Notes under the pieces: model-generated
Databases searched by the model: none
What the model was told of the DNA's origin: nothing
The model's input: only the letters and a program-made list of their open reading frames with translations
Assembly: GCA_016214555.1 (NCBI GenBank)
Contig: JACROF010000012.1
Location: forward strand, 203,485-267,484
Source of the DNA: Candidatus Levyibacteriota bacterium
GTDB lineage: Bacteria; Patescibacteriota; Microgenomatia; Levybacterales; UBA12049
Length of the DNA stretch: 64,000 nt
Reading direction: 5' to 3'
In this document: piece after piece, positions 1-64,000 of the stretch
Numbering within the stretch: position 1 is the first letter of the stretch
How the letters are laid out: each line of letters opens with the position of its first letter
Program-made: the position numbers and the translations under genes

Positions 1-142
1 CTTTAAGATCAAAATTATTTAAATTTGAAGTATTGCCGAGCAGTGCCCCAAGAGCATTTGCTATTTCATAGCGGCAGATTCGAAGACGTATCTCTTCAAT
101 TAGACAGCTTAGAAATTTGCAGGAGTACCGCAATTTTCTAAG

Positions 143-213
143 CTGCCGAGCAGGGATTCGAACCCCAATAAACGGATCCAGAATCCGTTGTCCTACCATT
201 AGACGACTCGGCA
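143..213 (-). tRNA. tRNA-Gln (anticodon CUG)
   Basis: Hand-folded cloverleaf on minus strand: acceptor TGCCGAG/CTCGGCA with U1:A72 and G73 discriminator (typical of tRNA-Gln), D-arm GTC..GAC, anticodon stem ACGGA/TCCGT with loop TTCTGGA (U33, CUG, purine 37), T-arm with TTCGAAT loop. No encoded CCA. Confidence 0.8.
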
Positions 214-263
214 TTGTTTTTAAGAATAGTTTCCTCAACTGTATTTTAGTAGTTTATTGTTTT

Positions 264-323
264 TTCTACCATTAGACCCGCCTCGACTCGCTAGCTCGTC
301 AACGCGAGGCGGGCGACTCGGCA
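264..323 (-). pseudogene. Partial duplicate of tRNA-Gln 5' end (acceptor+D-arm, ~23 nt) interrupted by a 36-nt GC-rich hairpin (CCCGCCTCG...CGAGGCGGG)
   Basis: Read on the minus strand, 314-323 repeats the first 10 nt of the tRNA-Gln 5' end (plus cgactcggca = 204-213) and 266-277 repeats the following D-arm 12-mer (plus ctaccattagac), with a 36-nt perfect 9-bp-stem hairpin between them. The copy lies 5' of the intact tRNA on the same strand. Confidence 0.55.
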
Positions 324-364
324 ATATGAGTCAGACAATTTTACCAAAAATACGAAGTAAATTA

Positions 365-1498
365 CTAGCTTCGTTTCTTAAGCGAAGATTTTTCTTTTTG
401 AAAGAGTTTGTCTCTAAATGTATCGAGGGGGTTCTCGATAAAGAGCATGAGAAGTATGGATCCTATGATAGCGACAAGGATCGCTGCAAGAAATGATACG
501 GATGGCGAGATAAAAGAAATATTTTGAAAAAGTTTGATGAAAAAAATATGAGAGACAAAGAGAGGATAGGATATACCACCAATAAATGCGTCAATAGCAC
601 TTTTCTTACTGATGATAAAAATTGAGGGAATAGCTAGGGTCAGAAAAAGATAATAAGGAAAAGTTGTCATGTCGTAAATATGCGCAGGGGAGCTGTGGGG
701 AAGTATCGTGTAGAGAACAATGTAAACAATTGTTATTCCACTTATTATCTTATGATAGATTGGCGGTATTGAGAGCTTATGCATTTTTTTGTAAAGATAA
801 TAAGAGCCAATTCCTAAAAGGAAAAAAACAAAATATTCAAAAAATCGGTAAGTGAGCGTTGGCTGCTCCATGTGATGATAAAGATGAAAATAACCAAAAA
901 ATAATAAAAGATAAAGAATAGAAAGTATCACTAGAAATTTTTTCTTCATGTAAAAAAGAAATGGAACAATAAGATAAAAAAGCAATTCAATTTGTAGTGA
1001 CCATGCTTGTTGAATAATCAAAAATCCTGGACCTCTTGATCCTACAGAAAAATAATCAGTTGTAAGTAGTAGGGTAAGGTTTCGAAAAATAAAGTTAATT
1101 GTCTCTAGTCCTTCATGTGTCGTTTGTGGGAGAAAAAAAAGATAATGGGTAATTGCATTGTCAGGAGTGCCAATATGGAAAAAATATTTTATGATGCTTG
1201 ATCCAACGGTTAAAAAAAGAACAACAAAATACAGCGGATATATTCTTAGGAATCGATTGGTAATAAAAGTTTTATATCTCTTTTTAAGTGGGCGATATTT
1301 TGTGTCCAGAACAAGAGACATGTAAAAGCCAGAGATAATAAAAAATGAAACAACAGCAAGAGATTGGTGGAAGAAGCGAAAATTTGTCAGATTATCACTA
1401 TGAAAAGAAACAACGCTTAAAGCAAGAAGAAATCTCACAAATCCCATAAAACTGATTATATACTGTTTTGAGATAAAATTTATAGAAGAGATGAACAC
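365..1498 (-). CDS. Acyltransferase family 3 (OafA/YrhL-like) integral membrane O-acyltransferase
   Basis: 377 aa, ~10 TM segments. N-terminal FHSDNL...F.ISGF region and central QQAWSLQIELLFYLIVP resemble the AT3 family AWSLSVE motif. Confidence 0.65.
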   Translation of the reverse strand: MFISSINFISKQYIISFMGFVRFLLALSVVSFHSDNLTNFRFFHQSLAVVSFFIISGFYMSLVLDTKYRPLKKRYKTFITNRFLRIYPLYFVVLFLTVGSSIIKYFFHIGTPDNAITHYLFFLPQTTHEGLETINFIFRNLTLLLTTDYFSVGSRGPGFLIIQQAWSLQIELLFYLIVPFLFYMKKKFLVILSILYLLLFFGYFHLYHHMEQPTLTYRFFEYFVFFLLGIGSYYLYKKMHKLSIPPIYHKIISGITIVYIVLYTILPHSSPAHIYDMTTFPYYLFLTLAIPSIFIISKKSAIDAFIGGISYPLFVSHIFFIKLFQNISFISPSVSFLAAILVAIIGSILLMLFIENPLDTFRDKLFQKEKSSLKKRS

Positions 1499-1587
1499 TT
1501 TCTGTATTCATAATTAGCCTCGATTTGTCTATTTTGGCCCTCTATATTTGCATTTTTTACGTGTTTTTGATACAGTTGGAACTTCGA

Positions 1588-2460
1588 ATGCGACAAAGCG
1601 CACATAGTCTACGCTTGGCCGTGTCCCTTCTTCTTGGGGCAATGTTTGTCATTCCTGTGGCTTCGACAGCGTCTGCTGCAGGCTCAATTCAACTTTTAAC
1701 TGCATCTCCAATCCCATCTCAAGTAGAATCTGAACTATGCGTTAGAGAGATTCCAAATACTCTCCAAAATTTACCTTTAAGTCTTGTTCCAGAGCAGTTC
1801 CAGCGTGTTGAAACGACTATTGCCAACGCTGTTATCATATCGCAACCAAAAGATAGTCTTGTGAGATCATTTTCTCCTACTCAGACAATCATGACCAAAG
1901 TTGGTCCAGAAGATGTAGAAGAAATAGTTACTGTAACACCAGCTCCATTGCCTGTCGTATCACCAATTATTGCTGCTTCACAGACTGCTATTGATTCACA
2001 GGTTGGATCAGGTAGTAATCTTAGCGCAGAGGTTCTTTATAGTATTGTAAATAGCTATAGAGCACAGGTGGGACTCCCAGCTTTTCAGAAAGACGAGAGA
2101 ATTTGTTCTGTTGCAGCATCTCGTGCTCCAGAGCTTGATGGTGAGATCTGGGTAACACACACAATGCATGCAGGTTTCCATGCGCGAAGTCTTCCTTACT
2201 GGGCGACAGAGAATGTTATCAGTATGCGTACAGAGCAAGAGGCTTTGACTTGGTGGCTTAATTCCCCAGTGCATAGAGCAGCACTACTTGGCAATTGGAA
2301 ATATGCATGTATTGCTTGTAGTGGAAAAAGTTGTGGCATGATTTTTACGAACTTTGATCCAAAAATTGCAGTAGTTACCCCAGTTCCTACCACGCCTACT
2401 CCTCAATCAGCAGGTTCAGCTCCATCTGCAGCCCAGACAGTTACCTCAATAGTTAAATAA
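1588..2460 (+). CDS. Secreted CAP/SCP (PR-1/YkwD-like) domain protein with Pro/Thr-rich tail
   Basis: Signal-peptide-like N-terminus (MRQSAHSLRLAVSLLLGAMFVIPVASTASA) if started at the internal Met (ORF track starts at 1525). C-terminal half matches the CAP-domain pattern (YR...GLP.....L...A..RA......H......EN......W..S..H..ALLG..KYACIAC). Ends in PVPTTPTP linker. Confidence 0.6.
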   Translation: MRQSAHSLRLAVSLLLGAMFVIPVASTASAAGSIQLLTASPIPSQVESELCVREIPNTLQNLPLSLVPEQFQRVETTIANAVIISQPKDSLVRSFSPTQTIMTKVGPEDVEEIVTVTPAPLPVVSPIIAASQTAIDSQVGSGSNLSAEVLYSIVNSYRAQVGLPAFQKDERICSVAASRAPELDGEIWVTHTMHAGFHARSLPYWATENVISMRTEQEALTWWLNSPVHRAALLGNWKYACIACSGKSCGMIFTNFDPKIAVVTPVPTTPTPQSAGSAPSAAQTVTSIVK

Positions 2461-2494
2461 TTATCATTTCCCCACTTTGTGATAGAATCACAGC

Positions 2495-3730
2495 ATGAAT
2501 CTTGCTGCGCGAATGCGTCCTCAGACTCTCTCTGACTATGTAGGTCAGGAGGAATTAGTCGGTCAGGGAAAATTGATCCGTCGAATGATTGAGTCTGATA
2601 GCCTTTCAAGTATTATTCTTTGGGGACCTCCGGGAAGTGGTAAGACGACGCTTGCTTCTATCATCGCTCATGAGACAGATAGTGATTTTCATATGCCTTC
2701 AGCTGTATCAACAGGCAAAGAAGATCTCCAAAAAATTATCAAAATAGCTAAAGAACACACTCTTTTTAAAAAAAAGACAATTTTATTTCTTGATGAGATT
2801 CATAGATGGAATAAAGCTCAGCAAGATGTATTGCTTCCTTATGTCGAAACAGGCCTTGTTACTCTCATTGGGGCCACGACTGAAAATCCCTCATTTGAAG
2901 TAAATAGCGCTCTTCTGTCAAGATGTAAAGTTTTTGTACTCAAAGGATTATCTCAAGATGATTTGAGCAAAATTATTGATCGAAGTCTAAAAGACAAAGA
3001 AATAGGTATGGGAGAGCATAAAAAATCGATCAAAAAAGATGCGCAAGAACTTCTTATTCGTCTTTCAGGTGGTGATGCAAGAGTGGTGCTTAATGCCATC
3101 GAGATGGCAGTAATAAATTTTCCTTCGACAAGCTCAGGACAAGTAAAGAAAAAAGATAATGAGATTACCGTTGATATTATAAGGGAGATTTTTCAGACCA
3201 GGACTGCCGGTCTCTACGATAAAAAAGCAGATGAGCATTACAATATTATTTCAGCATTTATCAAATCAGTCAGAGGATCAGACCCTGATGCAGCGCTTTA
3301 TTATTTAATGAGGATGCTTGAGAACGGTGAGGACCCAAAATTTATTGCAAGGCGAATGATTATTTTGGCCTCTGAAGACATTGGTCTTGCAGATCGCGGC
3401 GCTTTGATTCAGGCAAATGCAGGATTTGAGGCTGTCAATAAAATAGGTATGCCAGAGGCGCAGCTTATTCTCTCCCATATCTGTCTTTACCTTGCTACTG
3501 CTAAAAAGTCACGAAGTGTACCAAATGCTATGACAAAAGCCAAAGAAGCTGTGTATCAGTATCCTAACGAGCCTGTTCCTCTACACCTGCGTAATGCACC
3601 GACTAAGCTTATGAAAGAGTTGGGATATGCCAAAGAGTATGAGTGGTCTGAGGAAAAAGTAGGACCTGCCTCAGAAGATCTCGGTTTTCTTCCAGAGAAG
3701 TTAAAGGGGAAGAAGTTTTATAGAGAGTAA
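2495..3730 (+). CDS. rarA: Replication-associated recombination protein A (RarA/MgsA, AAA+ ATPase)
   Basis: MRPQTLSDYVGQEELVG...ILWGPPGSGKTTLA Walker A, LFLDEIHR Walker B/sensor, C-terminal MgsA helical domain motifs (PVPLHLRNAPTKLMKELGY). Confidence 0.9.
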   Translation: MNLAARMRPQTLSDYVGQEELVGQGKLIRRMIESDSLSSIILWGPPGSGKTTLASIIAHETDSDFHMPSAVSTGKEDLQKIIKIAKEHTLFKKKTILFLDEIHRWNKAQQDVLLPYVETGLVTLIGATTENPSFEVNSALLSRCKVFVLKGLSQDDLSKIIDRSLKDKEIGMGEHKKSIKKDAQELLIRLSGGDARVVLNAIEMAVINFPSTSSGQVKKKDNEITVDIIREIFQTRTAGLYDKKADEHYNIISAFIKSVRGSDPDAALYYLMRMLENGEDPKFIARRMIILASEDIGLADRGALIQANAGFEAVNKIGMPEAQLILSHICLYLATAKKSRSVPNAMTKAKEAVYQYPNEPVPLHLRNAPTKLMKELGYAKEYEWSEEKVGPASEDLGFLPEKLKGKKFYRE

Positions 3731-3742
3731 TTTTATTTTCTT

Positions 3743-3793
3743 TAGGGGTGAAACCCCTAATTTTGGCTTGCTTCTAGGGGTTTCACCCCTAAA
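3743..3793. repeat. REP-like palindromic element copy 1: TAGGGGTGAAACCCCTAA-14nt-TAGGGGTTTCACCCCTAAA
   Basis: Two 18-nt arms that are exact reverse complements of each other. Each arm is itself a small hairpin (GGGGT-GAA-ACCCC). Lies between convergent genes rarA and the 3840 ORF, so it likely also acts as a bidirectional terminator. A second near-identical copy is at 5142-5192. Confidence 0.75.
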
Positions 3794-3839
3794 AAGAACA
3801 AAGCATATAAGTGTTGTTTTAAAATGGGTGGAATCGCTC

Positions 3840-4139
3840 TTAGGAGCGATTCCACTGTGCATCCAATTTTCTGTCAATTGCAGCTCGGTGCTCTTTTACA
3901 AAGAGCATGAGATCTGCGTAATATTCAAGACAGGCGATCTGCTCTTCTGTGAACCAGGGGAGCCTAATTCGGTCTTCAACGATGATTAGGTAAGCTCTCC
4001 GAAAGGATACTTCAGAATCAGGCATGTCAGGATGCCAGTCTTCAGGGAGTTTTGTTGAAAGAGACACTTCCTCGTAAGACATGGGATGTCCCATGCTGCG
4101 GGCTATTTCAACAAGTTCATGAAGAAGCAGTTGATCCAT
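3840..4139 (-). CDS. Hypothetical small cytoplasmic protein (99 aa)
   Basis: Complete ORF with canonical AGGAGG 7 nt upstream of the ATG at 4139. No recognisable family. Confidence 0.5.
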   Translation of the reverse strand: MDQLLLHELVEIARSMGHPMSYEEVSLSTKLPEDWHPDMPDSEVSFRRAYLIIVEDRIRLPWFTEEQIACLEYYADLMLFVKEHRAAIDRKLDAQWNRS

Positions 4140-4383
4140 CAGACTCCTCCTTTTGGTTCCTGTTGTATGACCAGGTTGCCCATGCTCGAAGAGAGATCAT
4201 GAGAATTAGTCCGCCAATGACTGCAAGATAGAAGTTCCATGGTTCGTTAAGTCCAATTAAGGAAAGGAATCCATAGAGAGCGATCGAAAACAAGATGACA
4301 CTAGCTATGGTTATGGTCTGAAATATCATGATAATGAATTGATCTTTCTGTTTATAAAGAAAGCTTTTTATTTTCGAGAACAT
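4117..4383 (-). CDS. Hypothetical small membrane protein (2 TM, ~88 aa)
   Basis: Internal Met (MFSKIKSF..) is preceded by AAAAGGAGG at optimal spacing, so the true start is 4383, not 4446. Two hydrophobic helices. Its 3' end overlaps the downstream ORF start by 23 nt. Confidence 0.5.
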   Translation of the reverse strand: MFSKIKSFLYKQKDQFIIMIFQTITIASVILFSIALYGFLSLIGLNEPWNFYLAVIGGLILMISLRAWATWSYNRNQKEESDGSTASS

Positions 4384-4497
4384 ACAATGCCTCCTTTTAC
4401 TTATATGCTTTGTCAAGGTGCAAGTCCGAAAACGAACTTTGTGCATATTATAGTCTGATATTCTAGGATTGCAATTAGATGCGAAGATAAAAGAGGA

Positions 4498-5130
4498 TTA
4501 TTGTTTGCCTCTATTTTGATTTATCGAGCGTACTTTTTTGGATACTATAGCGCCATTATTGTCGAGGTTGTATAGGTATACTTCGCCAGTTGCTATTTCA
4601 AATTTTGGAATATTTTCATCAGAGATATTATCAAGATACTTGATAAGTGCCCTAAGGGAATTTCCGTGAGCGCAGATTAGAATATTTTTTCCAGCAATAA
4701 GTTGAGGAAGAATTTCTTCTTTAAAATATGGTAGCACACGGTCATAAACGTCTTTTAGAGATTCTCCATGTGGAGGAGGGAAGTCCCAACTCCTTCGATA
4801 TTTCATAAATAGTCCCTCGCCAAGTTCTTTTTGCATCTCCCATTTGTTTTTACCAGTCAGATCTCCATAGTCCCTTTCTGATATAGCAGAAGAAATGATT
4901 TCTTGGAGTAAAGGATTACGCAGTGTCGATTTAATTATTTCTAGAGTCTTTTTTGCTCGAATAAGATTTGAGGTATAGGCAGTGTCAAATGAAAGATCAG
5001 CAATGGCTTCTCCAGCTTTTTTTGCTTCCTCTTCTCCTTGAGGGGTGAGAGGGACATCTGTTTTTCCTGCCCAAACCCCTTTTTCGTTGTAAGTTGATTG
5101 TCCGTGTCTGACTAGTGCGAGGTACGCCAT
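4498..5130 (-). CDS. gpmA: Histidine-phosphatase superfamily, 2,3-bisphosphoglycerate-dependent phosphoglycerate mutase-like
   Basis: N-terminal LVRHGQSTYN catalytic RHG motif, ...LT.QG..EA, C-terminal ICAHGNSLRAL (second catalytic His). 210 aa. Adjacent to eno, consistent with a glycolytic operon. Confidence 0.8.
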   Translation of the reverse strand: MAYLALVRHGQSTYNEKGVWAGKTDVPLTPQGEEEAKKAGEAIADLSFDTAYTSNLIRAKKTLEIIKSTLRNPLLQEIISSAISERDYGDLTGKNKWEMQKELGEGLFMKYRRSWDFPPPHGESLKDVYDRVLPYFKEEILPQLIAGKNILICAHGNSLRALIKYLDNISDENIPKFEIATGEVYLYNLDNNGAIVSKKVRSINQNRGKQ

Positions 5131-5141
5131 ATAGTTTTTTT

Positions 5142-5192
5142 TAGGGGTGAAACCCCTAAAATCAGTTTGTTTCTAGGGGTTTCACCCCTAAA
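5142..5192. repeat. REP-like palindromic element copy 2 (same 18-nt arms, 13-nt spacer)
   Basis: TAGGGGTGAAACCCCTAAA-13nt-TAGGGGTTTCACCCCTAAA in the eno-gpmA intercistronic spacer. Arms are identical to copy 1 at 3743-3793. Confidence 0.75.
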
Positions 5193-6471
5193 GCAGCGCA
5201 TTTCTGCCTGTAAAGACTGCATTATCACCAAGTTGTTCCTCAATTCGAAGCAGCTCGTTGTATTTAGCCATTCTTTCTGATCTCGAAAGAGAGCCTGTTT
5301 TGATTTGACCAGTATTTAATCCTACAGCCAGGTGAGAAATCGTCGTATCTTCTGTTTCCCCTGAGCGGTGAGAGATAATTGCCTTCCACCCAGCTTTTTG
5401 TGCTGTCTGAACAGCTTTGATGGTTTCAGTCAAAGTACCGATCTGGTTTAGTTTTATTAGTACTGCATTTGCTTCTTTTTCGGCTATGCCTTTCTCAATT
5501 CTTTTTGGATCAGTAACAAAAAGATCATCTCCAACAAGTTGTGTTCCATTGCCAGTAAGATGAGTGAGTTTTTTCCACCCCTCAAAATCATCTTCTGCTA
5601 ATCCATCCTCAATCGAGACCAAAGGATAATCTTTAGTCATTTCAAGAAGCCAACCAATAAAAGAATCAGTATCAAGGGATTTATTTTCGGTTTTTAATAC
5701 ATAATTGTTGTTTTCCACTAACTCTGATGCAGCGACATCGAGTCCAAGAACAATGTCTTTTCCCAGATCATAGCCTGATTTTTGGATTGCATGAGAGATA
5801 AGATCAAGCGCTTCTTTATTCCCTCCCTTAACATGGGGTGCATACCCTCCTTCGTCTCCGACTGTTGTAGCATAATTTTTTTCTAATAATATTTTTCCTA
5901 AAACATGAAAAACATTTGAACCCATCTCAAGAGCTTGTGAGAAATTTCCAGCTCCAATCGGAAGAATCATGAACTCCTGAATATCGGTGGATCCAGAGGC
6001 ATGTTTGCCACCGTTTATGATATTCATCATGGGGAGAGGAAGCGAAAATTTACTATTTCCGACCATGCTTCCAAAGTATTGGTAGAGAGGTATATGTTGT
6101 GATATGGCCTCGGCTTTGGCAGCAGCAAGTGAGACAGAGAGGATTGCATTTGCACCTAAATGTGATTTATTTTCCGTTCCGTCAAGCTCTGTCATTCTTT
6201 CATCGAGTTCTTTTTGATTGGCCAAATTCTTCCCTATGATCTCCTGAGCAATTGTCGTGTTTACATTATTAACAGCCTGGTGAACACTTTTACCCTGGTA
6301 TTGACCAGGATCATTGTCTCGAAGTTCTAAAGCTTCATGAGTGCCTGTGGAGGATCCAGATGGTACTGCAGCGCGGCCCTGGGACCCATCTTCAAGTGTG
6401 ACATCTGTCTCAACAGTGGGAAAGCCTCGAGAATCCAGGATTTGCCGAGCGTGGATGTGGGAGATTTTCAT
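5188..6471 (-). CDS. eno: Enolase (phosphopyruvate hydratase)
   Basis: MKISHIHARQILDSRGFPTVE..., SGSSTGTHEALELRD, and the canonical C-terminal IKLNQIGTLTET...SHRSGETEDTTI enolase signature. Confidence 0.95.
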   Translation of the reverse strand: MKISHIHARQILDSRGFPTVETDVTLEDGSQGRAAVPSGSSTGTHEALELRDNDPGQYQGKSVHQAVNNVNTTIAQEIIGKNLANQKELDERMTELDGTENKSHLGANAILSVSLAAAKAEAISQHIPLYQYFGSMVGNSKFSLPLPMMNIINGGKHASGSTDIQEFMILPIGAGNFSQALEMGSNVFHVLGKILLEKNYATTVGDEGGYAPHVKGGNKEALDLISHAIQKSGYDLGKDIVLGLDVAASELVENNNYVLKTENKSLDTDSFIGWLLEMTKDYPLVSIEDGLAEDDFEGWKKLTHLTGNGTQLVGDDLFVTDPKRIEKGIAEKEANAVLIKLNQIGTLTETIKAVQTAQKAGWKAIISHRSGETEDTTISHLAVGLNTGQIKTGSLSRSERMAKYNELLRIEEQLGDNAVFTGRNALL

Positions 6472-6783
6472 TATGAGATTATTATACTGTGATAAGGAGA
6501 AATAACAAGATGAGAGTTGTTTTATGAGGGAAAAGAAGGTATAATGGATAAATAATATAGGACTCTGCTGGGGTTTTAGGCAGAGTTTTTGTTTTTATAT
6601 GTTTGCTGCTGTTCTTTTCTTTCGAGAAAAGAACCAAAAGCTTACTGCTAATGAACGATCGCTAGATTCTTTCGCTCGCTAATCGGGTAATAACACCCCT
6701 TCCGGTCATTCGCCGGGTTTCCCCTGATAGCTCGCTCTAGAATCTTTTACGCGCTGCGTTCGACGCAGAGAACTACATTAATT

Positions 6784-8598
6784 ATGAACATACGAAATAT
6801 TGCTATTATTGCTCACGTTGATCACGGAAAGACAACGCTTGTGGACGCACTTCTCCGCCAGTCAAAGACTAAGCTTGATAAAGACATTGAAGGTTCTGAT
6901 CTTATCATGGATAGTAACGAGCTGGAGCGAGAGCGAGGTATTACTATTTTTAGTAAAAATGCGTCTGTTGTCTGGCAGGGAACTAAGATTAATATCATTG
7001 ATACACCAGGGCACGCTGATTTTGGTGGAGAAGTAGAGCGAGTGCTTACTATGGCAGATGGATGTTTGCTTCTTATCGATGCCAAAGAAGGTCCTATGCC
7101 TCAGACTCGTTTTGTGCTCAAGCAAGCTCTTGCAAAAAAACTTCGAATTATCGTTGTTGTGAATAAAATTGATCGACCTGATGCACGAATTCATCATGTT
7201 TTGGACAAAACTCTTGATTTATTTTTAGAACTTGGTGCAGATGATGCAACTGCTGATTTTCCCATCGTGTATGCCAGTGGTAAAGAGGGAAAAGCTGGAC
7301 TTGAACCCGATCTTTCAACGATGACTGACATTGCCCCTGTTTTTGATGCAATTTTAGAGCATATTCCAGCCCCCAGCGGAGATCCGACAAAGCCTCTTCA
7401 GATGCTTATGACAACAATGAGTAGTGATTCATTTAAGGGACGTATTGCTATTGGACGTATTTACAACGGTAGTATTAAAGCTGGCCAGGATGTCATGCAT
7501 ATCAATCGCCAGGGCGAGATGAAAAAATATAGACTCGTTTCTATGATGACCTTTGAAGGGCTCAATAGAGTTGATATCAAAGAAGCAGAGGCCGGGGATA
7601 TCGTAGCTATCTCAGGTATTCCTGATATCACCATTGGTGAAACGATCGCTGATGTTGCGAACCCAATCGCACTGCCACTTTTGAATATAGAAGAGCCAAC
7701 AGTCAAAATGACTTTTAGCGTCAATACTTCGCCATTTGCAGGTCAGGAGGGTGAATTTAAGACTTCCCGTCAGATAAGAGAGAGGCTTTATAAAGAATTG
7801 GAGACTGACATGGCACTTCGCATTGAAGATCTTCCAACTGGTGAGTGGAATGTGTCAGGGCGAGGCGAGCTGCACTTAGCGATCCTTATAGAGCGGCTGC
7901 GACGTGAGGGATATGAATTTCAGGTTGGTCGTCCACAAGTTATTGAAAAAACTGTTGATGGTGCAAAAATGACACCATATGAACAGCTTTTTCTAGAAGT
8001 CACCGATGAGTACTCAGGTGTTGTTATGCAGCAACTTGGTGGTCGGCGTGGAGAGCTTAAGAATATGTACTCTGACGACAACGGTATTACCTCGTTTGAA
8101 TTCCTCATCGCTACAAAGGATCTTTTTGGCTATCGATCAGAATTTATTACCGATACCAAAGGTCTTGGGATCATGAATGTTTCATTTGACAGCTATAAGC
8201 AAAGTGTTGGTGAGGTCAGGACAAGAGATAGAGGATCGCTTGTTGCATTTGAGAGCGGTGTAACAACGCTCTATGGCCTCACAGGTATTCAGGATAGGGG
8301 AGATCTTTTCATAGGTCCTGCAACACAAGTCTACAAAGGACAAATTGTTGGGCAGCATTCAAGGCCTGATGATCTGAGAGTAAACGTATGCAAAACAAAA
8401 CAGCTCTCCAACATGCGCTCAAAAGGTGATGGTACTATGGAGCATTTCAACGTCCCACATGTTATGGGTCTTGAGGAAGCGCTTGAGTATATAGGGGATG
8501 ATGAATTAGTAGAAGTAACACCCCAGAATGTCAGAATGAGAAAGAAAATCTTGGATGAAGTCGAAGAACGACGCAAAAAAGCTCAGGGCCTCTTATAA
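6784..8598 (+). CDS. typA: Translational GTPase TypA/BipA
   Basis: IRNIAIIAHVDHGKTTLVDALL G1 motif, DTPGHADFGGEVER G3 motif, NKIDR G4 motif; 604 aa with EF-G-like domain order. Confidence 0.95.
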   Translation: MNIRNIAIIAHVDHGKTTLVDALLRQSKTKLDKDIEGSDLIMDSNELERERGITIFSKNASVVWQGTKINIIDTPGHADFGGEVERVLTMADGCLLLIDAKEGPMPQTRFVLKQALAKKLRIIVVVNKIDRPDARIHHVLDKTLDLFLELGADDATADFPIVYASGKEGKAGLEPDLSTMTDIAPVFDAILEHIPAPSGDPTKPLQMLMTTMSSDSFKGRIAIGRIYNGSIKAGQDVMHINRQGEMKKYRLVSMMTFEGLNRVDIKEAEAGDIVAISGIPDITIGETIADVANPIALPLLNIEEPTVKMTFSVNTSPFAGQEGEFKTSRQIRERLYKELETDMALRIEDLPTGEWNVSGRGELHLAILIERLRREGYEFQVGRPQVIEKTVDGAKMTPYEQLFLEVTDEYSGVVMQQLGGRRGELKNMYSDDNGITSFEFLIATKDLFGYRSEFITDTKGLGIMNVSFDSYKQSVGEVRTRDRGSLVAFESGVTTLYGLTGIQDRGDLFIGPATQVYKGQIVGQHSRPDDLRVNVCKTKQLSNMRSKGDGTMEHFNVPHVMGLEEALEYIGDDELVEVTPQNVRMRKKILDEVEERRKKAQGLL

Positions 8599-8690
8599 TT
8601 AAGGTTATCTAAGTGATTTTTCTGTAATTTGTATACACTTCTATTTCACCTCTTGATTTACAAAATCTTCTTTGTGTATAGTTAGTACTT

Positions 8691-9164
8691 ATGGACGACC
8701 AAAACAAAGATCCCGAAGTAGTCGATGCAGAAGTAGTTGAGGAAACTCCACAAGAGCCCCAGGTTGTAGGTGATGCAGCAATACTTCTTAATCTTGAAGA
8801 GATGATCAAGAATTATATTCAGAGCCTTGATAAGCTTCGTGAGGAAAAGAAAAAAATGCAGGAAATGTTTGAAGATTCCTTTGCCAACAATCCCACCTAT
8901 AGAGAGAATTCAGACAAAGCCAAAGAGGCGCTTAAAGTCAAGGCGACGACTCGTCAACAGATTGCGAGTCAACCATCAGTTATTGCTCTTGCACAGAAAT
9001 TAAAAGGCCTTGGTTCAGACATTAAAGAGCGACAGGTGGCACTTTCTGATTATCTCCTCGAATATCAGCGGCTGTCTGGGGCAAATGAGATTGAAGACAA
9101 TGAGGGACAGATTAGAGAGATTATTAATTCAGCAAAACTTATTAAGCGTTCCTCAAAGAAATAA
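8691..9164 (+). CDS. Hypothetical acidic/coiled-coil protein (157 aa)
   Basis: Long ORF in an intergenic position with an acidic N-terminus (PEVVDAEVVEETPQEPQ) and heptad-like central region. No clear Shine-Dalgarno sequence; no family recognised. Confidence 0.4.
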   Translation: MDDQNKDPEVVDAEVVEETPQEPQVVGDAAILLNLEEMIKNYIQSLDKLREEKKKMQEMFEDSFANNPTYRENSDKAKEALKVKATTRQQIASQPSVIALAQKLKGLGSDIKERQVALSDYLLEYQRLSGANEIEDNEGQIREIINSAKLIKRSSKK

Positions 9165-9298
9165 ATTCCTTCGTAGTATCTTTAAAATAGGTAAGGTATG
9201 CAGAAAGATGGGATGTGGTCCCAAAACGACGCCCAAGTGACAGATGTTCTTGTGTCTCTTTCAGATACCATACCCATTTGTTGTTTTATTTGAAAGGC

Positions 9299-9580
9299 TT
9301 AAAGCCCTGATTGTTCGACGATACTTCTGATCGTTGTCGGCCGAGTAATTGTACGGAGAGTGAGTGCTGCTCTTACAAGGTCAAACATTTCCTCGCCGAA
9401 TTTGGCGATAGCCTCTGGCATCGCGCCGTTCACTGAGGTATATGCTTCAAGGGGTTGCCCATCGACCATGACTTCGAAGCCGGAAGCTCTGAAATCACGA
9501 ATCGCATTTATCTGTTCATCTGTAAGTTCAATTTCTTCCCCTGAGGGAACACTTCTGACCAGCTCGATTGAAATCTTCAT
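9299..9580 (-). CDS. Hypothetical protein (93 aa)
   Basis: AGGAGG 7 nt upstream of the ATG at 9580. No recognisable family. Confidence 0.45.
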   Translation of the reverse strand: MKISIELVRSVPSGEEIELTDEQINAIRDFRASGFEVMVDGQPLEAYTSVNGAMPEAIAKFGEEMFDLVRAALTLRTITRPTTIRSIVEQSGL

Positions 9581-9698
9581 AGACTCCTCCTTTAATTTAG
9601 GCCTCGAAACAATTTTCGAGAACCCCTTACTGCCTAATTAAAAATGAAACTAAGCAAAAAGGGATTCTCGAGATTTTCTGCATACCTTTTTAAAGAAC

Positions 9699-9722
9699 AA
9701 ACGTTCAAAAAGAACGTTTCAT
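9699..9722 (-). terminator. Putative Rho-independent terminator downstream of the 9776-10102 gene
   Basis: 8-bp perfect stem AAACGTTC-TTTTT-GAACGTTT followed by a T-rich tract on the minus strand. Confidence 0.3.
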
Positions 9723-9775
9723 GGAGAGAAATATAGCAGATATGAGGTTATTAGTCAAAAAATTATAAGATTGAA

Positions 9776-10102
9776 TTACTCCTTAATTACGTAGCCAAAT
9801 CCCCTGATGGTGTGAAGTAATTTTTTCTGATCATTTTTGTCAATTTTTCGTCTCAAATACCCCATATACACATCAACGACTCTTGTTTGAACATCGCTTG
9901 AGTACTGCCAAATGTGTCTTAGCATCATATCCCGTGTCAAAATTCTTCCTTTGTTTGTCATCAAATATGCCAAGAGCTTGAATTCATGTGGAGTTAGTTG
10001 AATTGACTGATTATTTCGAGTAACTTCAAATGTTTGATGATTCAAAGAAAGATCGGCTACTTTGAGGATATCTGGGTTTTCTGATGTCATGGTTGGCTTC
10101 AT
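9776..10102 (-). CDS. Stand-alone OmpR/PhoB-type winged-helix DNA-binding protein (trans_reg_C domain only, no receiver)
   Basis: LTPHEFKLLAYLMTNKGRILTRDMMLRHIW....RVVDVYMGYLRRKID....IRGFGY is a canonical OmpR-C effector domain. The ORF is only 108 aa and has no REC domain. Confidence 0.75.
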   Translation of the reverse strand: MKPTMTSENPDILKVADLSLNHQTFEVTRNNQSIQLTPHEFKLLAYLMTNKGRILTRDMMLRHIWQYSSDVQTRVVDVYMGYLRRKIDKNDQKKLLHTIRGFGYVIKE

Positions 10103-10211
10103 TATACGGTACGATAATAGGCAATAATGCGACCTTGGTAAGAAATCAAGGAGGAATGCCTGAATGGAGTTAGTATAGCAAAAGCAAACCTAAAATCAAT
10201 GGACAAGAGGA

Positions 10212-10769
10212 CTATTTTTGGTCACCATTATTAGCCTGACGATTTTTTTCAGCGGTCATAATTCTTTGTTGCATTTGCGTAACTGCAGTAATGAGATCAT
10301 TAAGACCTGCTTGAATTTTGTCGACATCTCGCCCAATCTCATCAACATCCTGACTAATTTCCTCAACGTCTTGTTCCAGCTCTTCCTGCTCCTTGTCTTC
10401 AATTTTTTGCTCTTGCTCGTCTTCTAATTCTCGATAGGTATCAACAAGCGCCTGTCTATTTTGTGCGATAAGAATAAAGGTAGAGAGAAAAATTGCCTCA
10501 AGCGATACAATCATTGTTAGGAGGCCATAAGGGAAAGGGTCAAAGGTTGGGATGAAGGGTTTGAGAAAGCCGTGGTTAGCACTAATCCAAAAACCAAACC
10601 ATAGTATATGAAAATAAACAAAAGACATACTACCTGCCCATCTGTTGATGATTTCAGCAAATTTTCCTTGTGCTGAATTGAGTTGTTGGACAAGTTGGTC
10701 AGGTTTTGTTCCCTTATGAAATAAAGAAATGTTAGCGCTGGTTGGTTTTTTTCGATTCATATAATTCAT
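10212..10769 (-). CDS. DUF1003-family membrane protein with acidic coiled-coil C-terminus
   Basis: FHILWFGFWI....FDPFPYGLLTMIVSLEAIFLSTFILIAQNRQ matches the DUF1003 core as I recall it; two TM helices; C-terminal EDEQEQKIEDKEQEELEQD acidic repeats. Confidence 0.6.
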   Translation of the reverse strand: MNYMNRKKPTSANISLFHKGTKPDQLVQQLNSAQGKFAEIINRWAGSMSFVYFHILWFGFWISANHGFLKPFIPTFDPFPYGLLTMIVSLEAIFLSTFILIAQNRQALVDTYRELEDEQEQKIEDKEQEELEQDVEEISQDVDEIGRDVDKIQAGLNDLITAVTQMQQRIMTAEKNRQANNGDQK

Positions 10770-10879
10770 TGTAGGTTCTGAGGCTAATTTGTCAACCCCT
10801 CAAAGCTATTTCATAAGAAAAAATATTTTGGTATTGACATCTAGCACTAATTCTGTTAGAGTGCTAATACTTCAAAAAT

Positions 10880-13258
10880 ATGCAAAGGACAGTACCAGTA
10901 ATTCCAATCCGCGACGGTATTATTTTTCCTAATACAGACTCAGTTCTCACATTTGGCAGGCCTAAAAGTCTTGCAGCATTAGAATCGTCCTATGAGCACG
11001 AAAGGGTAGTTTGTTTTGTTCTTCAAAAAAGTTCTCGTGTTAACGATCCTGAGCCATCTGACCTTTTTGAGATAGGCACCCTTTCTCGAATCGAAAGAAT
11101 GATAAGAGCGGATGGTGAAATCAATGCTCAAGTAAGAGGTCTCCATCGTGTAAAAATTTTGTCTTATGAAAAGCAAGACACTTTTTTTGTTGCTCAAGTT
11201 GAGGAAATCGAAGAGATTGAGGACACATCACCTGAAGTAGTAGCGCTTTGCAATCACCTCACCAATGAGTTTAGACGTGCAATGAATTTTGGCAAATCTG
11301 CAGATTTTTTGGTCTTTATGAATATTATGTCTGAAAATTCCCCTTCAGAGCTTTCAGATCTTGTCGCATCAGCTCTGGATCTCAAGCCAGTTGAGCGTCA
11401 AGAGCTTTTAGAAATGACAAATGTTACAGAGAGGCTTAAGAAATTGGTTGAGTTACTAGCAAAAGAGATACGAGTTCTTGAGCTTGAAAAAAGGATAGCT
11501 TCAAAGACCCAAGAACGATTTGAAAAAGGAGCTAGGGAGGCAATTTTGCGAGAACGTCTCAAGACCATTGAGAAAGAACTGGGAGAAGAAGAGGGTGGAA
11601 GTGAAATAAAAGAGCTGATGCAAAAGATCAAAGAGGCAAAAATGCCTGAGGATGTTGAGGAAAAGGCGAAAAAAGAGGTCAAGAAGCTTGGGCAAATGAA
11701 TCAGTTTAATCCTGAGGCAGGCTATATTAGAAATTATATTGATTGGTTGATTAGCCTCCCTTGGAGTGTTGAAACAAAAACCGAAATTGATATTTCAAAG
11801 GCAGAAGAAATTCTTAATGAAGACCACTACGGTCTTCCTAAAGTGAAAGAGAGAATTCTTGAGTATCTTGCAGTGCAGAAGCTGGCTGGAAAAATGAAAA
11901 GCCCTATTCTTTGTTTTGCAGGACCTCCTGGAGTTGGTAAAACATCTCTTGGTAAATCAATCGCTCGCTCGCTTGGGAGGAAATTTATCCGCGTTTCTTT
12001 AGGGGGAATTAGAGATGAAGCTGAGATCAGAGGACATCGTAGGACGTATGTTGGCGCACTTCCTGGAAGGATTATTCAAGGCATTAAAGATTCTGGTACC
12101 AAAAATCCTGTTTTTATGCTTGATGAGATTGATAAAGTCGGTGCTGATTTTAGAGGAGATCCATCCAGCGCACTTCTTGAGGCACTCGATCCTGAGCAGA
12201 ATACTGACTTTTCAGATCATTATTTAGAGGTTCCCTTTGATCTTTCCAATGTGATGTTTATTACGACAGCAAATCTTTTGGACACTATTCCACCAGCTCT
12301 CAGAGACAGGCTTGAAATTATTCAGTTTGCGGGTTATACCCATGATGAAAAATTTCATATTGTCAAACAATTTCTTCTCAAAAAACAGTTGGAGATGCAC
12401 GGGCTTAAAGACAAAAAGGTTGTTTTAACTGATGATGCAATTAATTTCATTATCAATCATTACACAAGAGAGGCGGGAGTCCGAAATCTTGAACGAAGGA
12501 TTGCCACTGTTTTTAGGAAAGTTGCTCGTAAGGTAGCGGAGGGGAAAAGGGCAAAAATTGTAATTGCAGCAAAAGATATCCAAAAATACTTAGGTCCAAT
12601 CAAGCATAGCGCTTCAGAGATAGAGAAAAAAGATCAGATTGGTCAATCAACAGGTCTTGCGTGGACTGAGGCAGGTGGAGAAATTCTTTTTATCGAGGTT
12701 GCGCTCATGCCAGGAAAGGGAAGTCTTACTTTGACAGGACAACTTGGAGATGTCATGAAAGAGTCTTGCCAGGCTGCTGTTTCCTACATCAGATCTCAAG
12801 CTGATCATTATGGAATTCCTGATAAAGTATTCCAAAAAACAGATATCCACGTCCATGTGCCTGAGGGCGCTGTGCCAAAAGATGGTCCATCAGCAGGTCT
12901 TGCTATCACAACAGCTCTTGTCTCAGCATTCACAAAAATTCCTGTCAAAAGAACGCTAGGTATGACTGGGGAAGTAACTCTTCGTGGGCGTGCACTTGAG
13001 ATAGGCGGAGTCAAAGAAAAAGTAATCGCAGCTCATAGAGCTGGGCTTAAGACCATTTTATTACCTAAAGAAAATAAAAAAGATATGGAAGAAGTACCAG
13101 AAGAAGTACTCAAAGACGTTGAATTTAATTTTGTTTCAAATGTTGATGAGGTATTAGATCTAGCTCTTACGAAAAAACTTCAATCTATACGAACGAAAAA
13201 ACAAGATATTGGCATCAGATCAGGAAAGATAGCTCTCCATCCTACAAAAGCAGATTGA
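10880..13258 (+). CDS. lon: ATP-dependent protease Lon
   Basis: N-terminal LON substrate-binding domain, GPPGVGKTS Walker A, LDEIDK Walker B, catalytic DGPSAGLAITTAL (Ser) and ...K dyad in the C-terminal protease domain. 792 aa. Confidence 0.95.
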   Translation: MQRTVPVIPIRDGIIFPNTDSVLTFGRPKSLAALESSYEHERVVCFVLQKSSRVNDPEPSDLFEIGTLSRIERMIRADGEINAQVRGLHRVKILSYEKQDTFFVAQVEEIEEIEDTSPEVVALCNHLTNEFRRAMNFGKSADFLVFMNIMSENSPSELSDLVASALDLKPVERQELLEMTNVTERLKKLVELLAKEIRVLELEKRIASKTQERFEKGAREAILRERLKTIEKELGEEEGGSEIKELMQKIKEAKMPEDVEEKAKKEVKKLGQMNQFNPEAGYIRNYIDWLISLPWSVETKTEIDISKAEEILNEDHYGLPKVKERILEYLAVQKLAGKMKSPILCFAGPPGVGKTSLGKSIARSLGRKFIRVSLGGIRDEAEIRGHRRTYVGALPGRIIQGIKDSGTKNPVFMLDEIDKVGADFRGDPSSALLEALDPEQNTDFSDHYLEVPFDLSNVMFITTANLLDTIPPALRDRLEIIQFAGYTHDEKFHIVKQFLLKKQLEMHGLKDKKVVLTDDAINFIINHYTREAGVRNLERRIATVFRKVARKVAEGKRAKIVIAAKDIQKYLGPIKHSASEIEKKDQIGQSTGLAWTEAGGEILFIEVALMPGKGSLTLTGQLGDVMKESCQAAVSYIRSQADHYGIPDKVFQKTDIHVHVPEGAVPKDGPSAGLAITTALVSAFTKIPVKRTLGMTGEVTLRGRALEIGGVKEKVIAAHRAGLKTILLPKENKKDMEEVPEEVLKDVEFNFVSNVDEVLDLALTKKLQSIRTKKQDIGIRSGKIALHPTKAD

Positions 13259-13343
13259 GTAATTTTTAGGCATAAAAAAGATGTGCTTTTGATCTTCCGA
13301 TCGGGCGATTTTTATTCAAAATCGTGCACATCATACCCTTTAG

Positions 13344-13649
13344 TTATTTTTTTCTCATCCCAAACGTGTTTGCTAGGTTTTCAGCAAGCGTTGCCCAGAA
13401 GTAGAAATACTTCATGGCTCGGTGGAGTTCACTATATGCTCCGGTAAGTTCATCACTTGCCCACATTTGTGGAGCACATGCGCGACAAGGCGAGTTTGCA
13501 GCCTGCTTTTTTGCTCGGTTGATGTCGTAGTCACTCATGCCTGCAGGCGGATAAACTGTATAAGCATGAGGGTATGGACATTTGAATCCGAGTTCGATAG
13601 GCTTTCCTACTAGCCTCATTATGCTTAGGATTTTCCACAATGTCTCCAT
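13344..13649 (-). CDS. Hypothetical Cys-containing protein (101 aa)
   Basis: AGGAGG ~6 nt upstream of the ATG at 13649. CPYPH...SPCRACAP cysteine cluster. No family recognised. Confidence 0.45.
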   Translation of the reverse strand: METLWKILSIMRLVGKPIELGFKCPYPHAYTVYPPAGMSDYDINRAKKQAANSPCRACAPQMWASDELTGAYSELHRAMKYFYFWATLAENLANTFGMRKK

Positions 13650-13798
13650 GAGTTACCTCCTTGAGAGCTTACTAAAAGTGCGAAGACGTCCTGAGACGTC
13701 AAGAGTGATATTTTACCTCAAAATTATCTTAAAATCAAGCTATAGGACTAGTTATTTATGGATTTCTTCACATTTTAACGATGTGATATAGTACATTC

Positions 13799-14137
13799 AT
13801 GGAAGATGAGATTAATGAGAAGAGTCCAAAATCTTCTCCACCTCCTGCGCAAGCAGATATGACGCTTCAGAAAGCTGTCGATTTTGGGGAATATCATCCT
13901 GATTTCTTGGCACAATTCCCACAGTGGCATACGCTTAGCCGTCATATCCAATTTGAGTACATCAGAAAGGCCATAGAAAATCGTAATAGGCAGCTTCTTA
14001 GGCAGTGGGCAGAGATCACCAATATCCTAGATTTCCGTCTCAAGCCACACCTTAATGATGCTTTGAGAAATATAGAAGAGCAGCTCGAAGTCCTCAAGCA
14101 AGATAAAGAAGATTTGTACGTCGAATACTCCTCCTGA
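13799..14137 (+). CDS. Hypothetical protein (112 aa)
   Basis: Complete ORF in intergenic context; no recognisable family. Confidence 0.35.
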   Translation: MEDEINEKSPKSSPPPAQADMTLQKAVDFGEYHPDFLAQFPQWHTLSRHIQFEYIRKAIENRNRQLLRQWAEITNILDFRLKPHLNDALRNIEEQLEVLKQDKEDLYVEYSS

Positions 14138-14240
14138 TGCATCAGCATCTTGAAATTATTTCATGGATCTCAAATTGGTAACTCTAGAATTGATAGTGGT
14201 CAGAATCGCGGTGGAAAAAATTGAGTTTTGAATGTCCGGC

Positions 14241-14268
14241 TCCCTGTAAGGGGGAGCCGGATCTTTGC
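14241..14268 (-). terminator. GC-rich hairpin (CCGGCTCCC-TGTAA-GGGGGAGCCGG) downstream of the LPXTG gene
   Basis: 11-bp GC stem immediately after the minus-strand stop at 14270. A T-tract follows on the minus strand only after ~15 nt, so termination is plausible but not canonical. Confidence 0.35.
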
Positions 14269-14269
14269 C

Positions 14270-14947
14270 TCAGGTCGTGCGATGGCTGTACCGGATGGTA
14301 CAACCAATGCAGCTGAGTGCAGTTGCAATCATGGCCACGAAGGCCAAAGCATTGTCGTGTTGAATGGTTCCGGACCCTGTGTTGGGCAAGATCATGACGT
14401 CCGTGGTCGACTCGCTTCCGTTGCCGGTGATGATGACTTCGGAGTCGCCAGTGTCTTCATCGCTGAAGACCTGGCAGATTTCGGTATCCAGACCCGAAGA
14501 ATCGGGCTTAATCAGAATTTCGCCCTCGGCGCAGTTCCCATACTCGTCCGGCAAGCGGTAGTACTCCTGCCACAGAGAGCATTCGTAGCCGTCCAACCAG
14601 CTAGGGCAATACCCACGTGGGCCTTCGCGCCAGGGCTGGTGACCACCCGTTGAGGGCTCATCATCGTAGACGCAAGCTTCGTACGTATAGTCGAAGCTGG
14701 TATTTGGCGGGCACTCGAAGAGGTAGCCATATTCAACCACCCCCTCAACTCCTGCTACAAAACAACCCGTATACCCATCGACGAACTCATCTGCGGGAAC
14801 CTCCCACAGGATGCCGTCAACAATATCGCAGGCCGATACCAATGGTGGGTAAAAAAGTCCTTCTTGGGCTTGCACCCACGAAATACCGGCCAGGCCGGTT
14901 GTCACGAGAAGTGCGACCAAAAAAACCACCAAGCGTAGACAACGCAT
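14270..14947 (-). CDS. Secreted Cys-rich cell-wall-anchored protein with C-terminal LPXTG (LPNTG) sortase sorting signal; compositionally GC-rich, probably horizontally acquired
   Basis: Start at the internal Met (MRCLRLVVFLVALLVTTGLAGISWVQAQ, a clear signal peptide) is preceded by GGGAGG. The C-terminus has LPNTGS, a hydrophobic stretch (ALAFVAMIATALSCIGC) and a basic tail (RYSHR): a classic sortase signal. The region is markedly GC-rich against an AT-rich background, so all six frames are open there. Confidence 0.65.
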   Translation of the reverse strand: MRCLRLVVFLVALLVTTGLAGISWVQAQEGLFYPPLVSACDIVDGILWEVPADEFVDGYTGCFVAGVEGVVEYGYLFECPPNTSFDYTYEACVYDDEPSTGGHQPWREGPRGYCPSWLDGYECSLWQEYYRLPDEYGNCAEGEILIKPDSSGLDTEICQVFSDEDTGDSEVIITGNGSESTTDVMILPNTGSGTIQHDNALAFVAMIATALSCIGCTIRYSHRTT

Positions 14948-15183
14948 GATATAACCTCCCGAACCGAGGATCAAAAACGGAACACCCGTCCATTCACCAC
15001 GGTTCTCTGAAGCTAAAACTACTTATCTTCAAAAAACCGTGGAGAAAGCCATCTTTTAAAAGATCACGTATATATTTGCAGAAAATGGCCACAAAATCAA
15101 CGCTATAGGCCAATATTTGGAAGAGTTCTGGAATAACTAAAAATTGTATTTTAGCTTCCTTTACGTTAAAATATGAGTCTTAA

Positions 15184-15252
15184 GGCCCCATCGTTCCCGA
15201 TGATCGATGTCATCGGGATCCCGACGGAGTATCGTCGGGGCTAGTGGTTTAG
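15184..15252 (+). pseudogene. Partial duplicate of tRNA-Glu 5' end (first ~23 nt) interrupted by a 46-nt insert carrying two GC-rich hairpins
   Basis: GGCCCCATCGT (15184-15194) and CTAGTGGTTTAG (15241-15252) match tRNA-Glu positions 1-11 and 12-23. Between them lie CCCGATGA-tcgatg-TCATCGGG and CCCGACGG-agtat-CGTCGGG hairpins. Sits immediately upstream of the GIY-YIG ORF. Confidence 0.55.
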
Positions 15253-15256
15253 TAAA

Positions 15257-15514
15257 ATGAGTTTTATGACTTACATTTTACAAAGTGATAAGGATGGAAG
15301 TTATTATATTGGCAGTACCGATAATCTTCAGAAAAGATTAACGGCACATAATAAAGGGTATTCAAAGTACACAAAAAATAAAATTCCTTGGAATATTGTA
15401 TATAAAGAGGAATATGAGACGCTCTCTGGAGCAAGAAAAAGAGAATATTATCTAAAGTCTCTTAAGAGTAAAATTGCAATTTTAAAATTGATCAAACAAG
15501 GCCCCATCGTCTAG
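15257..15514 (+). CDS. GIY-YIG nuclease-domain protein (small URI-domain, COG2827-like), stop codon embedded in tRNA-Glu
   Basis: TYILQSDKDGSYYIGSTDNLQKRLTAHNKG...WNIVYKEEYETLSGARKREYYLKSLK contains the GIY-x10-YIG motifs plus the conserved Arg, His, Glu and Asn/Lys positions. The last 5 codons plus the TAG stop lie inside the first 14 nt of tRNA-Glu. Confidence 0.8.
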   Translation: MSFMTYILQSDKDGSYYIGSTDNLQKRLTAHNKGYSKYTKNKIPWNIVYKEEYETLSGARKREYYLKSLKSKIAILKLIKQGPIV

Positions 15515-15571
15515 TGGTTAGGACACTGGATTCTCATTCCAGTAACCGGGATTCGACTTCCCGTGGGGTCA
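15500..15571 (+). tRNA. tRNA-Glu (anticodon CUC)
   Basis: Acceptor GGCCCCA/TGGGGTC, D-arm GTC-TAGTGGTTAG-GAC, anticodon stem CTGGA/TCCAG with loop TTCTCAT (U33, CUC, A37), T-arm CGGGA-TTCGACT-TCCCG, discriminator A. No encoded CCA. Confidence 0.8.
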
Positions 15572-15973
15572 CTGAGTAACAATTATTTTTTGAACTCTCT
15601 TCTTGATCATATCGCGTATAACGCGAAAATTTTCGATACTACCATCGAAGGGATCTTTTACATTCCAGTAAGTAACTTTTGTGCTTCGCATTACAAATTC
15701 TGGGATCTTTTCTTCAGGACACAGAACATAAATTTGATCTGCATCATCAACCATTTCTTTGGTAACTGTCTTTACTTTCTTATGTGAAACATCAATTCCT
15801 TCCTCCTTCATAACAGTAATGACTGCAGGAATAGGATGACCATATTTAGCTGGGGTGAAATCTAAAACTCCAGCACTTGTCGCATTTGATGCATGTGTAA
15901 AAAAATTATAGTATGCTTCTGCCATCTGACTTCTAGCTACATTTCCAGCACAAATAAATAATAACTTCTTCAT
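15569..15973 (-). CDS. Low-molecular-weight protein-tyrosine phosphatase / ArsC-like (LMW-PTP family)
   Basis: MKKLLFICAGNVARSQMAEA is the CX5R(S/T) P-loop of LMW-PTPs; a DP motif (VKDPFDG) lies near the C-terminus. The Met giving the canonical N-terminus was chosen; the ORF track extends to 16003. Confidence 0.75.
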   Translation of the reverse strand: MKKLLFICAGNVARSQMAEAYYNFFTHASNATSAGVLDFTPAKYGHPIPAVITVMKEEGIDVSHKKVKTVTKEMVDDADQIYVLCPEEKIPEFVMRSTKVTYWNVKDPFDGSIENFRVIRDMIKKRVQKIIVTQ

Positions 15974-16069
15974 AAGCCGATTATACACAATTTCGCATAT
16001 CAACCTGGATCACTCTTGGACAGATTCATTGGCCGAAAGCATTGCTGTAGCATACTTGGCATTTTCGCC

Positions 16070-16098
16070 TTGACATCAATTAAAAATATCCTATAATA
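16070..16098 (+). promoter_or_regulatory. Consensus sigma70-type promoter TTGACA-17-TATAAT followed by a ~115-nt leader upstream of the 16214 ORF
   Basis: Exact TTGACA (16070-16075) and TATAAT (16093-16098) hexamers with a 17-nt spacer. The leader contains imperfect hairpins and ends in AAGGAGAG before the ATG. Confidence 0.5.
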
Positions 16099-16213
16099 GA
16101 GTACTTGTCTAGTAATGTTGCACATTTTGGGAAAAAGGGTAGGTAGCAGAGTGAGCTTATCTGCTTAGTCTGTTGCCTACTCAGGGGAGTTGGCGAAGGA
16201 AAAGGAGAGTTAA

Positions 16214-16639
16214 ATGAGACGAGCTCTTTTCTTAGTTCCAACCTCGAAGAATGCTTGGAGCAGTGCTAGCGAGTGTGCTTCTGCAATCCTTGGCGAGTTG
16301 GGTAAAAACGATTCAATTCGTGTTATTACATCATCTGGCAATAAGGAAAAGGCGACAGCAGATAGGCTTATTGCCTTTCTCTGTGCGCTTTCGCCTAGAC
16401 ATGCAGGATTGCACGCTCAGTGTTTTAACATACTTGGTTCAGATAGGTGCGGAAGCTCTACCCCTGAGACTATCATGGGTCAGGTTGATGCATTTGGTGA
16501 GCAAATAGTTGTCATTGTGGCAACGGAGGAAACAATCGCCAAGCTGTATCAATATCTATGTGCAGGGTGTGGATTCGCACCAGAATCCATCGAGAACAAA
16601 AAGATTATCACTTTCAGTACAAGTGTACTGATTTCCTAA
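16214..16639 (+). CDS. Hypothetical protein (141 aa), moderately GC-rich
   Basis: Complete ORF with an SD sequence downstream of a consensus promoter. No family recognised; the overlapping +2-frame ORF is a composition artefact. Confidence 0.45.
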   Translation: MRRALFLVPTSKNAWSSASECASAILGELGKNDSIRVITSSGNKEKATADRLIAFLCALSPRHAGLHAQCFNILGSDRCGSSTPETIMGQVDAFGEQIVVIVATEETIAKLYQYLCAGCGFAPESIENKKIITFSTSVLIS

Positions 16640-16777
16640 GATACCCCACCCTCGGGAGCTAAACAACAATTGTTGTAGGCTGTCGAGGGTATTTTTTTAG
16701 TCAGACTGTTTATTCTTCCATGTAGTAATGTATGTATTAAGACGTACACAAAAATTTATAGTATTGATTGTGATGGA

Positions 16778-17242
16778 TTAGTGGTGGTACTTGTGAACTA
16801 CTGCGTGCCCTTTGCCTTTTTTAATCAAATACATATTCACAGGATACGCTGACCAGAATGCTACAAAAAGTGAAGTAGCGAGGCTTCCCCAGAAGAGGAG
16901 AGAGATGAGAGGTGCGTCCATTGCTCCAGGAATAATAAGCATAATAAGGTTGTCCATTATTTCCATAACTGTTATCGATACCGTATCAGCAGCAAAGGCA
17001 AGAGGAAGTGCTTTGGCGAAAGACAATCCATGTTTTATCAACGAAAAAAGACTAAAAGAGTATCCAAATATAAACGCTAACACAACAGAGAAAATAACTG
17101 CACCTAGGTTATGGATATTGAAATAGTTTCCAATAACCATTCCTAATATTTCTCCAACTGCACAACCAGTGAGGCAGTGCATCGTTGCGCTAAAAGCAAC
17201 CTTTTTAATGCTAGCGTGAGACTGATGATGATTAGTTGTCAT
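16778..17242 (-). CDS. DUF4396-family membrane protein (Cys-x-x-Gly-Cys, metal-homeostasis associated)
   Basis: MHCLTGCAVGE motif and ~4 TM helices. AAGGAG 7 nt upstream of the ATG. Last gene of the csoR operon, overlapping the DUF305 gene by 11 nt. Confidence 0.55.
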   Translation of the reverse strand: MTTNHHQSHASIKKVAFSATMHCLTGCAVGEILGMVIGNYFNIHNLGAVIFSVVLAFIFGYSFSLFSLIKHGLSFAKALPLAFAADTVSITVMEIMDNLIMLIIPGAMDAPLISLLFWGSLATSLFVAFWSAYPVNMYLIKKGKGHAVVHKYHH

Positions 17243-17681
17243 AACCCCACTCCTTTTGCCATTTTTTCATCATATCAATCTCATTTGTTTGAGCTGAGAT
17301 GATATCATCAGCCATTGACCTTATCTCATCATGCTTCGCACTTTTTTTTGCGAGATTAGCCATGTCAATTGCTCCTTGGTGATGCTCAATCATCTCGGAA
17401 ATAAATAGCTTGTCAAAGTCATCCCCTGTTTTTCTCTCAAGGTCTTCAACCATATCTTCCATTGTCATCCCGTGCATGTTGCTCATCATCGAACCATCAG
17501 ACATCATATGTTCATTATTTTTTTCGTTGCTACTTGTTTTTTGTATGATAGCAGTATTCATTCCCATCATCTTCATCATACTTGTATTATTAGAATTAAC
17601 AATATTTGTTGTAATCAGAGATGTAATTACAATTCCAATTATTAGTCCTATTGCTCCATATAGTAATTCTTTTTGCTGCAT
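17232..17681 (-). CDS. DUF305-family protein with Met-rich (MxxM) N-terminal region, predicted copper/metal-binding periplasmic protein
   Basis: FISEMIEHHQGAIDMANLA ... AQTNEIDMMKKW matches the DUF305 ferritin-like repeat. Met-rich segment MMKMMGM...HMMSDGSMMSNMHGMTMEDM. Start set at the Met preceded by AGGAGGAGG (ORF track 17690 would be GTG). Confidence 0.6.
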   Translation of the reverse strand: MQQKELLYGAIGLIIGIVITSLITTNIVNSNNTSMMKMMGMNTAIIQKTSSNEKNNEHMMSDGSMMSNMHGMTMEDMVEDLERKTGDDFDKLFISEMIEHHQGAIDMANLAKKSAKHDEIRSMADDIISAQTNEIDMMKKWQKEWGYDN

Positions 17682-17697
17682 ACGTATCACCTCCTCC

Positions 17698-17970
17698 TTA
17701 TTTTGTTTTTTTAAAAACAGTCATAATTTCAGCAATTGATTCATCTGCTTGCCCTTTTTTAATTGCGTCAGAAACGCATCCTCTGAGATGGTTTTCAAGT
17801 AAAAGATTTCCAGTCTGCTTAAGTCCAGATTCAACAGCCTGCATTTGGTGCATGATATCAATACAATAAGAGTCCGACTCAACCATCGAAATAATTTTTT
17901 CTAAGTGTCCGCGAGCAATCTTTAGTCTGTGAAGTATTCTTTCGTCTGTATTTTTTGGTCTGTACGACAT
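17698..17970 (-). CDS. csoR: CsoR/RcnR-family metal-sensing transcriptional repressor
   Basis: RLKIARGHLEKIISMVE....CIDIMHQMQAVESGL....LLENHLRGC carries the conserved Cys/His/Cys ligand positions of CsoR. Start taken at the Met just downstream of the promoter/operator (ORF track 18000). Confidence 0.75.
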   Translation of the reverse strand: MSYRPKNTDERILHRLKIARGHLEKIISMVESDSYCIDIMHQMQAVESGLKQTGNLLLENHLRGCVSDAIKKGQADESIAEIMTVFKKTK

Positions 17971-18016
17971 ATCCCCTCTAGAGGGATATAATATCGTCAA
18001 AAAGTAATCGTGTCAA
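17971..18016 (-). promoter_or_regulatory. csoR operon promoter (TTGACA-17-TATTAT) with adjacent palindromic candidate operator ATCCCCTCTAGAGGGAT
   Basis: Minus-strand TTGACA at 18011-18016 and TATTAT at 17988-17993 with a 17-nt spacer. The GC-rich inverted repeat CCCT-CTAG-AGGG (17972-17987) lies between the -10 and the ATG, resembling CsoR-type ATACCC/GGGTAT-like operators. Confidence 0.5.
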
Positions 18017-18107
18017 GAGATAAGATTTTTGAAAGTTATTGAAACATGACTATCTCTTAAGTGCATATATTTGTATGCATATCATATGTATTTGATATGA
18101 TAAGTTA

Positions 18108-21100
18108 ATGAGCGATGGAGTAAATAGTGAGATATCAGTGGGAGCACATGAATTAGTGATACCCACTCAGAGTCAAGAATTACCTATTCTTCAATACGCT
18201 GAGGAGATAAAAGAATTAGTAAGTGAGTCTGATACAACAATAATAGTTGGGGAGACAGGATCAGGGAAGACGACACAGCTTCCTCATTTGCTCAGAGAAA
18301 TACTTCCTCCTGATAGTAGAATAGCTATTACTCAGCCACGTCGCATTGCCGCTACTGAAGTTGCACGTTATGTTGCCTCACAAATTGACCAACCACTAGG
18401 TGAGGAAGTTGGATACAAAATTCGCTTTGACAACAATACCACAGAGGGCACAAAACTAAATTTTATGACTGATGGTATTTTGCTTCGCGAGATGCTGCAA
18501 GATCCTCTTCTAAAAAATTATGGCGCTGTAATGGTCGATGAAGTTCATGAAAGAAGTCTAAATATCGACTTTATTTTAGGTTTACTCAAAAGAACACAAA
18601 AAGAAAGGGGCTCTCAAGGGTTGTCGCCTCTTAAAATAGTTGTTGCCTCAGCAACTCTTGAAAAAGAAAAACTATCAGATTTTTTTGAAGGTGCAGCAAC
18701 GATTGAAGTTCCCGGTAGGCTTCATCCTGTTGAGACTGAGTATATGTCAGAGGATCAGTACAATTCTTATCGAACTATTGATAACTATGGCAATAGTGGT
18801 TTTGATTATGTCCGTGCAGCAGTTGATAAGACGCTTGATGTTCTCCCAGAGAGCGTAGATGGAAATATCCTTATTTTTATGCCGGGCACAAGAGAAATAA
18901 ACGATACTATTGAGGGGTTGAGGAAACAGGGCCAAGGAGACTATGAGGTGCTTCCCCTTCATGGGCAGCTTTCATCAGAAGAACAAGAGAGGATATTTAG
19001 GCCAAGTGATAAAAGAAAAGTTATTGTTTCAACCAATATAGCAGAAACTTCAGTTACTCCTCCGGGAGTGGTTGCTGTTATTGACTCAGGTAAAATACGC
19101 CAGAAAGAATTTAATCCCTCAACGGGTATCGAGGCTCTGGTTACCGAGGATCATGCAAAAAGTGGGTGTAAGCAGCGATCAGGAAGAGCAGGAAGGCTCA
19201 TGCCAGGAACATCGTATAGACTTTTTACTCAGGATAATTTTGAGAGGAGACGTGAATTTCAGTTACCAGAAATTAAAAGATCCAATCTTGCCCATGTAGT
19301 ACTCATGATGAAGAAAATGGGTATTGATGATATCTCCTCATTTGAGTTTATCGATCCACCTACACAAAGTGCTATCAATAAAGCATTCACTACCCTTGAG
19401 CACTTAGGTGCAATTGGAGAGGATGAGCAGTTGACAGAGGTTGGGCATAGGATGGCAGAACTGCCGCTTCGTCCGGAGTTGTCTCGAATGATTATTGAGG
19501 CACAGAAATATGGCTGTGTTGAAGATGTAGCCACTCTTGCTGGATTTTTTGGTAACAAATCTGTGTTTGTAAGGCCTCAAGGCAATGAAGAAGAAGCAAG
19601 TTATATTCACTATCAATTTTCAGATGTTGACTCTGATTTCATCACGCTTCTTAATGTGTGGAAAGAATATGAGCGTCGAAATTACGACAGAAGATGGGCA
19701 AGAGATAACTTTCTTAACATAGGTGTGCTCCGGGAGGTTGGAGAAGTAAAAGCGCAGCTTCGTGATATCTTGGAGGAGTCTGGAGTATCTTTTGAAGGGA
19801 ATGAGTCAGAGGATGGGATAGCAAAGGCGGTTACAGCTGGGTTTATTGAAAATCTTTTACAAAATTCAGGATTCTCATTTAGCTCAGGGTATCATCAAGT
19901 GATAAAATCAGACAATAATGCAGATATTCTTATTCACCCTTCATCTGCTCTAACAAGGCGCAGGCCAACATTTATTGTCGCAGCTGATATCGTTGAGACA
20001 TCAAGAAAATTTGCCCGTACGTGTCAAGTTGTGACGCCTGAGTTGATACACGAAGTTGCTCCGCAAATGGTGAATGCTGAAGACAGAGGATATTATTATT
20101 CGCCTTTAGAAGACAAGGTATATAAGACAGTTGATTATACATTTAAAGGTGGAGTTGTTCCCTTTGGAAGTGAGCGTCAACTAGTAACAGGTGTTGATGC
20201 AGTGCGCGGGTTTGCTGATGCCTTGATGTCTGGTGTCGTTCGCAACGAGACAGTATCGGAGAACGCAAGACAAGCTGCATTTTATGATGAGTTGGCTTGG
20301 AGGGCCGGAGGCATGAGGACATCAAGCGGGGGGAGTCTTGAAGATTTTTATATAGAAAAACTTGGAACAATTTGTTCAAAAAAGGAGCTTAATGAGGCTT
20401 TGGCAAGTGGCGAGTTAGATTTGAGTCTGCCAGAAGGATTTTTTATGAGCGAGGACGAAGTAAGAGAAATACAAAGAAATAATCCGTCAACACTGAGGGT
20501 TGGCGATGAAAATCTATCACTTCGTTATTCTGGTGATAGAGTGAGCCTCTCTCTGTCTCCATTTGATCTTGAGAGGATGACTGTCATGCCTCAGCTGCCA
20601 TCTGGGAGAGATGTTACGCTTGAAGTCTCACTTGATGGGAGATTCTTTGAAGGGACAAACTTGGCTTCCATCAAGCAGCAAGTGAGGGCATATCAAGCAA
20701 GGTTGGAAGGGAAAACGCGAGGTGCAGATGTTGCAGATCAAATTTCTGACCTTGTGACTTATCAAGAAAAAGAATCAGAAATGTTATTAGAAAAATTGCG
20801 AGACCTTACTGACAGAAGATCAAAATGGAATGAGGATGAAATATTAGAGCTTTCAATCGTACTTGCCTCTAGGTCTCCAAGTGAATTTGAGTCTCTGCAG
20901 CTCACAGAGGAGGATTATAGATCAATTATGAAAAACATGAAGTCTATGATTAATTTTGCTCGTGGAAGAGACGATACAGAACTTACTCGTGAGCAGTTAG
21001 AAGATATGCGTGCAACTGCGAGGGCTAATAAGGCTGCAGTCGAGGCAAGTCGTCAAGAAATTGTTAGAGAATATTTAGGAGACGATGATAATGATAGACA

Positions 21101-21209
21101 TGCATTCCAGGATCGTTTTGTAGAATTCTTTAAAGAAAGAGGTGGACAAGTTCCAGAAGGTGAAATGCCGTCATTTATTGAACAGGTGCTGGAGAAGATG
21201 ACTGAATAA
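18108..21209 (+). CDS. hrpA: DEAH-box ATP-dependent RNA helicase, HrpA-like
   Basis: GETGSGKTTQLP motif I, DEVHERS motif II, SATL motif III, TNIAETSVT and QRSGRAGR motifs V/VI, then HA2/OB-like region. Continues into a ~330-aa coiled-coil-rich C-terminal extension. Confidence 0.85.
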   Translation: MSDGVNSEISVGAHELVIPTQSQELPILQYAEEIKELVSESDTTIIVGETGSGKTTQLPHLLREILPPDSRIAITQPRRIAATEVARYVASQIDQPLGEEVGYKIRFDNNTTEGTKLNFMTDGILLREMLQDPLLKNYGAVMVDEVHERSLNIDFILGLLKRTQKERGSQGLSPLKIVVASATLEKEKLSDFFEGAATIEVPGRLHPVETEYMSEDQYNSYRTIDNYGNSGFDYVRAAVDKTLDVLPESVDGNILIFMPGTREINDTIEGLRKQGQGDYEVLPLHGQLSSEEQERIFRPSDKRKVIVSTNIAETSVTPPGVVAVIDSGKIRQKEFNPSTGIEALVTEDHAKSGCKQRSGRAGRLMPGTSYRLFTQDNFERRREFQLPEIKRSNLAHVVLMMKKMGIDDISSFEFIDPPTQSAINKAFTTLEHLGAIGEDEQLTEVGHRMAELPLRPELSRMIIEAQKYGCVEDVATLAGFFGNKSVFVRPQGNEEEASYIHYQFSDVDSDFITLLNVWKEYERRNYDRRWARDNFLNIGVLREVGEVKAQLRDILEESGVSFEGNESEDGIAKAVTAGFIENLLQNSGFSFSSGYHQVIKSDNNADILIHPSSALTRRRPTFIVAADIVETSRKFARTCQVVTPELIHEVAPQMVNAEDRGYYYSPLEDKVYKTVDYTFKGGVVPFGSERQLVTGVDAVRGFADALMSGVVRNETVSENARQAAFYDELAWRAGGMRTSSGGSLEDFYIEKLGTICSKKELNEALASGELDLSLPEGFFMSEDEVREIQRNNPSTLRVGDENLSLRYSGDRVSLSLSPFDLERMTVMPQLPSGRDVTLEVSLDGRFFEGTNLASIKQQVRAYQARLEGKTRGADVADQISDLVTYQEKESEMLLEKLRDLTDRRSKWNEDEILELSIVLASRSPSEFESLQLTEEDYRSIMKNMKSMINFARGRDDTELTREQLEDMRATARANKAAVEASRQEIVREYLGDDDNDRHAFQDRFVEFFKERGGQVPEGEMPSFIEQVLEKMTE

Positions 21210-21230
21210 GTTTATATCTTCAGTCTAGTA

Positions 21231-21551
21231 TTATTTGAGGAATTTAGATGCAAAATTCGCAAATTCATTTACTATTGGAAGAATAGCCTTTCCTTTTTCA
21301 GTTAACTCATAGACCACAGATAATTTGTCTACTGTTTCTTCTTTTCTCATCACGATGCCTTCATGCTCGAGCTTTTTTAATCGATCAGTGAGTGTTGTTG
21401 GATTAATACCTTCTATCGCTCTTTGAATCTCATTAAACCGCATGCTTCCATCGCTGAGAGTGCCGATAATACAGAGAATATGCTCATCTCCAACCATCTT
21501 GATAGCATTATTAACACTTTGTGATAATTTGTTCTTTTGATCTCTTGACAT
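21231..21551 (-). CDS. HxlR-family (HTH_34) transcriptional regulator
   Basis: ILCIIGTLSDGSMRFNEIQRAIEGINPTTLTDRLKKLEHEGIV.R......V.YELTEKG fits the HxlR/YodB winged-helix signature. 106 aa. Confidence 0.7.
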   Translation of the reverse strand: MSRDQKNKLSQSVNNAIKMVGDEHILCIIGTLSDGSMRFNEIQRAIEGINPTTLTDRLKKLEHEGIVMRKEETVDKLSVVYELTEKGKAILPIVNEFANFASKFLK

Positions 21552-21562
21552 ACTACAAATTT

Positions 21563-21591
21563 TATAGTACTATATTTTCTATAGCACTATA
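21563..21591. promoter_or_regulatory. Two direct 12-nt boxes TATAG(T/C)ACTATA 5 nt apart in the HxlR / LutC-like divergent intergenic region (candidate operator); the second overlaps a TATAAT -10
   Basis: 21563-21574 TATAGTACTATA (core ATAGTACTAT is a perfect 10-bp palindrome) and 21580-21591 TATAGCACTATA. TATAAT at 21588-21593 lies 25 nt upstream of the 21618 start. Confidence 0.35.
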
Positions 21592-21617
21592 ATTTATATA
21601 GTTATTATATCACAAAT

Positions 21618-22232
21618 ATGTACACAACTCTAGCAACAAGTCAGGCAATAGACAAAACGATAGGAACTCTTAAGGAAAATCATTTTATACCTATTCATGT
21701 ATCAAGTAGAAAAGATGCTCTTGAAAAAATAAAAGAGCTTATCCCAGAGGGTGTATCTGTGATGAATGGTTCTTCAGAGACGCTTCGCGAGATTGGATAT
21801 CTTGATATTCTAAAGAGTAGAGAGCATAAGTGGAACAATCTTCATGATGTAGTTTTGGCAGAGAGTGATCCAAAAAAGCAGGCTGAATTAAGAGAGCAAT
21901 CAGTGTTATCTGATTTTTATGTTGGAAGTGCCCATGCACTTTCAGAAACTGGAGAAATAGTCATCGCATCAAACACTGGAAGCCAGCTTCCTCATCTTGT
22001 TTTCACTTCGCCAAACATCATACTTGTTGTTGGTTCACAAAAAATAGTTCCTACATTAAGTGAGGCTTTTAAGCGTCTTGAGGAGCATGTTATTCCGCTT
22101 GAGAATGAGCGAATGAAGGGTGTCTATGGTGTGGGTACAACGCATGCTAAGACTCTTATCCTTCATAAGGAAAATCCAATGTTGGGGAGAAAGATCTATG
22201 TGGTTATTGTAGATGAGAAATTAGGTTTCTAG
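21618..22232 (+). CDS. LUD-domain (LutC/YkgG-like, DUF162) protein
   Basis: YVGSAHALSETGEIVIASNTGSQLP resembles the LutC motif G..AIAETG.IVL...G..R. ~200 aa, typical of the family. Divergent from the HxlR regulator. Confidence 0.55.
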   Translation: MYTTLATSQAIDKTIGTLKENHFIPIHVSSRKDALEKIKELIPEGVSVMNGSSETLREIGYLDILKSREHKWNNLHDVVLAESDPKKQAELREQSVLSDFYVGSAHALSETGEIVIASNTGSQLPHLVFTSPNIILVVGSQKIVPTLSEAFKRLEEHVIPLENERMKGVYGVGTTHAKTLILHKENPMLGRKIYVVIVDEKLGF

Positions 22233-22253
22233 CTCCCTTTTATTGCTAAAAGA

Positions 22254-22391
22254 TTATTTAGCGGCTTTTCGTTTTTTATTGAGATCTCTTTGAGATCCAT
22301 GCATCTTCCTTTTAAGAAGTTTTCGAGGCTTTTTCTTTGTTCCTCCGTGTTTTAATGACATAGGTATCTTCACCTTAACAGGTATGTCCAT
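22254..22391 (-). CDS. Possible unannotated small highly basic protein (45 aa, MDIPVKVKIPMSLKHGGTKKKPRKLLKRKMHGSQRDLNKKRKAAK)
   Basis: Only substantial ORF in a ~400-bp ORF-free gap. About 40% Lys/Arg, ribosomal-protein-like composition. No convincing SD sequence; below the ORF-track length cutoff. Confidence 0.25.
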   Translation of the reverse strand: MDIPVKVKIPMSLKHGGTKKKPRKLLKRKMHGSQRDLNKKRKAAK

Positions 22392-22665
22392 TATAGTCAA
22401 CGAGGAATAGACCTAGACATAGATTGCGGGATGGAGATCTCAAGGTATATTTCTTTTGAGAAATGTTCCTTCAACTATTGTGAGACTAGGATCAAGTTCT
22501 CCCATAAAGGGGCCAACAAGGCTACTCATGCTATTTGGAAAATCTCGTACGTACGCTTGGGAACATGCTTTGTCAAGAATTTTTCTAGCTAGCAATTTGA
22601 TTTCATGCTTACTATAAGCTATAATTAGTTGTTGGAATTTTGCACGTTATCAAAGGAGGAAGAAG

Positions 22666-23295
22666 ATGGAATTGGATGTCGAAATTGTTACTTCAGAGCG
22701 GCCAATTGCTGTTGCTGCTGAGGAAGCAGCCAAGTTCGGTTGTCCATATTGCGGTTATCGATCCGGATCATCATTTATATCCGGAGGAGGGACTACAGCT
22801 TGGCGTTGCGGTGATCAGAACTGTGGTCGTGTCAGCGCACTGTTAGCAGATGGTGTGACGGTCTCAGCAATTGGATTTGGGGACTATTATCCAACGCTTG
22901 TTGCTCATCCCCGTCTTGGTACCCCCAGTCATGGCAGTCCAGATGAGAGGCCAGAAAATGGGGGCGAATTCTTCTCTTCTCGAGGTATAGGCTTGGATGG
23001 CGTTCCTTGCTTTATTTGTGCTACGATCTTTCGCGATGAGGAAATGCATCGCTATCTTCATAACATTGCGGCATTTGTGCGAACAAAAGCTGCAGGCGAT
23101 CGGGTCGTTGCCATGTTCAAACAAGGCGCTGTAGTGGACTATCGTGAGTACGAACCAGACAGAGTCCAGGTGAAGATTGGAGCCTGTGATACGCATAAGC
23201 CCAATCTAGAACTTCTGGATCAACTTGTTCGTAAGAACGGTCATGTCATCACTGATGATATTGTCCAGAGAGCATCCGCAAAAATTCCTAATTAA
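22666..23295 (+). CDS. Hypothetical zinc-ribbon protein (CPYC...17 aa...CGDQNC), GC-rich
   Basis: Strong AAAGGAGGAAGAAG SD sequence. N-terminal C4 zinc ribbon. GC content clearly above neighbours. Followed by a canonical terminator. Confidence 0.55.
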   Translation: MELDVEIVTSERPIAVAAEEAAKFGCPYCGYRSGSSFISGGGTTAWRCGDQNCGRVSALLADGVTVSAIGFGDYYPTLVAHPRLGTPSHGSPDERPENGGEFFSSRGIGLDGVPCFICATIFRDEEMHRYLHNIAAFVRTKAAGDRVVAMFKQGAVVDYREYEPDRVQVKIGACDTHKPNLELLDQLVRKNGHVITDDIVQRASAKIPN

Positions 23296-23303
23296 CACAT
23301 TTA

Positions 23304-23334
23304 GAGGTCTCGCCAGGCGAGACCTCTTTTCTTT
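23304..23334 (+). terminator. Rho-independent terminator (GAGGTCTCGCC-a-GGCGAGACCTC + TTTTCTTT)
   Basis: 11-bp perfect GC-rich stem followed by a T-run directly after the 22666-23295 stop. Confidence 0.7.
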
Positions 23335-23354
23335 ATGTATTGATGTTTTTAGCC

Positions 23355-23384
23355 CAAGAAAAACCCCAAGGTTAGCCTTGGGGT
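23355..23384 (-). terminator. Rho-independent terminator for the 23405-23719 gene (CCCCAAGG-ctaac-CTTGGGG + T-run on minus strand)
   Basis: 8-bp stem at 23364-23384; the + strand AGAAAAA (23357-23363) becomes a T-tract after the hairpin on the minus strand. Confidence 0.6.
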
Positions 23385-23404
23385 TGGTAATATTGCTAGA
23401 AATG

Positions 23405-23719
23405 CTAGAGAGAGTTTTTTCTTTCCTCTCTTTTTTTCCTAGTCTCTTCTATTTGGCGGTCTATTTCTTCTCTAAGTAGTCTTAGGTGTTCGATCCCCGG
23501 ATCTACTCGTGGTGCGGGCTTTTTGTATGCTCGTGTCCGTAGTGCTAAAAGAACTAGCCAAAAAATTCCCGATGTAAGAGCTGCTTCATGGTTTGATATG
23601 ACATCAAAAACGTTCATGAAGAGCAGAGCAATGATGAGATATGCAATTGCCCATCCAAAAAAGAAGAGCGTAAGAAAACCTGCAATTGAAGAAAACGATA
23701 TATCTTGTCGTTTTTTCAT
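23405..23719 (-). CDS. Hypothetical small membrane protein (2 TM) with charged coiled C-terminus
   Basis: GGGAGG precedes the Met of MKKRQDISF..., so the ORF-track start at 23734 is probably too long. Two hydrophobic helices, then EEIDRQIEETRKKREERK. Confidence 0.45.
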   Translation of the reverse strand: MKKRQDISFSSIAGFLTLFFFGWAIAYLIIALLFMNVFDVISNHEAALTSGIFWLVLLALRTRAYKKPAPRVDPGIEHLRLLREEIDRQIEETRKKREERKNSL

Positions 23720-23882
23720 TGGTCCTCCCATCAAATTTCAAAGATCAATGTATCTGAGGGTAATTTTAACATTGAAAGCCTATATTGGCAATTAATATAT
23801 CCTATAATATTGATTTTTCTTATTCGAAAGAGTACAATATAATTCGTACGTTAACAAGTTGTTAGTGTAAAGGAGTAGGATA

Positions 23883-24704
23883 ATGACTCTTGCAATGCGC
23901 GATTCGGGCATCGTTGTTCTGGATCAGAAATGGCCTTCAGAGGTTATCGTCTTGAGGCATGGTCTTACAACCCACAATGTCCGATCTCAGGAGAAGAGAG
24001 AAGACTCTTTTTACAATTCATTCAAAGCGCAGTTTGAGAAATCGCCACATAGTCGAGTTACGCTTGCGATGTCGAGAAAGGTTGTAAGCCGTTGGCCGAC
24101 AAATGAGAGTGATCGCAGTACGCAGATAGTTCAGGAGGCAATCCAAAACGCTGTTGCAACAGGGGTTGGGCTTTCAAAAACTCACGAGCTCCCTGACGTC
24201 ATCTACATCTCAAATTACGCTCGAACAAGGCAGACCCTTGATGCTGTTATGTCAGGTTGGCCCGAGCTTCGAGGCGTAAAGGTGGTGGTTGATGACCGAA
24301 TCAGAGAGCAGGAGCATGGGTTGTGTCTTTTGGTAGGAGACTGGAGAGTCTTTTTTGCTCGGAACCCTGAGCAGTATGCTCTCAGAAAGTTGGAGGGTAG
24401 GTTTGACTATCGTTGGCCGCAAGGTGAGAGTGTTTATGACGTCAAAGAGCGCTTGAGAAGTTTTCAGGGCACTCTAAGTAGGGAGCATGCGGGGCAGCGA
24501 GTTCTTCTCGTAACCCACCATCTCACTATTTTGGCTCTGCGAATGAATCTCGAGCGATTTGATGAGGAGGAATTTCTTCGACTAGACGAAGAAGAGAAGC
24601 CTCTAAACTGTAGCGTCACTGTCTATGCTTCTGTCCCTGGCGGAGGAAAATCAGGGAAAGGAAAGCTTGAACTTCAAGACTATAACGTCTGTCATTACAA
24701 CTAA
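23883..24704 (+). CDS. Histidine-phosphatase superfamily (phosphoglycerate-mutase-like branch) protein
   Basis: VLRHGLTTHN RHG motif near the N-terminus and LLVTHHLTI second His motif. GC-richer than neighbours. A terminator follows. Confidence 0.6.
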   Translation: MTLAMRDSGIVVLDQKWPSEVIVLRHGLTTHNVRSQEKREDSFYNSFKAQFEKSPHSRVTLAMSRKVVSRWPTNESDRSTQIVQEAIQNAVATGVGLSKTHELPDVIYISNYARTRQTLDAVMSGWPELRGVKVVVDDRIREQEHGLCLLVGDWRVFFARNPEQYALRKLEGRFDYRWPQGESVYDVKERLRSFQGTLSREHAGQRVLLVTHHLTILALRMNLERFDEEEFLRLDEEEKPLNCSVTVYASVPGGGKSGKGKLELQDYNVCHYN

Positions 24705-24718
24705 CAACTAGCGACAAA

Positions 24719-24752
24719 GCGGTCCCGACACATCGGGACCGCACTCTTTTTT
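24719..24752 (+). terminator. Rho-independent terminator (GCGGTCCCGA-caca-TCGGGACCGC + TTTTTT)
   Basis: 10-bp perfect stem, then ACTCTTTTTTATTT. Sits between convergent genes. Confidence 0.7.
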
Positions 24753-24760
24753 ATTTCTTC

Positions 24761-25390
24761 TTACCCTCTTCCAATTGTATTAACACGATTAATAAGTTTC
24801 ATCGCCCTTTGAATATCCTGAGATCTGTTCGTATCAGAGAGAAGAGCTACAAAATTTTTAGGAGGAATAGTATCTGGTCGAGGGAGATGATCTACATAGT
24901 ATTCACCACCATCTAGTCCTACGATAAAGTTTTGTGGAATATCTTCCGAATAAAGTGGTATATCATATTGAGCACACGTATTACGAACCTCTCTGTAAGG
25001 ATAGATGACTTCAGAACCTCTTCGTATTCTTTGTCTTATTGTGCCAATTACATAATTAGCTTCATAGATATAGTCTAGGTTGTCATCAGGGTGAAAAAAT
25101 CCGGCGTAGACACGTGGGAAATTATGAGGGAATAAGAGAGTGAACAAATTTTGGTAGTAATATATTGCTTTATCTCGCCTTACATAGTCATCCCAATTAA
25201 CTGCAATAACCTTCTCAGGATCTCTTGGGTCAGCATAAACAAAGCGGTCGTCACCCTGTCCGATATATTCAACGCCATGGATTTTTGAAATTGACCTAAC
25301 TTTATTCTCATCCACTCGTCTTTTATGTGGAGGATTTTGCAGTGACAATATTTCTGCGGCAAAAGGGTGTCTTCTATTGATCTCAGGCAT
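24761..25390 (-). CDS. Hypothetical protein (209 aa)
   Basis: Complete ORF; possible nucleotide-binding Gly-rich segment (KIHGVEYIGQGDDRFVYA) but no confident family. Confidence 0.45.
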   Translation of the reverse strand: MPEINRRHPFAAEILSLQNPPHKRRVDENKVRSISKIHGVEYIGQGDDRFVYADPRDPEKVIAVNWDDYVRRDKAIYYYQNLFTLLFPHNFPRVYAGFFHPDDNLDYIYEANYVIGTIRQRIRRGSEVIYPYREVRNTCAQYDIPLYSEDIPQNFIVGLDGGEYYVDHLPRPDTIPPKNFVALLSDTNRSQDIQRAMKLINRVNTIGRG

Positions 25391-25459
25391 AAAGGGGATT
25401 ATAGCATTATTATTTTTTACTTGATCGGGATCTAAAATTGTCCTAGAATAGAGTGTACT

Positions 25460-26221
25460 GTGAAGAATATTTACCTCTCTGTTGTCATTCCGTGTTATAA
25501 CGAAATGGCAAATCTCCGAAAGGGTGTCCTCAATAAAGTTGATTCATATCTCTCAAAAAAGAAATATTCATTCGAAGTTATTATTGTTGACGATGGATCA
25601 ACTGATGGAAGCGTCGACTTTATAAAAGATTTTGTTAGCGATCACAAAGAGTTCAAGTTTATTGCAAGCCACCACATGGGAAAAGCTGGTGCAGTTACAA
25701 CAGGAATGCTTGAGGCTAAAGGATCGTATAGACTTTTTTCAGACATGGATCAGGCTACCCCTATTGAGGAGATTGATAGCCTACTGCCATATTTTGATAA
25801 GGGATATAACATCGTTATTGGTTCACGCAGTAACAGAAGAGAGGGATCCCCTTTAATTAGGCAATTTATTTCAAGAGCTCAGGTAATTTTGAGAAAAGGG
25901 ATCGTGGGATTGCATGGAATTTCAGATACGCAGTGTGGATTTAAAATGTTTGAAGGAGAAGTCGCTGAGAGACTTTTTTCCGCAATCAAAAGTATTCATC
26001 ATGGATTTAAGAAAATTAGCGGATCCAACGTAACATCAGGATTTGATATTGAGCTTTTATATATCGCTGAGAAAATGAACTATTCTATAATGGAGGTGCC
26101 TGTCCATTGGCTTTATGTCGAGACCAGAAGAGTTAACCCAATTAAAGACTCACTCCAAGGCGTTTCTGATCTGATCCAGATAAAGCAGAATGCACTTGCG
26201 GGGAAGTATTCAAAGGCATGA
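25460..26221 (+). CDS. GT2 polyprenol-phosphate sugar synthase (DPM1/GtrB/CsbB-like glycosyltransferase)
   Basis: LSVVIPCYNE, IIVDDGSTDGS, DMDQ (DxD) and IVIGSR....QCGFKMF motifs are typical of dolichol/undecaprenol-phosphate hexosyltransferases. First gene of the supercluster. Confidence 0.85.
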   Translation: MKNIYLSVVIPCYNEMANLRKGVLNKVDSYLSKKKYSFEVIIVDDGSTDGSVDFIKDFVSDHKEFKFIASHHMGKAGAVTTGMLEAKGSYRLFSDMDQATPIEEIDSLLPYFDKGYNIVIGSRSNRREGSPLIRQFISRAQVILRKGIVGLHGISDTQCGFKMFEGEVAERLFSAIKSIHHGFKKISGSNVTSGFDIELLYIAEKMNYSIMEVPVHWLYVETRRVNPIKDSLQGVSDLIQIKQNALAGKYSKA

Positions 26222-27432
26222 GCTCTCAACAAGAAATCATCAGGCCATCACACCCACAAAAATTTTTTGAAAGACTTTTGATTTTTTTGTCTTTACTTCT
26301 TTTTCTTTATTCTTTTACTCAGGTTGATCTTGGATTGACCCTTACAAGAGCATCAATTTTTGCAACAATACAGCACGCGTTTCAGTACATAGGGTTTTTT
26401 AACCGTCCTTTGTCAACTTTTCTTTTGACTATTCTTATCATTGGATTTACGACTACTTATTTTATGTATTTGCTTTTTATCAAAAGACAACCTGTTTCAA
26501 AGGCGCATCTTTGGAGAACCATTTTTATAGTTAGCGGTGTTCTTGCGCTATCCTACACCGCCTTTTCTTACGATATTTTTAATTATATTTTTGATGCAAA
26601 AATTATTACTTTTTACCATCAAAATCCTTATCTTCACAAAGCTCTTGATTTCCCTGGTGATCCAATGCTTTCATTTATGCACTGGACACACAGGACTTAT
26701 CCTTATGGTCCATTTTGGTTAGGTATTTCTTTGCCATTTTCTTATATAGGACTGCAATTTTTTCTTCCAACCTATTTTCTTTTTAAAGGACTTGCATTGA
26801 TGGGATACTTACTTACTGTCTATTCAATAAGTCGCATTCTTCAAATGGTATCACCAAAACATGAGACGTTAGGAATTGCCTTTTTCGCTTTAAATCCTCT
26901 AGTTCTTATTGAGTCACTTGTTTCAGGCCACAACGATATAGCCATGATGGGAGTGGGAATGTTTGGATTCCATCTTTTTTTGAAGAAAAAATACTTTCTA
27001 AGCTTCATTATTCTTATTTTTTCAGCTGGAATAAAATTTGCAACAGGATTTATTATTCCATTATTTGCGCTGCTTTATGTTTTCAGGCGGAAAAACACCC
27101 AATTTTCTTGGGAGAGCATATTTTTTAGCCTTCTAATAGCTATGATTGCTTCTTTTGGCGCAATGATGATCAGATCTGGCCAATTTCAACCGTGGTATTT
27201 GTTGGTAATACTTCCTTTTGCATCACTTCTTTCAAGACATCGATATGTTCTTATTCCATTTTTTATTATTAGTTTTGGGGCGCTTCTTAACTATTTACCG
27301 TATTTTTATAGTGGGAATTGGGATGATCCCATTCCATCTATCCTTTTGCAAATCAATAGTATTACTTTGCTTATGGCGTGTATTAGTGGGGTAGTGTTCT
27401 ACCTCAGAGATAAAAAAATTGATACTAGGTAG
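26218..27432 (+). CDS. Polytopic membrane protein, putative GT-C-type glycosyltransferase (unclassified)
   Basis: ~11 predicted TM helices; ATGA-type 4-nt overlap with the upstream GT2 synthase gene. No confident family assignment. Confidence 0.4.
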   Translation: MSSQQEIIRPSHPQKFFERLLIFLSLLLFLYSFTQVDLGLTLTRASIFATIQHAFQYIGFFNRPLSTFLLTILIIGFTTTYFMYLLFIKRQPVSKAHLWRTIFIVSGVLALSYTAFSYDIFNYIFDAKIITFYHQNPYLHKALDFPGDPMLSFMHWTHRTYPYGPFWLGISLPFSYIGLQFFLPTYFLFKGLALMGYLLTVYSISRILQMVSPKHETLGIAFFALNPLVLIESLVSGHNDIAMMGVGMFGFHLFLKKKYFLSFIILIFSAGIKFATGFIIPLFALLYVFRRKNTQFSWESIFFSLLIAMIASFGAMMIRSGQFQPWYLLVILPFASLLSRHRYVLIPFFIISFGALLNYLPYFYSGNWDDPIPSILLQINSITLLMACISGVVFYLRDKKIDTR

Positions 27433-27448
27433 TATATAATTATTTTAG

Positions 27449-28963
27449 ATGAAATTTATAAAAAAAAATAAAAAATATATCCTCCTTGTCGCAATTATTA
27501 TTGTTGTTTATTTTTTAACACGCCTTGTAGCAATTAACAGTCTACCAATATTTACTGATGAAGCAATTTATCTTAGGTGGTCACAGATTGCCCTTCATGA
27601 TGCAAATTGGAGATTTATTTCTCTAACAGACGGGAAGCAGCCTCTTTTCATCTGGTTTGTGATGTTAGCTATGAAATACATCGAAGACCCTCTTATTGCA
27701 GGGAGAGTGGTATCAGTAATTGCCGGTTTTTTTACCTTGATAGGATTGTATTTTTTAGGTTCAGAAGTGTTCTCAAACAAAAAAATAGGATTACTTTCAT
27801 CTTCCCTTTATCTTTTGTATCCTTTTGCTTTGGTTTATGACAGGATGGCACTCTATGATAGTCTTGTTGGAACATTTGCGGTGTGGGCTTTGTTTGGCGC
27901 TATAAAACTCGTACGAAACCAACGTTTTGATACGGCAATGCTATTGGGTTTTGTGACTGGGGGAGCCGTATTGAACAAAACAAGTGGGTTTCTTGCCTTG
28001 TATCTTCTTCCATTCCTTTTGGTTCTCATGCCTGTCAAGGAGATAAAGAATGTCAAAAGAGTTGCTAGATTTATCCTAATGTGTGCCGTTGTGGCAGTTA
28101 TTACTTATGGGTGTTATGCCATCTTAAGACTGTCTCCATTCTTTTATATTATTGAACAGAAAAACGCTCTTTTTGTATATCCTTTTCATGAGTGGATAAA
28201 ACATCCTTTTACTTTTTTTATTCCAAATATCCGAGCGCTTTTTGACTGGTATCTTCATTATGTTGGATTACCAATGTCGCTTCTTGTTTTAGGGTCATTT
28301 TTGGTTTCAAAGTCATATTTTCGAGAAAAGATACTGCTTTTTCTATGGTTTTTTCTCCCATTTTTGGCGTTGGCACTTACAGGTAAGACTCTTTATCCTA
28401 GGTACATATTTTTTATGACACTTTTTCTTTTACCACTCTGTGCATATACTCTCATATTTTTATATGAAAAATTATCTAGGAAGGCATACTACTCCGTTGG
28501 TTTTCTTGCTATCATTTATTGGGTAATTTCATCAGGGATGGTGATAACTCAGTTTCAAAACGCACCGATTCCTAAATCAGATATTCAGCAGTATCTGACC
28601 TCATGGACATCGGGGGAGGGAGTGAGTGAAGCAATTAAATTTTTTAGAGAGAGGTCAAAAGATAATAAAATATTTGTTGGGACACAAGGTACATTTGGGT
28701 TGATGCCTTATGCATTAGAGTTATACCTTGTTGATGATCCTCAGATAGAAATGAAGTCATATTGGCCAGTTGATAATGTTTTTTTGAGAGATATACAAAA
28801 GAAAACTTTAGAGAAAGAGTCCTATGTACTTTTCTATGAAGGTTGTCCAAGCTGTCCAAGCAATGGGATTGCGCCTACTGATTGGCCTCTTGAAAAAGTA
28901 TTCCAACTAAAAAAAATTGAGCCATATACATACCTGACAATTTATAAAGTTATTCCACAATGA
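27449..28963 (+). CDS. GT-C membrane glycosyltransferase, ArnT/PMT-like (GT39/GT83-type)
   Basis: N-terminal TM then a first-loop DE motif (PIFTDEAIYLRW) characteristic of ArnT/PMT-family GT-C enzymes. ~11 TM followed by a soluble C-terminal domain. Confidence 0.6.
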   Translation: MKFIKKNKKYILLVAIIIVVYFLTRLVAINSLPIFTDEAIYLRWSQIALHDANWRFISLTDGKQPLFIWFVMLAMKYIEDPLIAGRVVSVIAGFFTLIGLYFLGSEVFSNKKIGLLSSSLYLLYPFALVYDRMALYDSLVGTFAVWALFGAIKLVRNQRFDTAMLLGFVTGGAVLNKTSGFLALYLLPFLLVLMPVKEIKNVKRVARFILMCAVVAVITYGCYAILRLSPFFYIIEQKNALFVYPFHEWIKHPFTFFIPNIRALFDWYLHYVGLPMSLLVLGSFLVSKSYFREKILLFLWFFLPFLALALTGKTLYPRYIFFMTLFLLPLCAYTLIFLYEKLSRKAYYSVGFLAIIYWVISSGMVITQFQNAPIPKSDIQQYLTSWTSGEGVSEAIKFFRERSKDNKIFVGTQGTFGLMPYALELYLVDDPQIEMKSYWPVDNVFLRDIQKKTLEKESYVLFYEGCPSCPSNGIAPTDWPLEKVFQLKKIEPYTYLTIYKVIPQ

Positions 28964-30633
28964 GATTGAATAAAAAGTTTATTGCAGGTTTAATACTAGT
29001 GCTTTTATTTCTCTCTCTTCCTCTGATTGCGCCTTTTTTTCAAAAAGGATATTTTACAACGCACGATGGTGAATGGGCAGTTGTGCGACTTGCCGATATG
29101 TACCGTGAAGTAAGAGATGGTCAGATCCCCCCGCGCTTTAGCGGAAATCTTAATAGCGGTTATGGGTACCCTCTTTTTCAATATGCTTACCCAATGCCTT
29201 ATTATTTGGGTTTAGTGTTGTATCTTTTCCAAATAGGGTTGGTAGATAGCATCAAGATTCTTTTTGCATCAACTGTATTTCTGTCAGGGGTAGCAATGTT
29301 TTTTTTATCACGAAGTCTTTGGAAATCAAACATCGCTGGTATTGTAAGTGCAATATTGTATATGTATGCACCTTATCGCCTTGTAGATTTGTACGTGCGA
29401 GGATCGATTGGTGAGTCAATAGCCTCAGTATTTTTCCCATTAATATTACTTACCATGCTCTCCTTAAGAGAGAGAATAACGCCAGTAAGAGTTGTACTAC
29501 TTTCACTGCTTACTGCCTCACTTGTCCTAACACATAATATTATGGCAGTTCTCTTTCTTGTCATTATCTTGGGATTTTTCATCTATTTTTTAATAGAAAA
29601 GGATTTTTTAACAATAAAAGCAAGTCTTATCGGGATTGTTGGAGGATTTATGCTCTCTGCCTATTTCTGGATCCCAGCGTTACTTGAAAAAAAGTATATT
29701 TTGCTTTCCATAATTCCTATTGCTGATAGAAGCCTGCATTTTGTTTCGCTTAATCAGTTGATTCTGCCAACGTGGGGATATGGCACGCCAACTGATCCAG
29801 ACGCCTTTACATACCAGATTGGACTTGCGCATATTTTTGTAGTCTTCTTGATTGGTGTAACATTTTTTCTTAAAAAGAAAGACTTGATGAGAAATATTAC
29901 AACTTTGTTTTTTATTCTTATTTCAGTTTTTTTATTTTTAATGTTCCCCTTATCAAAAGTTATTTGGGAGAACACTCCACTGCTTCATGAAATTAATTAC
30001 CCATGGACCTGTTTGATGCCTATTATTTTTTTATCTAGTATTATTGCAGGGAAAACAGCTATCACCAATTTTTTTCCACTGCAGAAAATAATAGTTGGAA
30101 TAGCATGTGTTGCTGCAATTTTTTTTGGAATTACATATGCCCGTCCTAACAAAATTGTCGATAATGGAGATGGGTTTTATTTTACAAATGATGCAACAAC
30201 AACATCATCAAAAGAATTGATGCCATTATGGGTCAAGGATATACCACAGGTTAGACCTAAAAATAAAATTGAAATTATAAAAGGGATAGGTAATATTTCA
30301 CCACTTCATATCACATCGCATAAGGCACTTTTTGAAACTGATCTTAAAACAGATGCAATTATACGGTTTAATACTATTTATTTTCCACAATGGGAATGGA
30401 AGGTTGATGGAAAAAATACTCCATACTCATACAATAATAGAGTCGGAGTAATGGATGCACATTTTACAAAAGGGCATCACAACATCTCAATAGTGCTAAG
30501 AGATACACCCATACGAATCATTTCAAATAGCATTAGCTTTGTGACATTTGTTGTTTTTGTGTTTGTCATAGTAGTGAGATTTTTAGAACTTTTTTTAAAA
30601 AGACGAATATTGATTTTTCCATATAAGTTATGA
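28960..30633 (+). CDS. YfhO-like GT-C membrane glycosyltransferase, short paralog family A (1 of 4)
   Basis: Conserved N-terminal TTHDG..H..R and FSGNLNSGYGYPLFQYAYP motifs, YVRGSIGE motif, and C-terminal YFPQWEWKVDGK..-type motif (YxPGW..VDG) shared with the 749-aa YfhO-like protein at 46562. Family name is tentative. Confidence 0.5.
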   Translation: MRLNKKFIAGLILVLLFLSLPLIAPFFQKGYFTTHDGEWAVVRLADMYREVRDGQIPPRFSGNLNSGYGYPLFQYAYPMPYYLGLVLYLFQIGLVDSIKILFASTVFLSGVAMFFLSRSLWKSNIAGIVSAILYMYAPYRLVDLYVRGSIGESIASVFFPLILLTMLSLRERITPVRVVLLSLLTASLVLTHNIMAVLFLVIILGFFIYFLIEKDFLTIKASLIGIVGGFMLSAYFWIPALLEKKYILLSIIPIADRSLHFVSLNQLILPTWGYGTPTDPDAFTYQIGLAHIFVVFLIGVTFFLKKKDLMRNITTLFFILISVFLFLMFPLSKVIWENTPLLHEINYPWTCLMPIIFLSSIIAGKTAITNFFPLQKIIVGIACVAAIFFGITYARPNKIVDNGDGFYFTNDATTTSSKELMPLWVKDIPQVRPKNKIEIIKGIGNISPLHITSHKALFETDLKTDAIIRFNTIYFPQWEWKVDGKNTPYSYNNRVGVMDAHFTKGHHNISIVLRDTPIRIISNSISFVTFVVFVFVIVVRFLELFLKRRILIFPYKL

Positions 30634-32303
30634 AAAAAATACTTTGGCCGATTATCATTCTTTGTATAGGAGTAGTAACTATTTTTCCATTATTTCATAG
30701 TGAATATTTTCCAATGCATGATAATACGCAGGTCTCTAGAGTTTCTCAGATGGCGTTATCTTTGTCAGAAGGAGCTTTTCCCGTCAGGTGGGTGAATGAC
30801 CTTGGCTATGGATATGGTTATCCTATTTTTAATTTTTATGCACCTTTTGCTTATTATGTAGGAGCGTTTTTTGTATTGTTTGGTATTAATTCTCTTATGG
30901 CTACTAAAATAATGTTTGGCATTGGGATGATATCGGCTGGTCTTTCTATGTATTTTTTGTCAAAATCTTTTTTTGGTAAAAATGCAGCAATCTTGTCATC
31001 ACTGCTTTATCTGTTTTTTCCCTACCATGCTTCGTTGTTGTATGTGAGAGGTGCTATTGGAGAGTTATTTGCTTATGGTTTTTTGCCATTGCCATTTTTG
31101 GGATTATGGCAACTGTATAAAACAGGAAAATTTAGGTATGTAATTTTGTTTGCTTTAGGATATGGAGGAATTATTATCTCACACAATCTTTCAGCGCTCA
31201 TGATAACCCCATTTATTGTTCTTGCTTGCGTATTATTGTCAGCTATTTTGTATAAAAAGAAACAAATAAGAGTAATTCTTATGATTTTTTCGGGTTTGGT
31301 ACTTTCAATACTCTTGTCATCATGGTATGTGGTTCCTGCGATTTTTGAAATGAAATTTACAAATATCTCATCAATTCTTGGGGGTGGATCAAATCCTCTT
31401 GATCATTTTGTATGTCTTAAACAGTTTTGGTCAGGACCTTGGGGTTTCGCAGGATCAACAAAAGGATGTATGGACGGCATGTCATTTGTAATAGGTAAAG
31501 TTCACGTCCTTGTTTTGGTGATTGGATTATTAACATTTGCTTACTCGCATCGATTGAAGGATAAAGAGAAAAAAGGTCTTTTATTTTTCTCGTTTTTTCT
31601 CATTTTGCTTTCTGGATTTCTTATGACTGACATGTCTTCTTTTATATGGAAGGAAATTTCTTTTCTTCACTATATTCAGTTTCCTTGGAGGTATTTATCC
31701 TTTATAGCTTTGGGTGTTGCAGTGATTGGAGGATCAATAGTATTTTTCCTTGAAAGATATCACAAGAGAAGTGCTTTCTTTTTTATATTCTTGTTTGTTT
31801 TTCTTACTGTTTTTTACAATAAGCATTATTTTATGCCTCAATATTTTTGGAGTAACGATAAAGCAGTGAGTTATTTTTCTGATACAAAATGGACAGTATC
31901 AAAAATTTCTGATGAGTATTTGCCAAGAGATTTTATCAAGCCTAAAAATAGAGATGAAATACCAAAAGAGCTAGTTAAAAACCAGCAAATTCTGAAAAAT
32001 TTTGAAATAATAGCTAACTCTGTTTATAAAAAGGAATTTATCATAGATCTTGATAGACAAACGATTATTCAAATTAACACTGCGTATTTTCCAGGATGGC
32101 AATTGTCAATTGATGACAGGAGGGATGTAAAAGGTTTTCAAAAAAATGGTATCTTTGTACTACCTCTCTCTGAGGGAGTTCATCATATAGAATTAAATTT
32201 TAAACAAACTCCTCTTGAGAGATACTCAAATTATCTTTCTTTATTAGGTATAATCATAGTACTTGCTGGGATATTGCACTCAAGAAAGGAAAAATATTTA
32301 TAG
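30630..32303 (+). CDS. YfhO-like GT-C membrane glycosyltransferase, paralog family A (2 of 4)
   Basis: FPMHDN...VRWVNDLGYGYGYPIFNFYAP, YVRGAIGE, C-terminal YFPGWQLSIDD. Tandem with 28960 (4-nt overlap). Confidence 0.5.
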   Translation: MKKILWPIIILCIGVVTIFPLFHSEYFPMHDNTQVSRVSQMALSLSEGAFPVRWVNDLGYGYGYPIFNFYAPFAYYVGAFFVLFGINSLMATKIMFGIGMISAGLSMYFLSKSFFGKNAAILSSLLYLFFPYHASLLYVRGAIGELFAYGFLPLPFLGLWQLYKTGKFRYVILFALGYGGIIISHNLSALMITPFIVLACVLLSAILYKKKQIRVILMIFSGLVLSILLSSWYVVPAIFEMKFTNISSILGGGSNPLDHFVCLKQFWSGPWGFAGSTKGCMDGMSFVIGKVHVLVLVIGLLTFAYSHRLKDKEKKGLLFFSFFLILLSGFLMTDMSSFIWKEISFLHYIQFPWRYLSFIALGVAVIGGSIVFFLERYHKRSAFFFIFLFVFLTVFYNKHYFMPQYFWSNDKAVSYFSDTKWTVSKISDEYLPRDFIKPKNRDEIPKELVKNQQILKNFEIIANSVYKKEFIIDLDRQTIIQINTAYFPGWQLSIDDRRDVKGFQKNGIFVLPLSEGVHHIELNFKQTPLERYSNYLSLLGIIIVLAGILHSRKEKYL

Positions 32304-33019
32304 TGAAAAAATTACCTGAATTGACAATTTTTTTCCCGTTTTGGAATGAAGAGAAAAACATAGCTGAAATTGTTCATAACGCCGTTGATATTATTCCAAC
32401 TGTTGCTGAAAAATTTGAGATACTTATAGTCGATGACGGGTCACTTGATGGTACGCTTAGGATTGCAAATGAGTTGGCAGAAAAATATCCCTATATTAGA
32501 GTAATTAGCCACAACGTGAATAGGGGATATGGTGCAGCGTTAAAATCAGGCTTTGAAAATGCAAAATATGACTATATTATTTTTACTGATGGGGATTTGC
32601 AGTTCAACCTACATGAAATTACAAAATTCACCGAGAATATTCACAAAGCAGATATGGTGATTGGGTATCGAAGAAAGAGGAAGGACAATAAAATAATTAA
32701 AAGATTGCTACTTATGAATCTATTAAAAATTTGGGATTTTGTTTTGTTTGGGTTCCATTTTAAAGACATTGATTGTGGTTTTAAAATGTTTACAAGGCAT
32801 GCACTTGAGGCTATTGGACCTCTTAGGTCAGAGGGAGCAATGGTTACAACAGAAATATTGGCAAAAGCTAGGAAGAAAAAACTAAAGATAATACAAGTTG
32901 GCGTTGAGCATTTCCCACGTGTTTATGGAGAGCAGACTGGGGCAAATATCTTCGTTGTTGTAAGGGCAATTCTAGAGAGTATGACACTTTTTATGGATAT
33001 TAAAAGCAAGAGGTTTTAA
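32303..33019 (+). CDS. GT2 polyprenol-phosphate sugar synthase (DPM1/GtrB-like), second copy
   Basis: ILIVDDGSLDGT, FTDGD (DxD), IGYR....DCGFKMF motifs. Confidence 0.85.
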   Translation: MKKLPELTIFFPFWNEEKNIAEIVHNAVDIIPTVAEKFEILIVDDGSLDGTLRIANELAEKYPYIRVISHNVNRGYGAALKSGFENAKYDYIIFTDGDLQFNLHEITKFTENIHKADMVIGYRRKRKDNKIIKRLLLMNLLKIWDFVLFGFHFKDIDCGFKMFTRHALEAIGPLRSEGAMVTTEILAKARKKKLKIIQVGVEHFPRVYGEQTGANIFVVVRAILESMTLFMDIKSKRF

Positions 33020-34471
33020 ATGCAAGAAATTGATATTACAACTATCACAAAACGTTCAATTCATGGAGTTTTTGCTCTTGTATCAAGAACGTTTCTTATT
33101 CAGGTGGTCATGCAGCTGGTCAGTTTTTTTCTCACAATTTATTTATTGCCTGCAGAGTATGGAGTTTTTTATATAGTTTCTGCAGCAATTGCTTTTTTAG
33201 GATATTTTTCAGACATTGGATTGGCTGCAGCTCTCATTCAGAAAAAAGAACCTCTTACAAAGGACGATCTAAGGACAACATTTACTATCCAACAGGGGTT
33301 AGTCATTGTTGTTTCAATTATTGCACTACTTTTTTCAGACCAAATTGGAAGATTTTATAGTTTAGATGGTTCTGGAAAAATACTGTATCAGGCCCTCATC
33401 TTGGCTTTTTTCCTTTCATCTCTTAAGACAATTCCATCTATTTTGCTTGAAAGAGAGTTGAAATTTCAAAAGCTGGTGATACCGGAAATTGTAGAAGCAT
33501 TTGCTTTTAGCATAACAGTTCTTACCATGGTAATCATGGGGTTTGGGGTAACAAGCTTTACTGTGGCAGTTGTACTTAGGGGGTTTTTGGGTCTTATCAC
33601 TATGTATATTGTTGCACCATGGAAGCCAGAGATTGGTTTTTCAAAGCCTACGGCAAAAAGATTATTGTCATTTGGACTTCCTTTTCAAGCAAATAGCATA
33701 TTAGCACTATTAAAGGACCAACTTCTGGTGATTTATCTTGGAAAAGCTTTGCCTCTTACTCAGGTGGGATATATAGGCGTAGCGCAAAAATTAGCCTATA
33801 CGCCTCTAAGACTTTTTATGGACAATATTATTAGAATTACATTTCCTTCGTTTTCTCGTCTTACGGGCACTGATTATCTTGGGAAGGCGATAGAAAAAAC
33901 ACTTTTTGGAATCTGCGTTTTTATTTTTCCTGCAACTGCGGGAATGGTTTTAGTTATGCCAGATTTTATCAAAGTCTTCCCTAAATATGAAAAATGGGAA
34001 CCAGTTCTTGTCTCTCTTGGGTTTTTTGCTGCTAATGCAGCATTATCGAGCATATCAACTCCACTGACTAATGCGCTAAACGCAATAGGAAAAATAAAGG
34101 TGACTTTATATTTAATGATTTTTTGGACTCTTGCAACGTGGATTAGTATACCAATATGCATTTCGTTATTTGGATTTAATGGAGTTTCAATAGCCTCATT
34201 TATTATATCTCTGAGTCTTTTTGCGGTTATCTTTATTGCAAAAAGATATATCTCGTTTTCTGTGTTGCCAGTTATTACACCTCCTTTGATCGCTACTGTA
34301 GTTATGTCAGTCTTCATTTATTTTTTGGGTAGAGGATTGATAACTTCTCTTCCAATGCTAATTATTGTTATGATAGTAGGTGGAGGAGTTTATGGAGCTT
34401 GTCTTTTTATCATTGCGAAATCACAAATATTGTCTGATTTAGCTTTAATAAAAGAAAATCTTAGAAAATAA
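33020..34471 (+). CDS. Wzx-like oligosaccharide flippase (MOP superfamily polysaccharide biosynthesis protein)
   Basis: 483 aa, ~12-14 TM, N-terminal region typical of Wzx/RfbX (..GVFALVSRTFLIQVV.. then a charged loop). Confidence 0.7.
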   Translation: MQEIDITTITKRSIHGVFALVSRTFLIQVVMQLVSFFLTIYLLPAEYGVFYIVSAAIAFLGYFSDIGLAAALIQKKEPLTKDDLRTTFTIQQGLVIVVSIIALLFSDQIGRFYSLDGSGKILYQALILAFFLSSLKTIPSILLERELKFQKLVIPEIVEAFAFSITVLTMVIMGFGVTSFTVAVVLRGFLGLITMYIVAPWKPEIGFSKPTAKRLLSFGLPFQANSILALLKDQLLVIYLGKALPLTQVGYIGVAQKLAYTPLRLFMDNIIRITFPSFSRLTGTDYLGKAIEKTLFGICVFIFPATAGMVLVMPDFIKVFPKYEKWEPVLVSLGFFAANAALSSISTPLTNALNAIGKIKVTLYLMIFWTLATWISIPICISLFGFNGVSIASFIISLSLFAVIFIAKRYISFSVLPVITPPLIATVVMSVFIYFLGRGLITSLPMLIIVMIVGGGVYGACLFIIAKSQILSDLALIKENLRK

Positions 34472-34472
34472 T

Positions 34473-35399
34473 ATGGCGAAACTTTCAGTAGTGATTTCTG
34501 TACTAAATGGTGCTGCGGTTATAGAGGATTGTTTAAAGTCTGTTGAGTGGGCAGATGAGATTATTGTTGTGGATCATGAGTCAACAGATGGAACACTCAA
34601 GATTGTTAAAAAATATACAAATGATATTTTTTCTCAACCTAACGACATTACAAAAATTGATATTCAAAAAAACTTTGGATTTAAGAAAGCAAAACATGAA
34701 TGGATTTTAAGCATTGATGCTGATGAACGAATAGACGATGAATTACAAAAAGAAATAAAGGAAGTTATTGAACACATGTATCAAGATGCATATGCTATTC
34801 CTCGTAAAAATATTATTTTTGGGAAATGGATAAAGCACTCAATCTGGTGGCCTGATTATCAAATAAGACTTTTTCGAAAGGGTAGAGCAGAGTACGTTGA
34901 TGCAGTTGTTCACAAAGATATCCAGGTGAAAGGGACAGTAGGAAAGCTAACAAATCCTCTTACGCATGAAAATTATCAGACGGTCAGTCAGTACCTTCAA
35001 AAAATGGATGTATATACCGAAAGCGAGGCTCTTTCATTTATCAAAAACAACACCCATTTTTCGTGGATTGAGGCTGTGAGGATGCCTATAGGTGATTTTT
35101 TAAAAACATTTTTTTTCCAAAGGGGATATAAAGATGGGTTTCATGGCTTAGTACTAAGTGTGCTTCAGGGTTTTTATATGTTTTTGGTAGTTATAAAAGT
35201 ATGGGAGAAGCAAGGATTTAGAGAGGAAAACGATAAGCATTTCTTAAAAAATCTTTTGCGTGAATGGGAAAGGTATCAAAAGGAAGTTTCTTATTGGTTT
35301 ATGGTTTCATTTATTCAATCATCAGGAAATTTTATTGAAAAAATTCCCTACAGGCTAAAAAGAAAGTATCTTGATCAAAAATTAAAAAAAGAGTTTTAA
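34473..35399 (+). CDS. GT2 family glycosyltransferase (Glyco_tranf_2 'DADE' type), paralog 1 of 3
   Basis: LSVVISVLNG, IIVVDHESTDGT, ILSIDADE motifs. Paralogous to 44430 and 58492. Confidence 0.8.
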   Translation: MAKLSVVISVLNGAAVIEDCLKSVEWADEIIVVDHESTDGTLKIVKKYTNDIFSQPNDITKIDIQKNFGFKKAKHEWILSIDADERIDDELQKEIKEVIEHMYQDAYAIPRKNIIFGKWIKHSIWWPDYQIRLFRKGRAEYVDAVVHKDIQVKGTVGKLTNPLTHENYQTVSQYLQKMDVYTESEALSFIKNNTHFSWIEAVRMPIGDFLKTFFFQRGYKDGFHGLVLSVLQGFYMFLVVIKVWEKQGFREENDKHFLKNLLREWERYQKEVSYWFMVSFIQSSGNFIEKIPYRLKRKYLDQKLKKEF

Positions 35400-35983
35400 T
35401 TAAGTTTAATTCTAGTTAGATTGAGCCACTTTTTACCTTCAAGCATAGATTTATCTTTTCCATCATAGTCAAGATAGCCATTTACTTTCCTTAGATCACT
35501 AATTGATTTTATAAATGCTATTGTTACGTTATCCCCGCTTTGATAGACAAGTTCATTTTTATCATATTTGATCGTGTTTTTTGGTATGGACATAACTTGA
35601 TCTATGGTTTTTGCGTCTGTGATAATATCAACGCTGGCAATTTTGTTAGATTCAAAATAAAGTACCGGATTATTATTTGCATTTTTAGCATCTGGAATTA
35701 AAAACTCTTCTGGAATCGATGTAATATTTTTATTAGCAATACCAGCTTTATTATAAAGAATACTTCCATATGAGTAGAATTCTCTAAATTTCCAAAATAC
35801 CTGAGGATTGATAGGGTCGTCTATAAGGGTATGCATAAACATTTCCCATTCTTTTTCACGATCCATTTTCAAAAAGGATGATGTCTTAGGGTTTAATAAG
35901 AAAAAGGATGCTAGAATTATGCCAAAAATAAGAAAAAACATTAGGTTGTCATGTGATGTTTTTATTTTTTGTGTTTTGTCCAT
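35396..35983 (-). CDS. Hypothetical N-terminally membrane-anchored extracytoplasmic protein
   Basis: Single N-terminal TM then a 160-aa hydrophilic domain. Lies on the opposite strand inside the glycosylation cluster. Confidence 0.4.
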   Translation of the reverse strand: MDKTQKIKTSHDNLMFFLIFGIILASFFLLNPKTSSFLKMDREKEWEMFMHTLIDDPINPQVFWKFREFYSYGSILYNKAGIANKNITSIPEEFLIPDAKNANNNPVLYFESNKIASVDIITDAKTIDQVMSIPKNTIKYDKNELVYQSGDNVTIAFIKSISDLRKVNGYLDYDGKDKSMLEGKKWLNLTRIKLN

Positions 35984-36006
35984 AGTTCTTATATAATTTT
36001 TGTATA

Positions 36007-37698
36007 ATGAAAATACTCAGAAGTGATCTGGCTGCTCTTTTATGTATTTTATTGTTTTCTGCACTTTTCGTATCAGATCTTTTTATCTCAAAAGGGCTTC
36101 CAACAACTTTTGATAATCCCTTTCATACAACAAATATCACTCAATTTTTTTTGGCAATAAAAGATGGCGATTTCCCTGTTAGATGGTCTGATGGATTTGG
36201 GAATTATGGACTCCCAATTCCTATTGTAGCACACCAATTAACGAGTTATTTAGGAGCATTACAGCTTTTTTTAGGAATGACTCCTGAGATATCGTTAAAA
36301 ATACTTTACTTCCTCGGTGTATTTTTTTCAGCTCTATTTTTTTATATCTTTATGAGGCTTTATGTTCAAAGAGTATATGCTTTGGTAAGTACATTCATGT
36401 TGACATTCTCCTCATACAGAATATTTGATGTTTATGTAAGAGGGGCGCTTCCAGAAGTTTTTTCTGGGATATTTCTTCCAACTATTTTGATTGGTAGCTT
36501 TCTTTATATAAAGAAACAAAAAATAGCAGGTTTTTACCTTGTAATGATCTCTGTTTTTCTTCTTGCATTAAACCATCCAATGATGCTTTTTCTCTACTCA
36601 TTTATTTTTGTACCTTACATAATTTGGCTCTTGTTAGCAGATGAAAAAATTACTATTTCTACACTATTGAAAACATTTACAAGTAGAAAGGCAGTTATAT
36701 TGGTATTTTCCGGATGTGTAGGAGTTATGATGGCTTCATTTTACTTAATTCCACTAACGAAGGAAATAAAATATTTTTATTTTGGGCATCTAGATAATCC
36801 ATTTAATAAAAATAGCTTTTTATCACTGGCAAACATATTTAGCAACACATGGCCGTATTTTACAGATAAAGAAATTTCACCACGAGGACATGTAGTACTA
36901 CTTGGTTTAGTTGAATCATTTTTGGTGCTATTTGGTGCAATTATTCTTATTATAGAAAAATTTAAAAAAAAGGGAAAAATCGGCACATCTTTACTTTTTT
37001 TTGCAATACTTGAGTGTTTTTTTCTCCTATTTATTATGTCTCCATTTGCATCCACTTTATTTACATCAAATAAATTTCTAGGAAATATTCAGTTCCAATG
37101 GAGAATTTTATCAGTATTTATTTTTATCCCTCCGATCATTTTGGGTTATAGCTTATCAAAATTTCATAAGAACAGCTTTGTTATTGTAGCTATCGTCGTA
37201 ATTTCATTCATCAGTTTTCCTCAAATTTATGGTAAAAATTATCAAGTGATTAATGAAGGCGTATACTATTTTACGCCATATAATGTTCATTCAATTATGA
37301 TGAACACCATATGGACTGGCAAAACAGAAGAGTACCCAGTTCGAGGAAATAAAAGTGATATTATTGATGGAAAGGGAAAAATCGATCAACTATTTGTTTT
37401 AAATTCAAAAAGAGCCTATCAAATAGATGCAAAAACTCCACTTAGGCTAGTTGATTACACTTTTTATTTTCCAGGATGGCAGGTCAGCGTAGATGGTTCT
37501 CCAAGCGATATTGAATTTCAGGACCCTCAATTTCGAGGTGTAATTACGTATCATGTGCCGCAAGGGAAACATAAGGTATTAATAGAATTTAAAGAAACAA
37601 AACTTCGCTTGTTTGCTGATATAATAAGTATGGTTGGGTTGATGTTATTTATCATGTTGTTATTTTTAAAAAATAAGATCAATAGATTCATTTCATGA
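36007..37698 (+). CDS. YfhO-like GT-C membrane glycosyltransferase, paralog family A (3 of 4)
   Basis: FPVRWSDGFGNYGLPIPIV, YVRGALPE, C-terminal YFPGWQVSVDGS. Confidence 0.5.
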   Translation: MKILRSDLAALLCILLFSALFVSDLFISKGLPTTFDNPFHTTNITQFFLAIKDGDFPVRWSDGFGNYGLPIPIVAHQLTSYLGALQLFLGMTPEISLKILYFLGVFFSALFFYIFMRLYVQRVYALVSTFMLTFSSYRIFDVYVRGALPEVFSGIFLPTILIGSFLYIKKQKIAGFYLVMISVFLLALNHPMMLFLYSFIFVPYIIWLLLADEKITISTLLKTFTSRKAVILVFSGCVGVMMASFYLIPLTKEIKYFYFGHLDNPFNKNSFLSLANIFSNTWPYFTDKEISPRGHVVLLGLVESFLVLFGAIILIIEKFKKKGKIGTSLLFFAILECFFLLFIMSPFASTLFTSNKFLGNIQFQWRILSVFIFIPPIILGYSLSKFHKNSFVIVAIVVISFISFPQIYGKNYQVINEGVYYFTPYNVHSIMMNTIWTGKTEEYPVRGNKSDIIDGKGKIDQLFVLNSKRAYQIDAKTPLRLVDYTFYFPGWQVSVDGSPSDIEFQDPQFRGVITYHVPQGKHKVLIEFKETKLRLFADIISMVGLMLFIMLLFLKNKINRFIS

Positions 37699-39419
37699 AG
37701 ATCATCAATACATATAAATTTCTTCTTGTCATTATTTTTTTTAGTTTTGTTTTCAGGGGGTTATACCTAAATTATGTTCCAACGGCGACAAACAATGATC
37801 AACTCCATTATCTCCTTGATGGTAAGTCAATGTATGTAACAGGCAAAAACCTTGCAGGAGATAGATCACTTTTTGATATCTTAATGTTTCATTACCCAAA
37901 AAATGAAACAGTTCAAGCTGAGCTTCCTTATATTTTTTCGATAATTACTGTTGGCCCTTTTTCATTTTCCCTTGCTCATGCAGCTATGCTTAGTGTCTTT
38001 TTAGGAGTAGGTGTCGTGATTTTGCTGTATTTCATAGGTAAATTTCTTATTAATGAAAAATTTGGAGTTATTCTTGCTCTCCTTGCTTCATCCAATCCAT
38101 GGTTTATCTCAATGAGTAGGAGCTCGTATGAAATGATCTCAGCGACATTTTTTTACCTACTTACTTTTTTTATATTTCAGATAGCTAAAGGAAAATATTT
38201 ATATCTTGCAATCCCAGCGATGCTTTTAAGCTTTTATTCTTATATTGGAACAAAATTAATATTTTTACCCTTTGTTGCAATCTGTATTGTATATTCGTAT
38301 CTAGTTCTTCAAAAGAAAAAGTATAAAAAGGAATTTATTATCATTTTTTCTTTTTCAGTTCTGTTGATGGCTTTTTTCTTTTTTCAACTTTCTAGACAGC
38401 CAGAACTTTCAAGGGTTAATGAACTTTTTTTACCATGGAATTCACATGTCACCAAAAACGTTGATCATCTAAGGCATGTGTCTTTAGTGTCTCCTCTGTC
38501 GTCGATTGTTGATAATAAGTACACAGTATATGTGAGGACTGTTATCGCCAATATAGCTAATGTATTTTCTCCTGGTTATCTTTTTGAATATGGTGATTAT
38601 TTTTATTCATTAGAGAGGTACGGAATCTTTCATATCATTGATGCAGCTTTTTTGATTATTGGATGCATTTTTTTCTTTACAAAAATGAAAAAGAAATCAG
38701 TCGTCTTCCTATTTTTAATCGGTATTAGTATTCTTCCTCAAATATTTCATGATCCAGAAGGCACAGGAAATTTTACACCTCACATTACCCTTTTGATCCC
38801 ATTTTTACTTATTGTTATTGCATATGGGATTTATTTTCTTATTGAACTTGATGAAGTTAAGAAATATAGAAAAGTAATTTGTTTATTTATCATAGGAGCG
38901 TACCTAGCATCTCTTTTGCATTTTTCACAAGTTTATTTTTTTCATCATCCTCTTGTTGGGAATATTGTTTCATTTCCAAACAGAGCAGTTGCTTCATATA
39001 TTAGTAGAGCTTCTCAGAGTAAGAAGATTGTTGCACATGTCAGTAACCCTCAGCTGTCAGTTAGAGATTATCTTTTTTATGCAAATGCGATGAATAATAA
39101 AAATGTATCAGAGGTTAGTAGTAAATTGAGGAACAAGAATTACGTATTTAAGAACGTTTTGTTTGTTCAATGTACTGATGAAGTTGATGAGAGAGGCGCA
39201 ACTGTTGTTTATGAATCGATGTGTAATCATAAAACAAAGGAAAATGGTCTTGAACTGGCTCAGCTTCGCGATAGCGCAGCAGCGTACGAAATTAATAATG
39301 ACAATTTGTGTAGTAGGTTTGGGCAAAAAAACTTCATATCCTCTGTTCCTTTCAGAAATTTACATATTGAGGCAATAAGCGATAAAGAGTTTTGTGAGAC
39401 TTATGTTATAAATTTATAA
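37695..39419 (+). CDS. Polytopic GT-C-type membrane glycosyltransferase (PMT_2/ArnT-like, divergent)
   Basis: ~12 TM with a first-loop acidic motif (NNDQLHYLLDG) and a large C-terminal soluble domain. Similar overall architecture to the WDE-family paralogs, but divergent. Confidence 0.4.
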   Translation: MKIINTYKFLLVIIFFSFVFRGLYLNYVPTATNNDQLHYLLDGKSMYVTGKNLAGDRSLFDILMFHYPKNETVQAELPYIFSIITVGPFSFSLAHAAMLSVFLGVGVVILLYFIGKFLINEKFGVILALLASSNPWFISMSRSSYEMISATFFYLLTFFIFQIAKGKYLYLAIPAMLLSFYSYIGTKLIFLPFVAICIVYSYLVLQKKKYKKEFIIIFSFSVLLMAFFFFQLSRQPELSRVNELFLPWNSHVTKNVDHLRHVSLVSPLSSIVDNKYTVYVRTVIANIANVFSPGYLFEYGDYFYSLERYGIFHIIDAAFLIIGCIFFFTKMKKKSVVFLFLIGISILPQIFHDPEGTGNFTPHITLLIPFLLIVIAYGIYFLIELDEVKKYRKVICLFIIGAYLASLLHFSQVYFFHHPLVGNIVSFPNRAVASYISRASQSKKIVAHVSNPQLSVRDYLFYANAMNNKNVSEVSSKLRNKNYVFKNVLFVQCTDEVDERGATVVYESMCNHKTKENGLELAQLRDSAAAYEINNDNLCSRFGQKNFISSVPFRNLHIEAISDKEFCETYVINL

Positions 39420-41012
39420 GTTTTTACTTCTTTTTACACCAATAATAAGAAGAAGAACGATCACTGAGCCTATCGATAGCATATTTGAAAACATTCTTAT
39501 TTTTGTATCTTCAAAGATAATTTCAATAAAATGGTTGCCTTTGTTAATTGTGAAAGTTATCAGTCCTTGATGATGTGGGTCCTGAAATTGAACAGGCACT
39601 TTTTTTCCATCAACATATACATTCCATCCTGGGAAATAGAGTGTATTATCTAATATTGTTAGTTCATCATGGGAGTAGGAATTGAAAGTATGCTTTATTG
39701 ATTTTTTGGATACATTTTTTATTTCACCGCTTCCGCCTATAATCTCAATATTTTTTTTTATTTCTCTTTCTGGATCACCAGGAGACCATATGGGAGTTGC
39801 CTCTGCTCGAAATGTGCTACTCCCACGATAATGCTGATAAAAAGAGTCTTTGTGAGTTTGAGATGGAATTATTTTTATAAAAGGTATCGCATAGAGTATA
39901 GAACAAAAAGCAAGAAGTACTAAAAATTTTATCGATATTTTTTTGTATAGGGATGAAAATAAGACAGCAGTTGAGAGCGATGATAGCATCATAAATCTCC
40001 ATGGAAATTGAAACTTTTTTAAAAAATCACTTTTCTCCCATAGAAAAATAGAAAAATTTGTGCTTAGAAATAATCCAATTAAAAAAACGATGATCCAGAA
40101 TGCTAGTATGGATTCATTAGCTCTTTTTTTAATAAAATAGTACAAACCTAGCACAGCTACTATTAATGCTGGTATTCCCACTTGGGGAGATAAGCCACCG
40201 ATTTTATTTACATCATCATCAAAACCCCACGGTGAATAGAACAAGCTTGTTAGTTGTAAAAAATGATCTTTGTACATATCTTTATGGAAAATAAGAAAGC
40301 TCATGTATTTTGACTCAATAAGTGAGGGTATCCAAAAATAAGATGAAATGCCAAGTCCAAATAGGAGAATAGGAAGCCACGTACGTAATTTGTGTCTTCT
40401 TATAAGGCAATAGAAGACAAATATTGGAGTAATCATTAGACTAACGCCATTATGGGAAAGAAGTATTAGGGTATACGCAAGTATTCCAAGAAGTAGCTTT
40501 TTGTTTTTCGCATCTACAGAGTAAAAGATTAATGGTATCAGGCTATATGCTAATATTTCTCCGATAGAACCTCTCACTAGTGTTGTTAGGAATCGATACG
40601 GCATGACTGTATAAAAAATACTTGATACAAACGCAAAATTTTTATTCGTAAGTTCTTTTGTCCATAGAAACCAAAAAACAGGTCCAAGAATAAACGAAAA
40701 GATAAGTAAGAGCGTATACGAGTTTTCAAGAGATAATCCCAGCAGATGGAAGAGTGCTGTTATGTATCCTGCGAAAGGATAAAATACGAGAAAAATTGGA
40801 GAACCATACCCAAAATTAAGTAGCGGTGCCCATCTGGGAGGAAATTGCATTTCAATTAGTGCATTCGCATAAGCATTTTCTCTAACAATGTGAACAAGCC
40901 CATCGTGGGTTATGAAGAAAGGGTGAAAAAAAATTGGTAAAAGTAATACAAGTGAAAATACGATAAGTATACTTACTATCCATAATGATGGTAGGTGAAG
41001 CAGTCTTTGCAT
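39414..41012 (-). CDS. YfhO-like GT-C membrane glycosyltransferase, paralog family A (4 of 4), inverted orientation
   Basis: FITHDGLVH...FPPRWAPLLNFGYGSPIFLVFYP, LVRGSIGE, C-terminal YFPGWNVYVDGK. The only family member on the minus strand. Confidence 0.5.
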   Translation of the reverse strand: MQRLLHLPSLWIVSILIVFSLVLLLPIFFHPFFITHDGLVHIVRENAYANALIEMQFPPRWAPLLNFGYGSPIFLVFYPFAGYITALFHLLGLSLENSYTLLLIFSFILGPVFWFLWTKELTNKNFAFVSSIFYTVMPYRFLTTLVRGSIGEILAYSLIPLIFYSVDAKNKKLLLGILAYTLILLSHNGVSLMITPIFVFYCLIRRHKLRTWLPILLFGLGISSYFWIPSLIESKYMSFLIFHKDMYKDHFLQLTSLFYSPWGFDDDVNKIGGLSPQVGIPALIVAVLGLYYFIKKRANESILAFWIIVFLIGLFLSTNFSIFLWEKSDFLKKFQFPWRFMMLSSLSTAVLFSSLYKKISIKFLVLLAFCSILYAIPFIKIIPSQTHKDSFYQHYRGSSTFRAEATPIWSPGDPEREIKKNIEIIGGSGEIKNVSKKSIKHTFNSYSHDELTILDNTLYFPGWNVYVDGKKVPVQFQDPHHQGLITFTINKGNHFIEIIFEDTKIRMFSNMLSIGSVIVLLLIIGVKRSKNL

Positions 41013-41082
41013 ATAATGATATTCTATATGACTTTATTTATTTCTGTACAGAGATTTTTAGATTATAACTAGTGGAGATCAT

Positions 41083-41829
41083 TTGTGTTTCATGTATAAT
41101 AATATAATTGTGAAATTATCGATTATTATTCCTGTTTATAATGAAGAGAAGACAATATCTGAAGTTGTTCGTGAAGTTAACGATGTAGTAATACCTGAGG
41201 TAAAGAAAGAAATAATCATCGTTAATGATTGCTCTACTGATAATACAGAAAGTGTCCTAAATAAGATAAAACAAGCAAGTAAGGATTTGATTATCATTAA
41301 TCATGAAAAAAATAAAGGGAAAGGCGCTGCTGTCAGAACAGGGTTTTCACATGCAACTGGTGATTATGTGATTATCCAAGATGCCGATTTAGAATATAAC
41401 CCTCAAGATTTTAAAAAATTGATTAAGCCGATCGTAAAAGGTGAAGCGCAGGTAGTCTATGGGACACGTTTGAAAAAAATGCCAGACTTGAGCGGGCATG
41501 GAACGATGTCTAAGACAAGATTTCTTCTCCATTTTTTTGGAAACAGGTTTTTGAGTTTGATTACAAGCATCCTTTATCTTCAATGGATAACTGATATGGA
41601 GACTTGTTATAAAATTTTTCCAAGAAAATTTCTTAAAAAAGTAACATTGAACGGTGAAGGTTTTAACTTTGAACCAGAAATAACCGCTAAGCTGGTGAAG
41701 TCAGGATATAAAATTGTTGAACTTCCCATTACGACTAAGCCTCGTGGATATAATGAGGGTAAAAAACTGCAAACATTCCCTGAGGGATTTAGTGCTTTGT
41801 GGACGTTGCTAAAATATAGATTTGTCTAG
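41083..41829 (+). CDS. GT2 polyprenol-phosphate sugar synthase (DPM1/GtrB-like), third copy
   Basis: LSIIIPVYNEE, IIIVNDCSTDNT, IQDAD (DxD) motifs; C-terminal region typical of the family. Confidence 0.85.
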   Translation: MCFMYNNIIVKLSIIIPVYNEEKTISEVVREVNDVVIPEVKKEIIIVNDCSTDNTESVLNKIKQASKDLIIINHEKNKGKGAAVRTGFSHATGDYVIIQDADLEYNPQDFKKLIKPIVKGEAQVVYGTRLKKMPDLSGHGTMSKTRFLLHFFGNRFLSLITSILYLQWITDMETCYKIFPRKFLKKVTLNGEGFNFEPEITAKLVKSGYKIVELPITTKPRGYNEGKKLQTFPEGFSALWTLLKYRFV

Positions 41830-43519
41830 TATGTCAAAAGCTCTCGTTTTTATCAATAAATGGTCAATTGGCATTTTGATTGCAATAACTCTTCTTGCCG
41901 CGATTTTAAGAATATATCATCTTGATCAAGTTCCAATTGGTTTTCATGCAGATGAAGCATATTTTGGATATAATGCTTATTCCATTTCGAAGTCATTACA
42001 AGATGCAACAGGAAATGTTTTGCCACTACATTTAGAATCATTCCTCTATAGTCCTGCTGGATATTCGTACATAGCAATACCATCGATCGTATTTTTCGGA
42101 CTTACTTCTTTTGCAATACGGTTACCAGGAGCACTATTTGGGATTGCGACAATTTTTTTTGTTTTTTTCCTCATAAAAGAGCTGTATAAAGATCAAAAAC
42201 ATAATAATATTCTTGGAATTGTTGTCAGTAGTCTTTTAGCAATTAGTCCGTGGCATATTAATCTCTCTCGAGCTTCAGCAGAGATTGTTGTCGTGGTTTT
42301 TTTAATTATGCTTGGCACATTTTTTTATAGTAAGTGGGTGGATCAGGGGAAAAAACTATTTATCTCTCTTTCTTTTATTTTCTTTACTGTTTCTTATGTT
42401 TTTTATCAAGCGCCTAGAGCTTTTCTTCCATTATTTATTCCTATCCTTTTTCTATTATATCGACCAAAGATTTCCGCCAAAAAGTTAGCTATTTTGATAG
42501 GTGCATATACGATCTGTATCGTTCTTCCAGTTGTAATGGTGCTTACATCAGATGTTCTTTCGTATAGGCTTAAGATGCTTTCTATTTTTAATTCACCACG
42601 GACAAACGCTTTGCTTTTTGAATCAATCACAGAAGATGGCCACCGTCAAAGGCCAGTTGCAGAGGTAAGATTATTTCATAACAAGGTAGCAGGATATGCT
42701 TCAGAAGTATTTACGGGTTACATGAAGCATCTATCATATGATTTTCTCTTCACTGACCAAGGATTTCCAGATAGATATCGTATCCCTAAGATGGGATTAT
42801 TATATATATTTGAATTACCACTTTTGCTGATTGGGATTTATTCGATAATCAGAAATAGGCATAAAATAGGATTCTTGTCGATTGCCTGGATTTTGATAGG
42901 ATTTGTTGGAGCATCTCTTACTTATGATGACATTCCAAATCTTCAGAGGACCCTCATTATATTTCCTGCACTTCATATAATTATTGGATTTGGATTATTC
43001 TATCTTTTTACAAACATCCCTAAGAGGTATCTAGCAAGGGTAAGTATTGCATGTATTTGTGTAGTATTTTATTTTTTCTTTTATTATCTTCATCAATATT
43101 ACTCTCATCAATTTATTCATAAGCCAATTTATAGACAACAAGGTTATGAGGGATTGGTCAATGCTATCCAGCAGGAATTACCAAGTTATAAAAGTATTCA
43201 TATAACATCGAACGAATCTTCCCCTCTCATATTATTTCTTTTTTATCTTTCATACGATCCTCGAGTTTTTCATGCTTATATATCTAGTAGAGAGCATAAT
43301 TATCTCAATGAGGATTTTGGGAAAATTAGTCTTGATAAATACATTTTTATACCAGAGGATTGCCCAAGTGAAAAAAATACTGACCCACTTATTTTATCTG
43401 TTGATTTAGGAAAGTGTGGTGTGTCTGATAAAAAAAATGTAGTTAAGGAAATTATGAGAAGCGATGGTAGTGTAATATTTAGACTTGTTAAGACTGGTCA
43501 AACGCAGGAGTCATTATGA
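41822..43519 (+). CDS. PMT_2/ArnT-like GT-C glycosyltransferase (GT39/83-type), WDE-family paralog 1 of 4
   Basis: First-loop motif FHADEAYFGYNAYSI; ~11 TM plus a C-terminal periplasmic domain. Clear paralog of 49740, 51435 and 53054. Confidence 0.65.
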   Translation: MSSMSKALVFINKWSIGILIAITLLAAILRIYHLDQVPIGFHADEAYFGYNAYSISKSLQDATGNVLPLHLESFLYSPAGYSYIAIPSIVFFGLTSFAIRLPGALFGIATIFFVFFLIKELYKDQKHNNILGIVVSSLLAISPWHINLSRASAEIVVVVFLIMLGTFFYSKWVDQGKKLFISLSFIFFTVSYVFYQAPRAFLPLFIPILFLLYRPKISAKKLAILIGAYTICIVLPVVMVLTSDVLSYRLKMLSIFNSPRTNALLFESITEDGHRQRPVAEVRLFHNKVAGYASEVFTGYMKHLSYDFLFTDQGFPDRYRIPKMGLLYIFELPLLLIGIYSIIRNRHKIGFLSIAWILIGFVGASLTYDDIPNLQRTLIIFPALHIIIGFGLFYLFTNIPKRYLARVSIACICVVFYFFFYYLHQYYSHQFIHKPIYRQQGYEGLVNAIQQELPSYKSIHITSNESSPLILFLFYLSYDPRVFHAYISSREHNYLNEDFGKISLDKYIFIPEDCPSEKNTDPLILSVDLGKCGVSDKKNVVKEIMRSDGSVIFRLVKTGQTQESL

Positions 43520-44433
43520 AAAAAGTTATTGTTTCTATCTTAGATTATAATGGACAGGATAAAACTCTTGCCTGTTTAAGATCGCTTGAAAATCTTGTTC
43601 TTCCTGATATCTTTCTTGAAGTTCTTGTAATAGATAATTACCCTCAAGGAAAATTTACTGTAGATAAAAAGCTCTTTCCATCACTTGAAATAACAATAAT
43701 TAAAACTAAAGAAAACAAAGGGTTTGCGGGGGGGCATAATGTGGGGTTTGAATACGCAATTAAAAAACAAATAGATTTTATTGTCATCTTGAATAATGAT
43801 ACTTATGTTGATAAAAATCTTATTAAGGAGTTAGTGAGATCAGCTGAGGAAAATCCTCAACGCGCAGCTGTAGTTCCAAAAATATATTTTGCAAAAGGCT
43901 TTGAGTATCATAAGGATCGTTATAAAAAGGATGAGCTGGGAAAGGTTTTTTGGTACGCAGGGGGCAGTATTGATTGGGACAATATTAATGGTGTTCACAG
44001 GGGAGTGGATGAGGTAGATAAAAAGCAGTATGATGATGAGCAAGAAACAGAGCTTTTAACAGGCTGCTGCGTATTGTTTAGAACTGATATTCTTCAAAAA
44101 ACAGGAGGGTTTGATGACCGATATTTTCTTTATTACGAAGATGCAGATCTTAATGAGAGAATCCATAGGCTTGGTTTTGTGATTTGGTACAACCCAAATG
44201 CAGTTCTCTGGCATATTAATGCAGGTTCAACTGGGGGGTCTGGATCAAATCTTCAGGATTATTTTATAAGTAGAAACCGCTTATTGTTTGGATTTCGATT
44301 CGCTCGTTTTAGAACAAAAGCCGCACTTTTGAGAGAAAGCGTAAGGATACTTTTCACAGGTCGGAAATGGCAAAGAAAAGGAGTAATAGATTTTTTTCGA
44401 CATAGGTATGGGAAGGGTAGTTTTGCTTTATGA
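43516..44433 (+). CDS. GT2 family glycosyltransferase (rhamnosyltransferase/WbbL-like)
   Basis: ENKGFAGGHNVG, ILNNDT, YYEDADL motifs. Confidence 0.8.
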   Translation: MKKVIVSILDYNGQDKTLACLRSLENLVLPDIFLEVLVIDNYPQGKFTVDKKLFPSLEITIIKTKENKGFAGGHNVGFEYAIKKQIDFIVILNNDTYVDKNLIKELVRSAEENPQRAAVVPKIYFAKGFEYHKDRYKKDELGKVFWYAGGSIDWDNINGVHRGVDEVDKKQYDDEQETELLTGCCVLFRTDILQKTGGFDDRYFLYYEDADLNERIHRLGFVIWYNPNAVLWHINAGSTGGSGSNLQDYFISRNRLLFGFRFARFRTKAALLRESVRILFTGRKWQRKGVIDFFRHRYGKGSFAL

Positions 44434-45191
44434 AAAAAAATACTTTAACAGGTGTGGTTATAGCCAGAAATGAAGAGGAAATGATAGGCGAATGTCTTGA
44501 ATCCCTTAGTTTTTGTGACTCTATTTTAGTTGTTGATAATAATTCATCAGATAACACTTCAAAAATAGCAAAAAAGAAGGGAGCTAAAGTTGTTTTTGCA
44601 GATTCTCATGATTTTTCAAGACTACGAAATTTTGCTTTGGATAAGATGTCATCTGATTATGTTCTCTATTTAGATGCTGATGAGCGAGTCAGCAAAGACC
44701 TTGCCAGCGAGATACTCAGTGTTCTTGCTGATAAAATTGATGTAGGAGCATTTTTTATACCTCGCCAAAATTATTATTTTGGGAATCATCTATGGCCAAA
44801 GAATGAGCGACTCGAGAGGCTTTTTAAGAAAAGTGCGTTAAAAGAGTGGAGAGGGATTCTTCATGAGTCACCAGTTGTTGTTGGTCCAATTGGCGAATTA
44901 CATAACCCAATTTTTCATTATACCCATAGAAATCTGTCATCAATGGTAGCAAAAACAAATGAATGGTCACTTAAAGAGGCAGAATTAAGACTCCAGGCAA
45001 ATCATCCTCCAGTATCATGGTGGAGATTTCCAAGAATTATGTTAAGCGCATTCCTTCAGTCATATATCAAGCAACAAGGCTATAAAGCAGGATATATTGG
45101 GATAATAGAAAGTATTTATCAGGCTTTTAGCATGTTTATTACTTACGCAAAATTATGGGAGCTTCAGCAGCAGAAGGTAGTAAAGGAATAA
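44430..45191 (+). CDS. GT2 family glycosyltransferase ('DADE' type), paralog 2 of 3
   Basis: GVVIARNEE, ILVVDNNSSDNT, YLDADE motifs; aligns along its length with 34473 and 58492. Confidence 0.8.
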   Translation: MKKNTLTGVVIARNEEEMIGECLESLSFCDSILVVDNNSSDNTSKIAKKKGAKVVFADSHDFSRLRNFALDKMSSDYVLYLDADERVSKDLASEILSVLADKIDVGAFFIPRQNYYFGNHLWPKNERLERLFKKSALKEWRGILHESPVVVGPIGELHNPIFHYTHRNLSSMVAKTNEWSLKEAELRLQANHPPVSWWRFPRIMLSAFLQSYIKQQGYKAGYIGIIESIYQAFSMFITYAKLWELQQQKVVKE

Positions 45192-45194
45192 ATA

Positions 45195-45431
45195 CTAGTT
45201 TGATTTTTTGAGGAATTTTTTCCAGGACTTTATTTCTTCGATCGTCAATTTCTTTTTTGCAAATTTAAAAAGATATATAATCTCAACGATTCCTACCGTA
45301 TTAATTACCAAAATAGCCACAAACCATAATTTTTGATCATTCTTGCTTGATCTCCACAATGCGATACCTTTCCAAACAAGTGACCAAAGTCCGACAACAT
45401 ATAACCATAATGGATAATTTGCAGTTGGCAT
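45195..45431 (-). CDS. Small 2-TM membrane protein (78 aa), hypothetical
   Basis: Two hydrophobic helices flanking a Trp/Lys-rich loop. Opposite strand within the cluster. Confidence 0.4.
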   Translation of the reverse strand: MPTANYPLWLYVVGLWSLVWKGIALWRSSKNDQKLWFVAILVINTVGIVEIIYLFKFAKKKLTIEEIKSWKKFLKKSN

Positions 45432-45485
45432 ATTACTATCCTATCATAGGTACTCAACAATTGCAAAACTTGTTACAATAGTAAT

Positions 45486-46565
45486 ATGAAAGTGGCAATT
45501 TTTGATCCTTACCTCGATACGATGTCTGGCGGAGAGAGATATATGCTTTCAATTGCTCTATGCTTACAGAACGATCATCAGGTCTCTATTTTATGGGACA
45601 AGACACCCGAAGATGAGATCATCTCTCTTGCAAAAAAAAGATTTTCGTATGATCTTAGTCAATGTAATTTTGTTCCATCATTTTTTTCTCCTCAAATTGG
45701 GACTTTTGCAAGATACAAGAAAAGCAAGGAATTTGATTTAATTATTTATCTTAGCGATGGGAGTATTCCTGTCGTAGGGTGTAATCTTTTTATACATTTT
45801 CAGTCTCCTATGCCATGGGTAAAAGGGAGGTCTTTGAAAAACATAATAAAATTGAGTCGTGCAAAAAAAATAATCTGTAACTCACAATTTACAAAAAAGT
45901 ACATAGATGAATTGTATGGTGTTAGAAGTATTGTGCTGTATCCGCCAGTATCAATTATGGAGAATTCTGAGTTCAAAAAAGAGAATGTCGTTCTTAATGT
46001 TGGAAGATTTGGAGTTAATCATGCTGGTTCAAGTTATAAAAAGCAGGATATTATGGCAGAGGTTTTCAAGAAAATGTCAGATAAAAATAGTATCAAGCAA
46101 TGGAAGCTGGTATTAGTTATGAGCGTACACGATCAAGATATGGAAAGAGTGGAAGAATTCAAAAAAAAGTATGCAGGTTTACCAATAGATTTTGTTATCA
46201 ATCCAGACAATGATACGCTTTGGGAATATTACAGTAGAGCAAAGATTTATTGGCATGCAGCAGGATTTGGTGAAGATATAATTAACCATCCAGATAGAGC
46301 AGAACATTTTGGAATTTCCACTGTTGAAGCAATGGGAGCTGGAGTAGTTCCAGTTGTTTTTGAGGCTGGAGGACAGAAAGAAATCGTTAAAAACAATGAA
46401 AACGGTATTCTATGGAAAACAAATGAAGAACTTGAGAACGCTACGATTCAGCTAATGAATGATGCCAACCTGTTGAGTAAGCTTTCAAAGCGTGCAGCAT
46501 CAGACGCGAAATTTTTTTCAATTGATACATTTTGCCAAAATGTTCAGACAGTAGTACAAAAATGA
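45486..46565 (+). CDS. GT4 family (GT-B, Glycos_transf_1) glycosyltransferase
   Basis: C-terminal EHFGISTVEAMGAGVVPVV....G..EIV matches the retaining GT4 E-x7-E signature. Confidence 0.8.
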   Translation: MKVAIFDPYLDTMSGGERYMLSIALCLQNDHQVSILWDKTPEDEIISLAKKRFSYDLSQCNFVPSFFSPQIGTFARYKKSKEFDLIIYLSDGSIPVVGCNLFIHFQSPMPWVKGRSLKNIIKLSRAKKIICNSQFTKKYIDELYGVRSIVLYPPVSIMENSEFKKENVVLNVGRFGVNHAGSSYKKQDIMAEVFKKMSDKNSIKQWKLVLVMSVHDQDMERVEEFKKKYAGLPIDFVINPDNDTLWEYYSRAKIYWHAAGFGEDIINHPDRAEHFGISTVEAMGAGVVPVVFEAGGQKEIVKNNENGILWKTNEELENATIQLMNDANLLSKLSKRAASDAKFFSIDTFCQNVQTVVQK

Positions 46566-48781
46566 AAAAAGACATTATTTGGATCGTATTATTATTCATT
46601 GTTATCTTATTTTTTTTCAAACCAATTTTTCTTAATCAAGTTCCAATACCAGCAGATACGCTAGTCAATCTTTTTCATCCGTTTAGAGACCTGTATGAAT
46701 CTGATTTTCCACGAGGGGTACCTTATAAAAATCCTTTAGTTGGGGATCCTGTTTTGCAGCAGATACCATGGAGAGAGTTATCGATAGATATTCTCAAAAA
46801 GGGAGAACTCCCTCTTTGGAATCCTTACCAGATGGCTGGTTATCCACTATCGCAAAATATTCAAAGTGCATCATTCTACCCACTCAATATTATTTTTTTC
46901 CTTCTACCATTCATAGATGCTTGGTCGATATACATTATTTTGCAAGTTATTTTAGGAGGGGTATATATGTATTTGTATCTGAGAAATCAAAGAATATCTA
47001 CTCAAGGAGCATTTTTTGGGAGTATTGCATTTTCTTTTTCAGGATTTAGTGTTTCGTGGCTTGAATGGGGGGTTGTTGGCCACACGGCGCTGTGGGCACC
47101 TCTCCTGTTGCTTTCAGTTGATAAATTTTTTGAGCAGCAGAAATATCGATGGCTTTTTATATTATTAGTTGGTCTTACATGTTCAGCTCTCGGTGGTCAC
47201 CTCCAGACATACATTTATGTAATAGCACTTTTTTGTGCGTATGTTTTATATAGAACTTCATTTTTAAGAAAATATGTACGTGAGTTTTTTTATGTGGTTC
47301 TAGTATTTATCTTATCAGCATTGCTTCTTTCTCCCGTGCTGTTTGGCCAAATGCAATTTATTCTTATATCTGCAAGAAATATCGATCAGTCCTGGAGTGA
47401 ATTAGGATGGTTTATACCACTACAAAATTTGATTCAATTTGTTGCGCCAAATTTTTTTGGAAATCCTGCAACAGGTAATTATTGGGGTATCTGGAATTAT
47501 GGAGAATTTATTGGATATATTGGAGTGATCCCTTTCTTTTTTGTTATTTTTGCATTATTTCATAAAGTAAAAGATTATCTTTTTTGGCTGACCATACTCA
47601 TTTTTGTATTTATTTTTGCATTTGATACTCAAATAGCTCGTATTCCTTACCAGCTGTCTATTCCATTTTTGTCTTCAGCACAGCCGACAAGACTAATTTT
47701 TCTTGCAGATGTTGCTTTGTGTATTTTGGCTGCAAAAGGGTTTGAAATGTTAATAATGCAAAAGAGAAATGTACTAGCTCCAATACTCTTTTTTAGTGGA
47801 ACTTTTCTTCTTGTTTTTCTTTATAGTTTTTTTGGACAAAAGTTAGGAGTAATTTCAGAAGAAAACATGAAGATAGCACTAAAAAACTTCATTATACCGT
47901 TGATACTTTTATTTTCGATAATTATACTTTTTGTAGCTAATTTTTACATCAAATATATTTCAAAACATATTGTTATTTTTGTTATATTGCTCATTACAGT
48001 AGTAGATCTATTATTTTTTGCACAAAAATACACACCATTTACAACAAAAGAATATTTTTATCCATATTCCAAAACAATTACTTACTTAACTTCGCAAAAA
48101 GAATTGTTTAGAATAATGACTACTGACAGAAGTATTCTTCACCCAAATATAGCAACATTTTACCGTATTCAGTCTATTGATGGATATGACCCTTTGTATA
48201 TACAGAGGCTTGGTGAATTTATGATCGCTATTGATAGAAATGAACCAAATATTACCCCTCCCTTTGGATATAATAGAATTGTTCATAAAGGGTATAGACA
48301 ATCCCCGTTTTATGACCTATTAGGAGTAAAGTACATTTTAAGTCTTACTGATCTAAAAGAAAAAACTTTGAAGAAGGTTTATCAAGAAGGAGAGACAAGA
48401 GTGTACGAGAATCGTAATGCTTTTCCAAGAGCATTTTTTGTAGGTGCGGTTGCACATGCATTAACAAAAGATGATGCAATTCAAATGATTTTTGACAAAA
48501 AAAATCTGCTTAAAGATGTAGGGGTTGTCGAAGGAAAGAATATTTCAGGAAAGTATTCAGTCGGTAAAGTTTTGATTGATTCATACACAGAAAATAAAAT
48601 TGTAATAACTACGAACAATGAAGGTGAGGGTTTTTTGGTTCTTACAGACACACACTATCCTTCCTGGTCAGTGTTGATAGATGGTGAAAAGTCATCGATA
48701 ATCTTAACAGATTTTGCTTTTAGGGGAGTAGTTGTTCCAAAGGGGGTACATAAGATAGAATTCATTAATAAGCTACTATGA
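46562..48781 (+). CDS. YfhO-family GT-C membrane glycosyltransferase (long form)
   Basis: N-terminal PLVGDPVLQQIPWREL....GELPLWNPYQMAGYPL resembles the YfhO signature region as I recall it. ~13 TM. C-terminal HYPSWSVLIDGEKS motif shared with family A. Start set to the Met overlapping the upstream stop (ATGA); the ORF track starts at 46532. Confidence 0.55.
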   Translation: MKKDIIWIVLLFIVILFFFKPIFLNQVPIPADTLVNLFHPFRDLYESDFPRGVPYKNPLVGDPVLQQIPWRELSIDILKKGELPLWNPYQMAGYPLSQNIQSASFYPLNIIFFLLPFIDAWSIYIILQVILGGVYMYLYLRNQRISTQGAFFGSIAFSFSGFSVSWLEWGVVGHTALWAPLLLLSVDKFFEQQKYRWLFILLVGLTCSALGGHLQTYIYVIALFCAYVLYRTSFLRKYVREFFYVVLVFILSALLLSPVLFGQMQFILISARNIDQSWSELGWFIPLQNLIQFVAPNFFGNPATGNYWGIWNYGEFIGYIGVIPFFFVIFALFHKVKDYLFWLTILIFVFIFAFDTQIARIPYQLSIPFLSSAQPTRLIFLADVALCILAAKGFEMLIMQKRNVLAPILFFSGTFLLVFLYSFFGQKLGVISEENMKIALKNFIIPLILLFSIIILFVANFYIKYISKHIVIFVILLITVVDLLFFAQKYTPFTTKEYFYPYSKTITYLTSQKELFRIMTTDRSILHPNIATFYRIQSIDGYDPLYIQRLGEFMIAIDRNEPNITPPFGYNRIVHKGYRQSPFYDLLGVKYILSLTDLKEKTLKKVYQEGETRVYENRNAFPRAFFVGAVAHALTKDDAIQMIFDKKNLLKDVGVVEGKNISGKYSVGKVLIDSYTENKIVITTNNEGEGFLVLTDTHYPSWSVLIDGEKSSIILTDFAFRGVVVPKGVHKIEFINKLL

Positions 48782-49728
48782 AAATTAGTATTGTTGTTCC
48801 AAATTACAATGGCGTAAAGTTAATTAAAGAAAATCTTCCTTTAGTCGTAAGCTCTTTGGTTTATTTTCGAAATAAGACCAACCATAATGTTGAATTAGTT
48901 GTCGTTGATGATGCATCCTCTGATGAGAGTGTGGAGTTTCTCAACTATTTTCAAAATAGAACAAAAGCCATAGATGTAATTATTGAAGTTAATAAAATTA
49001 ATAAAGGCTTTTCTCCAACAGTGAATATTGGTGTTAAAAAGTCTACTGGAGATATCGTGGTTTTGTTGAATTCAGATGTGATTCCAAGTGAGGATTTTCT
49101 TATTCCGCTTGTTAAACACTTTAGTAACGAAAATATTTTTGCAGCTGCATGTATGGATAAAAGTATTGAGGATGGGAAAACAGTTCTAAGAGGAAGAGGA
49201 GTAGGTCATTGGAAAAATGGTTTTTTGGCTCATAAAATGGGGGATCTAGAAAAGAAGAATACGTTATGGGCAAGCGGTGGAAGTAGTGCTTTTAGTAAAA
49301 AAATATGGAACAAGATTGGAGGATTATGTGAATTGTATGCCCCTTATTATTGGGAAGATATTGATTTATCATATCGAGCCTTAAAGTGTGGTTTTGAAGT
49401 TGTGTTTGAAAAGGAGAGTATTGTTATTCATAAACATGAAGAAGGGTCAATTAAAAAAAGCCAGTCTAAGCAAAAAGTTAATAAAATAGTTAATAGAAAT
49501 CAGCATATTTTTACATTGTTGAATGCGACAGATAAGAAAATTTTAGTTGAATATATTATTAATTTTCCATTATTTTTCCTTCGTGGAATTAAGAACAAAG
49601 ATACCTCGTATCTTTCTGGAACATTTATGATGATTGCTATACTTCCTCAAATATTATCGGCAAGAAAAACATTTCAGCATATGATGAGGAAATCTGATGC
49701 AGAAATTATTTCATCATTTGATAATTAA
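48778..49728 (+). CDS. GT2 family glycosyltransferase
   Basis: ISIVVPNYNG, VVVDDASSDES, NSD motifs; 316 aa. Confidence 0.8.
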   Translation: MKISIVVPNYNGVKLIKENLPLVVSSLVYFRNKTNHNVELVVVDDASSDESVEFLNYFQNRTKAIDVIIEVNKINKGFSPTVNIGVKKSTGDIVVLLNSDVIPSEDFLIPLVKHFSNENIFAAACMDKSIEDGKTVLRGRGVGHWKNGFLAHKMGDLEKKNTLWASGGSSAFSKKIWNKIGGLCELYAPYYWEDIDLSYRALKCGFEVVFEKESIVIHKHEEGSIKKSQSKQKVNKIVNRNQHIFTLLNATDKKILVEYIINFPLFFLRGIKNKDTSYLSGTFMMIAILPQILSARKTFQHMMRKSDAEIISSFDN

Positions 49729-49739
49729 TTATTTATAAC

Positions 49740-51413
49740 GTGGAAACAAAACTTTTTTCTGTTTTTCATAATAAATTTCTTCTTGTCTGCATCATCGTTC
49801 TTTCACTCATTGTTCATTTTTATCAGATTAATAAAATTCCTGCGTCGTTGTATTGGGATGAAGTTGCTGTTGGTTATAATGCATACTCTATTCTCCATAC
49901 TGGGAGAGATGAGTATGGAAATAAGTTCCCAATTCTTTTTGAATCTTATCATGATCTAAAGATGCCTGTTTTTGTATATCTATCTACTGTTAGCATTGCT
50001 GTTCTTGGGTTAAACGAACTTGCAATCAGATTCCCTTCCGCATTTTTTGGAGTCATTGGAGTTATTTTTTTGTATTTTCTTATTAAGAATTTAGATTTTA
50101 GAGATCAAAATGAAAAAACATACCTTGCATTGCTTTCAGCTTTTTTTCTAGCAATATCCCCTTGGCATATCATTTTTTCAAGAACTGGGTACGAGGCAAA
50201 TATTGCTTTAACCCTATTGATTATAGGATTTTATTTTTTCTATAAAGGATTAAGGCAATCATGGTATTTTTTAATATCAGCAATTTTTTATGTCGTAGCA
50301 TGTTATTGCTATAGAAGTTCATTGATTTTTGTCCCATTTTTTGTGACCTTTTTAACTGTTCATTTTTTTTCTGATTTAAAAAAAATAGAACTCAAGCAAT
50401 TATTGTTTTCAATTGTTTTTTTTATTTTTTTACTTTTGCCGCTCGTATCAGTACTCGCAAAGGGAGGCGACACTCGATTTTCACAGGTTAGTATTTTCTC
50501 AAATGTTAGTGATAAATCTATTGCCAATAATCAAAAAATGATTGAAAGTGGAAATGCCCTGTTTGCTAAGTTGATTTTTAATAGACGAATGGTGTATGTC
50601 AATGAGGCTTTAACTGGTTATTTTTCGCATTTCAGGCCAGATTTTCTATTTGTGTCAGGAGATGGGAACTTAAGACATACAGTTAGAGGAGCAGGACTTC
50701 TATATTTGTGGCAATTACCACTATTGATATTAGGAATACCATTTCTTCTTAAAAAAAACAGAAAATTTACAATAAGCATGATTGTGTGGTTATTAATCTC
50801 TCCTGTGAGCGCTAGCCTTGCTTTGCCAGTACCTCATGCTCTTCGTGTTATGCCGATGGTTGTTCCTCTTGTTGTTTTTAGCGCTGCAGGACTGCTGTCA
50901 ATTTTTTCTCTTTTAAAAAATACAAAGATCGTATATCTATTTAAGCTGGCTTCATTTTTTGTAATTTTTTTATCTTTTATAACTTTTTTAAAATTGTACT
51001 ATGTTCATAACACACAGATTTCCAATAGTGAATGGGGAGATGGCTACAAACAATTGGTGCAAAGAATAGGTGCGATAAGCAATAAATATGATAAAGTGAT
51101 AATTTCAGGTCATTATTGGCAACCATACATGTATGCACTGTTTTATTTAAGATTTGATCCTGCTTTATATCAGGAACACGGGACATCTGTTGCCTTTGAT
51201 AAATATATTTTCGGGGGAACAGACTGGGATAAAAGAGTGGGGAGGAGTGAGCTTGGCAATGTGGACTTAAGGAATTATGCGGGAAGAGCGAAAAATATTC
51301 TAGTTGCACTATCTCCTCAGGAGTATATAGCTCAACAAGACAAGGTGAAAAAAATTGACGAAGTAAAAGATTCAAATGGAAAAGTTGTATTTATACTCGC
51401 ATATTTAAATTAA
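49740..51413 (+). CDS. PMT_2/ArnT-like GT-C glycosyltransferase, WDE-family paralog 2 of 4
   Basis: LYWDEVAVGYNAYSILHTGRDEYGNKFP first-loop motif; GTG start per the ORF track. Tandem with 51435 and 53054. Confidence 0.65.
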   Translation: METKLFSVFHNKFLLVCIIVLSLIVHFYQINKIPASLYWDEVAVGYNAYSILHTGRDEYGNKFPILFESYHDLKMPVFVYLSTVSIAVLGLNELAIRFPSAFFGVIGVIFLYFLIKNLDFRDQNEKTYLALLSAFFLAISPWHIIFSRTGYEANIALTLLIIGFYFFYKGLRQSWYFLISAIFYVVACYCYRSSLIFVPFFVTFLTVHFFSDLKKIELKQLLFSIVFFIFLLLPLVSVLAKGGDTRFSQVSIFSNVSDKSIANNQKMIESGNALFAKLIFNRRMVYVNEALTGYFSHFRPDFLFVSGDGNLRHTVRGAGLLYLWQLPLLILGIPFLLKKNRKFTISMIVWLLISPVSASLALPVPHALRVMPMVVPLVVFSAAGLLSIFSLLKNTKIVYLFKLASFFVIFLSFITFLKLYYVHNTQISNSEWGDGYKQLVQRIGAISNKYDKVIISGHYWQPYMYALFYLRFDPALYQEHGTSVAFDKYIFGGTDWDKRVGRSELGNVDLRNYAGRAKNILVALSPQEYIAQQDKVKKIDEVKDSNGKVVFILAYLN

Positions 51414-51434
51414 TCTGTTTGTTATACTAAGAAT

Positions 51435-53057
51435 GTGAGAAAAAATGTTGTATTTTTATTGTTAATTGTTTTTTTGGGTGGATTATTGCGTTTTTGGGGC
51501 TTAACTAATGTTCCACCGAGTCTTTATTGGGACGAAGTGTCTCAAGGTTATAATGCCTATTCTATTCTAAAGACTGGAAAAGACGAACATCAAGAAAGTT
51601 TTCCAATCACGCGGTTCCAAGCATTTGGTGACAATAAAGCTCCAGTAAACATTTATCTCACAGTTATTTCACTTGGAATGTTTGGGAAAAATGATTTTTC
51701 AGTAAGATTTCCATCAGCATTTTTGGGAACAATGACAATAGTAATGACGTTTTTTTTGGTAAAATTTCTTTTTTACTACGAAAAAGAGAAAGATTTGCTT
51801 GCACTCGTTTCCTCACTTTTCCTTGCTATATCTCCTTGGCATATTCAATTATCCCGTGCTGCGTATGAAGGAAACATTGCGACGTTTTTTACGGTAGCAG
51901 CATTAGCATTGTTTTTTGTGTCACTTGTAAAAAACAAATGGTATTTTTTAGGAAGTGTAATTTGCTTTGTTTTAGCATTTTATTCATTTAATGCGCATCG
52001 GGTATTTATCCCCATTATAGTTTTATTTATTGGGTTGCTGTATTGGAAAAATATCCTAAAGAAAAAGAAAGTCTTTTTTATTAGCATAACTACAGGTATT
52101 TTGTTGCTGCTGCCATTCCTTTTCTATTTACAAACCCCAGAAAGCAGATTGAGATTTAATGAAGTTAATATTTTTTCAGATATTGGAGTAATCGAACAGT
52201 CTAATAAATTACTTGCGAATGATACTGTGTCAATCTTGAAAGTATTTGATAATAGAAGAGTATTATTTTTAGAATCATATTTTAAACATTATTTTGATTT
52301 TTATAACCCTGTATATTTATTTATCAAAGGAGATGTTAATCCCAGATTCTCAGATCAGTTTAATGGAGAGTTGTATTTGTGGATTTTACCTTTATTGTTA
52401 ATAGGTTTTTATGGTCTCTATCTTAGGAAATCTCGAGTTGCATTATTTATAGTTGGATGGTTTTTGATTGCTCCACTTGCAGCAGCAACTGCAAGAGAGA
52501 CGCCTCATGCGCTTCGGAGTGAGACCTTTATTCCTGTTTTTGAGATCATTTCTGGTGTGGGTGTGCTCTCATTTTTTTCATCTATCAAGACGCACAGAAG
52601 TGTTTATAGAACTTCAGTATTATTTGGGTGTTTTATCATCGTTTTTTCTTTATACGCATTTTTTCATAACTATTTTTCTCATAATTCCAAACTTAATTCT
52701 TATGATTGGCAGTACGGATATAGACAGGCAATTGAGTATGTTGAGAGCGTAAAGAAAGATTACAACAAGATTTATTTTACCAATACGTATGGTAGGCCCT
52801 CAATATATGTTGCATGGTACTCAAACATTTCTCCTCAAGAGTATTGGAGGGGGATACGTACCGTTAAGGATTCGGTTGGATTTTATAACACCCCTCAGCT
52901 CAATAATTATTTTTTTGTAAATGAATTTCCACAAAACATTGATAATAAAACTATTATTGTAACTGAGCAATCAAAAAAATTAAAAGACGTAAGTATTCTT
53001 AAAACAGTAAATTTTTTAAATGGTGATCCAGCTTTTGTTATTGCAAAGGGGAAATGA
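51435..53057 (+). CDS. PMT_2/ArnT-like GT-C glycosyltransferase, WDE-family paralog 3 of 4
   Basis: LYWDEVSQGYNAYSILKTGKDEHQESFP; GTG start; same architecture and C-terminal W..GY motif as its neighbours. Confidence 0.65.
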   Translation: MRKNVVFLLLIVFLGGLLRFWGLTNVPPSLYWDEVSQGYNAYSILKTGKDEHQESFPITRFQAFGDNKAPVNIYLTVISLGMFGKNDFSVRFPSAFLGTMTIVMTFFLVKFLFYYEKEKDLLALVSSLFLAISPWHIQLSRAAYEGNIATFFTVAALALFFVSLVKNKWYFLGSVICFVLAFYSFNAHRVFIPIIVLFIGLLYWKNILKKKKVFFISITTGILLLLPFLFYLQTPESRLRFNEVNIFSDIGVIEQSNKLLANDTVSILKVFDNRRVLFLESYFKHYFDFYNPVYLFIKGDVNPRFSDQFNGELYLWILPLLLIGFYGLYLRKSRVALFIVGWFLIAPLAAATARETPHALRSETFIPVFEIISGVGVLSFFSSIKTHRSVYRTSVLFGCFIIVFSLYAFFHNYFSHNSKLNSYDWQYGYRQAIEYVESVKKDYNKIYFTNTYGRPSIYVAWYSNISPQEYWRGIRTVKDSVGFYNTPQLNNYFFVNEFPQNIDNKTIIVTEQSKKLKDVSILKTVNFLNGDPAFVIAKGK

Positions 53058-54661
53058 TGAAAAAAAACTTAATCTTACTTACTATTATTGTTTTCTTGGG
53101 AGTTTTTATAAGATTTTATCAATTAGGTAGTGTGCCTCTTTCGTTAAATTGGGATGAGGTGTCAATAGGATACAACGCTTACTCAATTCTCCATTCAGGA
53201 AAAGACGAATACGGCACAACTTATCCTCTCACATTTCGTTCATTTGGAGATTATAAACAGCCAGTTTATATATATCTTAGTACTATTCCTATTAAATTTC
53301 TTGGTTTAAACGAAGTATCTGTAAGATTTCTTTCTTCGTTTATGGGATCAATAAGCGTTATTTTTGTGTACCTCTTAGTAAGAGAGTTATTTTATAAATC
53401 AAAAAACAAAGAAACATTTGCAATTTTTTCTACAGGATTATATGCAATTTCTCCTTGGTCAGTACAGTTTAGTCGATTTGCATCAGAGGCTAATGTTGGT
53501 ATGTGTCTTGTTATCGGTGGAGCATTTTTATTTTTATATGCAATAAGAAAAAATAATCTTTTTTACCTATTACTCTCAGCAATCATTTTTACTTTTAGTA
53601 TGTATACATACCATAGTCAAAAAGTATTTACCCCTTTTCTTGTTTGCATTCTATTTGTTATTCATTTCCGATATTTATTAAAAAATAGAGTAAAAACGTT
53701 GTTGTTTATTGTTCTTTTCATTCTTTTAAATTTATTTTGGATTGTTGATCCCTCATCCACAGCAAGAGGGAAAAGTGTATTGATAACATCAGGACAGACG
53801 CAACTTCTCGAAAATCCAATTAAATATGGATATCAAGACAAACAAAGTGGAGACGTTATTGGTGCAATTCTTCACAATAGGAGAGCGGTCTATCTGCAAG
53901 TCTTCCTAAAAAATTACCTTTCACACTTTGACCCATCATTCCTCTTTTTGGAGGGAGATAACGCGAGACACCATGCTCCTTATATGGGAGTTGAATATTT
54001 AATAACTCTTCCATTTATCGTTATTGGGTTGTTGCATTTATGGAGAAATTACCGCTTTCAAGCGAAATTTTTATCTGCATGGTTAATTGTCGCGCCAATT
54101 ACGTCATCATTAGCAATTGATTCTCCAAATGCAATAAGAAGTATGATGTTTCTTCCAATACTTCAAATATTTGGTGCTTTTGGCATATGGAGCATGTATC
54201 AACAGTTGAAGTATCGTATGAAAAAAATAATTATTTTATTAATTATTGTTGGATATTTAGTGAATTTTTCCTACTATCTCCATCATTACTTTAATCACAC
54301 AAATCTTCTCTATGCGAGATATTGGCAGTTTGGTTATAAAGAAGCTGTTTTGAAAGCTACATCGATTAAAGACATCCCTGTTGTTTTTGCTCCCGATATT
54401 GAACAAGGCTACGTATTTTATCTTTTTTATTCACAGCAAAATCCATCTAAATACCTAGAGAAAAATGGATCAGACATGGCAAGTGATAAGTGTTTTGGCA
54501 TAGAGAATAAATACTTTGGCAACTGCCTTGATCAGTTTGATAAAGGATATTATGTTTCTTCAAAGCCACTTCCACAAACGTTGAATAGTGAAAGTAATGA
54601 GATGATTAGCTATCCTGATAAAACAACAGCAGTTACTTTGTATCGATTTACTAAAAAATAA
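53054..54661 (+). CDS. PMT_2/ArnT-like GT-C glycosyltransferase, WDE-family paralog 4 of 4
   Basis: LNWDEVSIGYNAYSILHSGKDEYGTTYP; 4-nt overlap with the upstream paralog. Confidence 0.65.
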   Translation: MMKKNLILLTIIVFLGVFIRFYQLGSVPLSLNWDEVSIGYNAYSILHSGKDEYGTTYPLTFRSFGDYKQPVYIYLSTIPIKFLGLNEVSVRFLSSFMGSISVIFVYLLVRELFYKSKNKETFAIFSTGLYAISPWSVQFSRFASEANVGMCLVIGGAFLFLYAIRKNNLFYLLLSAIIFTFSMYTYHSQKVFTPFLVCILFVIHFRYLLKNRVKTLLFIVLFILLNLFWIVDPSSTARGKSVLITSGQTQLLENPIKYGYQDKQSGDVIGAILHNRRAVYLQVFLKNYLSHFDPSFLFLEGDNARHHAPYMGVEYLITLPFIVIGLLHLWRNYRFQAKFLSAWLIVAPITSSLAIDSPNAIRSMMFLPILQIFGAFGIWSMYQQLKYRMKKIIILLIIVGYLVNFSYYLHHYFNHTNLLYARYWQFGYKEAVLKATSIKDIPVVFAPDIEQGYVFYLFYSQQNPSKYLEKNGSDMASDKCFGIENKYFGNCLDQFDKGYYVSSKPLPQTLNSESNEMISYPDKTTAVTLYRFTKK

Positions 54662-54700
54662 ACTGTTGCGAAGGGTGTATAAGTTATATACTATTTTTAT

Positions 54701-56443
54701 ATGCTAAATGTTAAGCGAATAAGGATTTTATCGAAAGCATATCAATGGCTTAAGAAAAATGATCACGCTGTTGTTTCGCTTTTTTTCTCCCTCGTCTTAG
54801 CCGTTCTTCTTGTGAATGCATTTCATGAAATGTACCCTGATGAGTTCGATAACATTTTGGGGGGATGGTATATAACTCATGGAGTTCCTATTTATACTGG
54901 TTTCTTTACTCACCATGGTCCAGTTGCCTATTTCATTTCGGCAGTTATTACACTAGTAACCCAGAATTCTTTTGTTGCATTTCGAATAGCTTTTGCTATT
55001 TTAGTTTTTTCTCACCTTGTCTGGTCCTATGTTTATTTGAGAAGAAAAGTTGGTAAAGATAGAAGCGTTTTCTATCTTGTATTTGTTGGAATAATAGCAC
55101 TTGCTGGGAATTATTACTGGTTACACATGATCCTTGCTGATACACTTGCAGCATATTTTTTAGCACCTGTTATTGCACTTTTATTAATCTCAAGCTACTT
55201 CAAACTAGCCTTAACAAGGAAAGATATGATCGTTATTTCGTTATTAACGTCAATGACAGTCTTGAGCTCACTTACTTTCCTTTTTTTGTCAATACTTATA
55301 TATCTATATAGTTGTTACTTTTATTTACGTTCAAATAGCATAAAGATTTTTTCTCGAAGAACAGGAGAGCTAGCTTTGATTTTTCTTGCTCCCTATTTTG
55401 TTTTTTTCGTATACCTCGTTGCAACAGCTAGTTTAAAAGAATATATATACCAAGGGTGGGTATTTAATCAAAAATATTATGTTTATAACTATCCACGTCC
55501 CGATGGGGTAACAAGAATTAACCCGATTCGTTATGCAGTTGTAATCGCTAATACATTTTATAACAGCTATTTCACACTTCTTGAACAAGTGAAGACTCTC
55601 AATATTGGTTTTCCTTTGAATATAACCCTTGCGTCAGGAACCTTTGGTACTGCATTATATTTTTTTATTAAAAAAAGATACCTGTTTGCAACAACTTTTC
55701 TTGGATTTTTGATATATGCAAATTCTCGAAGTGATCCATTAAATTCAAAAGAGACTGATTATCAATCTGCAGTTTATATCATGATAGCATTTATTGTTAT
55801 TCCTTTTATCCTCATTGAGATTTTTCGGAAGGTTGATGACAACAAAAGGCTTGGAGAGCGAATCGTTTCAATAGTACTGTTCTTAACTATTGGATTTTAT
55901 GCACTGTTTTCTTCTCTATTTTTATTTCAAAAATTTTTCAATAGAACATATGAGAAATATATGGGTTATGCTTCCCTTATTTATGATAGACCAGAAATTG
56001 CGCCAGTAATAAATAAAATTGTTGATGTGAATGAGCCTGTTTGGATTGGCCCCTTTGAGTTTAGAGAGCTATTGTATGTACATGGAAAACCTGCATCACA
56101 GTACCAAATTTTTATTCCAGGGATGGGTTATTCGCCTGAGATAAGAGGTAAATTTATTCAAGATTTTGAAAAAAGTAAACCTTCAATAATTTATTTTCAA
56201 AAAACATACTTTATCTTAGGAAGAAGTCCTGAGACGTATGGTCAATTTTTTCTTGACTATCTTAATTCACATTATATAACCCTTTTTGATTATAGAGATA
56301 ATGGAATTAGATATAGATCAACAGTGGCAAAATCAGATACCCTCGATTTAGAAGGAAGATTGTATATAAGGAAAGAGAAAGCAAGAGATGTTATTAGGAG
56401 AATGCTAGATCAGAAACTTGTTTATCCATCATCTGAGGAATAG
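54701..56443 (+). CDS. Polytopic membrane protein (580 aa), possible GT-C-type glycosyltransferase, unclassified
   Basis: ~12 TM. Early acidic loop motif (YPDEFDN) reminiscent of GT-C DE/DD motifs; C-terminal soluble domain. Confidence 0.35.
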   Translation: MLNVKRIRILSKAYQWLKKNDHAVVSLFFSLVLAVLLVNAFHEMYPDEFDNILGGWYITHGVPIYTGFFTHHGPVAYFISAVITLVTQNSFVAFRIAFAILVFSHLVWSYVYLRRKVGKDRSVFYLVFVGIIALAGNYYWLHMILADTLAAYFLAPVIALLLISSYFKLALTRKDMIVISLLTSMTVLSSLTFLFLSILIYLYSCYFYLRSNSIKIFSRRTGELALIFLAPYFVFFVYLVATASLKEYIYQGWVFNQKYYVYNYPRPDGVTRINPIRYAVVIANTFYNSYFTLLEQVKTLNIGFPLNITLASGTFGTALYFFIKKRYLFATTFLGFLIYANSRSDPLNSKETDYQSAVYIMIAFIVIPFILIEIFRKVDDNKRLGERIVSIVLFLTIGFYALFSSLFLFQKFFNRTYEKYMGYASLIYDRPEIAPVINKIVDVNEPVWIGPFEFRELLYVHGKPASQYQIFIPGMGYSPEIRGKFIQDFEKSKPSIIYFQKTYFILGRSPETYGQFFLDYLNSHYITLFDYRDNGIRYRSTVAKSDTLDLEGRLYIRKEKARDVIRRMLDQKLVYPSSEE

Positions 56444-56445
56444 AT

Positions 56446-58446
56446 ATGGCCCATTTTTCTTTCTTAAGTTTTTATTTCCCTCTGTATTTAACCTTGTTTT
56501 TTGTTGCAGCATATGTTTCATTTTATTTACCAGGAGCCTTAGTTTTATCAAATAAAAAATATAGTACTGGATTAAAGATTCTTTTGCCGCTAGTTATTGG
56601 TATCGTCCTTTGGGGGTTCCAAGGGTATATTTTTGGCTATCTCCATTTACGTTTTCTCACATATTTATATTTGTTTTTTGTTCTCATTTTTTCTTTAAAA
56701 AAGAAAATAATCACCACTGAAATTATTAAGGAGAGTTTTACTTGGATTAAAAGAAACATTTTTCCAGTAGTTGCAATTATTATTTTGGTCATACTTCAGC
56801 TAACTCCAATTTTTACATCTGGTATGCTTTATTTTGATGGTGTAAGGTTTATAGGGGTAAACTCAACTGATGGGGTTATGCACTTAGCATTTATCCAAAG
56901 TATAGCTCATTATTTTCCTCCAATAGAACCCGGTTCATACGCAAATCCACTGACAAATTATCATTACTGGTCTGATCTTATTATGGCAGAGATTGTGCGT
57001 ATTTGGAAAATACCTGTTGCAAATGTATTTTTTCAATTTTTTCCGATGGTGTTATCTGTACTAACAGCTATTTCTGCATATCAATTGGTTCGACAACTTG
57101 GATTTTCATCAAAAGCAGGGTATTGTGCAATTTTTTTACTATTTTTTGGTGGTGATGCAACATACGTTTTGATGATGTTTTTTAGACATGAATTAACATT
57201 TTCCACCCCGGTTATTGATAATGGCATGACGCAATTTCTTAATATGCCAAACGCATTTGCACGACCAATTTTTATTACTGGAATTTTAACTTTTTATCTA
57301 TGGTTGAAAGAAGCAAAGATATTTTGGGGAATTATTACTGTGTTAATTTTCGCAAGTCTTTTTGGTATAAAGATATACTATGGTATTTTCGTTCTAATAG
57401 GTTTTAGCTTTGTTTTGTTATACAAATGTATTGAAGGTCTAATTAATAAGCAGTGGAATATTATCAAAGTTGCGAAAGACATCCTTCGTAGTTATTTACC
57501 TTTTTATTTAGTTTTTATTTTTGTATCTTTTGCAATTTATTTTCCACCAAATAAAATGTCGGGAGGTCTTGGGTGGTACCCATTAGAGTGGCCTAAAATT
57601 TTTCTTGGCTCAGAAGTGCTCAATTGGGGAGATTGGTGGCTTCGTCACCAGGTTTATGAACAGGCCAACAATATAAAAGGCATCCTTTTTTTAGATACTG
57701 TAGCCATAGTAATAGCATTGATATCAATTCATGGGACACGACTTCTAGGTTTTTTTTCTCTATTAGAAGTGCGTAAAATAAGTCCAGCCATGCTCTTTTT
57801 CTTAGGTCCTGCAATAATTATTTTTCATGTTTTTGGGTTATTTACTCTCCAATCTTCAGGTGGATTAAATGTATTTAATTTTTTTGTAGTAACTACAGTA
57901 ATACTAAGTATCATGCTTGCAATGGGAATCGACCTATTTTTTGTTAATAGGAAAAAAATACAAATCGCTTTTGTAATTATAATCACCTTGTTAACAGTGC
58001 CAAGAGCGCTGACAGAGATAGTTGGATATTCAGACTCATCATACAATCCAAAAAAATATCATCTGATTTCAAATGATGAAGTTGAAGCATTTGAGTATAT
58101 TAGAAAAAATACAAAACAAGATTCAATTATTCAATCTCATCCTGTAAATCCAGTTGATGCTGAGACGCCATATGTTTCGTATTTTTCAGATAGATTTTCC
58201 TATTTATCAGGAGTTAGATTGCAAATAACTCATAACCAACCTGTTGGAAAAAGAAGTAAAGAGATGCATACCCTTTTTTCATCTACTGATTCTCCAACCT
58301 TTTTCGCAAAAGCAAAAGAATATAACTTAGATCTAATATATATACAAAAAAATGTAGAACAGAAATTAAAATTCTTTCCTGATAAAAATTTAATAAAACC
58401 AATTTTTGAGAATAATTCTGTCATTGTATATAAAATTTCTGAATAA
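56446..58446 (+). CDS. Polytopic membrane protein (666 aa), unclassified (GT-C/polymerase-like)
   Basis: ~14 TM with a large extracytoplasmic C-terminal domain. No confident family. Confidence 0.35.
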   Translation: MAHFSFLSFYFPLYLTLFFVAAYVSFYLPGALVLSNKKYSTGLKILLPLVIGIVLWGFQGYIFGYLHLRFLTYLYLFFVLIFSLKKKIITTEIIKESFTWIKRNIFPVVAIIILVILQLTPIFTSGMLYFDGVRFIGVNSTDGVMHLAFIQSIAHYFPPIEPGSYANPLTNYHYWSDLIMAEIVRIWKIPVANVFFQFFPMVLSVLTAISAYQLVRQLGFSSKAGYCAIFLLFFGGDATYVLMMFFRHELTFSTPVIDNGMTQFLNMPNAFARPIFITGILTFYLWLKEAKIFWGIITVLIFASLFGIKIYYGIFVLIGFSFVLLYKCIEGLINKQWNIIKVAKDILRSYLPFYLVFIFVSFAIYFPPNKMSGGLGWYPLEWPKIFLGSEVLNWGDWWLRHQVYEQANNIKGILFLDTVAIVIALISIHGTRLLGFFSLLEVRKISPAMLFFLGPAIIIFHVFGLFTLQSSGGLNVFNFFVVTTVILSIMLAMGIDLFFVNRKKIQIAFVIIITLLTVPRALTEIVGYSDSSYNPKKYHLISNDEVEAFEYIRKNTKQDSIIQSHPVNPVDAETPYVSYFSDRFSYLSGVRLQITHNQPVGKRSKEMHTLFSSTDSPTFFAKAKEYNLDLIYIQKNVEQKLKFFPDKNLIKPIFENNSVIVYKISE

Positions 58447-58491
58447 TACTGAGTTCTGGAAATAATGTAGTTATTTCTCTACAATGGTACT

Positions 58492-59262
58492 ATGCAATCA
58501 TTATCAGTCGTCTTGGCTACATTTAATGAAGAGGAGAATATCGGAAAGTGCTTAAATTCCATAAGAGATATAGCTCAAGAAATAGTTGTAGTTGATGGAA
58601 CGTCTTCTGATAGAACAGTAGAGATTGCAAAAAGATATGGGGCAAAGGTTTATATCACTGAAAATAAGCAAAATTTCCATATTAACAAACAAATGGCAAT
58701 TGACAATGCAACCAAAAGTTGGATACTGCAACTTGATGCCGACGAAGTTGTGTCTAAAAGTCTACAAAGTGAAATTGAACAAAAAATTCAAATTAAAAAT
58801 AACGAAATACATGGATACTGGATGCCGAGAAAAAATTGGTTTTTAGGCAAATTCTTGACAAAAGGTGGTCAGTACCCTGACTATACACTGCGACTTTATC
58901 GAAAAGGCAGCGGAAGACTTCCACAAAAAGATGTTCATGAACAAGCAGTGGTTGAAGGAGAAACAGAGTACTTAACTCATCCGCTTCTACACTATCCCTA
59001 TAAAGATTTTAAACATTATTTTCAAAAATGGATAAGATATGTCGATCTCACATCATCGCAGATCAGGGTACAAAAAGATTTTTTTACAATAAAAAAATTT
59101 ATTTCCTATCTTTTCGTATTGCCAATGTATTGGTTTTTTCTTATTTACCTAAGACATAAGGGATTTGTAGATTTATGGCCTGGATTTCTTTTTGCATTTT
59201 TTTCTGCTCTTCGTTATCCGACTTCGTATCTACGCGCACTTTTTCTCAATGAAAAAAAATAA
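58492..59262 (+). CDS. GT2 family glycosyltransferase ('DADE' type), paralog 3 of 3
   Basis: LSVVLATFNEE, IVVVDGTSSDRT, ILQLDADE motifs. Confidence 0.8.
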   Translation: MQSLSVVLATFNEEENIGKCLNSIRDIAQEIVVVDGTSSDRTVEIAKRYGAKVYITENKQNFHINKQMAIDNATKSWILQLDADEVVSKSLQSEIEQKIQIKNNEIHGYWMPRKNWFLGKFLTKGGQYPDYTLRLYRKGSGRLPQKDVHEQAVVEGETEYLTHPLLHYPYKDFKHYFQKWIRYVDLTSSQIRVQKDFFTIKKFISYLFVLPMYWFFLIYLRHKGFVDLWPGFLFAFFSALRYPTSYLRALFLNEKK

Positions 59263-60715
59263 AAAAAGATTTTTTACTTGGATCAAAGATCCACTACGTG
59301 TTGTTTTATTAGTGATTTTTATAGGTGGAGTTTTTTTTCGATTTGCAAATACTCCTGACAAGTTTGGATTTGATAAAGACCCAACAAGAGACGCTCTTAT
59401 TGCAATACATATATCTGATAATTTTGCTTTTCCTCTCGTAGGGCCACATTCAGGAATTGGATCTTTTAGTTTTGGACCGTGGTATTACTATGATTTGGGC
59501 CTATTTAGAATTTTGACTGCGAAATTAGTTCCGCCATTTTATTTTATCCCACTTTATTCAATATTTTTTATTCTTGGGATGTATTTTCTGGGTAAAGAGT
59601 TAAAAGATGAAAAGTTAGGGGTTATTCTTGCAGGTCTTGCTGCTTTTACTCCGGCCCAAACGGGTCCAATTACAGGATTAAGCAATCCAAATCTTATTCC
59701 TGTTCATGCAGTGTTAAGTGTTCTATATTTCGTTTTTTTACTTAAAAACAAGCTAACAGCAAAAAAATCATTACTCTGGGGACTGGTAATGGGGGTAGGC
59801 ATAAATCATCATTATCAAATGCTTCCTTTAATGATTCTCCCTCTCATAGGATTTTTTGTTAAAAGAGAAAAAAAAGTAATTTTTTTGTTTTTTCTTACTT
59901 TTTTTATTTCATTTATCCCTTTTATAATTTTTAATATATTAACGAACTGGTCATCATTTTTTGGGTTAATTAAATATCTTGGTGAGGGAGGTGTATATAT
60001 TCCTAATAGTTGGGTAATTTACTTACGAGATTTTTGGCCTTTATATTTGGAGAATGTAGTCGGGTTAAATTCCAAGATAAGCCTACTTTTGTATTTAATT
60101 GTGATATTATTTCACTTTGTTCTTCTGATAAAAAAAAGGTTATCTAGAGAATATTTACTTCTGCTACTTGTTGGATTTATTTTATTCGTTCACCTTCGTT
60201 ACTTTAAAGGAACAAGGGAATATTATTACATGTTTTATTTTCTTCCTTTCATTCTTTTATATCTTGGAATGTTTTTGAGGAGTTTGTTAGATTTTAAAAA
60301 AGGATTTTCTGTTTTCATTTTTATTTGTGTCATTCTCTTTGCTAACTCTATTCCGGTTAATATTTCAAAATTATCAAGTAGAATAGATCAAAAAGAATCT
60401 TATGAAAACGCTAAATTATTGAGTAACTACTCATTTGGAAAAAAAATTTCACTTTATTCATGTAAAGAGCACTCAATAAATATTGCTGAGGGCACAGTAT
60501 ATTTTTTGTATACAATGAAAAAACTTGGTGATCAAACTAGAGTTATATATACAGGTAAAATGAATGAGTGCCAAATCCCAAAAAAAAGTAAAAGTGTTAC
60601 AGAGAACTTTTATGACGTCTCAAGCTTTAATGATCGTGAAATTAAGGAATTAGGTTGGAGAAGCATATCCCCCGAAGCAATTTATCATGAAACAACAGAG
60701 TGGTGGAAGTATTAG
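59249..60715 (+). CDS. Polytopic membrane protein (~489 aa), possible GT-C-type glycosyltransferase
   Basis: Start placed at MKKNKKRFF (14-nt overlap with the upstream stop). The ORF-track start at 59192 would overlap the GT2 gene by 70 nt and encodes a non-hydrophilic leader. ~11 TM. Confidence 0.4.
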   Translation: MKKNKKRFFTWIKDPLRVVLLVIFIGGVFFRFANTPDKFGFDKDPTRDALIAIHISDNFAFPLVGPHSGIGSFSFGPWYYYDLGLFRILTAKLVPPFYFIPLYSIFFILGMYFLGKELKDEKLGVILAGLAAFTPAQTGPITGLSNPNLIPVHAVLSVLYFVFLLKNKLTAKKSLLWGLVMGVGINHHYQMLPLMILPLIGFFVKREKKVIFLFFLTFFISFIPFIIFNILTNWSSFFGLIKYLGEGGVYIPNSWVIYLRDFWPLYLENVVGLNSKISLLLYLIVILFHFVLLIKKRLSREYLLLLLVGFILFVHLRYFKGTREYYYMFYFLPFILLYLGMFLRSLLDFKKGFSVFIFICVILFANSIPVNISKLSSRIDQKESYENAKLLSNYSFGKKISLYSCKEHSINIAEGTVYFLYTMKKLGDQTRVIYTGKMNECQIPKKSKSVTENFYDVSSFNDREIKELGWRSISPEAIYHETTEWWKY

Positions 60716-60768
60716 TTGACAAGAAACATTCTGTTTGCGATCTCTTATTTTTTTGATACAATTATCAA

Positions 60769-61743
60769 ATGGCCGTATTGGTTACAGGTGGTGCAGGATA
60801 TATTGGAAATTTTATGACAAGACGTCTCCTTGATGATGGAGAAGAGGTAGTCGTAATAGATTCACTTGAACGGGGACATATCGAGTCATTGGACAAAAGA
60901 ATAACTTTTCTAAAAGGCACTTTACTTGATAGATCCTTTTTGAAAGAAGCATTTATCCAGCATTCAATATCTGCTGTCATTCACTTCGCAGGGTATATCT
61001 CAGTCGCAGAGTCTGTTAAAAAACCAAGCGCGTATATTACCAATAATGTAATAGCAACGCTTAACTTGCTTGACGAGATGATAAATGCGCAGGTGAACAA
61101 GATTGTATTCGCCTCTACAGCTGCAGTATACGGTAATCCAACAAAAATACCTATTCCTGAAGATCATCCAAAGAATCCAGAAAGCCCTTATGGAGATAGT
61201 AAATTGATGGTTGAGAAGATTTTCCATTGGTATGAGAAGGCGAATGGACTAAGGCATGTTACTCTTAGATTTTTTAATGCATCGGGAGCAGCTCTAGACG
61301 GAAGCATGGGAGAAGATCATCAACCAGAAACGCATATTATTCCCAATGCAATTCTTGCTGCAATTAATAAAACACCTTTTACTCTCTATGGAAAAGACTA
61401 TGATACGCCAGATGGGACGTGTATTAGAGATTATATCCACGTGTTGGATCTCGCTCAGGCTCATATTCTTGCATTGAAAAAGATTTCAGAATTTCCTGGT
61501 GGATATCAATATAATGTAGGAACAGGAAAAGGCTACTCAAATAAAGAGGTTGTCGAGATGGTAGAGAAGGTATCCGGTGAGAAAATGAATATAGTATTTC
61601 ATGAAAGAAGGCCTGGAGACTCAGATAAATTGATTGCCGATCCTTCAAGAATATTTAGTGAATTATCATTTAAGCCTCAATATTCTGATCTTGAGACTAT
61701 TGTTTCTTCTGCTTGGAAATGGCATACAAGAGATAGGAGATGA
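60769..61743 (+). CDS. galE: UDP-glucose 4-epimerase (NAD-dependent epimerase/dehydratase, GalE-like)
   Basis: VLVTGGAGYIGNF Rossmann motif; catalytic YGDSK (YxxxK); S/T upstream; 324 aa. Confidence 0.8.
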   Translation: MAVLVTGGAGYIGNFMTRRLLDDGEEVVVIDSLERGHIESLDKRITFLKGTLLDRSFLKEAFIQHSISAVIHFAGYISVAESVKKPSAYITNNVIATLNLLDEMINAQVNKIVFASTAAVYGNPTKIPIPEDHPKNPESPYGDSKLMVEKIFHWYEKANGLRHVTLRFFNASGAALDGSMGEDHQPETHIIPNAILAAINKTPFTLYGKDYDTPDGTCIRDYIHVLDLAQAHILALKKISEFPGGYQYNVGTGKGYSNKEVVEMVEKVSGEKMNIVFHERRPGDSDKLIADPSRIFSELSFKPQYSDLETIVSSAWKWHTRDRR

Positions 61744-61816
61744 CCTCAATCCGCAAATTAAAATATTCCCTTAAAACCTCTTCAAATTTATACTCTTATC
61801 AACGTATAATACGTAT

Positions 61817-62869
61817 ATGAGGATAGCTATCGATGTTTCACCTTTAGAATCTGGTCACAAGATAAGAGGGGTAGGTTTTTACCTTAAGAATTTAAAAGAT
61901 TCTCTTGAGACATATTTTCCAACGAATACTTACACATACTTTACTGGTAAATTGCCTGGTGGAGTATTTGACGTAATACATTATCCATATTTTGATCCAT
62001 TTTTTGTATCATTGCCTTTTTTCCATTCGTATCCAGTTGTGGTTACTGTTCATGACCTGACACCAATTATTTTTCCAAGTGAATTTCCTGCAGGAGTAAG
62101 AGGAAGCCTTAAATGGAGGATGAACAAATTTTTACTTTCAAAAGCAGACATTATTATTACAGATTCTGATTCTTCAACGAAAGATGTTTCTAAATTTGTT
62201 CGTATAGCATCTTCAAAAGTGAAGACAGTGACCTTAGCAGCAGGTAAAGAATTTCATCCTTTAAAAAAGGTATCACCACTTTTTAAGAATCTGCAAAAAA
62301 AATATGATTTGCCTGAAAAATTTGTAATGTATGTTGGAGATGTTACATGGAATAAAAACCTTCCAAGACTTTGTAAGGCAGTAATCGACTCGAATGTTCC
62401 TCTTGTTATGGTTGGAAAAGCGATAACAGACAAAGATTTTGATGAAGCAAATCCTTGGAATAAAGATAGGGTGTTAATGCATAATCTTATAAAAAATAAT
62501 TCATTATTTTTCCCAGTTGGATTTATTTCAACAGAGGATTTAAATATACTTTATAACAAGGCATCTGCACTGGTTATGCCGTCTCTCTATGAAGGTTTTG
62601 GGCTTCCTGTAGCTGAGGCAATGCAATCTGGGTGCCCTGTGATAACAAGTCGAGAAGGTTCTTTGTCTGAGGTTGGTGGTGAAGCGGTATTGTATGTTGA
62701 TGCATATTCTCAGGACAGTATTTCAGCTGGGATTAAAAAGGTGTTTAACTTAGAATCTTTGCAACACGATCTTTCTAAAAAAGGTATTGTCCAGTCCAAA
62801 AAATTTTCATGGAAAATAACAGCAGAGAAAACATTAAAAGCATACGAGTTAGCTCTGAAGGAAGCATGA
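61817..62869 (+). CDS. GT4 family (GT-B) glycosyltransferase
   Basis: C-terminal PSLYEGFGLPVAEAMQSGCPVITS.....EVGG E-x7-E signature. Confidence 0.8.
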   Translation: MRIAIDVSPLESGHKIRGVGFYLKNLKDSLETYFPTNTYTYFTGKLPGGVFDVIHYPYFDPFFVSLPFFHSYPVVVTVHDLTPIIFPSEFPAGVRGSLKWRMNKFLLSKADIIITDSDSSTKDVSKFVRIASSKVKTVTLAAGKEFHPLKKVSPLFKNLQKKYDLPEKFVMYVGDVTWNKNLPRLCKAVIDSNVPLVMVGKAITDKDFDEANPWNKDRVLMHNLIKNNSLFFPVGFISTEDLNILYNKASALVMPSLYEGFGLPVAEAMQSGCPVITSREGSLSEVGGEAVLYVDAYSQDSISAGIKKVFNLESLQHDLSKKGIVQSKKFSWKITAEKTLKAYELALKEA

Positions 62870-64000
62870 AAGATAAAGTTATTAGCCTTGCAAAACATCC
62901 TCTGATAACCGGGAGTAGTATTGTGTTTCTCGGCACTTTTGGATCAAATATTGTTAATTATATCTTTAATCTTTTAATGGGAAGAATGCTATCTGTCTCT
63001 GACTATGGCCTCCTAACATCGCTTAATTCACTTTTTATTTTAGTAGGAATTTTTAGTGTGTCATTTGTTAGCGTTATTACAAAATTTTCTGCAAAATATT
63101 TTAGTTCAAATGATAACAATGGAGCTGTAATACTCCTCAGACATGCGGGAAAATTTATCGTTATCTTTTCAAGCTTACTGTTTTTGACTTTATTATTATT
63201 GACTCCACAAATTGGATCATTTCTCCATATCTCAAACCATCTATATATTGTCCTTGTTTTAATATCGATATTTTTTTCCTTAATGTTCTCTCTACCATTG
63301 GGTTTTATTCAGGGACGATTGCAATTTTCTCTTTACTCAGCCATTGCACTTGCTCAACCTCTTATTAGATTAATAGCTGCCATACTATTTATTTCGATAG
63401 GATTTTCTGTTTTGGGTCCGATTATCGGTATTGCTCTTTCGACGGCTCTCCCTGCAATCGCTTGCTTTATTTATCTAGGAAAAAAATATCGTCAGGTTGA
63501 TAAGGAAAAATTTGATACTAAAAATTTCAAAAAAGAGTTCATTCATTATACATACACTTATTTTTTGGCTGGAATTGGGCTCTCGCTTCTATCTAACACC
63601 GATATTATTCTTGTCAGACATTTTTTTGATTCTACTATTGCAGGACAATATGCGGCATTATCATTGATGGGTAAAGCCATTTTTTATTTTACTAGTCCAA
63701 TAAGTATTGTTTTTTTTCCTATAATTGCGTATAAAAAAGAGAGAAAAGAACGACTCCTTCAAACCGTTCTCTTGGCTGTTGGATCGGTAGTGATCTCATC
63801 TGGGGTTCTTACCTTTATTTATTTTGCATTTCCTGATCTTGTTCTAAGAGTGTTTTTTCCCAAGCCAAATTATGCAATTCTCAGTGAGTATTTAGGATAT
63901 TATTCACTTTATATTCTAATTTTTTCTGTTGGCGCACTCATGAATAGCTACTTCCTGTCGATCGGAAAAACAAAAGTGTATCTTATAACACTTATTGGAG
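62866..64000 (+). CDS. Wzx-like flippase / polysaccharide biosynthesis membrane protein (3' partial, runs off window)
   Basis: ATG at 62866 overlaps the upstream stop (ATGA). Open reading frame continues to the window end with >10 TM helices. Not in the ORF track because no stop is reached. Confidence 0.6.
   Translation, partial: MKDKVISLAKHPLITGSSIVFLGTFGSNIVNYIFNLLMGRMLSVSDYGLLTSLNSLFILVGIFSVSFVSVITKFSAKYFSSNDNNGAVILLRHAGKFIVIFSSLLFLTLLLLTPQIGSFLHISNHLYIVLVLISIFFSLMFSLPLGFIQGRLQFSLYSAIALAQPLIRLIAAILFISIGFSVLGPIIGIALSTALPAIACFIYLGKKYRQVDKEKFDTKNFKKEFIHYTYTYFLAGIGLSLLSNTDIILVRHFFDSTIAGQYAALSLMGKAIFYFTSPISIVFFPIIAYKKERKERLLQTVLLAVGSVVISSGVLTFIYFAFPDLVLRVFFPKPNYAILSEYLGYYSLYILIFSVGALMNSYFLSIGKTKVYLITLIG

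Follow-up and report, generated by a model that had tools for sequence, protein, structure and literature searches.

Why should an intact tRNA gene be preceded by an interrupted copy of its own 5′ end? Near the start of the 64,000-nt stretch of DNA analysed here (the window), the minus strand carries in this order the segment TGCCGAGTCG (323..314), a GC-rich hairpin of 37 nt (313..277), the segment TCTAATGGTAG (276..266), a spacer and a tRNA-Gln(CTG) gene. A first-pass annotation had noticed this arrangement and a parallel one at a tRNA-Glu gene, and had offered two explanations: the empty scar of a recurrently inserted and later lost cassette, or a lineage-specific feature of tRNA leaders. 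The comparisons reported below favour the former. The feature at tRNA-Gln is probably an ORF-less, degenerate form of a homing-endonuclease-like cassette lodged in the 5′ part of the tRNA gene.

Architecture of the split tRNA-Gln copy

The first segment (314..323) equals nt 1-10 of tRNA-Gln and covers the 5′ strand of the acceptor stem, nt 8-9 and the first base of the D-stem, and the second (266..276) equals nt 11-21 with D-stem and D-loop. The palindromic insert between them (277..313) reads CCCGCCTCG-19 nt-CGAGGCGGG, the signature of the tRNA-Gln cassette family. An AT-rich, ORF-free spacer of 52 nt (214..265) occupies the site where relatives hold a GIY-YIG ORF of 78-84 aa. It is followed by the intact tRNA-Gln(CTG) (142..213) with U1-A72 and G73, which was identified by ARAGORN and as an Rfam tRNA at 213..143, and by a terminator-like hairpin 3′ of this gene (arms 145-130 and 120-105). 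An extended -10-like box, TGGTAAAAT (338..346), precedes the displaced 5′ copy by 14 nt and is probably the native tRNA-Gln promoter. All these features are located on the minus strand, and the genes neighbouring the locus encode an acyltransferase and MgsA. The interrupted copy and the lack of an ORF are thus as first described, with small corrections to the measures: the copy comprises 21 nt (10+11) and not about 23 nt, the hairpin 37 nt and not 36 nt, and the distance to tRNA-Gln 52 nt and not 54 nt.

The pattern TGCCGAGTCG-N20-50-TCTAATGGTAG has one match in the window and none in 100 dinucleotide shuffles. Perfect 7-bp hairpins with at least six G/C occur at only four sites in the 64 kb, two of them within tRNA 5′ copies and two being terminators. 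Folded as DNA, the Gln hairpin reaches -11 kcal/mol (z = -2.3). Furthermore, the split copy is base-for-base identical in the independent Logan assembly of run SRR12113407 and is therefore no scaffolding artefact of the MAG. The matching segments are short (10 and 11 nt), which might suggest a chance duplication beside an unrelated hairpin, or an assembly artefact. This explanation has practically no probability left, as it is refuted by the shuffles, by the identical assembly and by a homologous hairpin with the same architecture in at least eight other contigs from different samples.

Several conventional candidates were rejected. A tRNA intron or a split tRNA does not fit, since the interrupted copy does not extend beyond nt 21 and is followed by a whole tRNA without interruption. 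At E ≤ 1, Rfam returned no intron family for positions 1-16000 of the window, but two tRNAs only, plus chance microRNA-like matches on an unrelated palindrome. The group I tRNA introns of Patescibacteria (PMC13011429) were also considered and are unrelated to the split copy. The Gln hairpin is not an intrinsic terminator, as it is followed by TCTAATGG and not by a T run, and no terminator was called there. The hairpin at 24719-24742 (GCGGTCCCGACACATCGGGACCGC), behind which TTTTTTATTT follows, looks like the motif but represents a normal bidirectional terminator located between two genes in convergent orientation.

The other side of the same tRNA carries a displaced 3′ remnant (34..84, minus strand), composed of TTCGAATC (84..77), a 33-nt insert (76..44) and CTGCTCGGCA (43..34), a pattern with one match in the window and none in shuffles. 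It is a second ORF-less scar. Its insert shows no significant hairpin by folding; a clear hairpin-split 3′ remnant of tRNA-Gln is found at locus L034.

Integrating elements classically target tRNA genes and usually leave partial tRNA duplicates as their trace, so that the Gln feature might also be an attL/attR-type remnant of an integrase island or prophage that was later excised or deleted. The 3′ remnant at 84..34 would agree with this, and integrase islands share with the present cassettes the tRNA target, the restoration of the gene by element-borne sequence and the partial repeat left behind. However, the duplicate studied here represents the 5′ and not the 3′ end and lies 52 nt from the gene, the element measures only about 0.3 kb, and a conserved palindrome splitting an att repeat is not expected. 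No integrase is present between or near the repeats, and in relatives a GIY-YIG ORF of 78-85 aa is the sole gene between them. Taken together, an att origin is very unlikely.

A complete cassette at tRNA-Glu

The tRNA-Glu locus on the plus strand bears out the parallel drawn by the first-pass annotation. Its split copy (15184..15252) consists of GGCCCCATCGT (15184..15194; nt 1-11), a twin hairpin of 46 nt (15195..15240) and CTAGTGGTTTAG (15241..15252; continuing with nt 12-22). The insertion points in the two tRNAs, taken to be essentially the same before, are nearly equal but not identical (nt 10/11 in Gln, nt 11/12 in Glu). The copy is followed by an ORF of 85 aa (15257..15514) with a Pfam GIY-YIG match and by the intact tRNA-Glu(CTC) (15500..15572; ARAGORN, Rfam), whose nt 1-15 form the last four codons (GPIV) and the stop codon of the ORF.

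The encoded protein matches PF01541 with 56.8 bits (cut-off 22.6), and its nearest solved structures are the UPF0213 proteins 1zg2 (E = 6e-14) and 1ywl (E = 4e-12) in the PDB, followed by SLX1. Among 25 sequences, Y17, R27, H31 and E63 are invariant and Y6 is conserved in at least 90%. By these sequence criteria it belongs to the Slx1-like/UPF0213 branch of the GIY-YIG superfamily and has kept the catalytic residues. The 85-aa putative nuclease has no DNA-binding domain that would account for specificity towards a single tRNA.

The nuclease family is tightly associated with tRNA genes. In 104 of the 120 nearest homologs the C-terminus xx[I/F/V]V is the translation of tRNA-Glu nt 1-12, and the ORF ends in or abuts tRNA-Glu at 20 of 26 genome loci. 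Seventeen loci show the twin hairpin at nt 11/12 of an upstream tRNA-Glu copy; at L014 a full-length tRNA-Glu pseudogene is split by it, and L004 and L009 carry extra hairpins in the D-loop part. The acceptor stem of the downstream tRNA is perfect in 18 of 19 Glu loci, whereas the upstream copy mismatches the downstream tRNA in 6 of 17, which identifies the upstream piece as the non-functional one.

A tblastn search of 50,697 phage records with the window's nuclease yielded 17 weak matches, and no tRNA was found beside the match at the single region inspected (Rhizobium phage RHph_Y65). Membership in a defence system was rejected, as PADLOC and PHROGs gave only weak matches at the domain level.

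tRNA-Gln cassettes in relatives

In other Patescibacteria, a 78-84 aa GIY-YIG gene of the same type (UPF0213, Slx1-like) lies between the split copy and the intact tRNA-Gln (L028, L031-L037). At L028 the order is TGCGGGGTCG, CCCGCCTCGACTCGC...CGAGGCGGG, TCTAATGGTAGGAC, an ORF of 82 aa and tRNA-Gln(TTG), and L031/32 and L036/37 are built alike. The split point at these loci is the one seen in the window, while it is located at nt 18/19 in L033 and L034/35. The Gln hairpin family was detected in L028 and L030-L037, each time within a tRNA-Gln fragment. Judged by sequence, the hairpin and the split architecture of the window are homologous to those of the ORF-bearing cassettes. In the window the hairpin interior runs opposite to that of the tRNA-Gln(TTG) loci and in the same direction as that of L034/35 (CTG), where three tandem copies are present; in L036/37 the hairpin is decaying (CCCGCCTAG...GGCTGG).

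L030 provides a second ORF-less case: it shares synteny (dnaX, split copy, tRNA-Gln, 3′ GIY-YIG) with L031, which has the ORF, and in L030 only 10 nt separate the split copy from tRNA-Gln. Together with the ORF-bearing relatives, this pair supports the earlier suggestion of recurrent insertion, with the Gln locus as the scar of a lost cassette: in relatives, the same hairpin family splits tRNA-Gln 5′ copies with or without an ORF. No remnant of a nuclease ORF was found in the window's 52-nt spacer, whose local alignment with Gln-type ORFs stays within the range of shuffles, and the loss of the ORF is consequently deduced from the relatives and not read from the spacer itself. A search for a cassette-free allele by means of the flanking acyltransferase and phosphatase proteins returned only contigs from the same sample. 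From these comparisons we infer that in the window tRNA-Glu carries a complete cassette and tRNA-Gln one that has lost its nuclease gene.

The fragments of L033 and L036 hint at the position of a junction. Their nt 1-10 resemble the resident tRNA, but they carry the cassette-typical T16 in place of the C16 of the intact tRNA, which places the junction near nt 10-16.

Hairpins and promoter-like boxes across loci

The inserts fold into hairpins in all 19 cases considered. Their structure is conserved through compensatory changes, with double compensatory stem changes in 8 of 17 pairs. More distant cassettes at Val, His, Tyr, Pro and Gly tRNAs of Chloroflexota and Bacteroidota also carry a CCCG...CGGG hairpin in the displaced fragment; in L016, L018, L021, L022 and L023 a hairpin of 15-18 nt exactly replaces the anticodon arm or the T arm. 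Some 3′ remnants, located beyond a tRNA and its terminator, contain equivalent hairpins as well. Candidate roles of the hairpin are disruption of the nuclease target, of the repeat or of a tRNA-like fold in the displaced piece, or recognition of its structure by the Slx1-like nuclease.

Upstream of the displaced fragment, a TA[TAG]AAT box is present within 45 nt at 18 of 24 loci, compared with 10% of random 45-nt windows. These -10-like boxes were found by comparison across loci only; a generic scan for promoters and terminators gave nothing at the Gln or Glu locus, the sigma-70 part being negative because a -35 element is missing.

All Gln-type and Glu-type hairpins in 197 kb, i.e. the window plus the loci, are situated within tRNA fragments, and no free copy was detected. 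A dispersed repeat of the REP or MITE-like kind was rejected for this reason and because the 64-kb window contains a single Gln hairpin. In viral contigs, the twin-hairpin pattern had no match. The Gln hairpin pattern had at least 120, of which those listed were nearly all GC-rich (GC 0.47-0.75, mostly >0.55) and many were followed by T runs; no nearby uninterrupted copy of the flanks was seen among the matches listed.

The distribution of the hairpins bears on two further explanations. According to the first, the hairpin itself is a mobile palindromic unit that is moved or copied into tRNA stem-loops with the help of an Slx1-like nuclease and can be tolerated only where the tRNA copy has no function; the Gln locus would be an insertion into an old duplicate. 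Its shifting position among close relatives (nt 10/11 in the window, nt 18/19 in L033 and L034) at nearly the same hairpin sequence would be in line with mobility, as would the tandem copies in L034/35, the two orientations of the interior, the extra D-loop hairpins in L004 and L009, the exact arm replacements, the split pseudogene in L014 and the place of SLX1 structure-specific nucleases as the nearest solved relatives after UPF0213. Nevertheless, no free copy occurs outside tRNA fragments, the hairpin type tracks the cassette lineage and the tRNA type as co-inheritance predicts, and spacer flipping between inverted repeats and tandem slippage need no mobility at all. GIY-YIG enzymes hydrolyse DNA and perform no strand transfer, so that insertion of a mobile hairpin would need an additional joining step. 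We regard such mobility as unlikely, though it is the strongest of the competing explanations.

According to the second, the element is a functional RNA in the leader of the pre-tRNA, a decoy 5′ end with a stem-loop that is kept by the host and influences how the tRNA-Gln precursor folds, how RNase P processes it or how stable it is. The split copy is placed between the -10-like box and the tRNA and is thus probably transcribed, the stems are maintained by compensatory changes, the 216-nt region at tRNA-Gln folds better than its shuffles (z = -4.2), and the copy persists without an ORF in two genomes. However, compensatory change in a DNA palindrome is possible without selection at the RNA level, and a host-kept leader agrees poorly with an interior inverted between lineages, with variable position and copy number (1 to 3), with the decay in L036/37 and with hairpins of the same type downstream of tRNAs and terminators. 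In addition, the architecture follows the nuclease gene and not the tRNA type, and no Rfam family matches. A host function of this kind is therefore improbable. From the leader feature proposed earlier, the leader position behind a -10-like box can be retained, but not its restriction to one lineage, since it occurs across Patescibacteria and has modified versions in Chloroflexota and Bacteroidota.

A probable homing-like cassette and its possible mode of action

The homing-endonuclease-like cassette remains our preferred explanation. In its complete form it would begin with the native promoter of the tRNA, followed by a disabled 5′-end copy (about nt 1-21/27) that is interrupted by a GC-rich palindrome (CCCG...CGGG) specific to the family. 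Next would come the minimal Slx1-like (UPF0213) GIY-YIG gene of 78-85 aa with a tRNA-derived AGGA as its putative ribosome-binding site, and finally the full tRNA, starting immediately after the ORF or within its final part. Spread would proceed as in a free-standing homing endonuclease gene: the nuclease would break a tRNA gene that lacks the cassette, in the region of its D-arm, repair from the cassette-bearing allele would copy hairpin, ORF and replacement 5′ end, and the old tRNA 5′ end would remain upstream. After fixation the ORF would decay, as in the life cycle of homing endonucleases, and the hairpin-split repeat would stay, being hard to delete because the direct repeat is cut into pieces of 10-11 nt.

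Some observations speak against this scheme. Recognition of the D-arm by its sequence would mean that the nuclease also cuts the intact tRNA of the genome that encodes it. A single fixed cleavage site predicts neither the variable hairpin position (10/11, 18/19, whole-arm replacement) nor the triple copies of L034, the two interior orientations and the extra hairpins of L004 and L009. Moreover, Slx1-like proteins of prokaryotes have earlier been read as vertically inherited repair enzymes (PMC1564403).

A variant that addresses the targeting assigns the split fragment itself to the machinery, as split guide and hairpin scaffold of a domain-only nuclease. The fragment, which lies next to the ORF (preceding it in 5′ cassettes and overlapping with its 3′ end in 3′ cassettes), would be transcribed from the tRNA promoter. 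By pairing with a tRNA gene that lacks the cassette, it would form a branched structure as the substrate of the Slx1-like enzyme; at the DNA level, the hairpin could instead be a mobile cruciform or single-stranded module swapped into tRNA arms by the nuclease. This would explain how an 85-aa protein without a DNA-binding domain gives rise to cassette lineages specific for the tRNA genes of Glu, Gln, Val, His, Tyr, Pro or Gly, why target-identical sequence flanks the conserved CCCG...CGGG hairpin in every cassette, and why ORF-less copies persist. We consider a targeting module doubtful, slightly more so than a mobile hairpin. TnpB/IscB with their omega-RNA and IS110 with its bridge RNA are comparable in that a small nuclease ORF adjoins a hairpin-bearing non-coding segment with target-identical sequence; in IS110 the guide consists of two segments around a stem-loop. 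In contrast to these systems, the nuclease here is of the GIY-YIG and not of the RuvC or DEDD type and the hairpin interior can be inverted. The comparison concerns a possible mode of action only, and membership is not claimed.

Relation to known systems

The closest counterparts are fungal mitochondrial mORFs that bring a replacement gene terminus, known from atp6 of Allomyces macrogynus and from atp6, atp9, cox2 and nad3 of Glomus (PMC3630166). There, the displaced native gene end persists as a duplicate without function, and transfer is indicated by the sequence differences that can occur between it and the inserted end (PMC3630166). Both systems combine a free-standing endonuclease ORF, of the GIY-YIG type in Glomus atp9, with a replacement gene end (PMC3630166). 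The present cassettes differ in that they reside in bacterial chromosomal tRNA genes and mostly replace the 5′ end, that their nuclease, with about 85 aa, consists of the domain alone and is Slx1-like (UPF0213) instead of I-TevI-type or LAGLIDADG, and that the displaced piece always carries a conserved GC-rich palindrome. For the Allomyces insert, double-hairpin elements have reportedly been noted nearby. At the window's Gln locus the target gene is partly duplicated in the mORF manner, with an intact tRNA scoring 59.2 bits and an upstream copy limited to nt 1-21 and split, but the endonuclease ORF between displaced and functional gene end, present at the Glu locus, L028 and L031-L037, is absent. 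The locus is therefore classed as a degenerate derivative of an mORF-type cassette and not as an autonomous member.

In phage T4, the free-standing GIY-YIG homing endonuclease SegB is encoded in a tRNA gene cluster, cleaves the tRNA gene region of a relative lacking segB and is co-inherited with flanking tRNA sequence (PMC2330249). SegB shares with the present nucleases the location among tRNA genes, but it is larger, I-TevI-like and phage-borne, and that paper describes no split tRNA duplicate, hairpin module or overlap of ORF and tRNA. By sequence, the same protein family includes the stand-alone prokaryotic proteins YhbQ, BH0048 and EF2693, which have been treated as vertically inherited repair proteins and for which a fusion to the tRNA G18 methyltransferase TrmH is the sole hint of a link to RNA (PMC1564403). 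The minimal GIY-YIG domain without the C-terminal Asn motif is common to both; the branch studied here differs in that it sits within tRNA genes and is accompanied by hairpins and duplicated tRNA fragments.

Implications

No published description of a split-tRNA nuclease cassette was found in open-access papers and preprints, and a widespread kind of small nuclease cassette inside bacterial tRNA genes apparently has not been described so far. The Slx1-like family is large and very common, with 18,830 clusters (50% identity, E ≤ 1e-3), and has been presumed to serve in housekeeping repair. If our interpretation is correct, a tRNA-embedded branch of it, of which about 40 loci were sampled here, would act as a selfish cassette, which would account for the small GIY-YIG ORFs and partial tRNA copies beside tRNA genes at the examined loci. 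It would represent a mobile element that rebuilds essential bacterial tRNA genes in place and leaves the old end behind as a dated fossil, from which tRNA evolution and horizontal transfer could be traced in uncultivated Patescibacteria. One carrier, Robiginitalea marina 2V75 (L022), is in culture, which makes experiments possible. With a nuclease of 85 aa, a hairpin of 40 nt and 20 nt of target, the cassette would offer a compact system in which to study how a domain-only nuclease locates a single tRNA gene.

Architecture of the tRNA-Gln locus

On the minus strand of the window, the intact tRNA-Gln(CTG) gene (213..142; ARAGORN, and 59.2 bits with the Rfam tRNA model) is preceded by a hairpin-interrupted copy of its own 5′ end. 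Direct reading of the sequence gives a -10-like box TGGTAAAAT (346..338) 14 nt before the displaced copy, which comprises tRNA-Gln nt 1-10 (TGCCGAGTCG, 323..314), an insert CCCGCCTCG-CGTTGACGAGCTAGCGAGT-CGAGGCGGG (313..277) and nt 11-21 (TCTAATGGTAG, 276..266), followed by an AT-rich spacer (265..214). The first-pass annotation had described this pattern, and only its sizes required correction, to 21 nt for the copy, 37 nt for the insert and 52 nt for the spacer.

Perfect 7-bp GC-rich hairpins occur in only four places in the 64 kb, two within tRNA 5′ copies and two as ordinary terminators. Chance, against which the annotation had argued, is excluded as the origin of the Gln feature, as is an artefact: the split pattern was found once in the window and in none of 100 shuffles, the Gln feature is identical in an independent assembly of the same run, and relatives share the architecture. 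An intron or split tRNA fits poorly with the complete tRNA downstream and the lack of an Rfam hit for such an element. A remnant of an integrase att site at tRNA-Gln does not fit, since the duplicated end is the 5′ one, the spacer measures 52 nt and the locus has no recombinase.

About 60 nt downstream of the gene, past its terminator-like hairpin, lies a displaced piece of the tRNA-Gln 3′ end (TTCGAATC, a 33-nt insert that is not a significant hairpin, and CTGCTCGGCA; 84..34, minus strand). Together with the split 5′ copy, it leaves the tRNA-Gln of the window with ORF-less scars on both sides.

The tRNA-Glu cassette and its nuclease

The parallel drawn earlier with tRNA-Glu is real: GGCCCCATCGT, a 46-nt twin hairpin and CTAGTGGTTTAG precede an 85-aa ORF that ends in GPIV and a stop, codons formed by tRNA-Glu(CTC) nt 1-15. 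The ORF thus enters the tRNA gene by 15 nt (15500-15514, plus strand), its stop being the D-loop TAG. RNase P cleavage at nt 1 of the tRNA would strip the stop codon from the mRNA, which could represent a built-in limit on nuclease expression.

The product is a GIY-YIG domain protein (56.8 bits, cut-off 22.6), 100% identical to a Candidatus Levybacteria MAG protein, with invariant Y17, R27, H31 and E63. A profile of 25 homologs matched best, among solved structures, the UPF0213 proteins BH0048 (E = 6e-14) and EF2693 (E = 4e-12), followed by SLX1 structure-specific endonucleases and, weakly, I-TevI. The family comprises 18,830 clusters at 50% identity and E <= 1e-3, and 4,248 at E <= 1e-10. Prokaryotic Slx1-like proteins were regarded as vertically inherited repair enzymes in a superfamily survey of 2006 (PMC1564403).

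The flanking genes are ordinary bacterial ones, e.g. Lon, BipA and MgsA. An opposite-strand phosphatase gene (15569-15973) overlaps the tRNA-Glu 3′ end by about 4 nt and contains, 89 nt downstream of the tRNA, an 11-nt match to its anticodon-arm region (CATTCCAGTAA, 15661-15671), probably by chance. Directly upstream of the cassette lies a 225-aa ORF (14270-14947, minus strand; hairpin at 14236-14260) in a 1-kb window of 52% GC (36-42% in neighbouring windows), with a signal-peptide-like N-terminus and, at the C-terminus, an LPNTG sortase motif ahead of a hydrophobic tail. A search of 5.8 billion proteins gave a single homolog (48% identity), and the ORF is probably a surface-protein gene of foreign origin that was inserted beside the tRNA. 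Elsewhere in the window, two intergenic regions (3732-3802 and 5140-5192) hold four copies of a 17-nt hairpin (TAGGGGTGAAACCCCTA plus reverse complement), which form two pairs set head to head. The arrangement looks like a REP-type paired palindromic repeat and is the cause of spurious Rfam microRNA hits.

Glu cassettes in other genomes

With one genome per species scanned, 26 loci were found. The ORF of 20 of them terminates inside a tRNA-Glu gene or abuts one; five others adjoin tRNA-Val, His, Tyr, Pro or Gly genes, and the sixth (L023) follows closely on a tRNA-Val/Phe/Gly cluster, on its downstream side. The C-terminus xx[I/F/V]V, i.e. tRNA-Glu nt 1-12 translated, is found in 104 of the 120 closest homologs. 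Seventeen loci carry an interrupted tRNA-Glu copy 60-90 nt ahead of the ORF: nt 1-11, a twin hairpin of the pattern (T)TCCCGATG..CATCGGGA-TCCCGATG..CATCGGGG, and the stretch from nt 12 to about nt 27. All 19 examples of the hairpin fold, with double compensatory changes in 8 of 17 consensus pairs.

Since the acceptor stem of the downstream tRNA is perfectly paired in 18/19 loci and the upstream copy deviates from it in 6/17, the upstream piece is the disabled one. A -10-like box precedes this piece, mostly by 14-25 nt (within 45 nt in 18/24 loci versus 10% of random windows), and so the native promoter appears to drive fragment, ORF and tRNA together. In many loci, direct reading shows that the AGGA 6-9 nt before the ATG is supplied by a tRNA-derived TAGGAC.

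Two loci carry a second tRNA-Glu after the ORF and the intact gene, split by a twin hairpin at nt 11/12: full length in L014 (2320-2443), where the pseudogene follows directly, and 5′-truncated in L012 (2310-2434). Because the L014 copy deviates from the intact tRNA throughout, its sequence suggests that an imported gene has taken the place of the resident one, which was disabled.

Gln-type relatives and probable loss of the ORF

Sequence comparison places the Gln feature of the window in a sister family to the Glu cassettes. A metagenome scan anchored on hairpin ends and D-arm yielded three loci: L028 with split copy, 82-aa GIY-YIG ORF and tRNA-Gln(TTG); L030 with split copy, 10 nt only, and tRNA-Gln(TTG); and L029, a fragment (1537-1595; GTCG, CCCG...CGGG, TCTAATGGTAGGA) on a GC-rich contig, just upstream of a CarD/CdnL-like gene and with no tRNA in its 1.7 kb. 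The search for homologs of the L028 protein led to seven contigs, which collapse to four separate loci (L031/32, L033, L034/35 and L036/37). In each, the ORF is bracketed by a hairpin-split 5′ copy of tRNA-Gln on one side and the intact gene on the other. The split point is nt 10/11 in L031/32 and L036/37, and nt 18/19, past the conserved D-loop GG, in L033 and L034/35. The window hairpin is most like that of L034, likewise at a tRNA-Gln(CTG); L034 also carries a clear hairpin-split tRNA-Gln 3′ remnant. Around the one tRNA-Gln of L028 (600-1900) lie three different GIY-YIG ORFs (upstream, in the 5′ cassette and downstream), and tRNA-Gln seems to have been invaded repeatedly.

The earlier proposal that the Gln locus is the scar of a lost cassette gains from the synteny of L030 (no ORF) with L031 (ORF), which share dnaX, split copy, tRNA-Gln and a second GIY-YIG gene; of the evidence available, this speaks most strongly for an origin of ORF-less loci like the window's from ORF-bearing ones. 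The 52-nt spacer of the window, however, has no detectable similarity to nuclease ORFs.

Variability of the hairpins

Throughout the 197 kb covered by the window and the loci, both hairpin families are confined to tRNA fragments. A leader RNA element of the host is disfavoured as their explanation: the interior of the window hairpin is inverted relative to tRNA-Gln(TTG) loci, copy number and position vary (three tandem Gln hairpins within one fragment of L034/35, L034 1365-1480), the hairpin decays in L036/37, hairpins also occur in 3′ remnants, and the architecture is linked to a nuclease gene.

In distant cassettes, a CCCG...CGGG hairpin of 15-18 nt exactly replaces the anticodon arm or T arm of the displaced fragment (L018, Dehalococcoidia, 700-770; L016, 2265-2305; L021, 1945-1990 and 2370-2440; L022, Robiginitalea marina, 1945-1990; L023, 2235-2265). 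Its length approximates that of the replaced arm, a substitution and not a plain insertion, and this precision is accounted for by none of the explanations tested. In L019, a Bacteroidales locus, the T-loop instead holds a twin hairpin that shares the central GGATCC. The hairpins thus change position, are found in tandem or inverted, and replace arms, which points beyond passive inheritance and keeps a mobile-hairpin or guide-scaffold reading in play.

A proposed homing-like origin of the cassettes

Mobile endonuclease ORFs of fungal mitochondria arrive with a replacement for a gene terminus and push the native end aside (PMC3630166), and are in this respect the closest precedent for the cassettes. 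Regions of tRNA genes can serve as targets of GIY-YIG homing enzymes, as T4 SegB demonstrates (PMC2330249). On these precedents, we read the cassettes as homing-endonuclease-like elements: the nuclease would cleave the tRNA gene and the cassette would be copied. Such elements usually invade, undergo decay of the ORF and are slowly lost, and the Gln locus would represent the degenerate stage of this cycle. The fragments of L033 and L036, resident-like at nt 1-10 and cassette-like at nt 16, fit a junction close to the split at nt 10/11. The hairpin may serve to break up the nuclease target, a direct repeat or a tRNA-like fold of the displaced piece; alternatively, it may be a structure recognised by the Slx1-like enzyme. 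Self-targeting is the main difficulty for the homing reading, as the intact tRNA in the same genome has the same D-arm sequence.

In full-text searches of open-access papers and preprints, neither tRNA-embedded UPF0213 cassettes nor hairpin-split tRNA fragments turned up, and an earlier account may exist elsewhere. We classify the cassettes with the known endonuclease cassettes that replace a gene terminus, their tRNA-embedded form being apparently new.

Follow-up and report, generated by a model that had tools for sequence, protein, structure and literature searches.

The closest described systems are the LPXTG (sortase A-type) substrates of Gram-positive bacteria, which share with the protein described here a signal peptide and an LPXTG motif that is preceded by an acidic stalk of low complexity and followed by a hydrophobic stretch with a basic tail; sortase genes near the homologues are a further point in common. 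Among LPXTG-anchored proteins, in the streptococcal M proteins the distal N-terminus is hypervariable and the part near the wall conserved, and their genes occupy a fixed locus at which the alleles are sharply different among strains and segments have been recombined. The likeness would extend to the anchor, the variable distal end, the fixed locus and the shuffled segments. However, the modules found here would be disulfide-stabilised mini-domains instead of a coiled coil, and the block that is replaced between alleles takes in the −10 box and the 5′ leader together with the signal peptide. The present protein also differs from the Gram-positive LPXTG proteins in that its host is a member of the CPR (Microgenomates), in that it matches neither Pfam PF00746 Gram_pos_anchor (E ≤ 1) nor the NCBIfam LPXTG anchor TIGR01167 (E ≤ 10), and in that its ectodomain of ~160 aa with 8 Cys is unrelated to known adhesin folds.

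Within the CPR, the families connected with the cell surface by Meheust et al. (2019) include a sortase (fam000526) and an MdbA-like oxidoreductase together with VKOR, that is, the machinery that such a protein would need; that work covers enzymes, unlike the substrate family presented here. CPR bacteria possess MdbA-like/VKOR disulfide machinery, and in Microgenomates a sortase is reported to be near ubiquitous (PMC6744442).

We consider it likely, on the whole of the evidence set out below, that the locus encodes a small wall-anchored surface protein of Levybacteria (Microgenomates, CPR) with an exchangeable outer module, carried by a self-contained gene unit in which a dedicated promoter and a conserved leader precede the coding sequence and a 3′ hairpin follows it.

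The gene and the encoded protein

In a sequence-only reading of the window (the whole 64-kb stretch of DNA analysed), a GC-rich islet had been described in AT-rich DNA, and this description holds: over 14201–15000 the GC content is 0.50–0.60 per 100 nt vs 0.36 for the window, and the islet constitutes the window's top 700-nt GC value, ~4 SD above the mean. The minus strand, which had been named as that of the real gene, contains a reading frame (14947–14270) with an ATG start and GGAGG ahead of it; the coding sequence of 225 aa plus the TGA stop occupies 14270..14947 (−) and corresponds to MBI5045116.1 (HZC02_04260) of a Candidatus Levybacteria MAG. Its GC content is 55% and its GC3 63%, as against 36% GC for the window and a GC3 of 0.22–0.47 in the other 54 ORFs of ≥90 aa. 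With respect to the homologue at locus L001, the differences are distributed over the codon positions as 70/60/101, with the third position leading, which fits the annotated frame. The claim that all six frames are open had to be given up: between 14200 and 15000 the frames contain 9, 3, 11, 7, 10 and 1 stops, so that the islet is depleted in stops relative to the whole window (mean of 14.7 per 801 nt) and the coding frame is the only one open throughout. A GIY-YIG gene (15257–15514) and a tRNA-Glu (15500–15572) adjoin the gene, as had been noted.

The GC-rich islands of AT-rich genomes often prove to be structured RNAs, and this, together with the depletion of stop codons in every frame, could suggest that the stretch is a structured non-coding RNA whose ORF arises merely from the scarcity of stops in GC-rich DNA. 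This has next to no probability, firstly, because protein homologues down to ~30% identity keep the Cys framework, the signal peptide and the LPxTG, and also because third-position changes dominate between this gene and L001, a ribosome-binding site is present and no Rfam match exists; in practice, the family alignment can be regarded as having already refuted it.

The coding sequence belongs to a family of ~11 members among roughly 15 billion proteins, a rarity that limits any general importance. All of them have a signal peptide, an LPxTG, a hydrophobic stretch, a basic tail and an invariant core of the form GH..WR...RG.C...C..WQ...C...CQ, with G102, H103, W106, R107, R111, G112, C114, C123, W126 and Q127 invariant in 11 sequences. 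In the window protein, the signal peptide that had been proposed can be recognized by inspection of the sequence (N-terminus MRCLR, a hydrophobic run of 17–20 residues and VQA|QE); it is a predicted Sec signal peptide of aa 1–27, cleaved after VQA (14867..14947, −), and inspection reveals the same layout in all full-length family members. A variable N-terminal 4-Cys module of type A follows (aa 28–97; 14657..14866, −), and then the conserved 4-Cys core domain (aa 98–163; 14459..14656, −), with GGHQPWREGxRGxC...C.LWQ...C...CQ, and an acidic Ser/Thr/Gly-rich stalk (aa 164–186; 14390..14458, −), which differs in both length and sequence between family members. The estimate of about 17 Cys in the mature part was too high, the total being 11, of which the ectodomain has 8 (positions 40, 62, 79, 92, 114, 123, 139 and 158), the C-terminal hydrophobic stretch 2 and the signal peptide 1.

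The C-terminal sorting signal (14273..14389, −) is present as had been read, with LPNTG at aa 187–191 (14375–14389), an 8-aa spacer (SGTIQHDN), a 19-aa hydrophobic stretch (ALAFVAMIATALSCIGCTI) and the tail RYSHRTT. Only this one of the 55 window ORFs of ≥90 aa has an LPxT[GAS] within its last 60 residues. Across the family, L187, P188, T190 and G191 are invariant (11/11 aligned members, at an overall identity of ~30%), the versions being LPNTG, LPRTG, LPDTG, LPSTG and LPETG, and the residues that flank the motif and those of the hydrophobic segment vary freely. The C-termini of other members have sub-threshold matches to GVDTG_CTERM (18.3 vs 29 bits) and to the SpaH/EbpB pilin C-terminus (E = 0.015). 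A sortase-assembled pilin subunit was considered and rejected, as there is a single Lys (K147), which is unconserved in the family alignment, and no adjacent sortase.

The proposal that the protein is a sortase substrate is supported. In its favor are the invariance of the LPxTG and the sortase genes (PF04203) located 4–7 kb from distant homologues at L011, L012, L014 and L017; against it, the 64-kb window has no sortase, either as a TLxTC ORF or by tblastn with two CPR sortases (E > 1), and the 10 kb to the right of the window contain only glycosyltransferases and no sortase. The C-terminal hydrophobic segment might anchor the protein in the membrane by itself, without sortase processing of the LPNTG, and the 74 kb examined without a sortase and the absence of matches to the anchor HMMs speak for it; nevertheless, it is quite unlikely, given that L, P, T and G remain fixed in 11/11 members while their surroundings vary, that sortase genes lie near homologues, and that a sortase is reported as nearly universal in Microgenomates (PMC6744442). 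The protein is probably a small disulfide-stabilised surface protein anchored to the cell wall via sortase.

What the sequences themselves show is the gene, its sorting-signal motifs with their conservation, the mosaicism with its breakpoints, the GC excess throughout the family and the conserved promoter motif and leader; export, disulfides, anchoring by sortase and a binding target are inferred. The proposed pathway would run as follows: (i) Sec would export the protein, and signal peptidase would cleave it after VQA27; (ii) the two small 4-Cys modules would fold with the support of disulfides; (iii) and finally, sortase would cleave between the T and the G of LPNTG and join the protein to the cell wall, where it would be raised on its acidic stalk.

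Scans of the protein and its family against Pfam, NCBIfam and PHROGs assigned no family and gave only sub-threshold matches (CBM14, SH3_3, EntA-like and GVDTG_CTERM). PDB sequence-profile searches returned only LYPD6, at E = 0.41, taken as a chance match, and a profile search of a word-indexed database with a 72-residue core alignment found nothing. AF2 reached a pLDDT of 39 from a 2-sequence alignment; from 10 sequences its model is confident for aa 104–163 alone (pLDDT 76–91) and mostly of low confidence beyond. The segment aa 75–97 resembles CBM14/peritrophin-A in its CP-x-x-x-F-D-x5-C hairpin motif, and similar CPxG...C motifs recur in other members. Membership of that family was rejected, as PF01607 gives 17.4 bits vs a cutoff of 22.1 (E = 0.0049) and the match is partial (profile positions 27–49, 23 of 53) and occurs in 1/11 members; the likeness may serve as a lead. 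The substrate family was found in none of the libraries and nowhere in the literature searched.

Mosaic alleles and the origin of the GC excess

In the conspecific contigs L002 and L018 the flanks are 94–100% identical, while identity falls to 56–65% in the block that starts at the −35 box and runs as far as the GGHQPWR codons. Similar discontinuities are found between proteins: P0002 and P0003 share 85% identity over the C module and 27% over the N module, and P0010 and the L002 protein 98% and 59%, respectively. The type-A N module of the window is 69% identical to that of P0002, and 24–30% identical to the type-B modules of L002, P0003, P0010 and P0008, with the Cys framework kept. In other words, N- and C-terminal modules occur in shuffled pairings across the family, and the alleles are mosaics with sharp recombination breakpoints, which shows, at the level of sequence comparison, that gene segments have been exchanged between lineages.

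Homologous recombination would swap the distal N module between strains, with at least two very divergent module types in circulation, one crossover falling in the −35 region of the promoter and a second in the conserved codons for GGHQPWR; the conserved core domain would sit wall-proximal and the N module distal. Such an arrangement agrees with a surface protein that is pressed to diversify, for instance by its encounters with host cells, partners or phages, with the diversifying selection deduced from a handful of alleles.

Diversity-generating retroelements are common in CPR, and the variation is sharply localised, so a retroelement or another targeted mutator could be imagined to have made the variable block without recombination. 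We regard this as very improbable, because within the window no stretch of the gene is repeated as a template would be, because the block holds indels and extends over the −10 box, the leader and the signal peptide, and because the same N-module types recur with other C modules in other lineages. The 64-kb window likewise contains no second copy of the family, nor a superoxide dismutase.

The compositional anomaly had been attributed to horizontal acquisition. As a recent event this is not supported, since a related species (L002) carries the gene at the corresponding Lon-...-tRNA-Glu locus. The flanks of L002 and L018 are ~82% identical (DNA) to the window, and at 8/8 homologue loci examined the gene is richer in GC (0.52–0.62) than its flanks (0.40–0.48), which makes the anomaly a property of the family. 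At host codon usage, MBI5045116.1 would be expected to have a GC content of 0.43–0.45 and a GC3 of 0.28–0.31, and 0.55 and 0.63 are observed.

An import from a GC-richer donor beside the tRNA gene, still drifting towards the composition of the host, would account for a GC3 of 0.63 vs ~0.3 in the host, where codon choice supplies half of the GC excess; a tRNA-Glu lies 550 nt away with a mobile GIY-YIG gene in between, and the gene unit occurs in no fewer than three distinct genomic surroundings. This is, however, unlikely. The locus is shared with L002 and L018, a synteny that weakens such a reading, and the GIY-YIG gene is absent from it there, which makes that gene an independent insertion; none of the family members encountered has a host that matches the GC richness of the gene itself, and no integrase was seen beside the gene. 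Moreover, the 4-fold sites are near saturation (JC distance 0.85), and yet GC3 is 0.5–0.6 in all alleles. A recent import is thus not supported, and the GC-rich composition travels with the gene family.

What maintains it could be sought in the dynamics of the locus, that is, in frequent recombination at the mosaic gene, with GC-biased gene conversion or continuing exchange with a shared GC-richer allele pool holding GC3 high in AT-rich hosts. In bacteria, a link between recombination and GC is established, and the mosaic alleles with their sharp breakpoints, as well as the GC excess at every locus despite saturated synonymous divergence, would agree with it. Nonetheless, GC3 is lowest in the most variable N module (0.44–0.48, codons 26–75) and highest in the conserved C half (0.64–0.76), the reverse of the simplest prediction, and we hold this explanation as rather unlikely.

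Promoter, leader and 3′ hairpin

The preferred reading, of a self-contained unit, takes in the regions on both sides of the coding sequence. Upstream, alignment delimits a predicted sigma-70-type promoter (15072..15100, −), with TTGATT at 15100–15095, a 17-nt spacer and AAATAT at 15077–15072, in the place of which the homologues have TTGATT/TTGAAA-17-TACAAT/TAGAAT; a consensus promoter scan did not report the site at 15072..15100. The −35 box is overlapped by a family-specific promoter-proximal motif, CCTATAGCGTTGA (15097..15109, −), of the general form CCTATAG-TTGA. A single match to the pattern C[CT]ATAG-N2-TTGA is present in the 64-kb window, where chance alone would give 0.38, and at loci L001, L002, L006, L007, L011 and L017 the motif (spacer N2–4) is found only upstream of family genes, the truncated paralogue in L017 being also preceded by it. 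Transcription would start near 15065.

Comparison with homologous loci reveals a conserved 5′ leader of ~115 nt (14948..15065, −), ~93% identical between the window and L001, where the 4-fold sites of the adjacent coding sequence differ by 51% (JC distance 0.85). Its core, AACCGTGGTGAATGGACGGG, is identical in 5/5 alleles and is kept even within the replaced block, in which L002 and L018 are elsewhere 56–65% identical. Searches with the leader yielded one real match in the genome collection (L002), one real match, identical to L001, and one chance match in the metagenome collection, and a chance match alone in the viral collection.

The predicted folding of the full leader has −45.6 kcal/mol (z = −4.2). 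A small hairpin or palindrome, ATCTTTTAAAAGAT (15051..15064, −), occupies the 5′ end predicted for the transcript, and its arms ATCTT/AAGAT are retained in L001, L006 and L018, with a different loop. It is followed by a long imperfect hairpin (14993..15046, −), with the lower stem CCACGGUU/AACCGUGG. Where its arms mismatch, the sense strand alone allows G-U pairing; nothing varies in the lower stem, and the upper one combines 1 compensatory pair with several that are broken, the RNAalifold covariation term of +1.8 giving no covariation support. Then comes a short hairpin, GGACGG-N5-(U)CCGU (14975..14991, −), which alignment finds in 5/5 leaders; its loop varies, and in one instance G-C replaces G-U. 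The U-run being absent from L002 and L018, it is no conserved intrinsic terminator. The Shine-Dalgarno GGAGG (14955..14959, −) lies 7 nt ahead of the ATG.

Several functions for the leader were considered and either rejected or found to lack support. Firstly, a riboswitch or attenuator, because the U-run is unconserved, there is no RNAalifold covariation and Rfam offers no match (Rfam 15 returned nothing relevant at E ≤ 10 over 13500–16000, and nothing reached the gathering score in the window plus six loci); secondly, a hairpin sequestering the Shine-Dalgarno, whose stability is no greater than that of shuffled sequences; thirdly, a uORF or an N-terminal extension starting from the conserved AUG of GAAUGGACGGG, because the frame of this AUG relative to the main ORF shifts among loci and the fourth codon is variable at all positions; and finally, the long hairpin as an integron attC, because inspection finds no R′/R″ consensus.

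Downstream, the GC-rich hairpin that had been seen after the gene lies 12 nt past the stop and has a 10-bp stem, −24.4 kcal/mol and z = −5.0. The hairpin (14235..14261, −) is a putative terminator without an adjacent U-tract, which is why a terminator scan made no call at 14235–14261, and L002, L001, L006 and L017 have counterpart hairpins with other stem sequences.

A candidate contact protein

A life in attachment to other cells is commonly assumed for CPR bacteria, and to our knowledge few CPR surface proteins have been linked to cell contact. The predicted anchor, the conserved inner domain, which has no match in PDB, Pfam or NCBIfam, and the outer module that differs sharply among otherwise nearly identical strains make the product of this gene a candidate contact or recognition protein, or a phage target. 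A further step, rather unlikely and proposed only tentatively, would be to see in the unit a strain-specific recognition cassette of CPR episymbionts, with a wall-anchored protein of two modules whose distal module would pick the surface of a host or partner, or a phage. If so, the distal module would be exchanged as a block with its own promoter and leader, a regulator site that has so far escaped description (CCTATAG-TTGA) would govern its expression together with a cis-regulatory leader of a new kind, and the same recombination that shuffles the unit would maintain its GC richness.

A more general lesson is that a GC-rich islet within an AT-rich genome need not signal a recent import. As for Levybacteria, the gene would not represent a new kind of system, but a candidate for the proteins through which these cells may make contact with others.

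Gene, composition and product

The segment 14201-15000 is the GC maximum of the window (0.50-0.60 per 100 nt), with a best 700-nt value of 0.554 against a window mean of 0.361 (SD 0.047), and the GC-rich islet described in the sequence-only reading is thus present. The same reading placed the gene on the minus strand, rightly, as this is the sole frame that runs through the segment without stops (ATG 14947, TGA 14272-14270, 225 aa, with GGAGG 7 nt 5′ of the ATG); its view that all six frames are open there has to be abandoned, given that the others hold 9, 3, 11, 7 and 10 stops, which are scarcer than the window mean of 14.7 per 801 nt. Codon usage also sets the gene apart, with a GC3 of 0.63 against 0.22-0.47 in the remaining 54 ORFs of 90 aa or more. 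Host codon usage on the same amino acids would give a GC of 0.43-0.45 and a GC3 of 0.28-0.31, and therefore about half of the GC excess comes from amino-acid content and about half from codon choice. The GC-rich hairpin 3′ of the stop is likewise found (14235-14261, 10 bp, -24.4 kcal/mol, z = -5.0), and was left uncalled by the terminator scan because it has no directly adjacent U-tract.

The product is a 100% match to GenBank MBI5045116.1 ('MAG: hypothetical protein HZC02_04260 [Candidatus Levybacteria bacterium]'; Patescibacteria group, Microgenomates group), encoded on a 299,555-bp contig. Its N-terminus resembles a signal peptide, as had been suggested (MRCLR, a hydrophobic run, VQA|QE), and in its sorting signal LPNTG (aa 187-191) is separated by 8 residues from a 19-residue hydrophobic stretch, after which comes the tail RYSHRTT; the cysteines, previously put at about 17, number 11, eight of them within the ectodomain. 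With 1 Lys in 225 residues and some 15% Asp plus Glu, the protein has a makeup that is unusual in AT-rich genomes. At aa 79-92, the hairpin motif CP-x3-F-D-x5-C is responsible for a CBM14 match below threshold, and similar CPxG...C motifs are found again in other family members.

The family and its anchoring

Relatives were sought among 5.8 billion proteins with a word index, among 1.84 billion cluster representatives with an exhaustive HMMER run, and in the genome collection with a leader-derived DNA pattern; in all, about 11 distinct ones came to light (the proteins P0002-P0008, P0010 and P0011, the gene of contig L002, and a truncated tandem paralogue in locus L017). All full-length members combine a signal peptide with a C-terminal LP[NRDSE]TG, a hydrophobic stretch and a basic tail. 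G102, H103, W106, R107, R111, G112, C114, C123, W126 and Q127 are invariant in the family, and C139, C158 and Q159 nearly so. The truncated paralogue (L017 11062-11551) comprises a signal peptide, a type-B N module (the distal, variable 4-Cys part) and the start of the core, without LPXTG; a separate copy of the promoter motif, CCTATAGTACTTGAC, precedes it.

There is good, if indirect, support for the prediction that these proteins would be sortase substrates: (i) no aligned member departs from L, P, T and G in the motif, although identity in the family is otherwise only about 30%; (ii) in four loci (L011, L012, L014, L017) a PF04203 sortase gene is found at a distance of 4-7 kb from the homologue; (iii) and finally, sortase is reported to be near ubiquitous in Microgenomates (Meheust et al. 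2019, PMC6744442). An MdbA-like/VKOR disulfide system is also reported in CPR (Meheust et al. 2019, PMC6744442). As to the window, no ORF contains TLxTC, tblastn with two CPR sortases gave E > 1 only, and the 10 kb to its right hold no sortase. A reading as a sortase-assembled pilin was rejected, as the family does not conserve the one Lys of the window protein.

An old locus with exchanged modules

The compositional anomaly had been taken as a sign of horizontal acquisition, and as a recent import this is not supported, with two observations against it. The first is that the GC excess is a trait of the family: its genes have a GC of 0.52-0.62 against 0.40-0.48 in the flanks, being GC-richer in 8/8 homologue loci examined, with the same contrast in the window (0.55 against 0.36), and among the homologue loci found no host matches the family gene in GC richness. 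The second is the same-locus gene in L002, a 5.6-kb contig with the order DUF1003, Lon, 99-aa gene, 122-aa gene, family gene and tRNA-Glu, which is syntenic with the window; the flanking DNA is about 82% identical, and the family gene shows 50-69% DNA and 43% protein identity. The family gene is therefore older than the split of these species. L002 (CAYWEJ010000034.1) is filed as an 'uncultured Gammaproteobacteria' MAG despite this Levybacteria synteny and the roughly 82% DNA identity (Lon, tRNA-Glu, others), and is probably mis-binned. The two small genes between Lon and the family gene (13344-13649 and 13799-14137; 101 and 112 aa) have no Pfam match and are kept in L002 and L018.

Within this locus, the segment-wise identities show module shuffling. 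P0002 and P0003 are 85% identical in the C module (the wall-proximal, conserved 4-Cys core), 65% in the tail and 27% in the N module; the window protein and P0002, 69% in the N module and 46% in the C module; for P0010 and the L002 protein the values are 98% (C module) and 59% (N module). L018, which carries P0010, is conspecific with L002 (flanks 94-100% identical), and identity between them falls to 56-65% across a block of about 450 bp, returning on one side at the TTGA/CTATAGG promoter motif and on the other at the TGGHQPW codons, so that the replaced block spans the -10 box, leader, signal peptide and N module. L001 and L006, similarly, have downstream flanks in common and different N modules. 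There is no second copy of the family gene within the window, and silent-cassette and retroelement mechanisms are thus not indicated.

The GIY-YIG gene and tRNA-Glu(CTC) adjoin the family gene, as had been stated. Within 15184-15572, the former (15257-15514) is an insertion that overlaps the intact tRNA-Glu(CTC) at its 3′ end, and it is preceded by a fragment copy of the tRNA-Glu 5′ end (GGCCCCATCGT...CTAGTGGTTT), split by a 46-nt insert at 15195-15240 composed of two short GC-rich hairpins (TCCCGATGA-TCGATG-TCATCGGGA and CCCGACG-GAGTAT-CGTCGGG). In L002 (5400-5568) and L018 (1-75) the tRNA lies directly beside the family-gene promoter with no GIY-YIG gene, and these are therefore empty sites.

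In the distant loci (L007, L011-L016, L017; spans include L007 10001-12171, L011 10001-11926 and L017 10001-12479), an Fe/Mn superoxide dismutase gene is directly downstream of the family gene and a DUF2298 membrane-protein gene usually upstream, with MsrA and MsrB close by in some (L011, L017). No superoxide dismutase was found in the window, and this neighbourhood, to which we give little weight, may be a matter of inherited gene order and not of function. The other window genes, which include enolase, BipA, Lon, a DEAH helicase, a CsoR/DUF305/DUF4396 cluster and a long membrane glycosyltransferase-like array, fit the Microgenomates lineage. The cluster (16778-18000, minus strand), in which the metal-sensing repressor is of the CsoR type (PF02583), has the look of a unit for copper or metal stress, and the interval 15569-16003 holds an LMW phosphatase/ArsC-like gene. 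The array (26218-62869 plus the 10 kb beyond, L020) is a large surface-glycosylation region of more than 45 kb with many paralogues, about 20 same-strand large membrane-protein genes (PMT_2, PTPS_related, YfhO, GT87) plus GT2 and GT4 glycosyltransferases, at a GC of 0.30-0.35, below the 0.38-0.44 of the first 26 kb.

Promoter, leader and nature of the protein

Each family gene carries, at -35, the motif C[CT]ATAG-N2-4-TTGA and, about 17 nt further on, a TAnAAT-like box; the 64-kb window has a single copy of the motif, where chance would predict 0.38, and the fetched loci have it at family genes only. The window, L001/L004, L002, L006 and L018 form a group, the window group, in which the promoter is followed 3′ by a leader of about 115 nt (14948-15065, minus strand, in the window). 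The window and L001 show about 93% identity in this leader, and 51% difference at the four-fold sites of the CDS next to it. The leader core AACCGTGGTGAATGGACGGG is identical in 5/5 alleles, even within the replaced block. In the predicted fold, a small hairpin at the 5′ end is followed by a long imperfect one and then by a short one (whole, -45.6 kcal/mol, z = -4.2); the long stem is not backed by covariation (one compensatory pair, several broken; covariation term +1.8), and an Rfam search of the leader gave no match. A helix sequestering the Shine-Dalgarno sequence was discarded, its stability being no better than that of shuffled sequences. The leaders of L007 (9860-10000), L011 (9860-10000) and L017 (9850-10000) are of a second conserved type, with a CAAAGG/CCUUUG-type hairpin directly after the -10 box, then GGAGGG-N8-14-CCCGC, and have no Rfam match at gathering score.

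In summary, the gene, the sorting signal and the compositional anomaly are all real, and two further features deserve notice, the GC excess common to the whole family and the shared promoter motif with its leader. The protein belongs to a known kind, the LPXTG surface proteins, and is best read as a surface protein, anchored by sortase and stabilised by disulfides, from a very small, uncharacterised family in CPR, with a distal module that is swapped between strains; from this layout, and only from it, we infer that it may act as an adhesin or in recognition.

Follow-up and report, generated by a model that had tools for sequence, protein, structure and literature searches.

Free-standing GIY-YIG genes that spread by 'intronless homing' have been described for phages, and one of them, SegB of T4, acts in a tRNA gene region (PMC2330249, PMC2988022). 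The Seg genes of T-even phages resemble the locus presented here in that a GIY-YIG gene lies outside of an intron, next to or in conserved genes, is polymorphic in its presence and can degenerate. Seg genes also show co-conversion of flanking markers (PMC2330249, PMC2988022), and the tRNA alleles of our loci are consistent with it. Our locus is set apart from them by the splitting of a gene at a fixed nucleotide, a replacement tRNA (or its 5′ part), a covarying double hairpin and a stop codon donated by the tRNA. Seg proteins are longer than 200 aa, carry a DNA-binding domain and are encoded between genes (SegB in the tRNA gene cluster of T4), whereas the protein found here is a predicted bare catalytic domain of 85 aa from the SLX1/YhbQ branch, encoded inside a chromosomal bacterial tRNA gene.

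A comparable replacement is reportedly found in atp6 of Allomyces, where a mobile mitochondrial endonuclease ORF is said (by Paquin, Laforest and Lang in 1994) to carry a partial copy of its target gene, the resident part being left as a pseudogene. Both cases have in common that part of an essential gene is replaced and that the displaced resident part is left behind; the mitochondrial cases differ in being organellar and in having protein-coding targets. Mitochondrial DHEs are GC-rich two-hairpin modules that are apparently mobile (PMC10085805), but they are dispersed, mostly intergenic with a few in rRNA genes, and tied neither to one junction nor to a nuclease gene. Compared with them by description, our module occurs once per locus and always at the tRNA junction.

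Phages, ICEs and genomic islands integrate in tRNA genes by a tyrosine integrase and restore the gene with a 3′ part that they bring along. The tRNA target, a carried tRNA segment that preserves function, a flanking partial direct repeat and stacked remnants (as in comparison locus L036) are shared with these integrative elements. However, the repeat that flanks our cassette (nt 1-11 and nt 12-23) is from the 5′ part of the tRNA instead of the usual 3′ part, the junction is located in the 5′ D stem and not in the 3′ half, hairpin modules are present at the junctions, and in fresh insertions the whole tRNA is replaced. The GIY-YIG ORF is the sole gene in the 316-nt segment, which has no gene for a tyrosine, serine or other recombinase. 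IS200/IS605-type elements use subterminal hairpins as recognition handles, and short flanks define their target. Hairpins, short target-defining flanks and a very small size are a resemblance only, both to them and to their RNA/DNA-guided relatives; no TnpA/TnpB/IscB-like protein is encoded here, the fold is GIY-YIG, and the target is apparently a gene family addressed via gene-derived arms.

The closest matches of the protein in sequence and fold are SLX1, YhbQ of E. coli and YazA of B. subtilis (UPF0213, URI domain), which are structure-selective nucleases, and its GIY-YIG catalytic residues show conservation. Unlike our protein, SLX1 possesses a zinc-finger domain and depends on SLX4. To our knowledge YhbQ and YazA are neither tRNA-linked nor mobile, whereas the clade described here is almost always fused to a tRNA gene. 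The rRNA genes of CPR bacteria have insertions that do not belong to the group I or group II introns, some of them encoding GIY-YIG proteins (Tsurumaki et al., 2024, PMC11270868). They are alike in the organisms, in having a structural RNA gene as target and in encoding GIY-YIG proteins; a split-and-replace layout and a hairpin module are not described in PMC11270868. In the searchable full-text literature outside of subscription journals we came across no account of bacterial GIY-YIG cassettes linked to tRNA genes, and no described element of this architecture, in agreement with an earlier note made from the sequence of this locus.

The window, that is the whole stretch of DNA analysed, comprises 64,000 nt of contig JACROF010000012.1 (positions 203,485-267,484, forward strand); all coordinates are relative to it. 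This part of a Candidatus Levybacteria genome has, between nt 11 and 12 of a tRNA-Glu(CTC) gene, what is probably a miniature selfish mini homing element that invades and replaces tRNA genes. The locus has the order putative promoter, tRNA nt 1-11, double hairpin, tRNA nt 12-~23, GIY-YIG ORF, intact tRNA-Glu (Table 1).

Table 1. Features of the tRNA-Glu locus. Columns: feature; position in the window; strand; basis: evidence for the assignment.
Feature	Position	Strand	Basis
TAAAAT, −10-like box of the putative promoter of the resident tRNA-Glu	15167..15172	+	11 nt upstream of stump
Stump of resident tRNA-Glu gene, nt 1-11, GGCCCCATCGT	15184..15194	+	identical to tRNA nt 1-11
Hairpin 1 of junction module, TCCCGATGAT cgat GTCATCGGGA; arms TCCCGATGA/TCATCGGGA	15195..15218	+	fold; compensatory changes
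Hairpin 2 of junction module, T CCCGACG gagtat CGTCGGG G	15219..15240	+	fold; compensatory changes
Whole 46-nt insert (hairpin 1 + hairpin 2)	15195-15240	+	
Cassette-borne D-arm piece CTAGTGGTTTAG	15241..15252	+	= tRNA nt 12-23 plus one extra T
GIY-YIG ORF, 85 aa, SLX1/YhbQ/UPF0213 type	15257..15514	+	Pfam PF01541
Intact tRNA-Glu(CTC)	15500..15572	+	ARAGORN; Rfam tRNA 60 bits; acceptor stem 7/7 paired
316-nt segment absent from empty sites: junction module, D-arm piece, GIY-YIG ORF and the new tRNA nt 1-11	15195..15510	+	empty sites L059-L062, L057; coordinate arithmetic

All coordinates of the element given in the earlier note were re-located in the sequence and confirmed. It had reported that the first 23 nt of tRNA-Glu are repeated 316 nt upstream, split at nt 11/12 by the double hairpin, and this is the distance between the two copies. 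The ORF begins right after the fragment, as had been stated (4 nt, TAAA, lie between them), and ends with its TAG inside the genuine tRNA: nt 1-15 of the tRNA are the last four codons (GPIV) and the stop codon, which is nt 13-15. The stump contains the 5′ strand of the acceptor stem, nt 8-9 and the first half of the D stem. At the other end, the tRNA abuts with its 3′ end a convergent gene for an LMW phosphatase. At least the 5′ 11 nt of the intact tRNA-Glu belong to the inserted segment. In 64 kb, 0.15 chance matches are expected for an 11-mer and 0.64 for a 12-mer, so that each short match alone is weakly improbable. Chance is excluded because the same co-linear arrangement, split exactly at nt 11/12, is found in 28 distinct modules of other assemblies.

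A simple sigma-70 scan made no promoter call at the TAAAAT box because a −35 match is missing, and we therefore infer its promoter function. A (TG)GTA(A/T)AAT box is located 7-25 nt upstream of the stump in other occupied loci and precedes the first nt of the tRNA by 9-16 nt where the site is empty (L059, with AAGGTAAAATatgcgttagtaat directly before the tRNA, L047, L055 and L001). The promoter/terminator scan of the window locus gave no intrinsic terminator, and the hairpins were ruled out as one since they have no T run. An Rfam scan of positions 14900-15700 (E up to 10) matched tRNA only, so the leader is not a described RNA family. A group I or group II intron with an endonuclease was rejected as well: the same region has no ribozyme core or intron ribozyme family match, and an intact tRNA is present without splicing.

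The layout recurs in more than 40 independent CPR assemblies (Microgenomates and relatives). All comparison loci (L-numbers) are from MAGs or metagenome contigs (the source metagenomes of L035, L047-L050 and L071-L074 include groundwater from Hainich and Rifle), in which repeats can be misassembled; the same layouts nonetheless recur in independent projects. Among 32 loci collected by protein similarity alone, a tRNA was found within 250 nt of the ORF in 31, and in 21 a tRNA-Glu begins 12 nt before the ORF end; 17 of those 21 have the leader of nt 1-11, double hairpin and nt 12-2x. Scanning metagenomes with a hairpin pattern identified 15 modules, all 15 in the tRNA-Glu/GIY-YIG context, but the pattern contained the tRNA flanks and copies at other sites would escape it. 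Distant homologues are located at genes for tRNA-Val, His, Asp, Tyr, Pro, Gly and Lys and show the same theme, mostly with CCCG...CGGG hairpins. All 10 loci of this kind have beyond the ORF a partial tRNA copy that is interrupted or substituted by a hairpin, and in other ORF subfamilies the junction is at other fixed tRNA positions. That the element belongs to a larger class at many tRNA genes is well supported by these data. The hairpin module is absent from IMG/VR viral contigs, phages and plasmids carry just YazA-like relatives with 38-47% identity, and no circular or episomal form was seen among viral contigs, phages and plasmids.

Syntenic sites were found empty, occupied and decayed. The site downstream of an mscS-like gene (proteins 84-100% identical) is empty in L047/49/50 and L055/56, full in L035, L002, L005/L046 and L042, and decayed in L051/53/54 and L036. 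The junction of the window type, at which the LMW phosphatase gene overlaps the tRNA 3′ end by 4 nt, is empty in L059-L062 and L057 (flanking protein 74-80% identical): there the promoter is followed directly by the tRNA, which starts at the position taken by the stump in the window. In L001, an empty tRNA-Glu(CTC) is located 900 nt from the occupied one. The ORF is deleted or truncated in L045, L028, L051/53/54, L029, L002 and L040; the tRNA persists in all of these loci and the stump in all except L029. Such degeneration is known from the life cycle of homing endonuclease genes. Identical proteins (P0119, P0097) have the same flanks in each case and thus give no direct proof of a very recent jump. 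The window flanks have with the fetched loci a sole synteny match, Lon protease, in L018 and L038, where it is differently arranged; the neighbourhood of the phosphatase gene P0245 contains no tRNA-Glu. Altogether, it is well supported by these comparisons of sequence that the cassette is a mobile insertion, polymorphic among relatives and decaying.

Fresh insertions have divided the resident tRNA between nt 11 and 12: nt 1-11 are still beside the promoter, nt 12-76 are displaced downstream behind a second copy of the hairpin module (HP), and a foreign tRNA-Glu adjoins the ORF. Four loci (L035, L013, L015, L071) thus read ORF, tRNA, spacer, GTTCGT, HP, nt 12-76; L035 has flanking direct repeats of ~61 nt (GTTCGT/HP/CTAGTGG). 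The resident allele of the empty sites is matched in L036 by the stump GCCGCCATTGT and by the outermost displaced piece, the final 22 nt of which are identical to GTTCGAATCCCCTTGGCGGTAC, and the functional tRNA beside the ORF remnant is a different allele. The stump pairs in L036 and L035 with the displaced downstream 3′ part and not with the ORF-adjacent tRNA, and in 9 of 24 loci it is the acceptor allele of some other real tRNA-Glu. L073 and L071/72/74 have identical proteins and flanks and differ in the presence of the displaced copy. The tRNA of L001 has a mismatched acceptor stem (5/7) and its last 9 nt are foreign. Foreign alleles beside the ORF and the chimeric tRNA of L001 are consistent with co-conversion; other recombination routes give the same outcome. 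Replacement of tRNA alleles by the element is well supported. The window copy has no displaced 3′ part and its tRNA is the lineage-typical allele; its history is therefore deduced from its relatives. In L010, a decayed stump still pairs at 7/7 positions.

The earlier note had read the locus as the likely footprint of a mobile element that targets tRNA genes and carries a GIY-YIG gene, and had proposed to compare the locus in relatives. This reading is borne out by the sites without cassette, the occupied and the decayed sites, including the junction of the window itself, and further by the foreign tRNA alleles, the displaced resident 3′ parts and the degenerate or deleted ORFs. Its target-site-like duplication stands as a repeated tRNA segment but is no target-site duplication of the classical kind: its 11 nt upstream are what is left there of the resident gene, and it is the cassette that brings the hairpin and the D-arm piece. 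A longer conserved leader, which the note had set against mobility, is formally present, yet this leader is itself part of the mobile unit.

The PF01541 match of the protein (E=2.8e-15, 56.8 bits, cut-off 22.6) extends over residues 4-72, which correspond to model positions 3-74 of 78. Y17, R27, H31 and E63 do not vary among 25 sequences, in which the conservation of Y6 and N32 is at least 90%. Following I-TevI and UvrC, we take these residues to be the two Tyr of the GIY/YIG motifs, the Arg, the His/Asn and the metal-binding Glu of the catalytic site. Sequence relatives in the PDB are 1zg2 (UPF0213; E=1.3e-13), 1ywl (E=3.7e-12), SLX1 (E=1e-4) and I-TevI (E=0.009), and Foldseek ranks 1zg2 first, then SLX1 chains (probability 1.0, TM 0.6-0.7), with I-TevI weaker. 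UPF0213 and SLX1 have been placed in one family grouping (PMC7017083). The AF2 model (pLDDT 89) and the domain match span essentially the whole 85-aa protein, and neither contains a DNA-binding domain. The NCBIfam model for group I intron endonucleases is below its cut-off (19.8 bits vs 56). The protein is thus probably a bare catalytic domain of the SLX1/YhbQ type with predicted nuclease activity; the likeness to homing endonucleases that had been pointed out earlier holds for the GIY-YIG domain, but it is not a classical homing endonuclease because of the missing DNA-binding domain. A C-terminal [GA]x[IFVL]V is present in 98 of 120 homologues. The median dN/dS of the ORF is 0.16 (dS at least 0.86), which shows purifying selection. 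An anti-phage defence or phage protein family was ruled out by weak partial matches alone in PADLOC (E=4e-4 over 33 residues) and zero matches of the protein in PHROGs.

In the mechanism that we propose, the resident promoter and the first 11 tRNA nt would be left upstream as a stump, and the cassette would supply the double hairpin, the D-arm piece, the GIY-YIG gene and a new tRNA 5′ part, or, in fresh insertions elsewhere, a whole foreign tRNA-Glu as the last item. From this cassette-supplied part the cell would retain a working tRNA-Glu, and the resident promoter would then also drive the nuclease gene. The primary product, as seen elsewhere, is promoter - res[1-11]/HP/[12-2x] - ORF - new tRNA - spacer - [6-11]/HP/res[12-76], and recombination of the new tRNA with the displaced copy would remove the latter and yield the compact form seen in the window. 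Spread would be homing-like: the nuclease might break or nick an unoccupied tRNA-Glu gene at or near nt 11/12 (TCGT/CTAG), and the break would be repaired from an occupied, possibly circular, copy, with homology provided by the tRNA-derived arms around the hairpins and by the tRNA itself. The hairpins could be a structural handle for a structure-selective nuclease, disrupt homology and the target site in the stump, or both. Since the stop codon sits inside the tRNA, RNase P processing would yield a non-stop mRNA, and nuclease expression would therefore be limited to the unprocessed precursor, presumably as a side effect.

It is difficult to see how the protein, an 85-aa catalytic domain without a DNA-binding module, could by itself recognise the sequence of a tRNA gene. 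In addition, the intact tRNA beside the ORF retains the putative target TCGT/CTAG, which poses a problem of self-cleavage (immunity). An allele-specific immunity with a sensitive stump allele and a resistant own tRNA was rejected, as the stump/own-tRNA allele pairs fit no consistent pattern. Moreover, the arms of homology that flank the hairpins measure just 6-11 and 7-15 nt. It is conceivable, though rather unlikely, that targeting is structure-guided, the paired cassette strand and tRNA gene forming a mimic of a four-way junction that is nicked at nt 11/12. A cassette strand (DNA or transcript) consisting of tRNA arm, hairpin 1, hairpin 2 and tRNA arm would pair with the complementary strand of an uninterrupted tRNA gene; this would give two duplex arms and two hairpins with the target as continuous strand, and relatives with a single hairpin would form a three-way junction. 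The SLX1-type domain would read the junction and the conserved CCCG/CGGG hairpin base, the tRNA-derived arms being an exchangeable address and the hairpins the handle. If true, this would explain how one bare 85-aa nuclease serves elements at Glu, Val, His, Asp, Tyr, Pro, Gly and Lys tRNAs, and it would be a new minimal programmable nuclease principle.

The cassette might also be mobile with host recombination carrying out insertion and excision, an explanation that we regard as unlikely. Foreign DNA would be taken up and recombined with the help of homology, or a circle would integrate in Campbell fashion through the hairpin-containing repeat; the GIY-YIG gene would be cargo, for example for resolving the hairpin or a cruciform at replication, and the tRNA replacement would make loss costly (addiction). 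If a circle integrated by a single crossover, direct repeats such as those around the fresh insertion L035 would be expected; repeats have also undergone deletion between them (L073 vs L071), and the resident copy is disrupted with the only working tRNA borne by the element. The lack of a DNA-binding domain and the presumed target still present in the intact tRNA fit as well. However, all of the 28 modules are joined at precisely nt 11/12 and the other ORF subfamilies have fixed junction positions of their own, which favours a defined cut over random crossovers. Moreover, the ORF is under purifying selection and is lost on decay of the element, like homing endonuclease genes, and no circle was observed in viral contigs, phages and plasmids. 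A nuclease-driven insertion thus remains our preferred reading.

The earlier note had considered a regulatory or processing arrangement as an alternative. In its strict form, the layout would be vertically inherited and beneficial to the host, with the stump and hairpins as a cis-regulatory leader (an RNA switch or processing signal) coupling a housekeeping repair nuclease to transcription and maturation of tRNA-Glu, without any mobility. The leader is conserved with covarying hairpins, the stop inside the tRNA means that translation and RNase P processing compete, and several orders have an occupied site at the mscS-like gene. When the whole transcript is folded at minimum free energy, stump nt 1-8 pair with the 3′ acceptor strand of the tRNA and enclose the ORF. 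But where the stump differs from the adjacent tRNA (the 9 of 24 loci), 8 loci pair at 4-5/7 positions, so this long-range pairing is not maintained. In close relatives the site is empty, many loci have lost the ORF by deletion or frameshift and kept the tRNA, and foreign tRNA alleles and stacked displaced 3′ parts have no regulatory explanation. We therefore consider this form quite improbable. Regulation may hold as a side effect (stop in the tRNA, stump pairing with the tRNA 3′ end), but it leaves the presence/absence polymorphism unexplained.

The 46-nt insert folds as two hairpins with −31.6 kcal/mol (z=−2.9). Across the 28 modules, which are 40-51 nt long, both hairpins are kept with compensatory changes; 42 double-change cells were counted vs 14.6±3.8 in shuffles (0/500). 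Covariation support is absent for the alternative pairing (outer hp1-5′/hp2-3′, inner hp1-3′/hp2-5′). The central junction TCGGGATCCCGA is a 12-bp palindrome that is confined to these modules in the window and the compared loci. The D-arm piece, which in other loci reaches tRNA nt 25-30, retains CTAG(N)GG in nearly all modules and is still tRNA-like although the adjacent ORF has a dS of at least 0.86. Most elements of differing tRNA specificity have a common hairpin base, (T)CCCG(A)...(T)CGGG(R). In L007 and L011, the central palindrome is preserved via a paired A/T insertion.

GC-rich double hairpins that are apparently mobile are known from fungal mitochondria (PMC10085805), and the module might likewise be an independent miniature palindromic element (of the mitochondrial double-hairpin or the REP/MITE type) that inserted by chance in a tRNA fragment undergoing decay and has nothing to do with the GIY-YIG gene. 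Extra modules at a second position, D loop 19/20, in L005, L010 and L051 would fit such an origin. Yet the insert is single-copy in the 64-kb window, where further copies were sought, as proposed earlier for the genome, with the 46-mer, the central 12-mer and a covariance model without filters; it recurs in other assemblies, and among the compared loci it is confined to tRNA-Glu nt 11/12 beside a GIY-YIG ORF or ORF remnant. The enrichment of CCCG-based hairpins up to 200 nt from the GIY-YIG ORFs is 26-fold, and neither otherwise intact genes nor intergenic regions yielded a solo copy, with a metagenome pattern that included the tRNA flanks. An independent origin is thus very improbable, and the double hairpin, which covaries, belongs integrally to the element and is not a secondary insertion. 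That the interrupted copy is a functional split or intron-containing tRNA gene from which the insert, possibly with the ORF, is removed as RNA is hardly credible, even though L015 has a full-length tRNA-Glu interrupted by hairpins alone and CPR rRNA genes carry insertions, some encoding GIY-YIG proteins (PMC11270868), since there is always a neighbouring intact tRNA-Glu with the same anticodon, most of the interrupted copies are incomplete (nt 1-2x or nt 6-76) and they are decaying with mismatched acceptor strands, and Rfam gave no intron ribozyme family.

If the element homes and replaces tRNA genes as proposed, it would be among the smallest self-contained mobile units known in bacteria (~316 bp, one 85-aa protein) and would represent a new mode of parasitising essential tRNA genes, in which the resident gene is split and substituted by the element's own copy. 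It would explain why small genes annotated as 'GIY-YIG nuclease family protein' cluster near tRNA genes in CPR, Bacteroidota and Chloroflexota, and also the stray tRNA fragments, the pseudo-tRNAs and the horizontal replacement of tRNA alleles in these genomes. The functionally uncharacterised bacterial YhbQ/YazA/UPF0213 branch would gain a concrete substrate candidate, the hairpin module at a defined tRNA nucleotide, and the possibility is raised that a bare nuclease domain chooses its target guided by structure or homology. Gene callers and tRNA finders will err at such loci: the end of the ORF is located in the tRNA, the interrupted copy is taken for a second tRNA-Glu and the stumps are ignored.

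The tRNA-Glu(CTC) locus in the window is exactly as the earlier note described it, with the tRNA fragment, the 46-nt insert, the ORF and the intact tRNA all in place. The first 15 nucleotides of the tRNA provide the final four codons of the ORF (G-P-I-V) and its TAG stop codon. The fold of the insert has an energy of −31.6 kcal/mol (z=−2.9), and the insert is present as a single copy in the 64-kb window. A profile search of all six frames revealed one GIY-YIG ORF in the window. In isolation, the 11-mer and 12-mer repeats are mildly improbable by chance; since the layout recurs family-wide, chance is ruled out for them.

Features of the tRNA-Glu(CTC) locus. Columns: feature; position in the window; strand; basis of the assignment.
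Feature	Position	Strand	Basis
GGCCCCATCGT, tRNA-Glu stump	15184-15194	+	sequence
GC-rich insert, 46 nt	15195-15240	+	sequence; folds as two hairpins
CTAGTGGTTTAG, D-arm piece	15241-15252	+	sequence
GIY-YIG ORF, begins four bases past the D-arm piece	15257-15514	+	Pfam E=2.8e-15
tRNA-Glu(CTC)	15500-15572	+	ARAGORN; Rfam tRNA 60 bits

A protein-based scan with one genome per species yielded 32 loci. Some tRNA gene is located ≤250 nt from the ORF in 31 of these, and in 21 the first base of a tRNA-Glu gene (CTC or TTC) is 12 nt upstream of the ORF end. The C-terminal motif [GA]x[IFVL]V, which is the translated 5′ end of tRNA-Glu, was found in 98 of the 120 best protein matches; 24 homologues (60-77% identical) end mostly in GPIV, AAFV, GAIV or AAIV. 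The acceptor stems vary between loci and are compensated in their 3′ strands (7/7 paired in 23 of 24); the ORF-adjacent tRNAs are real genes, and the ORF C-terminus tracks them. An upstream leader is shared by 17 of the 21 loci with tRNA-Glu overlap: a (TG)GTA(A/T)AAT box, 7-25 nt, tRNA nt 1-11, hairpin 1 (TCCCGA..TCGGGA), a T, hairpin 2 (CCCGA..TCGGGR), tRNA nt 12 to about 19-30, a few bases and the ATG. The DNA pattern of this double hairpin (the module) had no match in viral contigs; in metagenomes it identified 15 modules on 14 contigs, all 15 in a tRNA-Glu/GIY-YIG context. The comparison sequences (loci numbered L001 onwards) are MAGs or metagenome contigs throughout. Seven of them (L001, L003, L007, L012, L013, L017 and L028) are recorded as uncultured Gammaproteobacteria/Pseudomonadales and carry cassettes of the type found in candidate-phyla (CPR) bacteria. 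Their promoters and tRNAs are nearly identical to those of Levybacteria loci; for example, L012 equals the metagenome locus L044, and promoter and leader of L001 resemble those of L005. The recorded taxonomy of these seven looks unreliable.

Occupied, empty and decayed versions of the same site were found. In Microgenomates, a site with an mscS-like gene followed by tRNA-Glu(TTC) has flanking proteins that are 84-100% identical across the compared loci. This site is empty in L047, L049, L050, L055 and L056, where 43-46 nt with a TATAAT box are followed by the tRNA, full in L035, L002, L005/L046 and L042, and decayed in L036 and in L051, L053 and L054, which retain a 29-codon ORF remnant. At the right-hand junction in the window, the tRNA 3′ end shares 4 nt with a convergent LMW-phosphatase gene. 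L059-L062 (phosphatase protein 74% identical) have this junction too; there, AAGGTAAAATatgcgttagtaat directly precedes tRNA-Glu(CTC) and the next gene is 63 nt upstream. In L057, the closest relative found (phosphatase 80%, tRNA about 93% identical), the 5′ side is empty as well. The stump in the window thus occupies the tRNA start of the empty sites, and 15195-15510 (316 nt) are extra. L001 carries an empty tRNA-Glu(CTC) 900 nt from an occupied one, and the ORF is largely deleted in L045 (43 nt remain), L028, L029, L040 and L002. The decayed leader of L036 (740-790, − strand), GCCGCCATTGT-GTAGTGGTGTTGATGATA, has no module at nt 11/12, and two modules persist downstream; this reflects either precise hairpin loss or an older hairpin-less junction. 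The junction bases of tRNA-Glu(CTC) are TCGTTCAG in L057 (4640-4684) and TCGTCCAG in L010 (3234-3250), an occupied locus whose ORF has lost its stop codon and gained an extended C-terminus; both may be variants of the putative cut site.

The fate of the resident tRNA gene can be followed at loci with a displaced copy. In L035, L013, L015, L036 and L071/72/74, downstream of the ORF-adjacent tRNA come a short spacer, GTTCGT, the double hairpin and tRNA nt 12-76. L035 reads promoter, GCCGCGTTCGT, hairpins, CTAGTGG.., ORF and tRNA#1 (GCCCCCA..), then aac, GTTCGT, the identical hairpins and CTAGTGG..ACGGGGTACCA; its stump pairs 6/7 with the displaced 3′ strand versus 4/7 with tRNA#1. At L036, both the stump (GCCGCCATTGT) and the displaced piece farthest out (22 nt, GTTCGAATCCCCTTGGCGGTAC) match the resident allele of the empty sites; the functional tRNA belongs to another allele, and nt 6-76 of a third allele lie in between. 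This locus has the appearance of several invasions stacked one upon another. Stump and adjacent tRNA disagree in 9 of 24 loci, and most of these stumps are acceptor alleles of other real tRNA-Glu genes (GCCGCCA, GCCGCGT, GGCTCCA), as is the L067 stump; the L010 stump is a decayed copy. Displaced 3′ parts and foreign stump alleles give a consistent picture, in which the resident gene is split at nt 11/12: nt 1-11 remain beside the promoter, the rest is displaced, and the ORF brings a new tRNA with it. L073 is identical to L071/72/74 in protein and flanks and lacks the displaced copy, which points to recombination between new tRNA and displaced copy that deleted the latter and left one chimeric tRNA. 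This compact form is the one present in the window, whose own history we infer from relatives 74-80% identical in the flanking gene. The L001 tRNA, whose acceptor stem is paired 5/7 and whose final 9 nt are foreign, seems to be an unfortunate chimera.

We aligned 28 distinct modules, and 91% of cells are paired under the two-hairpin structure. Changes on both sides of a pair occur in 42 cells, compared to 14.6±3.8 in shuffles (0/500 reach this), and every slid control was far lower. An alternative pairing of outer and inner hairpin strands had no comparable covariation support. Across modules, there is (almost) no variation in the hairpin bases or in the flanks TCGT and CTAG(N)GG, and the adjoining ORFs show a median dN/dS of 0.16 at dS of at least 0.86. 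Together, these data show that selection maintains all three components: protein, hairpins and the short tRNA-like arm next to them. In L007 and L011 (both 2935-2950), the central palindrome TCGGGATCCCGA is replaced by TCGAGGATCCTCGA: an A inserted in the hairpin 1 3′ strand is matched by a T in the hairpin 2 5′ strand, so that the palindrome remains perfect over 14 bp and each hairpin acquires one bulge. This hints that the duplex palindrome, or alternative pairing, also matters. In L005/L046, L010 (2940-3000) and L051 (3205-3290), the D-loop portion of the leader contains an extra module, inserted behind CTAG(N)GGTG at roughly nt 19/20 (for example CCGATGGATTTATCCATCGAGCATTCGCGATTAAATCGGAA); leaders can thus accumulate modules at more than one fixed position.

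The protein is a single domain of 85 residues (AF2 pLDDT 89), too short to include a DNA-binding domain as well. It is most closely related to UPF0213 proteins (1zg2, E=1e-13; 1ywl), followed by the SLX1 nuclease domain; I-TevI is weaker. SLX1, YhbQ and YazA have been grouped as one structure-selective nuclease family (PMC7017083). Catalytic-type residues are conserved in 25 aligned sequences, and nuclease activity is predicted from sequence. Matching of the protein against defence and phage families gave no significant match.

Homologues 40-50% identical (Bacteroidota, Chloroflexota, other CPR) directly precede or follow tRNA-Val, His, Asp, Tyr, Pro and Gly genes, and a further ORF beside tRNA-Lys in L036 has the same layout. 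On the side of the ORF away from the tRNA, 10 of 10 cases have a partial copy of that tRNA (a match attained by 0-1 of 300 shuffles), either interrupted by hairpins or with anticodon arm or T arm swapped for a hairpin of similar length. Hairpins at non-Glu loci are mostly (T)CCCG..CGGG(A), a type enriched 26-fold ≤200 nt from ORFs. The fixed junction differs by ORF subfamily (nt 11/12, D loop 19/20, nt 23, 3′-side types), and L034, L019, L025, L006 and L031 have ORFs on both tRNA sides or tandem cassettes. L034 (560-1250, − strand) carries two different cassettes in one tRNA-Glu: leader and ORF1, tRNA nt 1-23 with a single hairpin GGTCGAAGTTTCGACC, a divergent GIY-YIG ORF2 and the tRNA. The neighbouring tRNA-Lys(TTT) gene has a cassette of its own (L036 1530-1922, + strand; L048 2035-2357; L049; L050), which runs from the promoter through nt 1-23 of another tRNA-Lys allele, hairpin TCAGGCTAAGCCTGA and part of the anticodon loop to the GIY-YIG ORF, whose end overlaps the intact tRNA-Lys. 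A second, distinct GIY-YIG family is located 3′ of tRNA-Glu (L057 4272-4611, − strand; L029 3184-3514; L041; L043); the conserved motif TTCGGCAAGCTCAGTGCAAGC, immediately behind the tRNA, introduces it. The L057 ORF is followed by a hairpin and by GTGGGGTCAC, which repeats the 3′ acceptor strand of the tRNA, in a mirror-image architecture.

From these comparisons, it is well supported that the cassette inserts at nt 11/12, is polymorphic among relatives, swaps tRNA alleles, is resolved by recombination and decays, and we rate it as a putative homing-type selfish nuclease cassette. Spread would start with a break that the nuclease makes in an unoccupied tRNA-Glu gene at or near TCGT|CTAG, for which the occupied copy would be the repair template. 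Double-strand-break repair with crossover would be expected to give res[1-11]|HP|[12-2x]-ORF-tRNA-spacer-[6-11]|HP|res[12-76] (res, resident; HP, hairpins), which would require a circular or tandem template carrying [6-11|HP|12-2x]; no circular form was seen. Since elements of most tRNA specificities share the hairpin base, with the protein as their common factor, the hairpins are likely the handle for the nuclease; the tRNA-derived arms would be the address. These arms are short, which is a difficulty for repair-based spread, and the homing model would still have to account for the immunity of the intact tRNA to the putative nuclease. With a minority probability, target choice is guided by structure or homology; if true, this would be categorically new.

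At the RNA level, an RNase P cut at tRNA nt 1 would remove the last four codons and the stop codon, so that full-length protein would come only from the unprocessed precursor. In the minimum-free-energy fold of 15175-15575 (+ strand; z=−4.5), stump nt 1-8 take the place of the tRNA's own 5′ end in pairing with the 3′ acceptor strand, and the ORF is enclosed by this pairing. Such modelled pairing could be a switch between translation of the ORF end and tRNA maturation; it is not maintained in 8 of 24 loci.

Mitochondrial endonuclease ORFs that bring part of a gene and displace the resident part are among the closest known concepts. The others are tRNA-restoring elements driven by an integrase, intronless homing and the free-standing GIY-YIG homing endonuclease genes, among them SegB of the T4 tRNA cluster (PMC2330249 and PMC2988022), GIY-YIG-encoding insertions in CPR rRNA genes (PMC11270868) and, for the junction module, mitochondrial double-hairpin elements (PMC10085805). 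A bare SLX1-type domain, a bacterial tRNA gene split at a fixed position, a replacement tRNA, hairpins at the junction and a stop codon donated by the tRNA do not occur together in any of these systems. Searches of openly accessible full texts turned up no description of tRNA-linked GIY-YIG cassettes in bacteria.

The sole other tRNA in the window, tRNA-Gln(CTG) (142-213, − strand), has no GIY-YIG ORF near it. The gene divergent from the cassette (14270-14974, − strand) encodes a 234-aa protein with an N-terminal hydrophobic segment. The surroundings of this gene (14200-14950) have 52-58% GC, compared to about 38% in the neighbourhood; this GC-rich stretch, which directly precedes the promoter of the invaded tRNA, may have been acquired horizontally.
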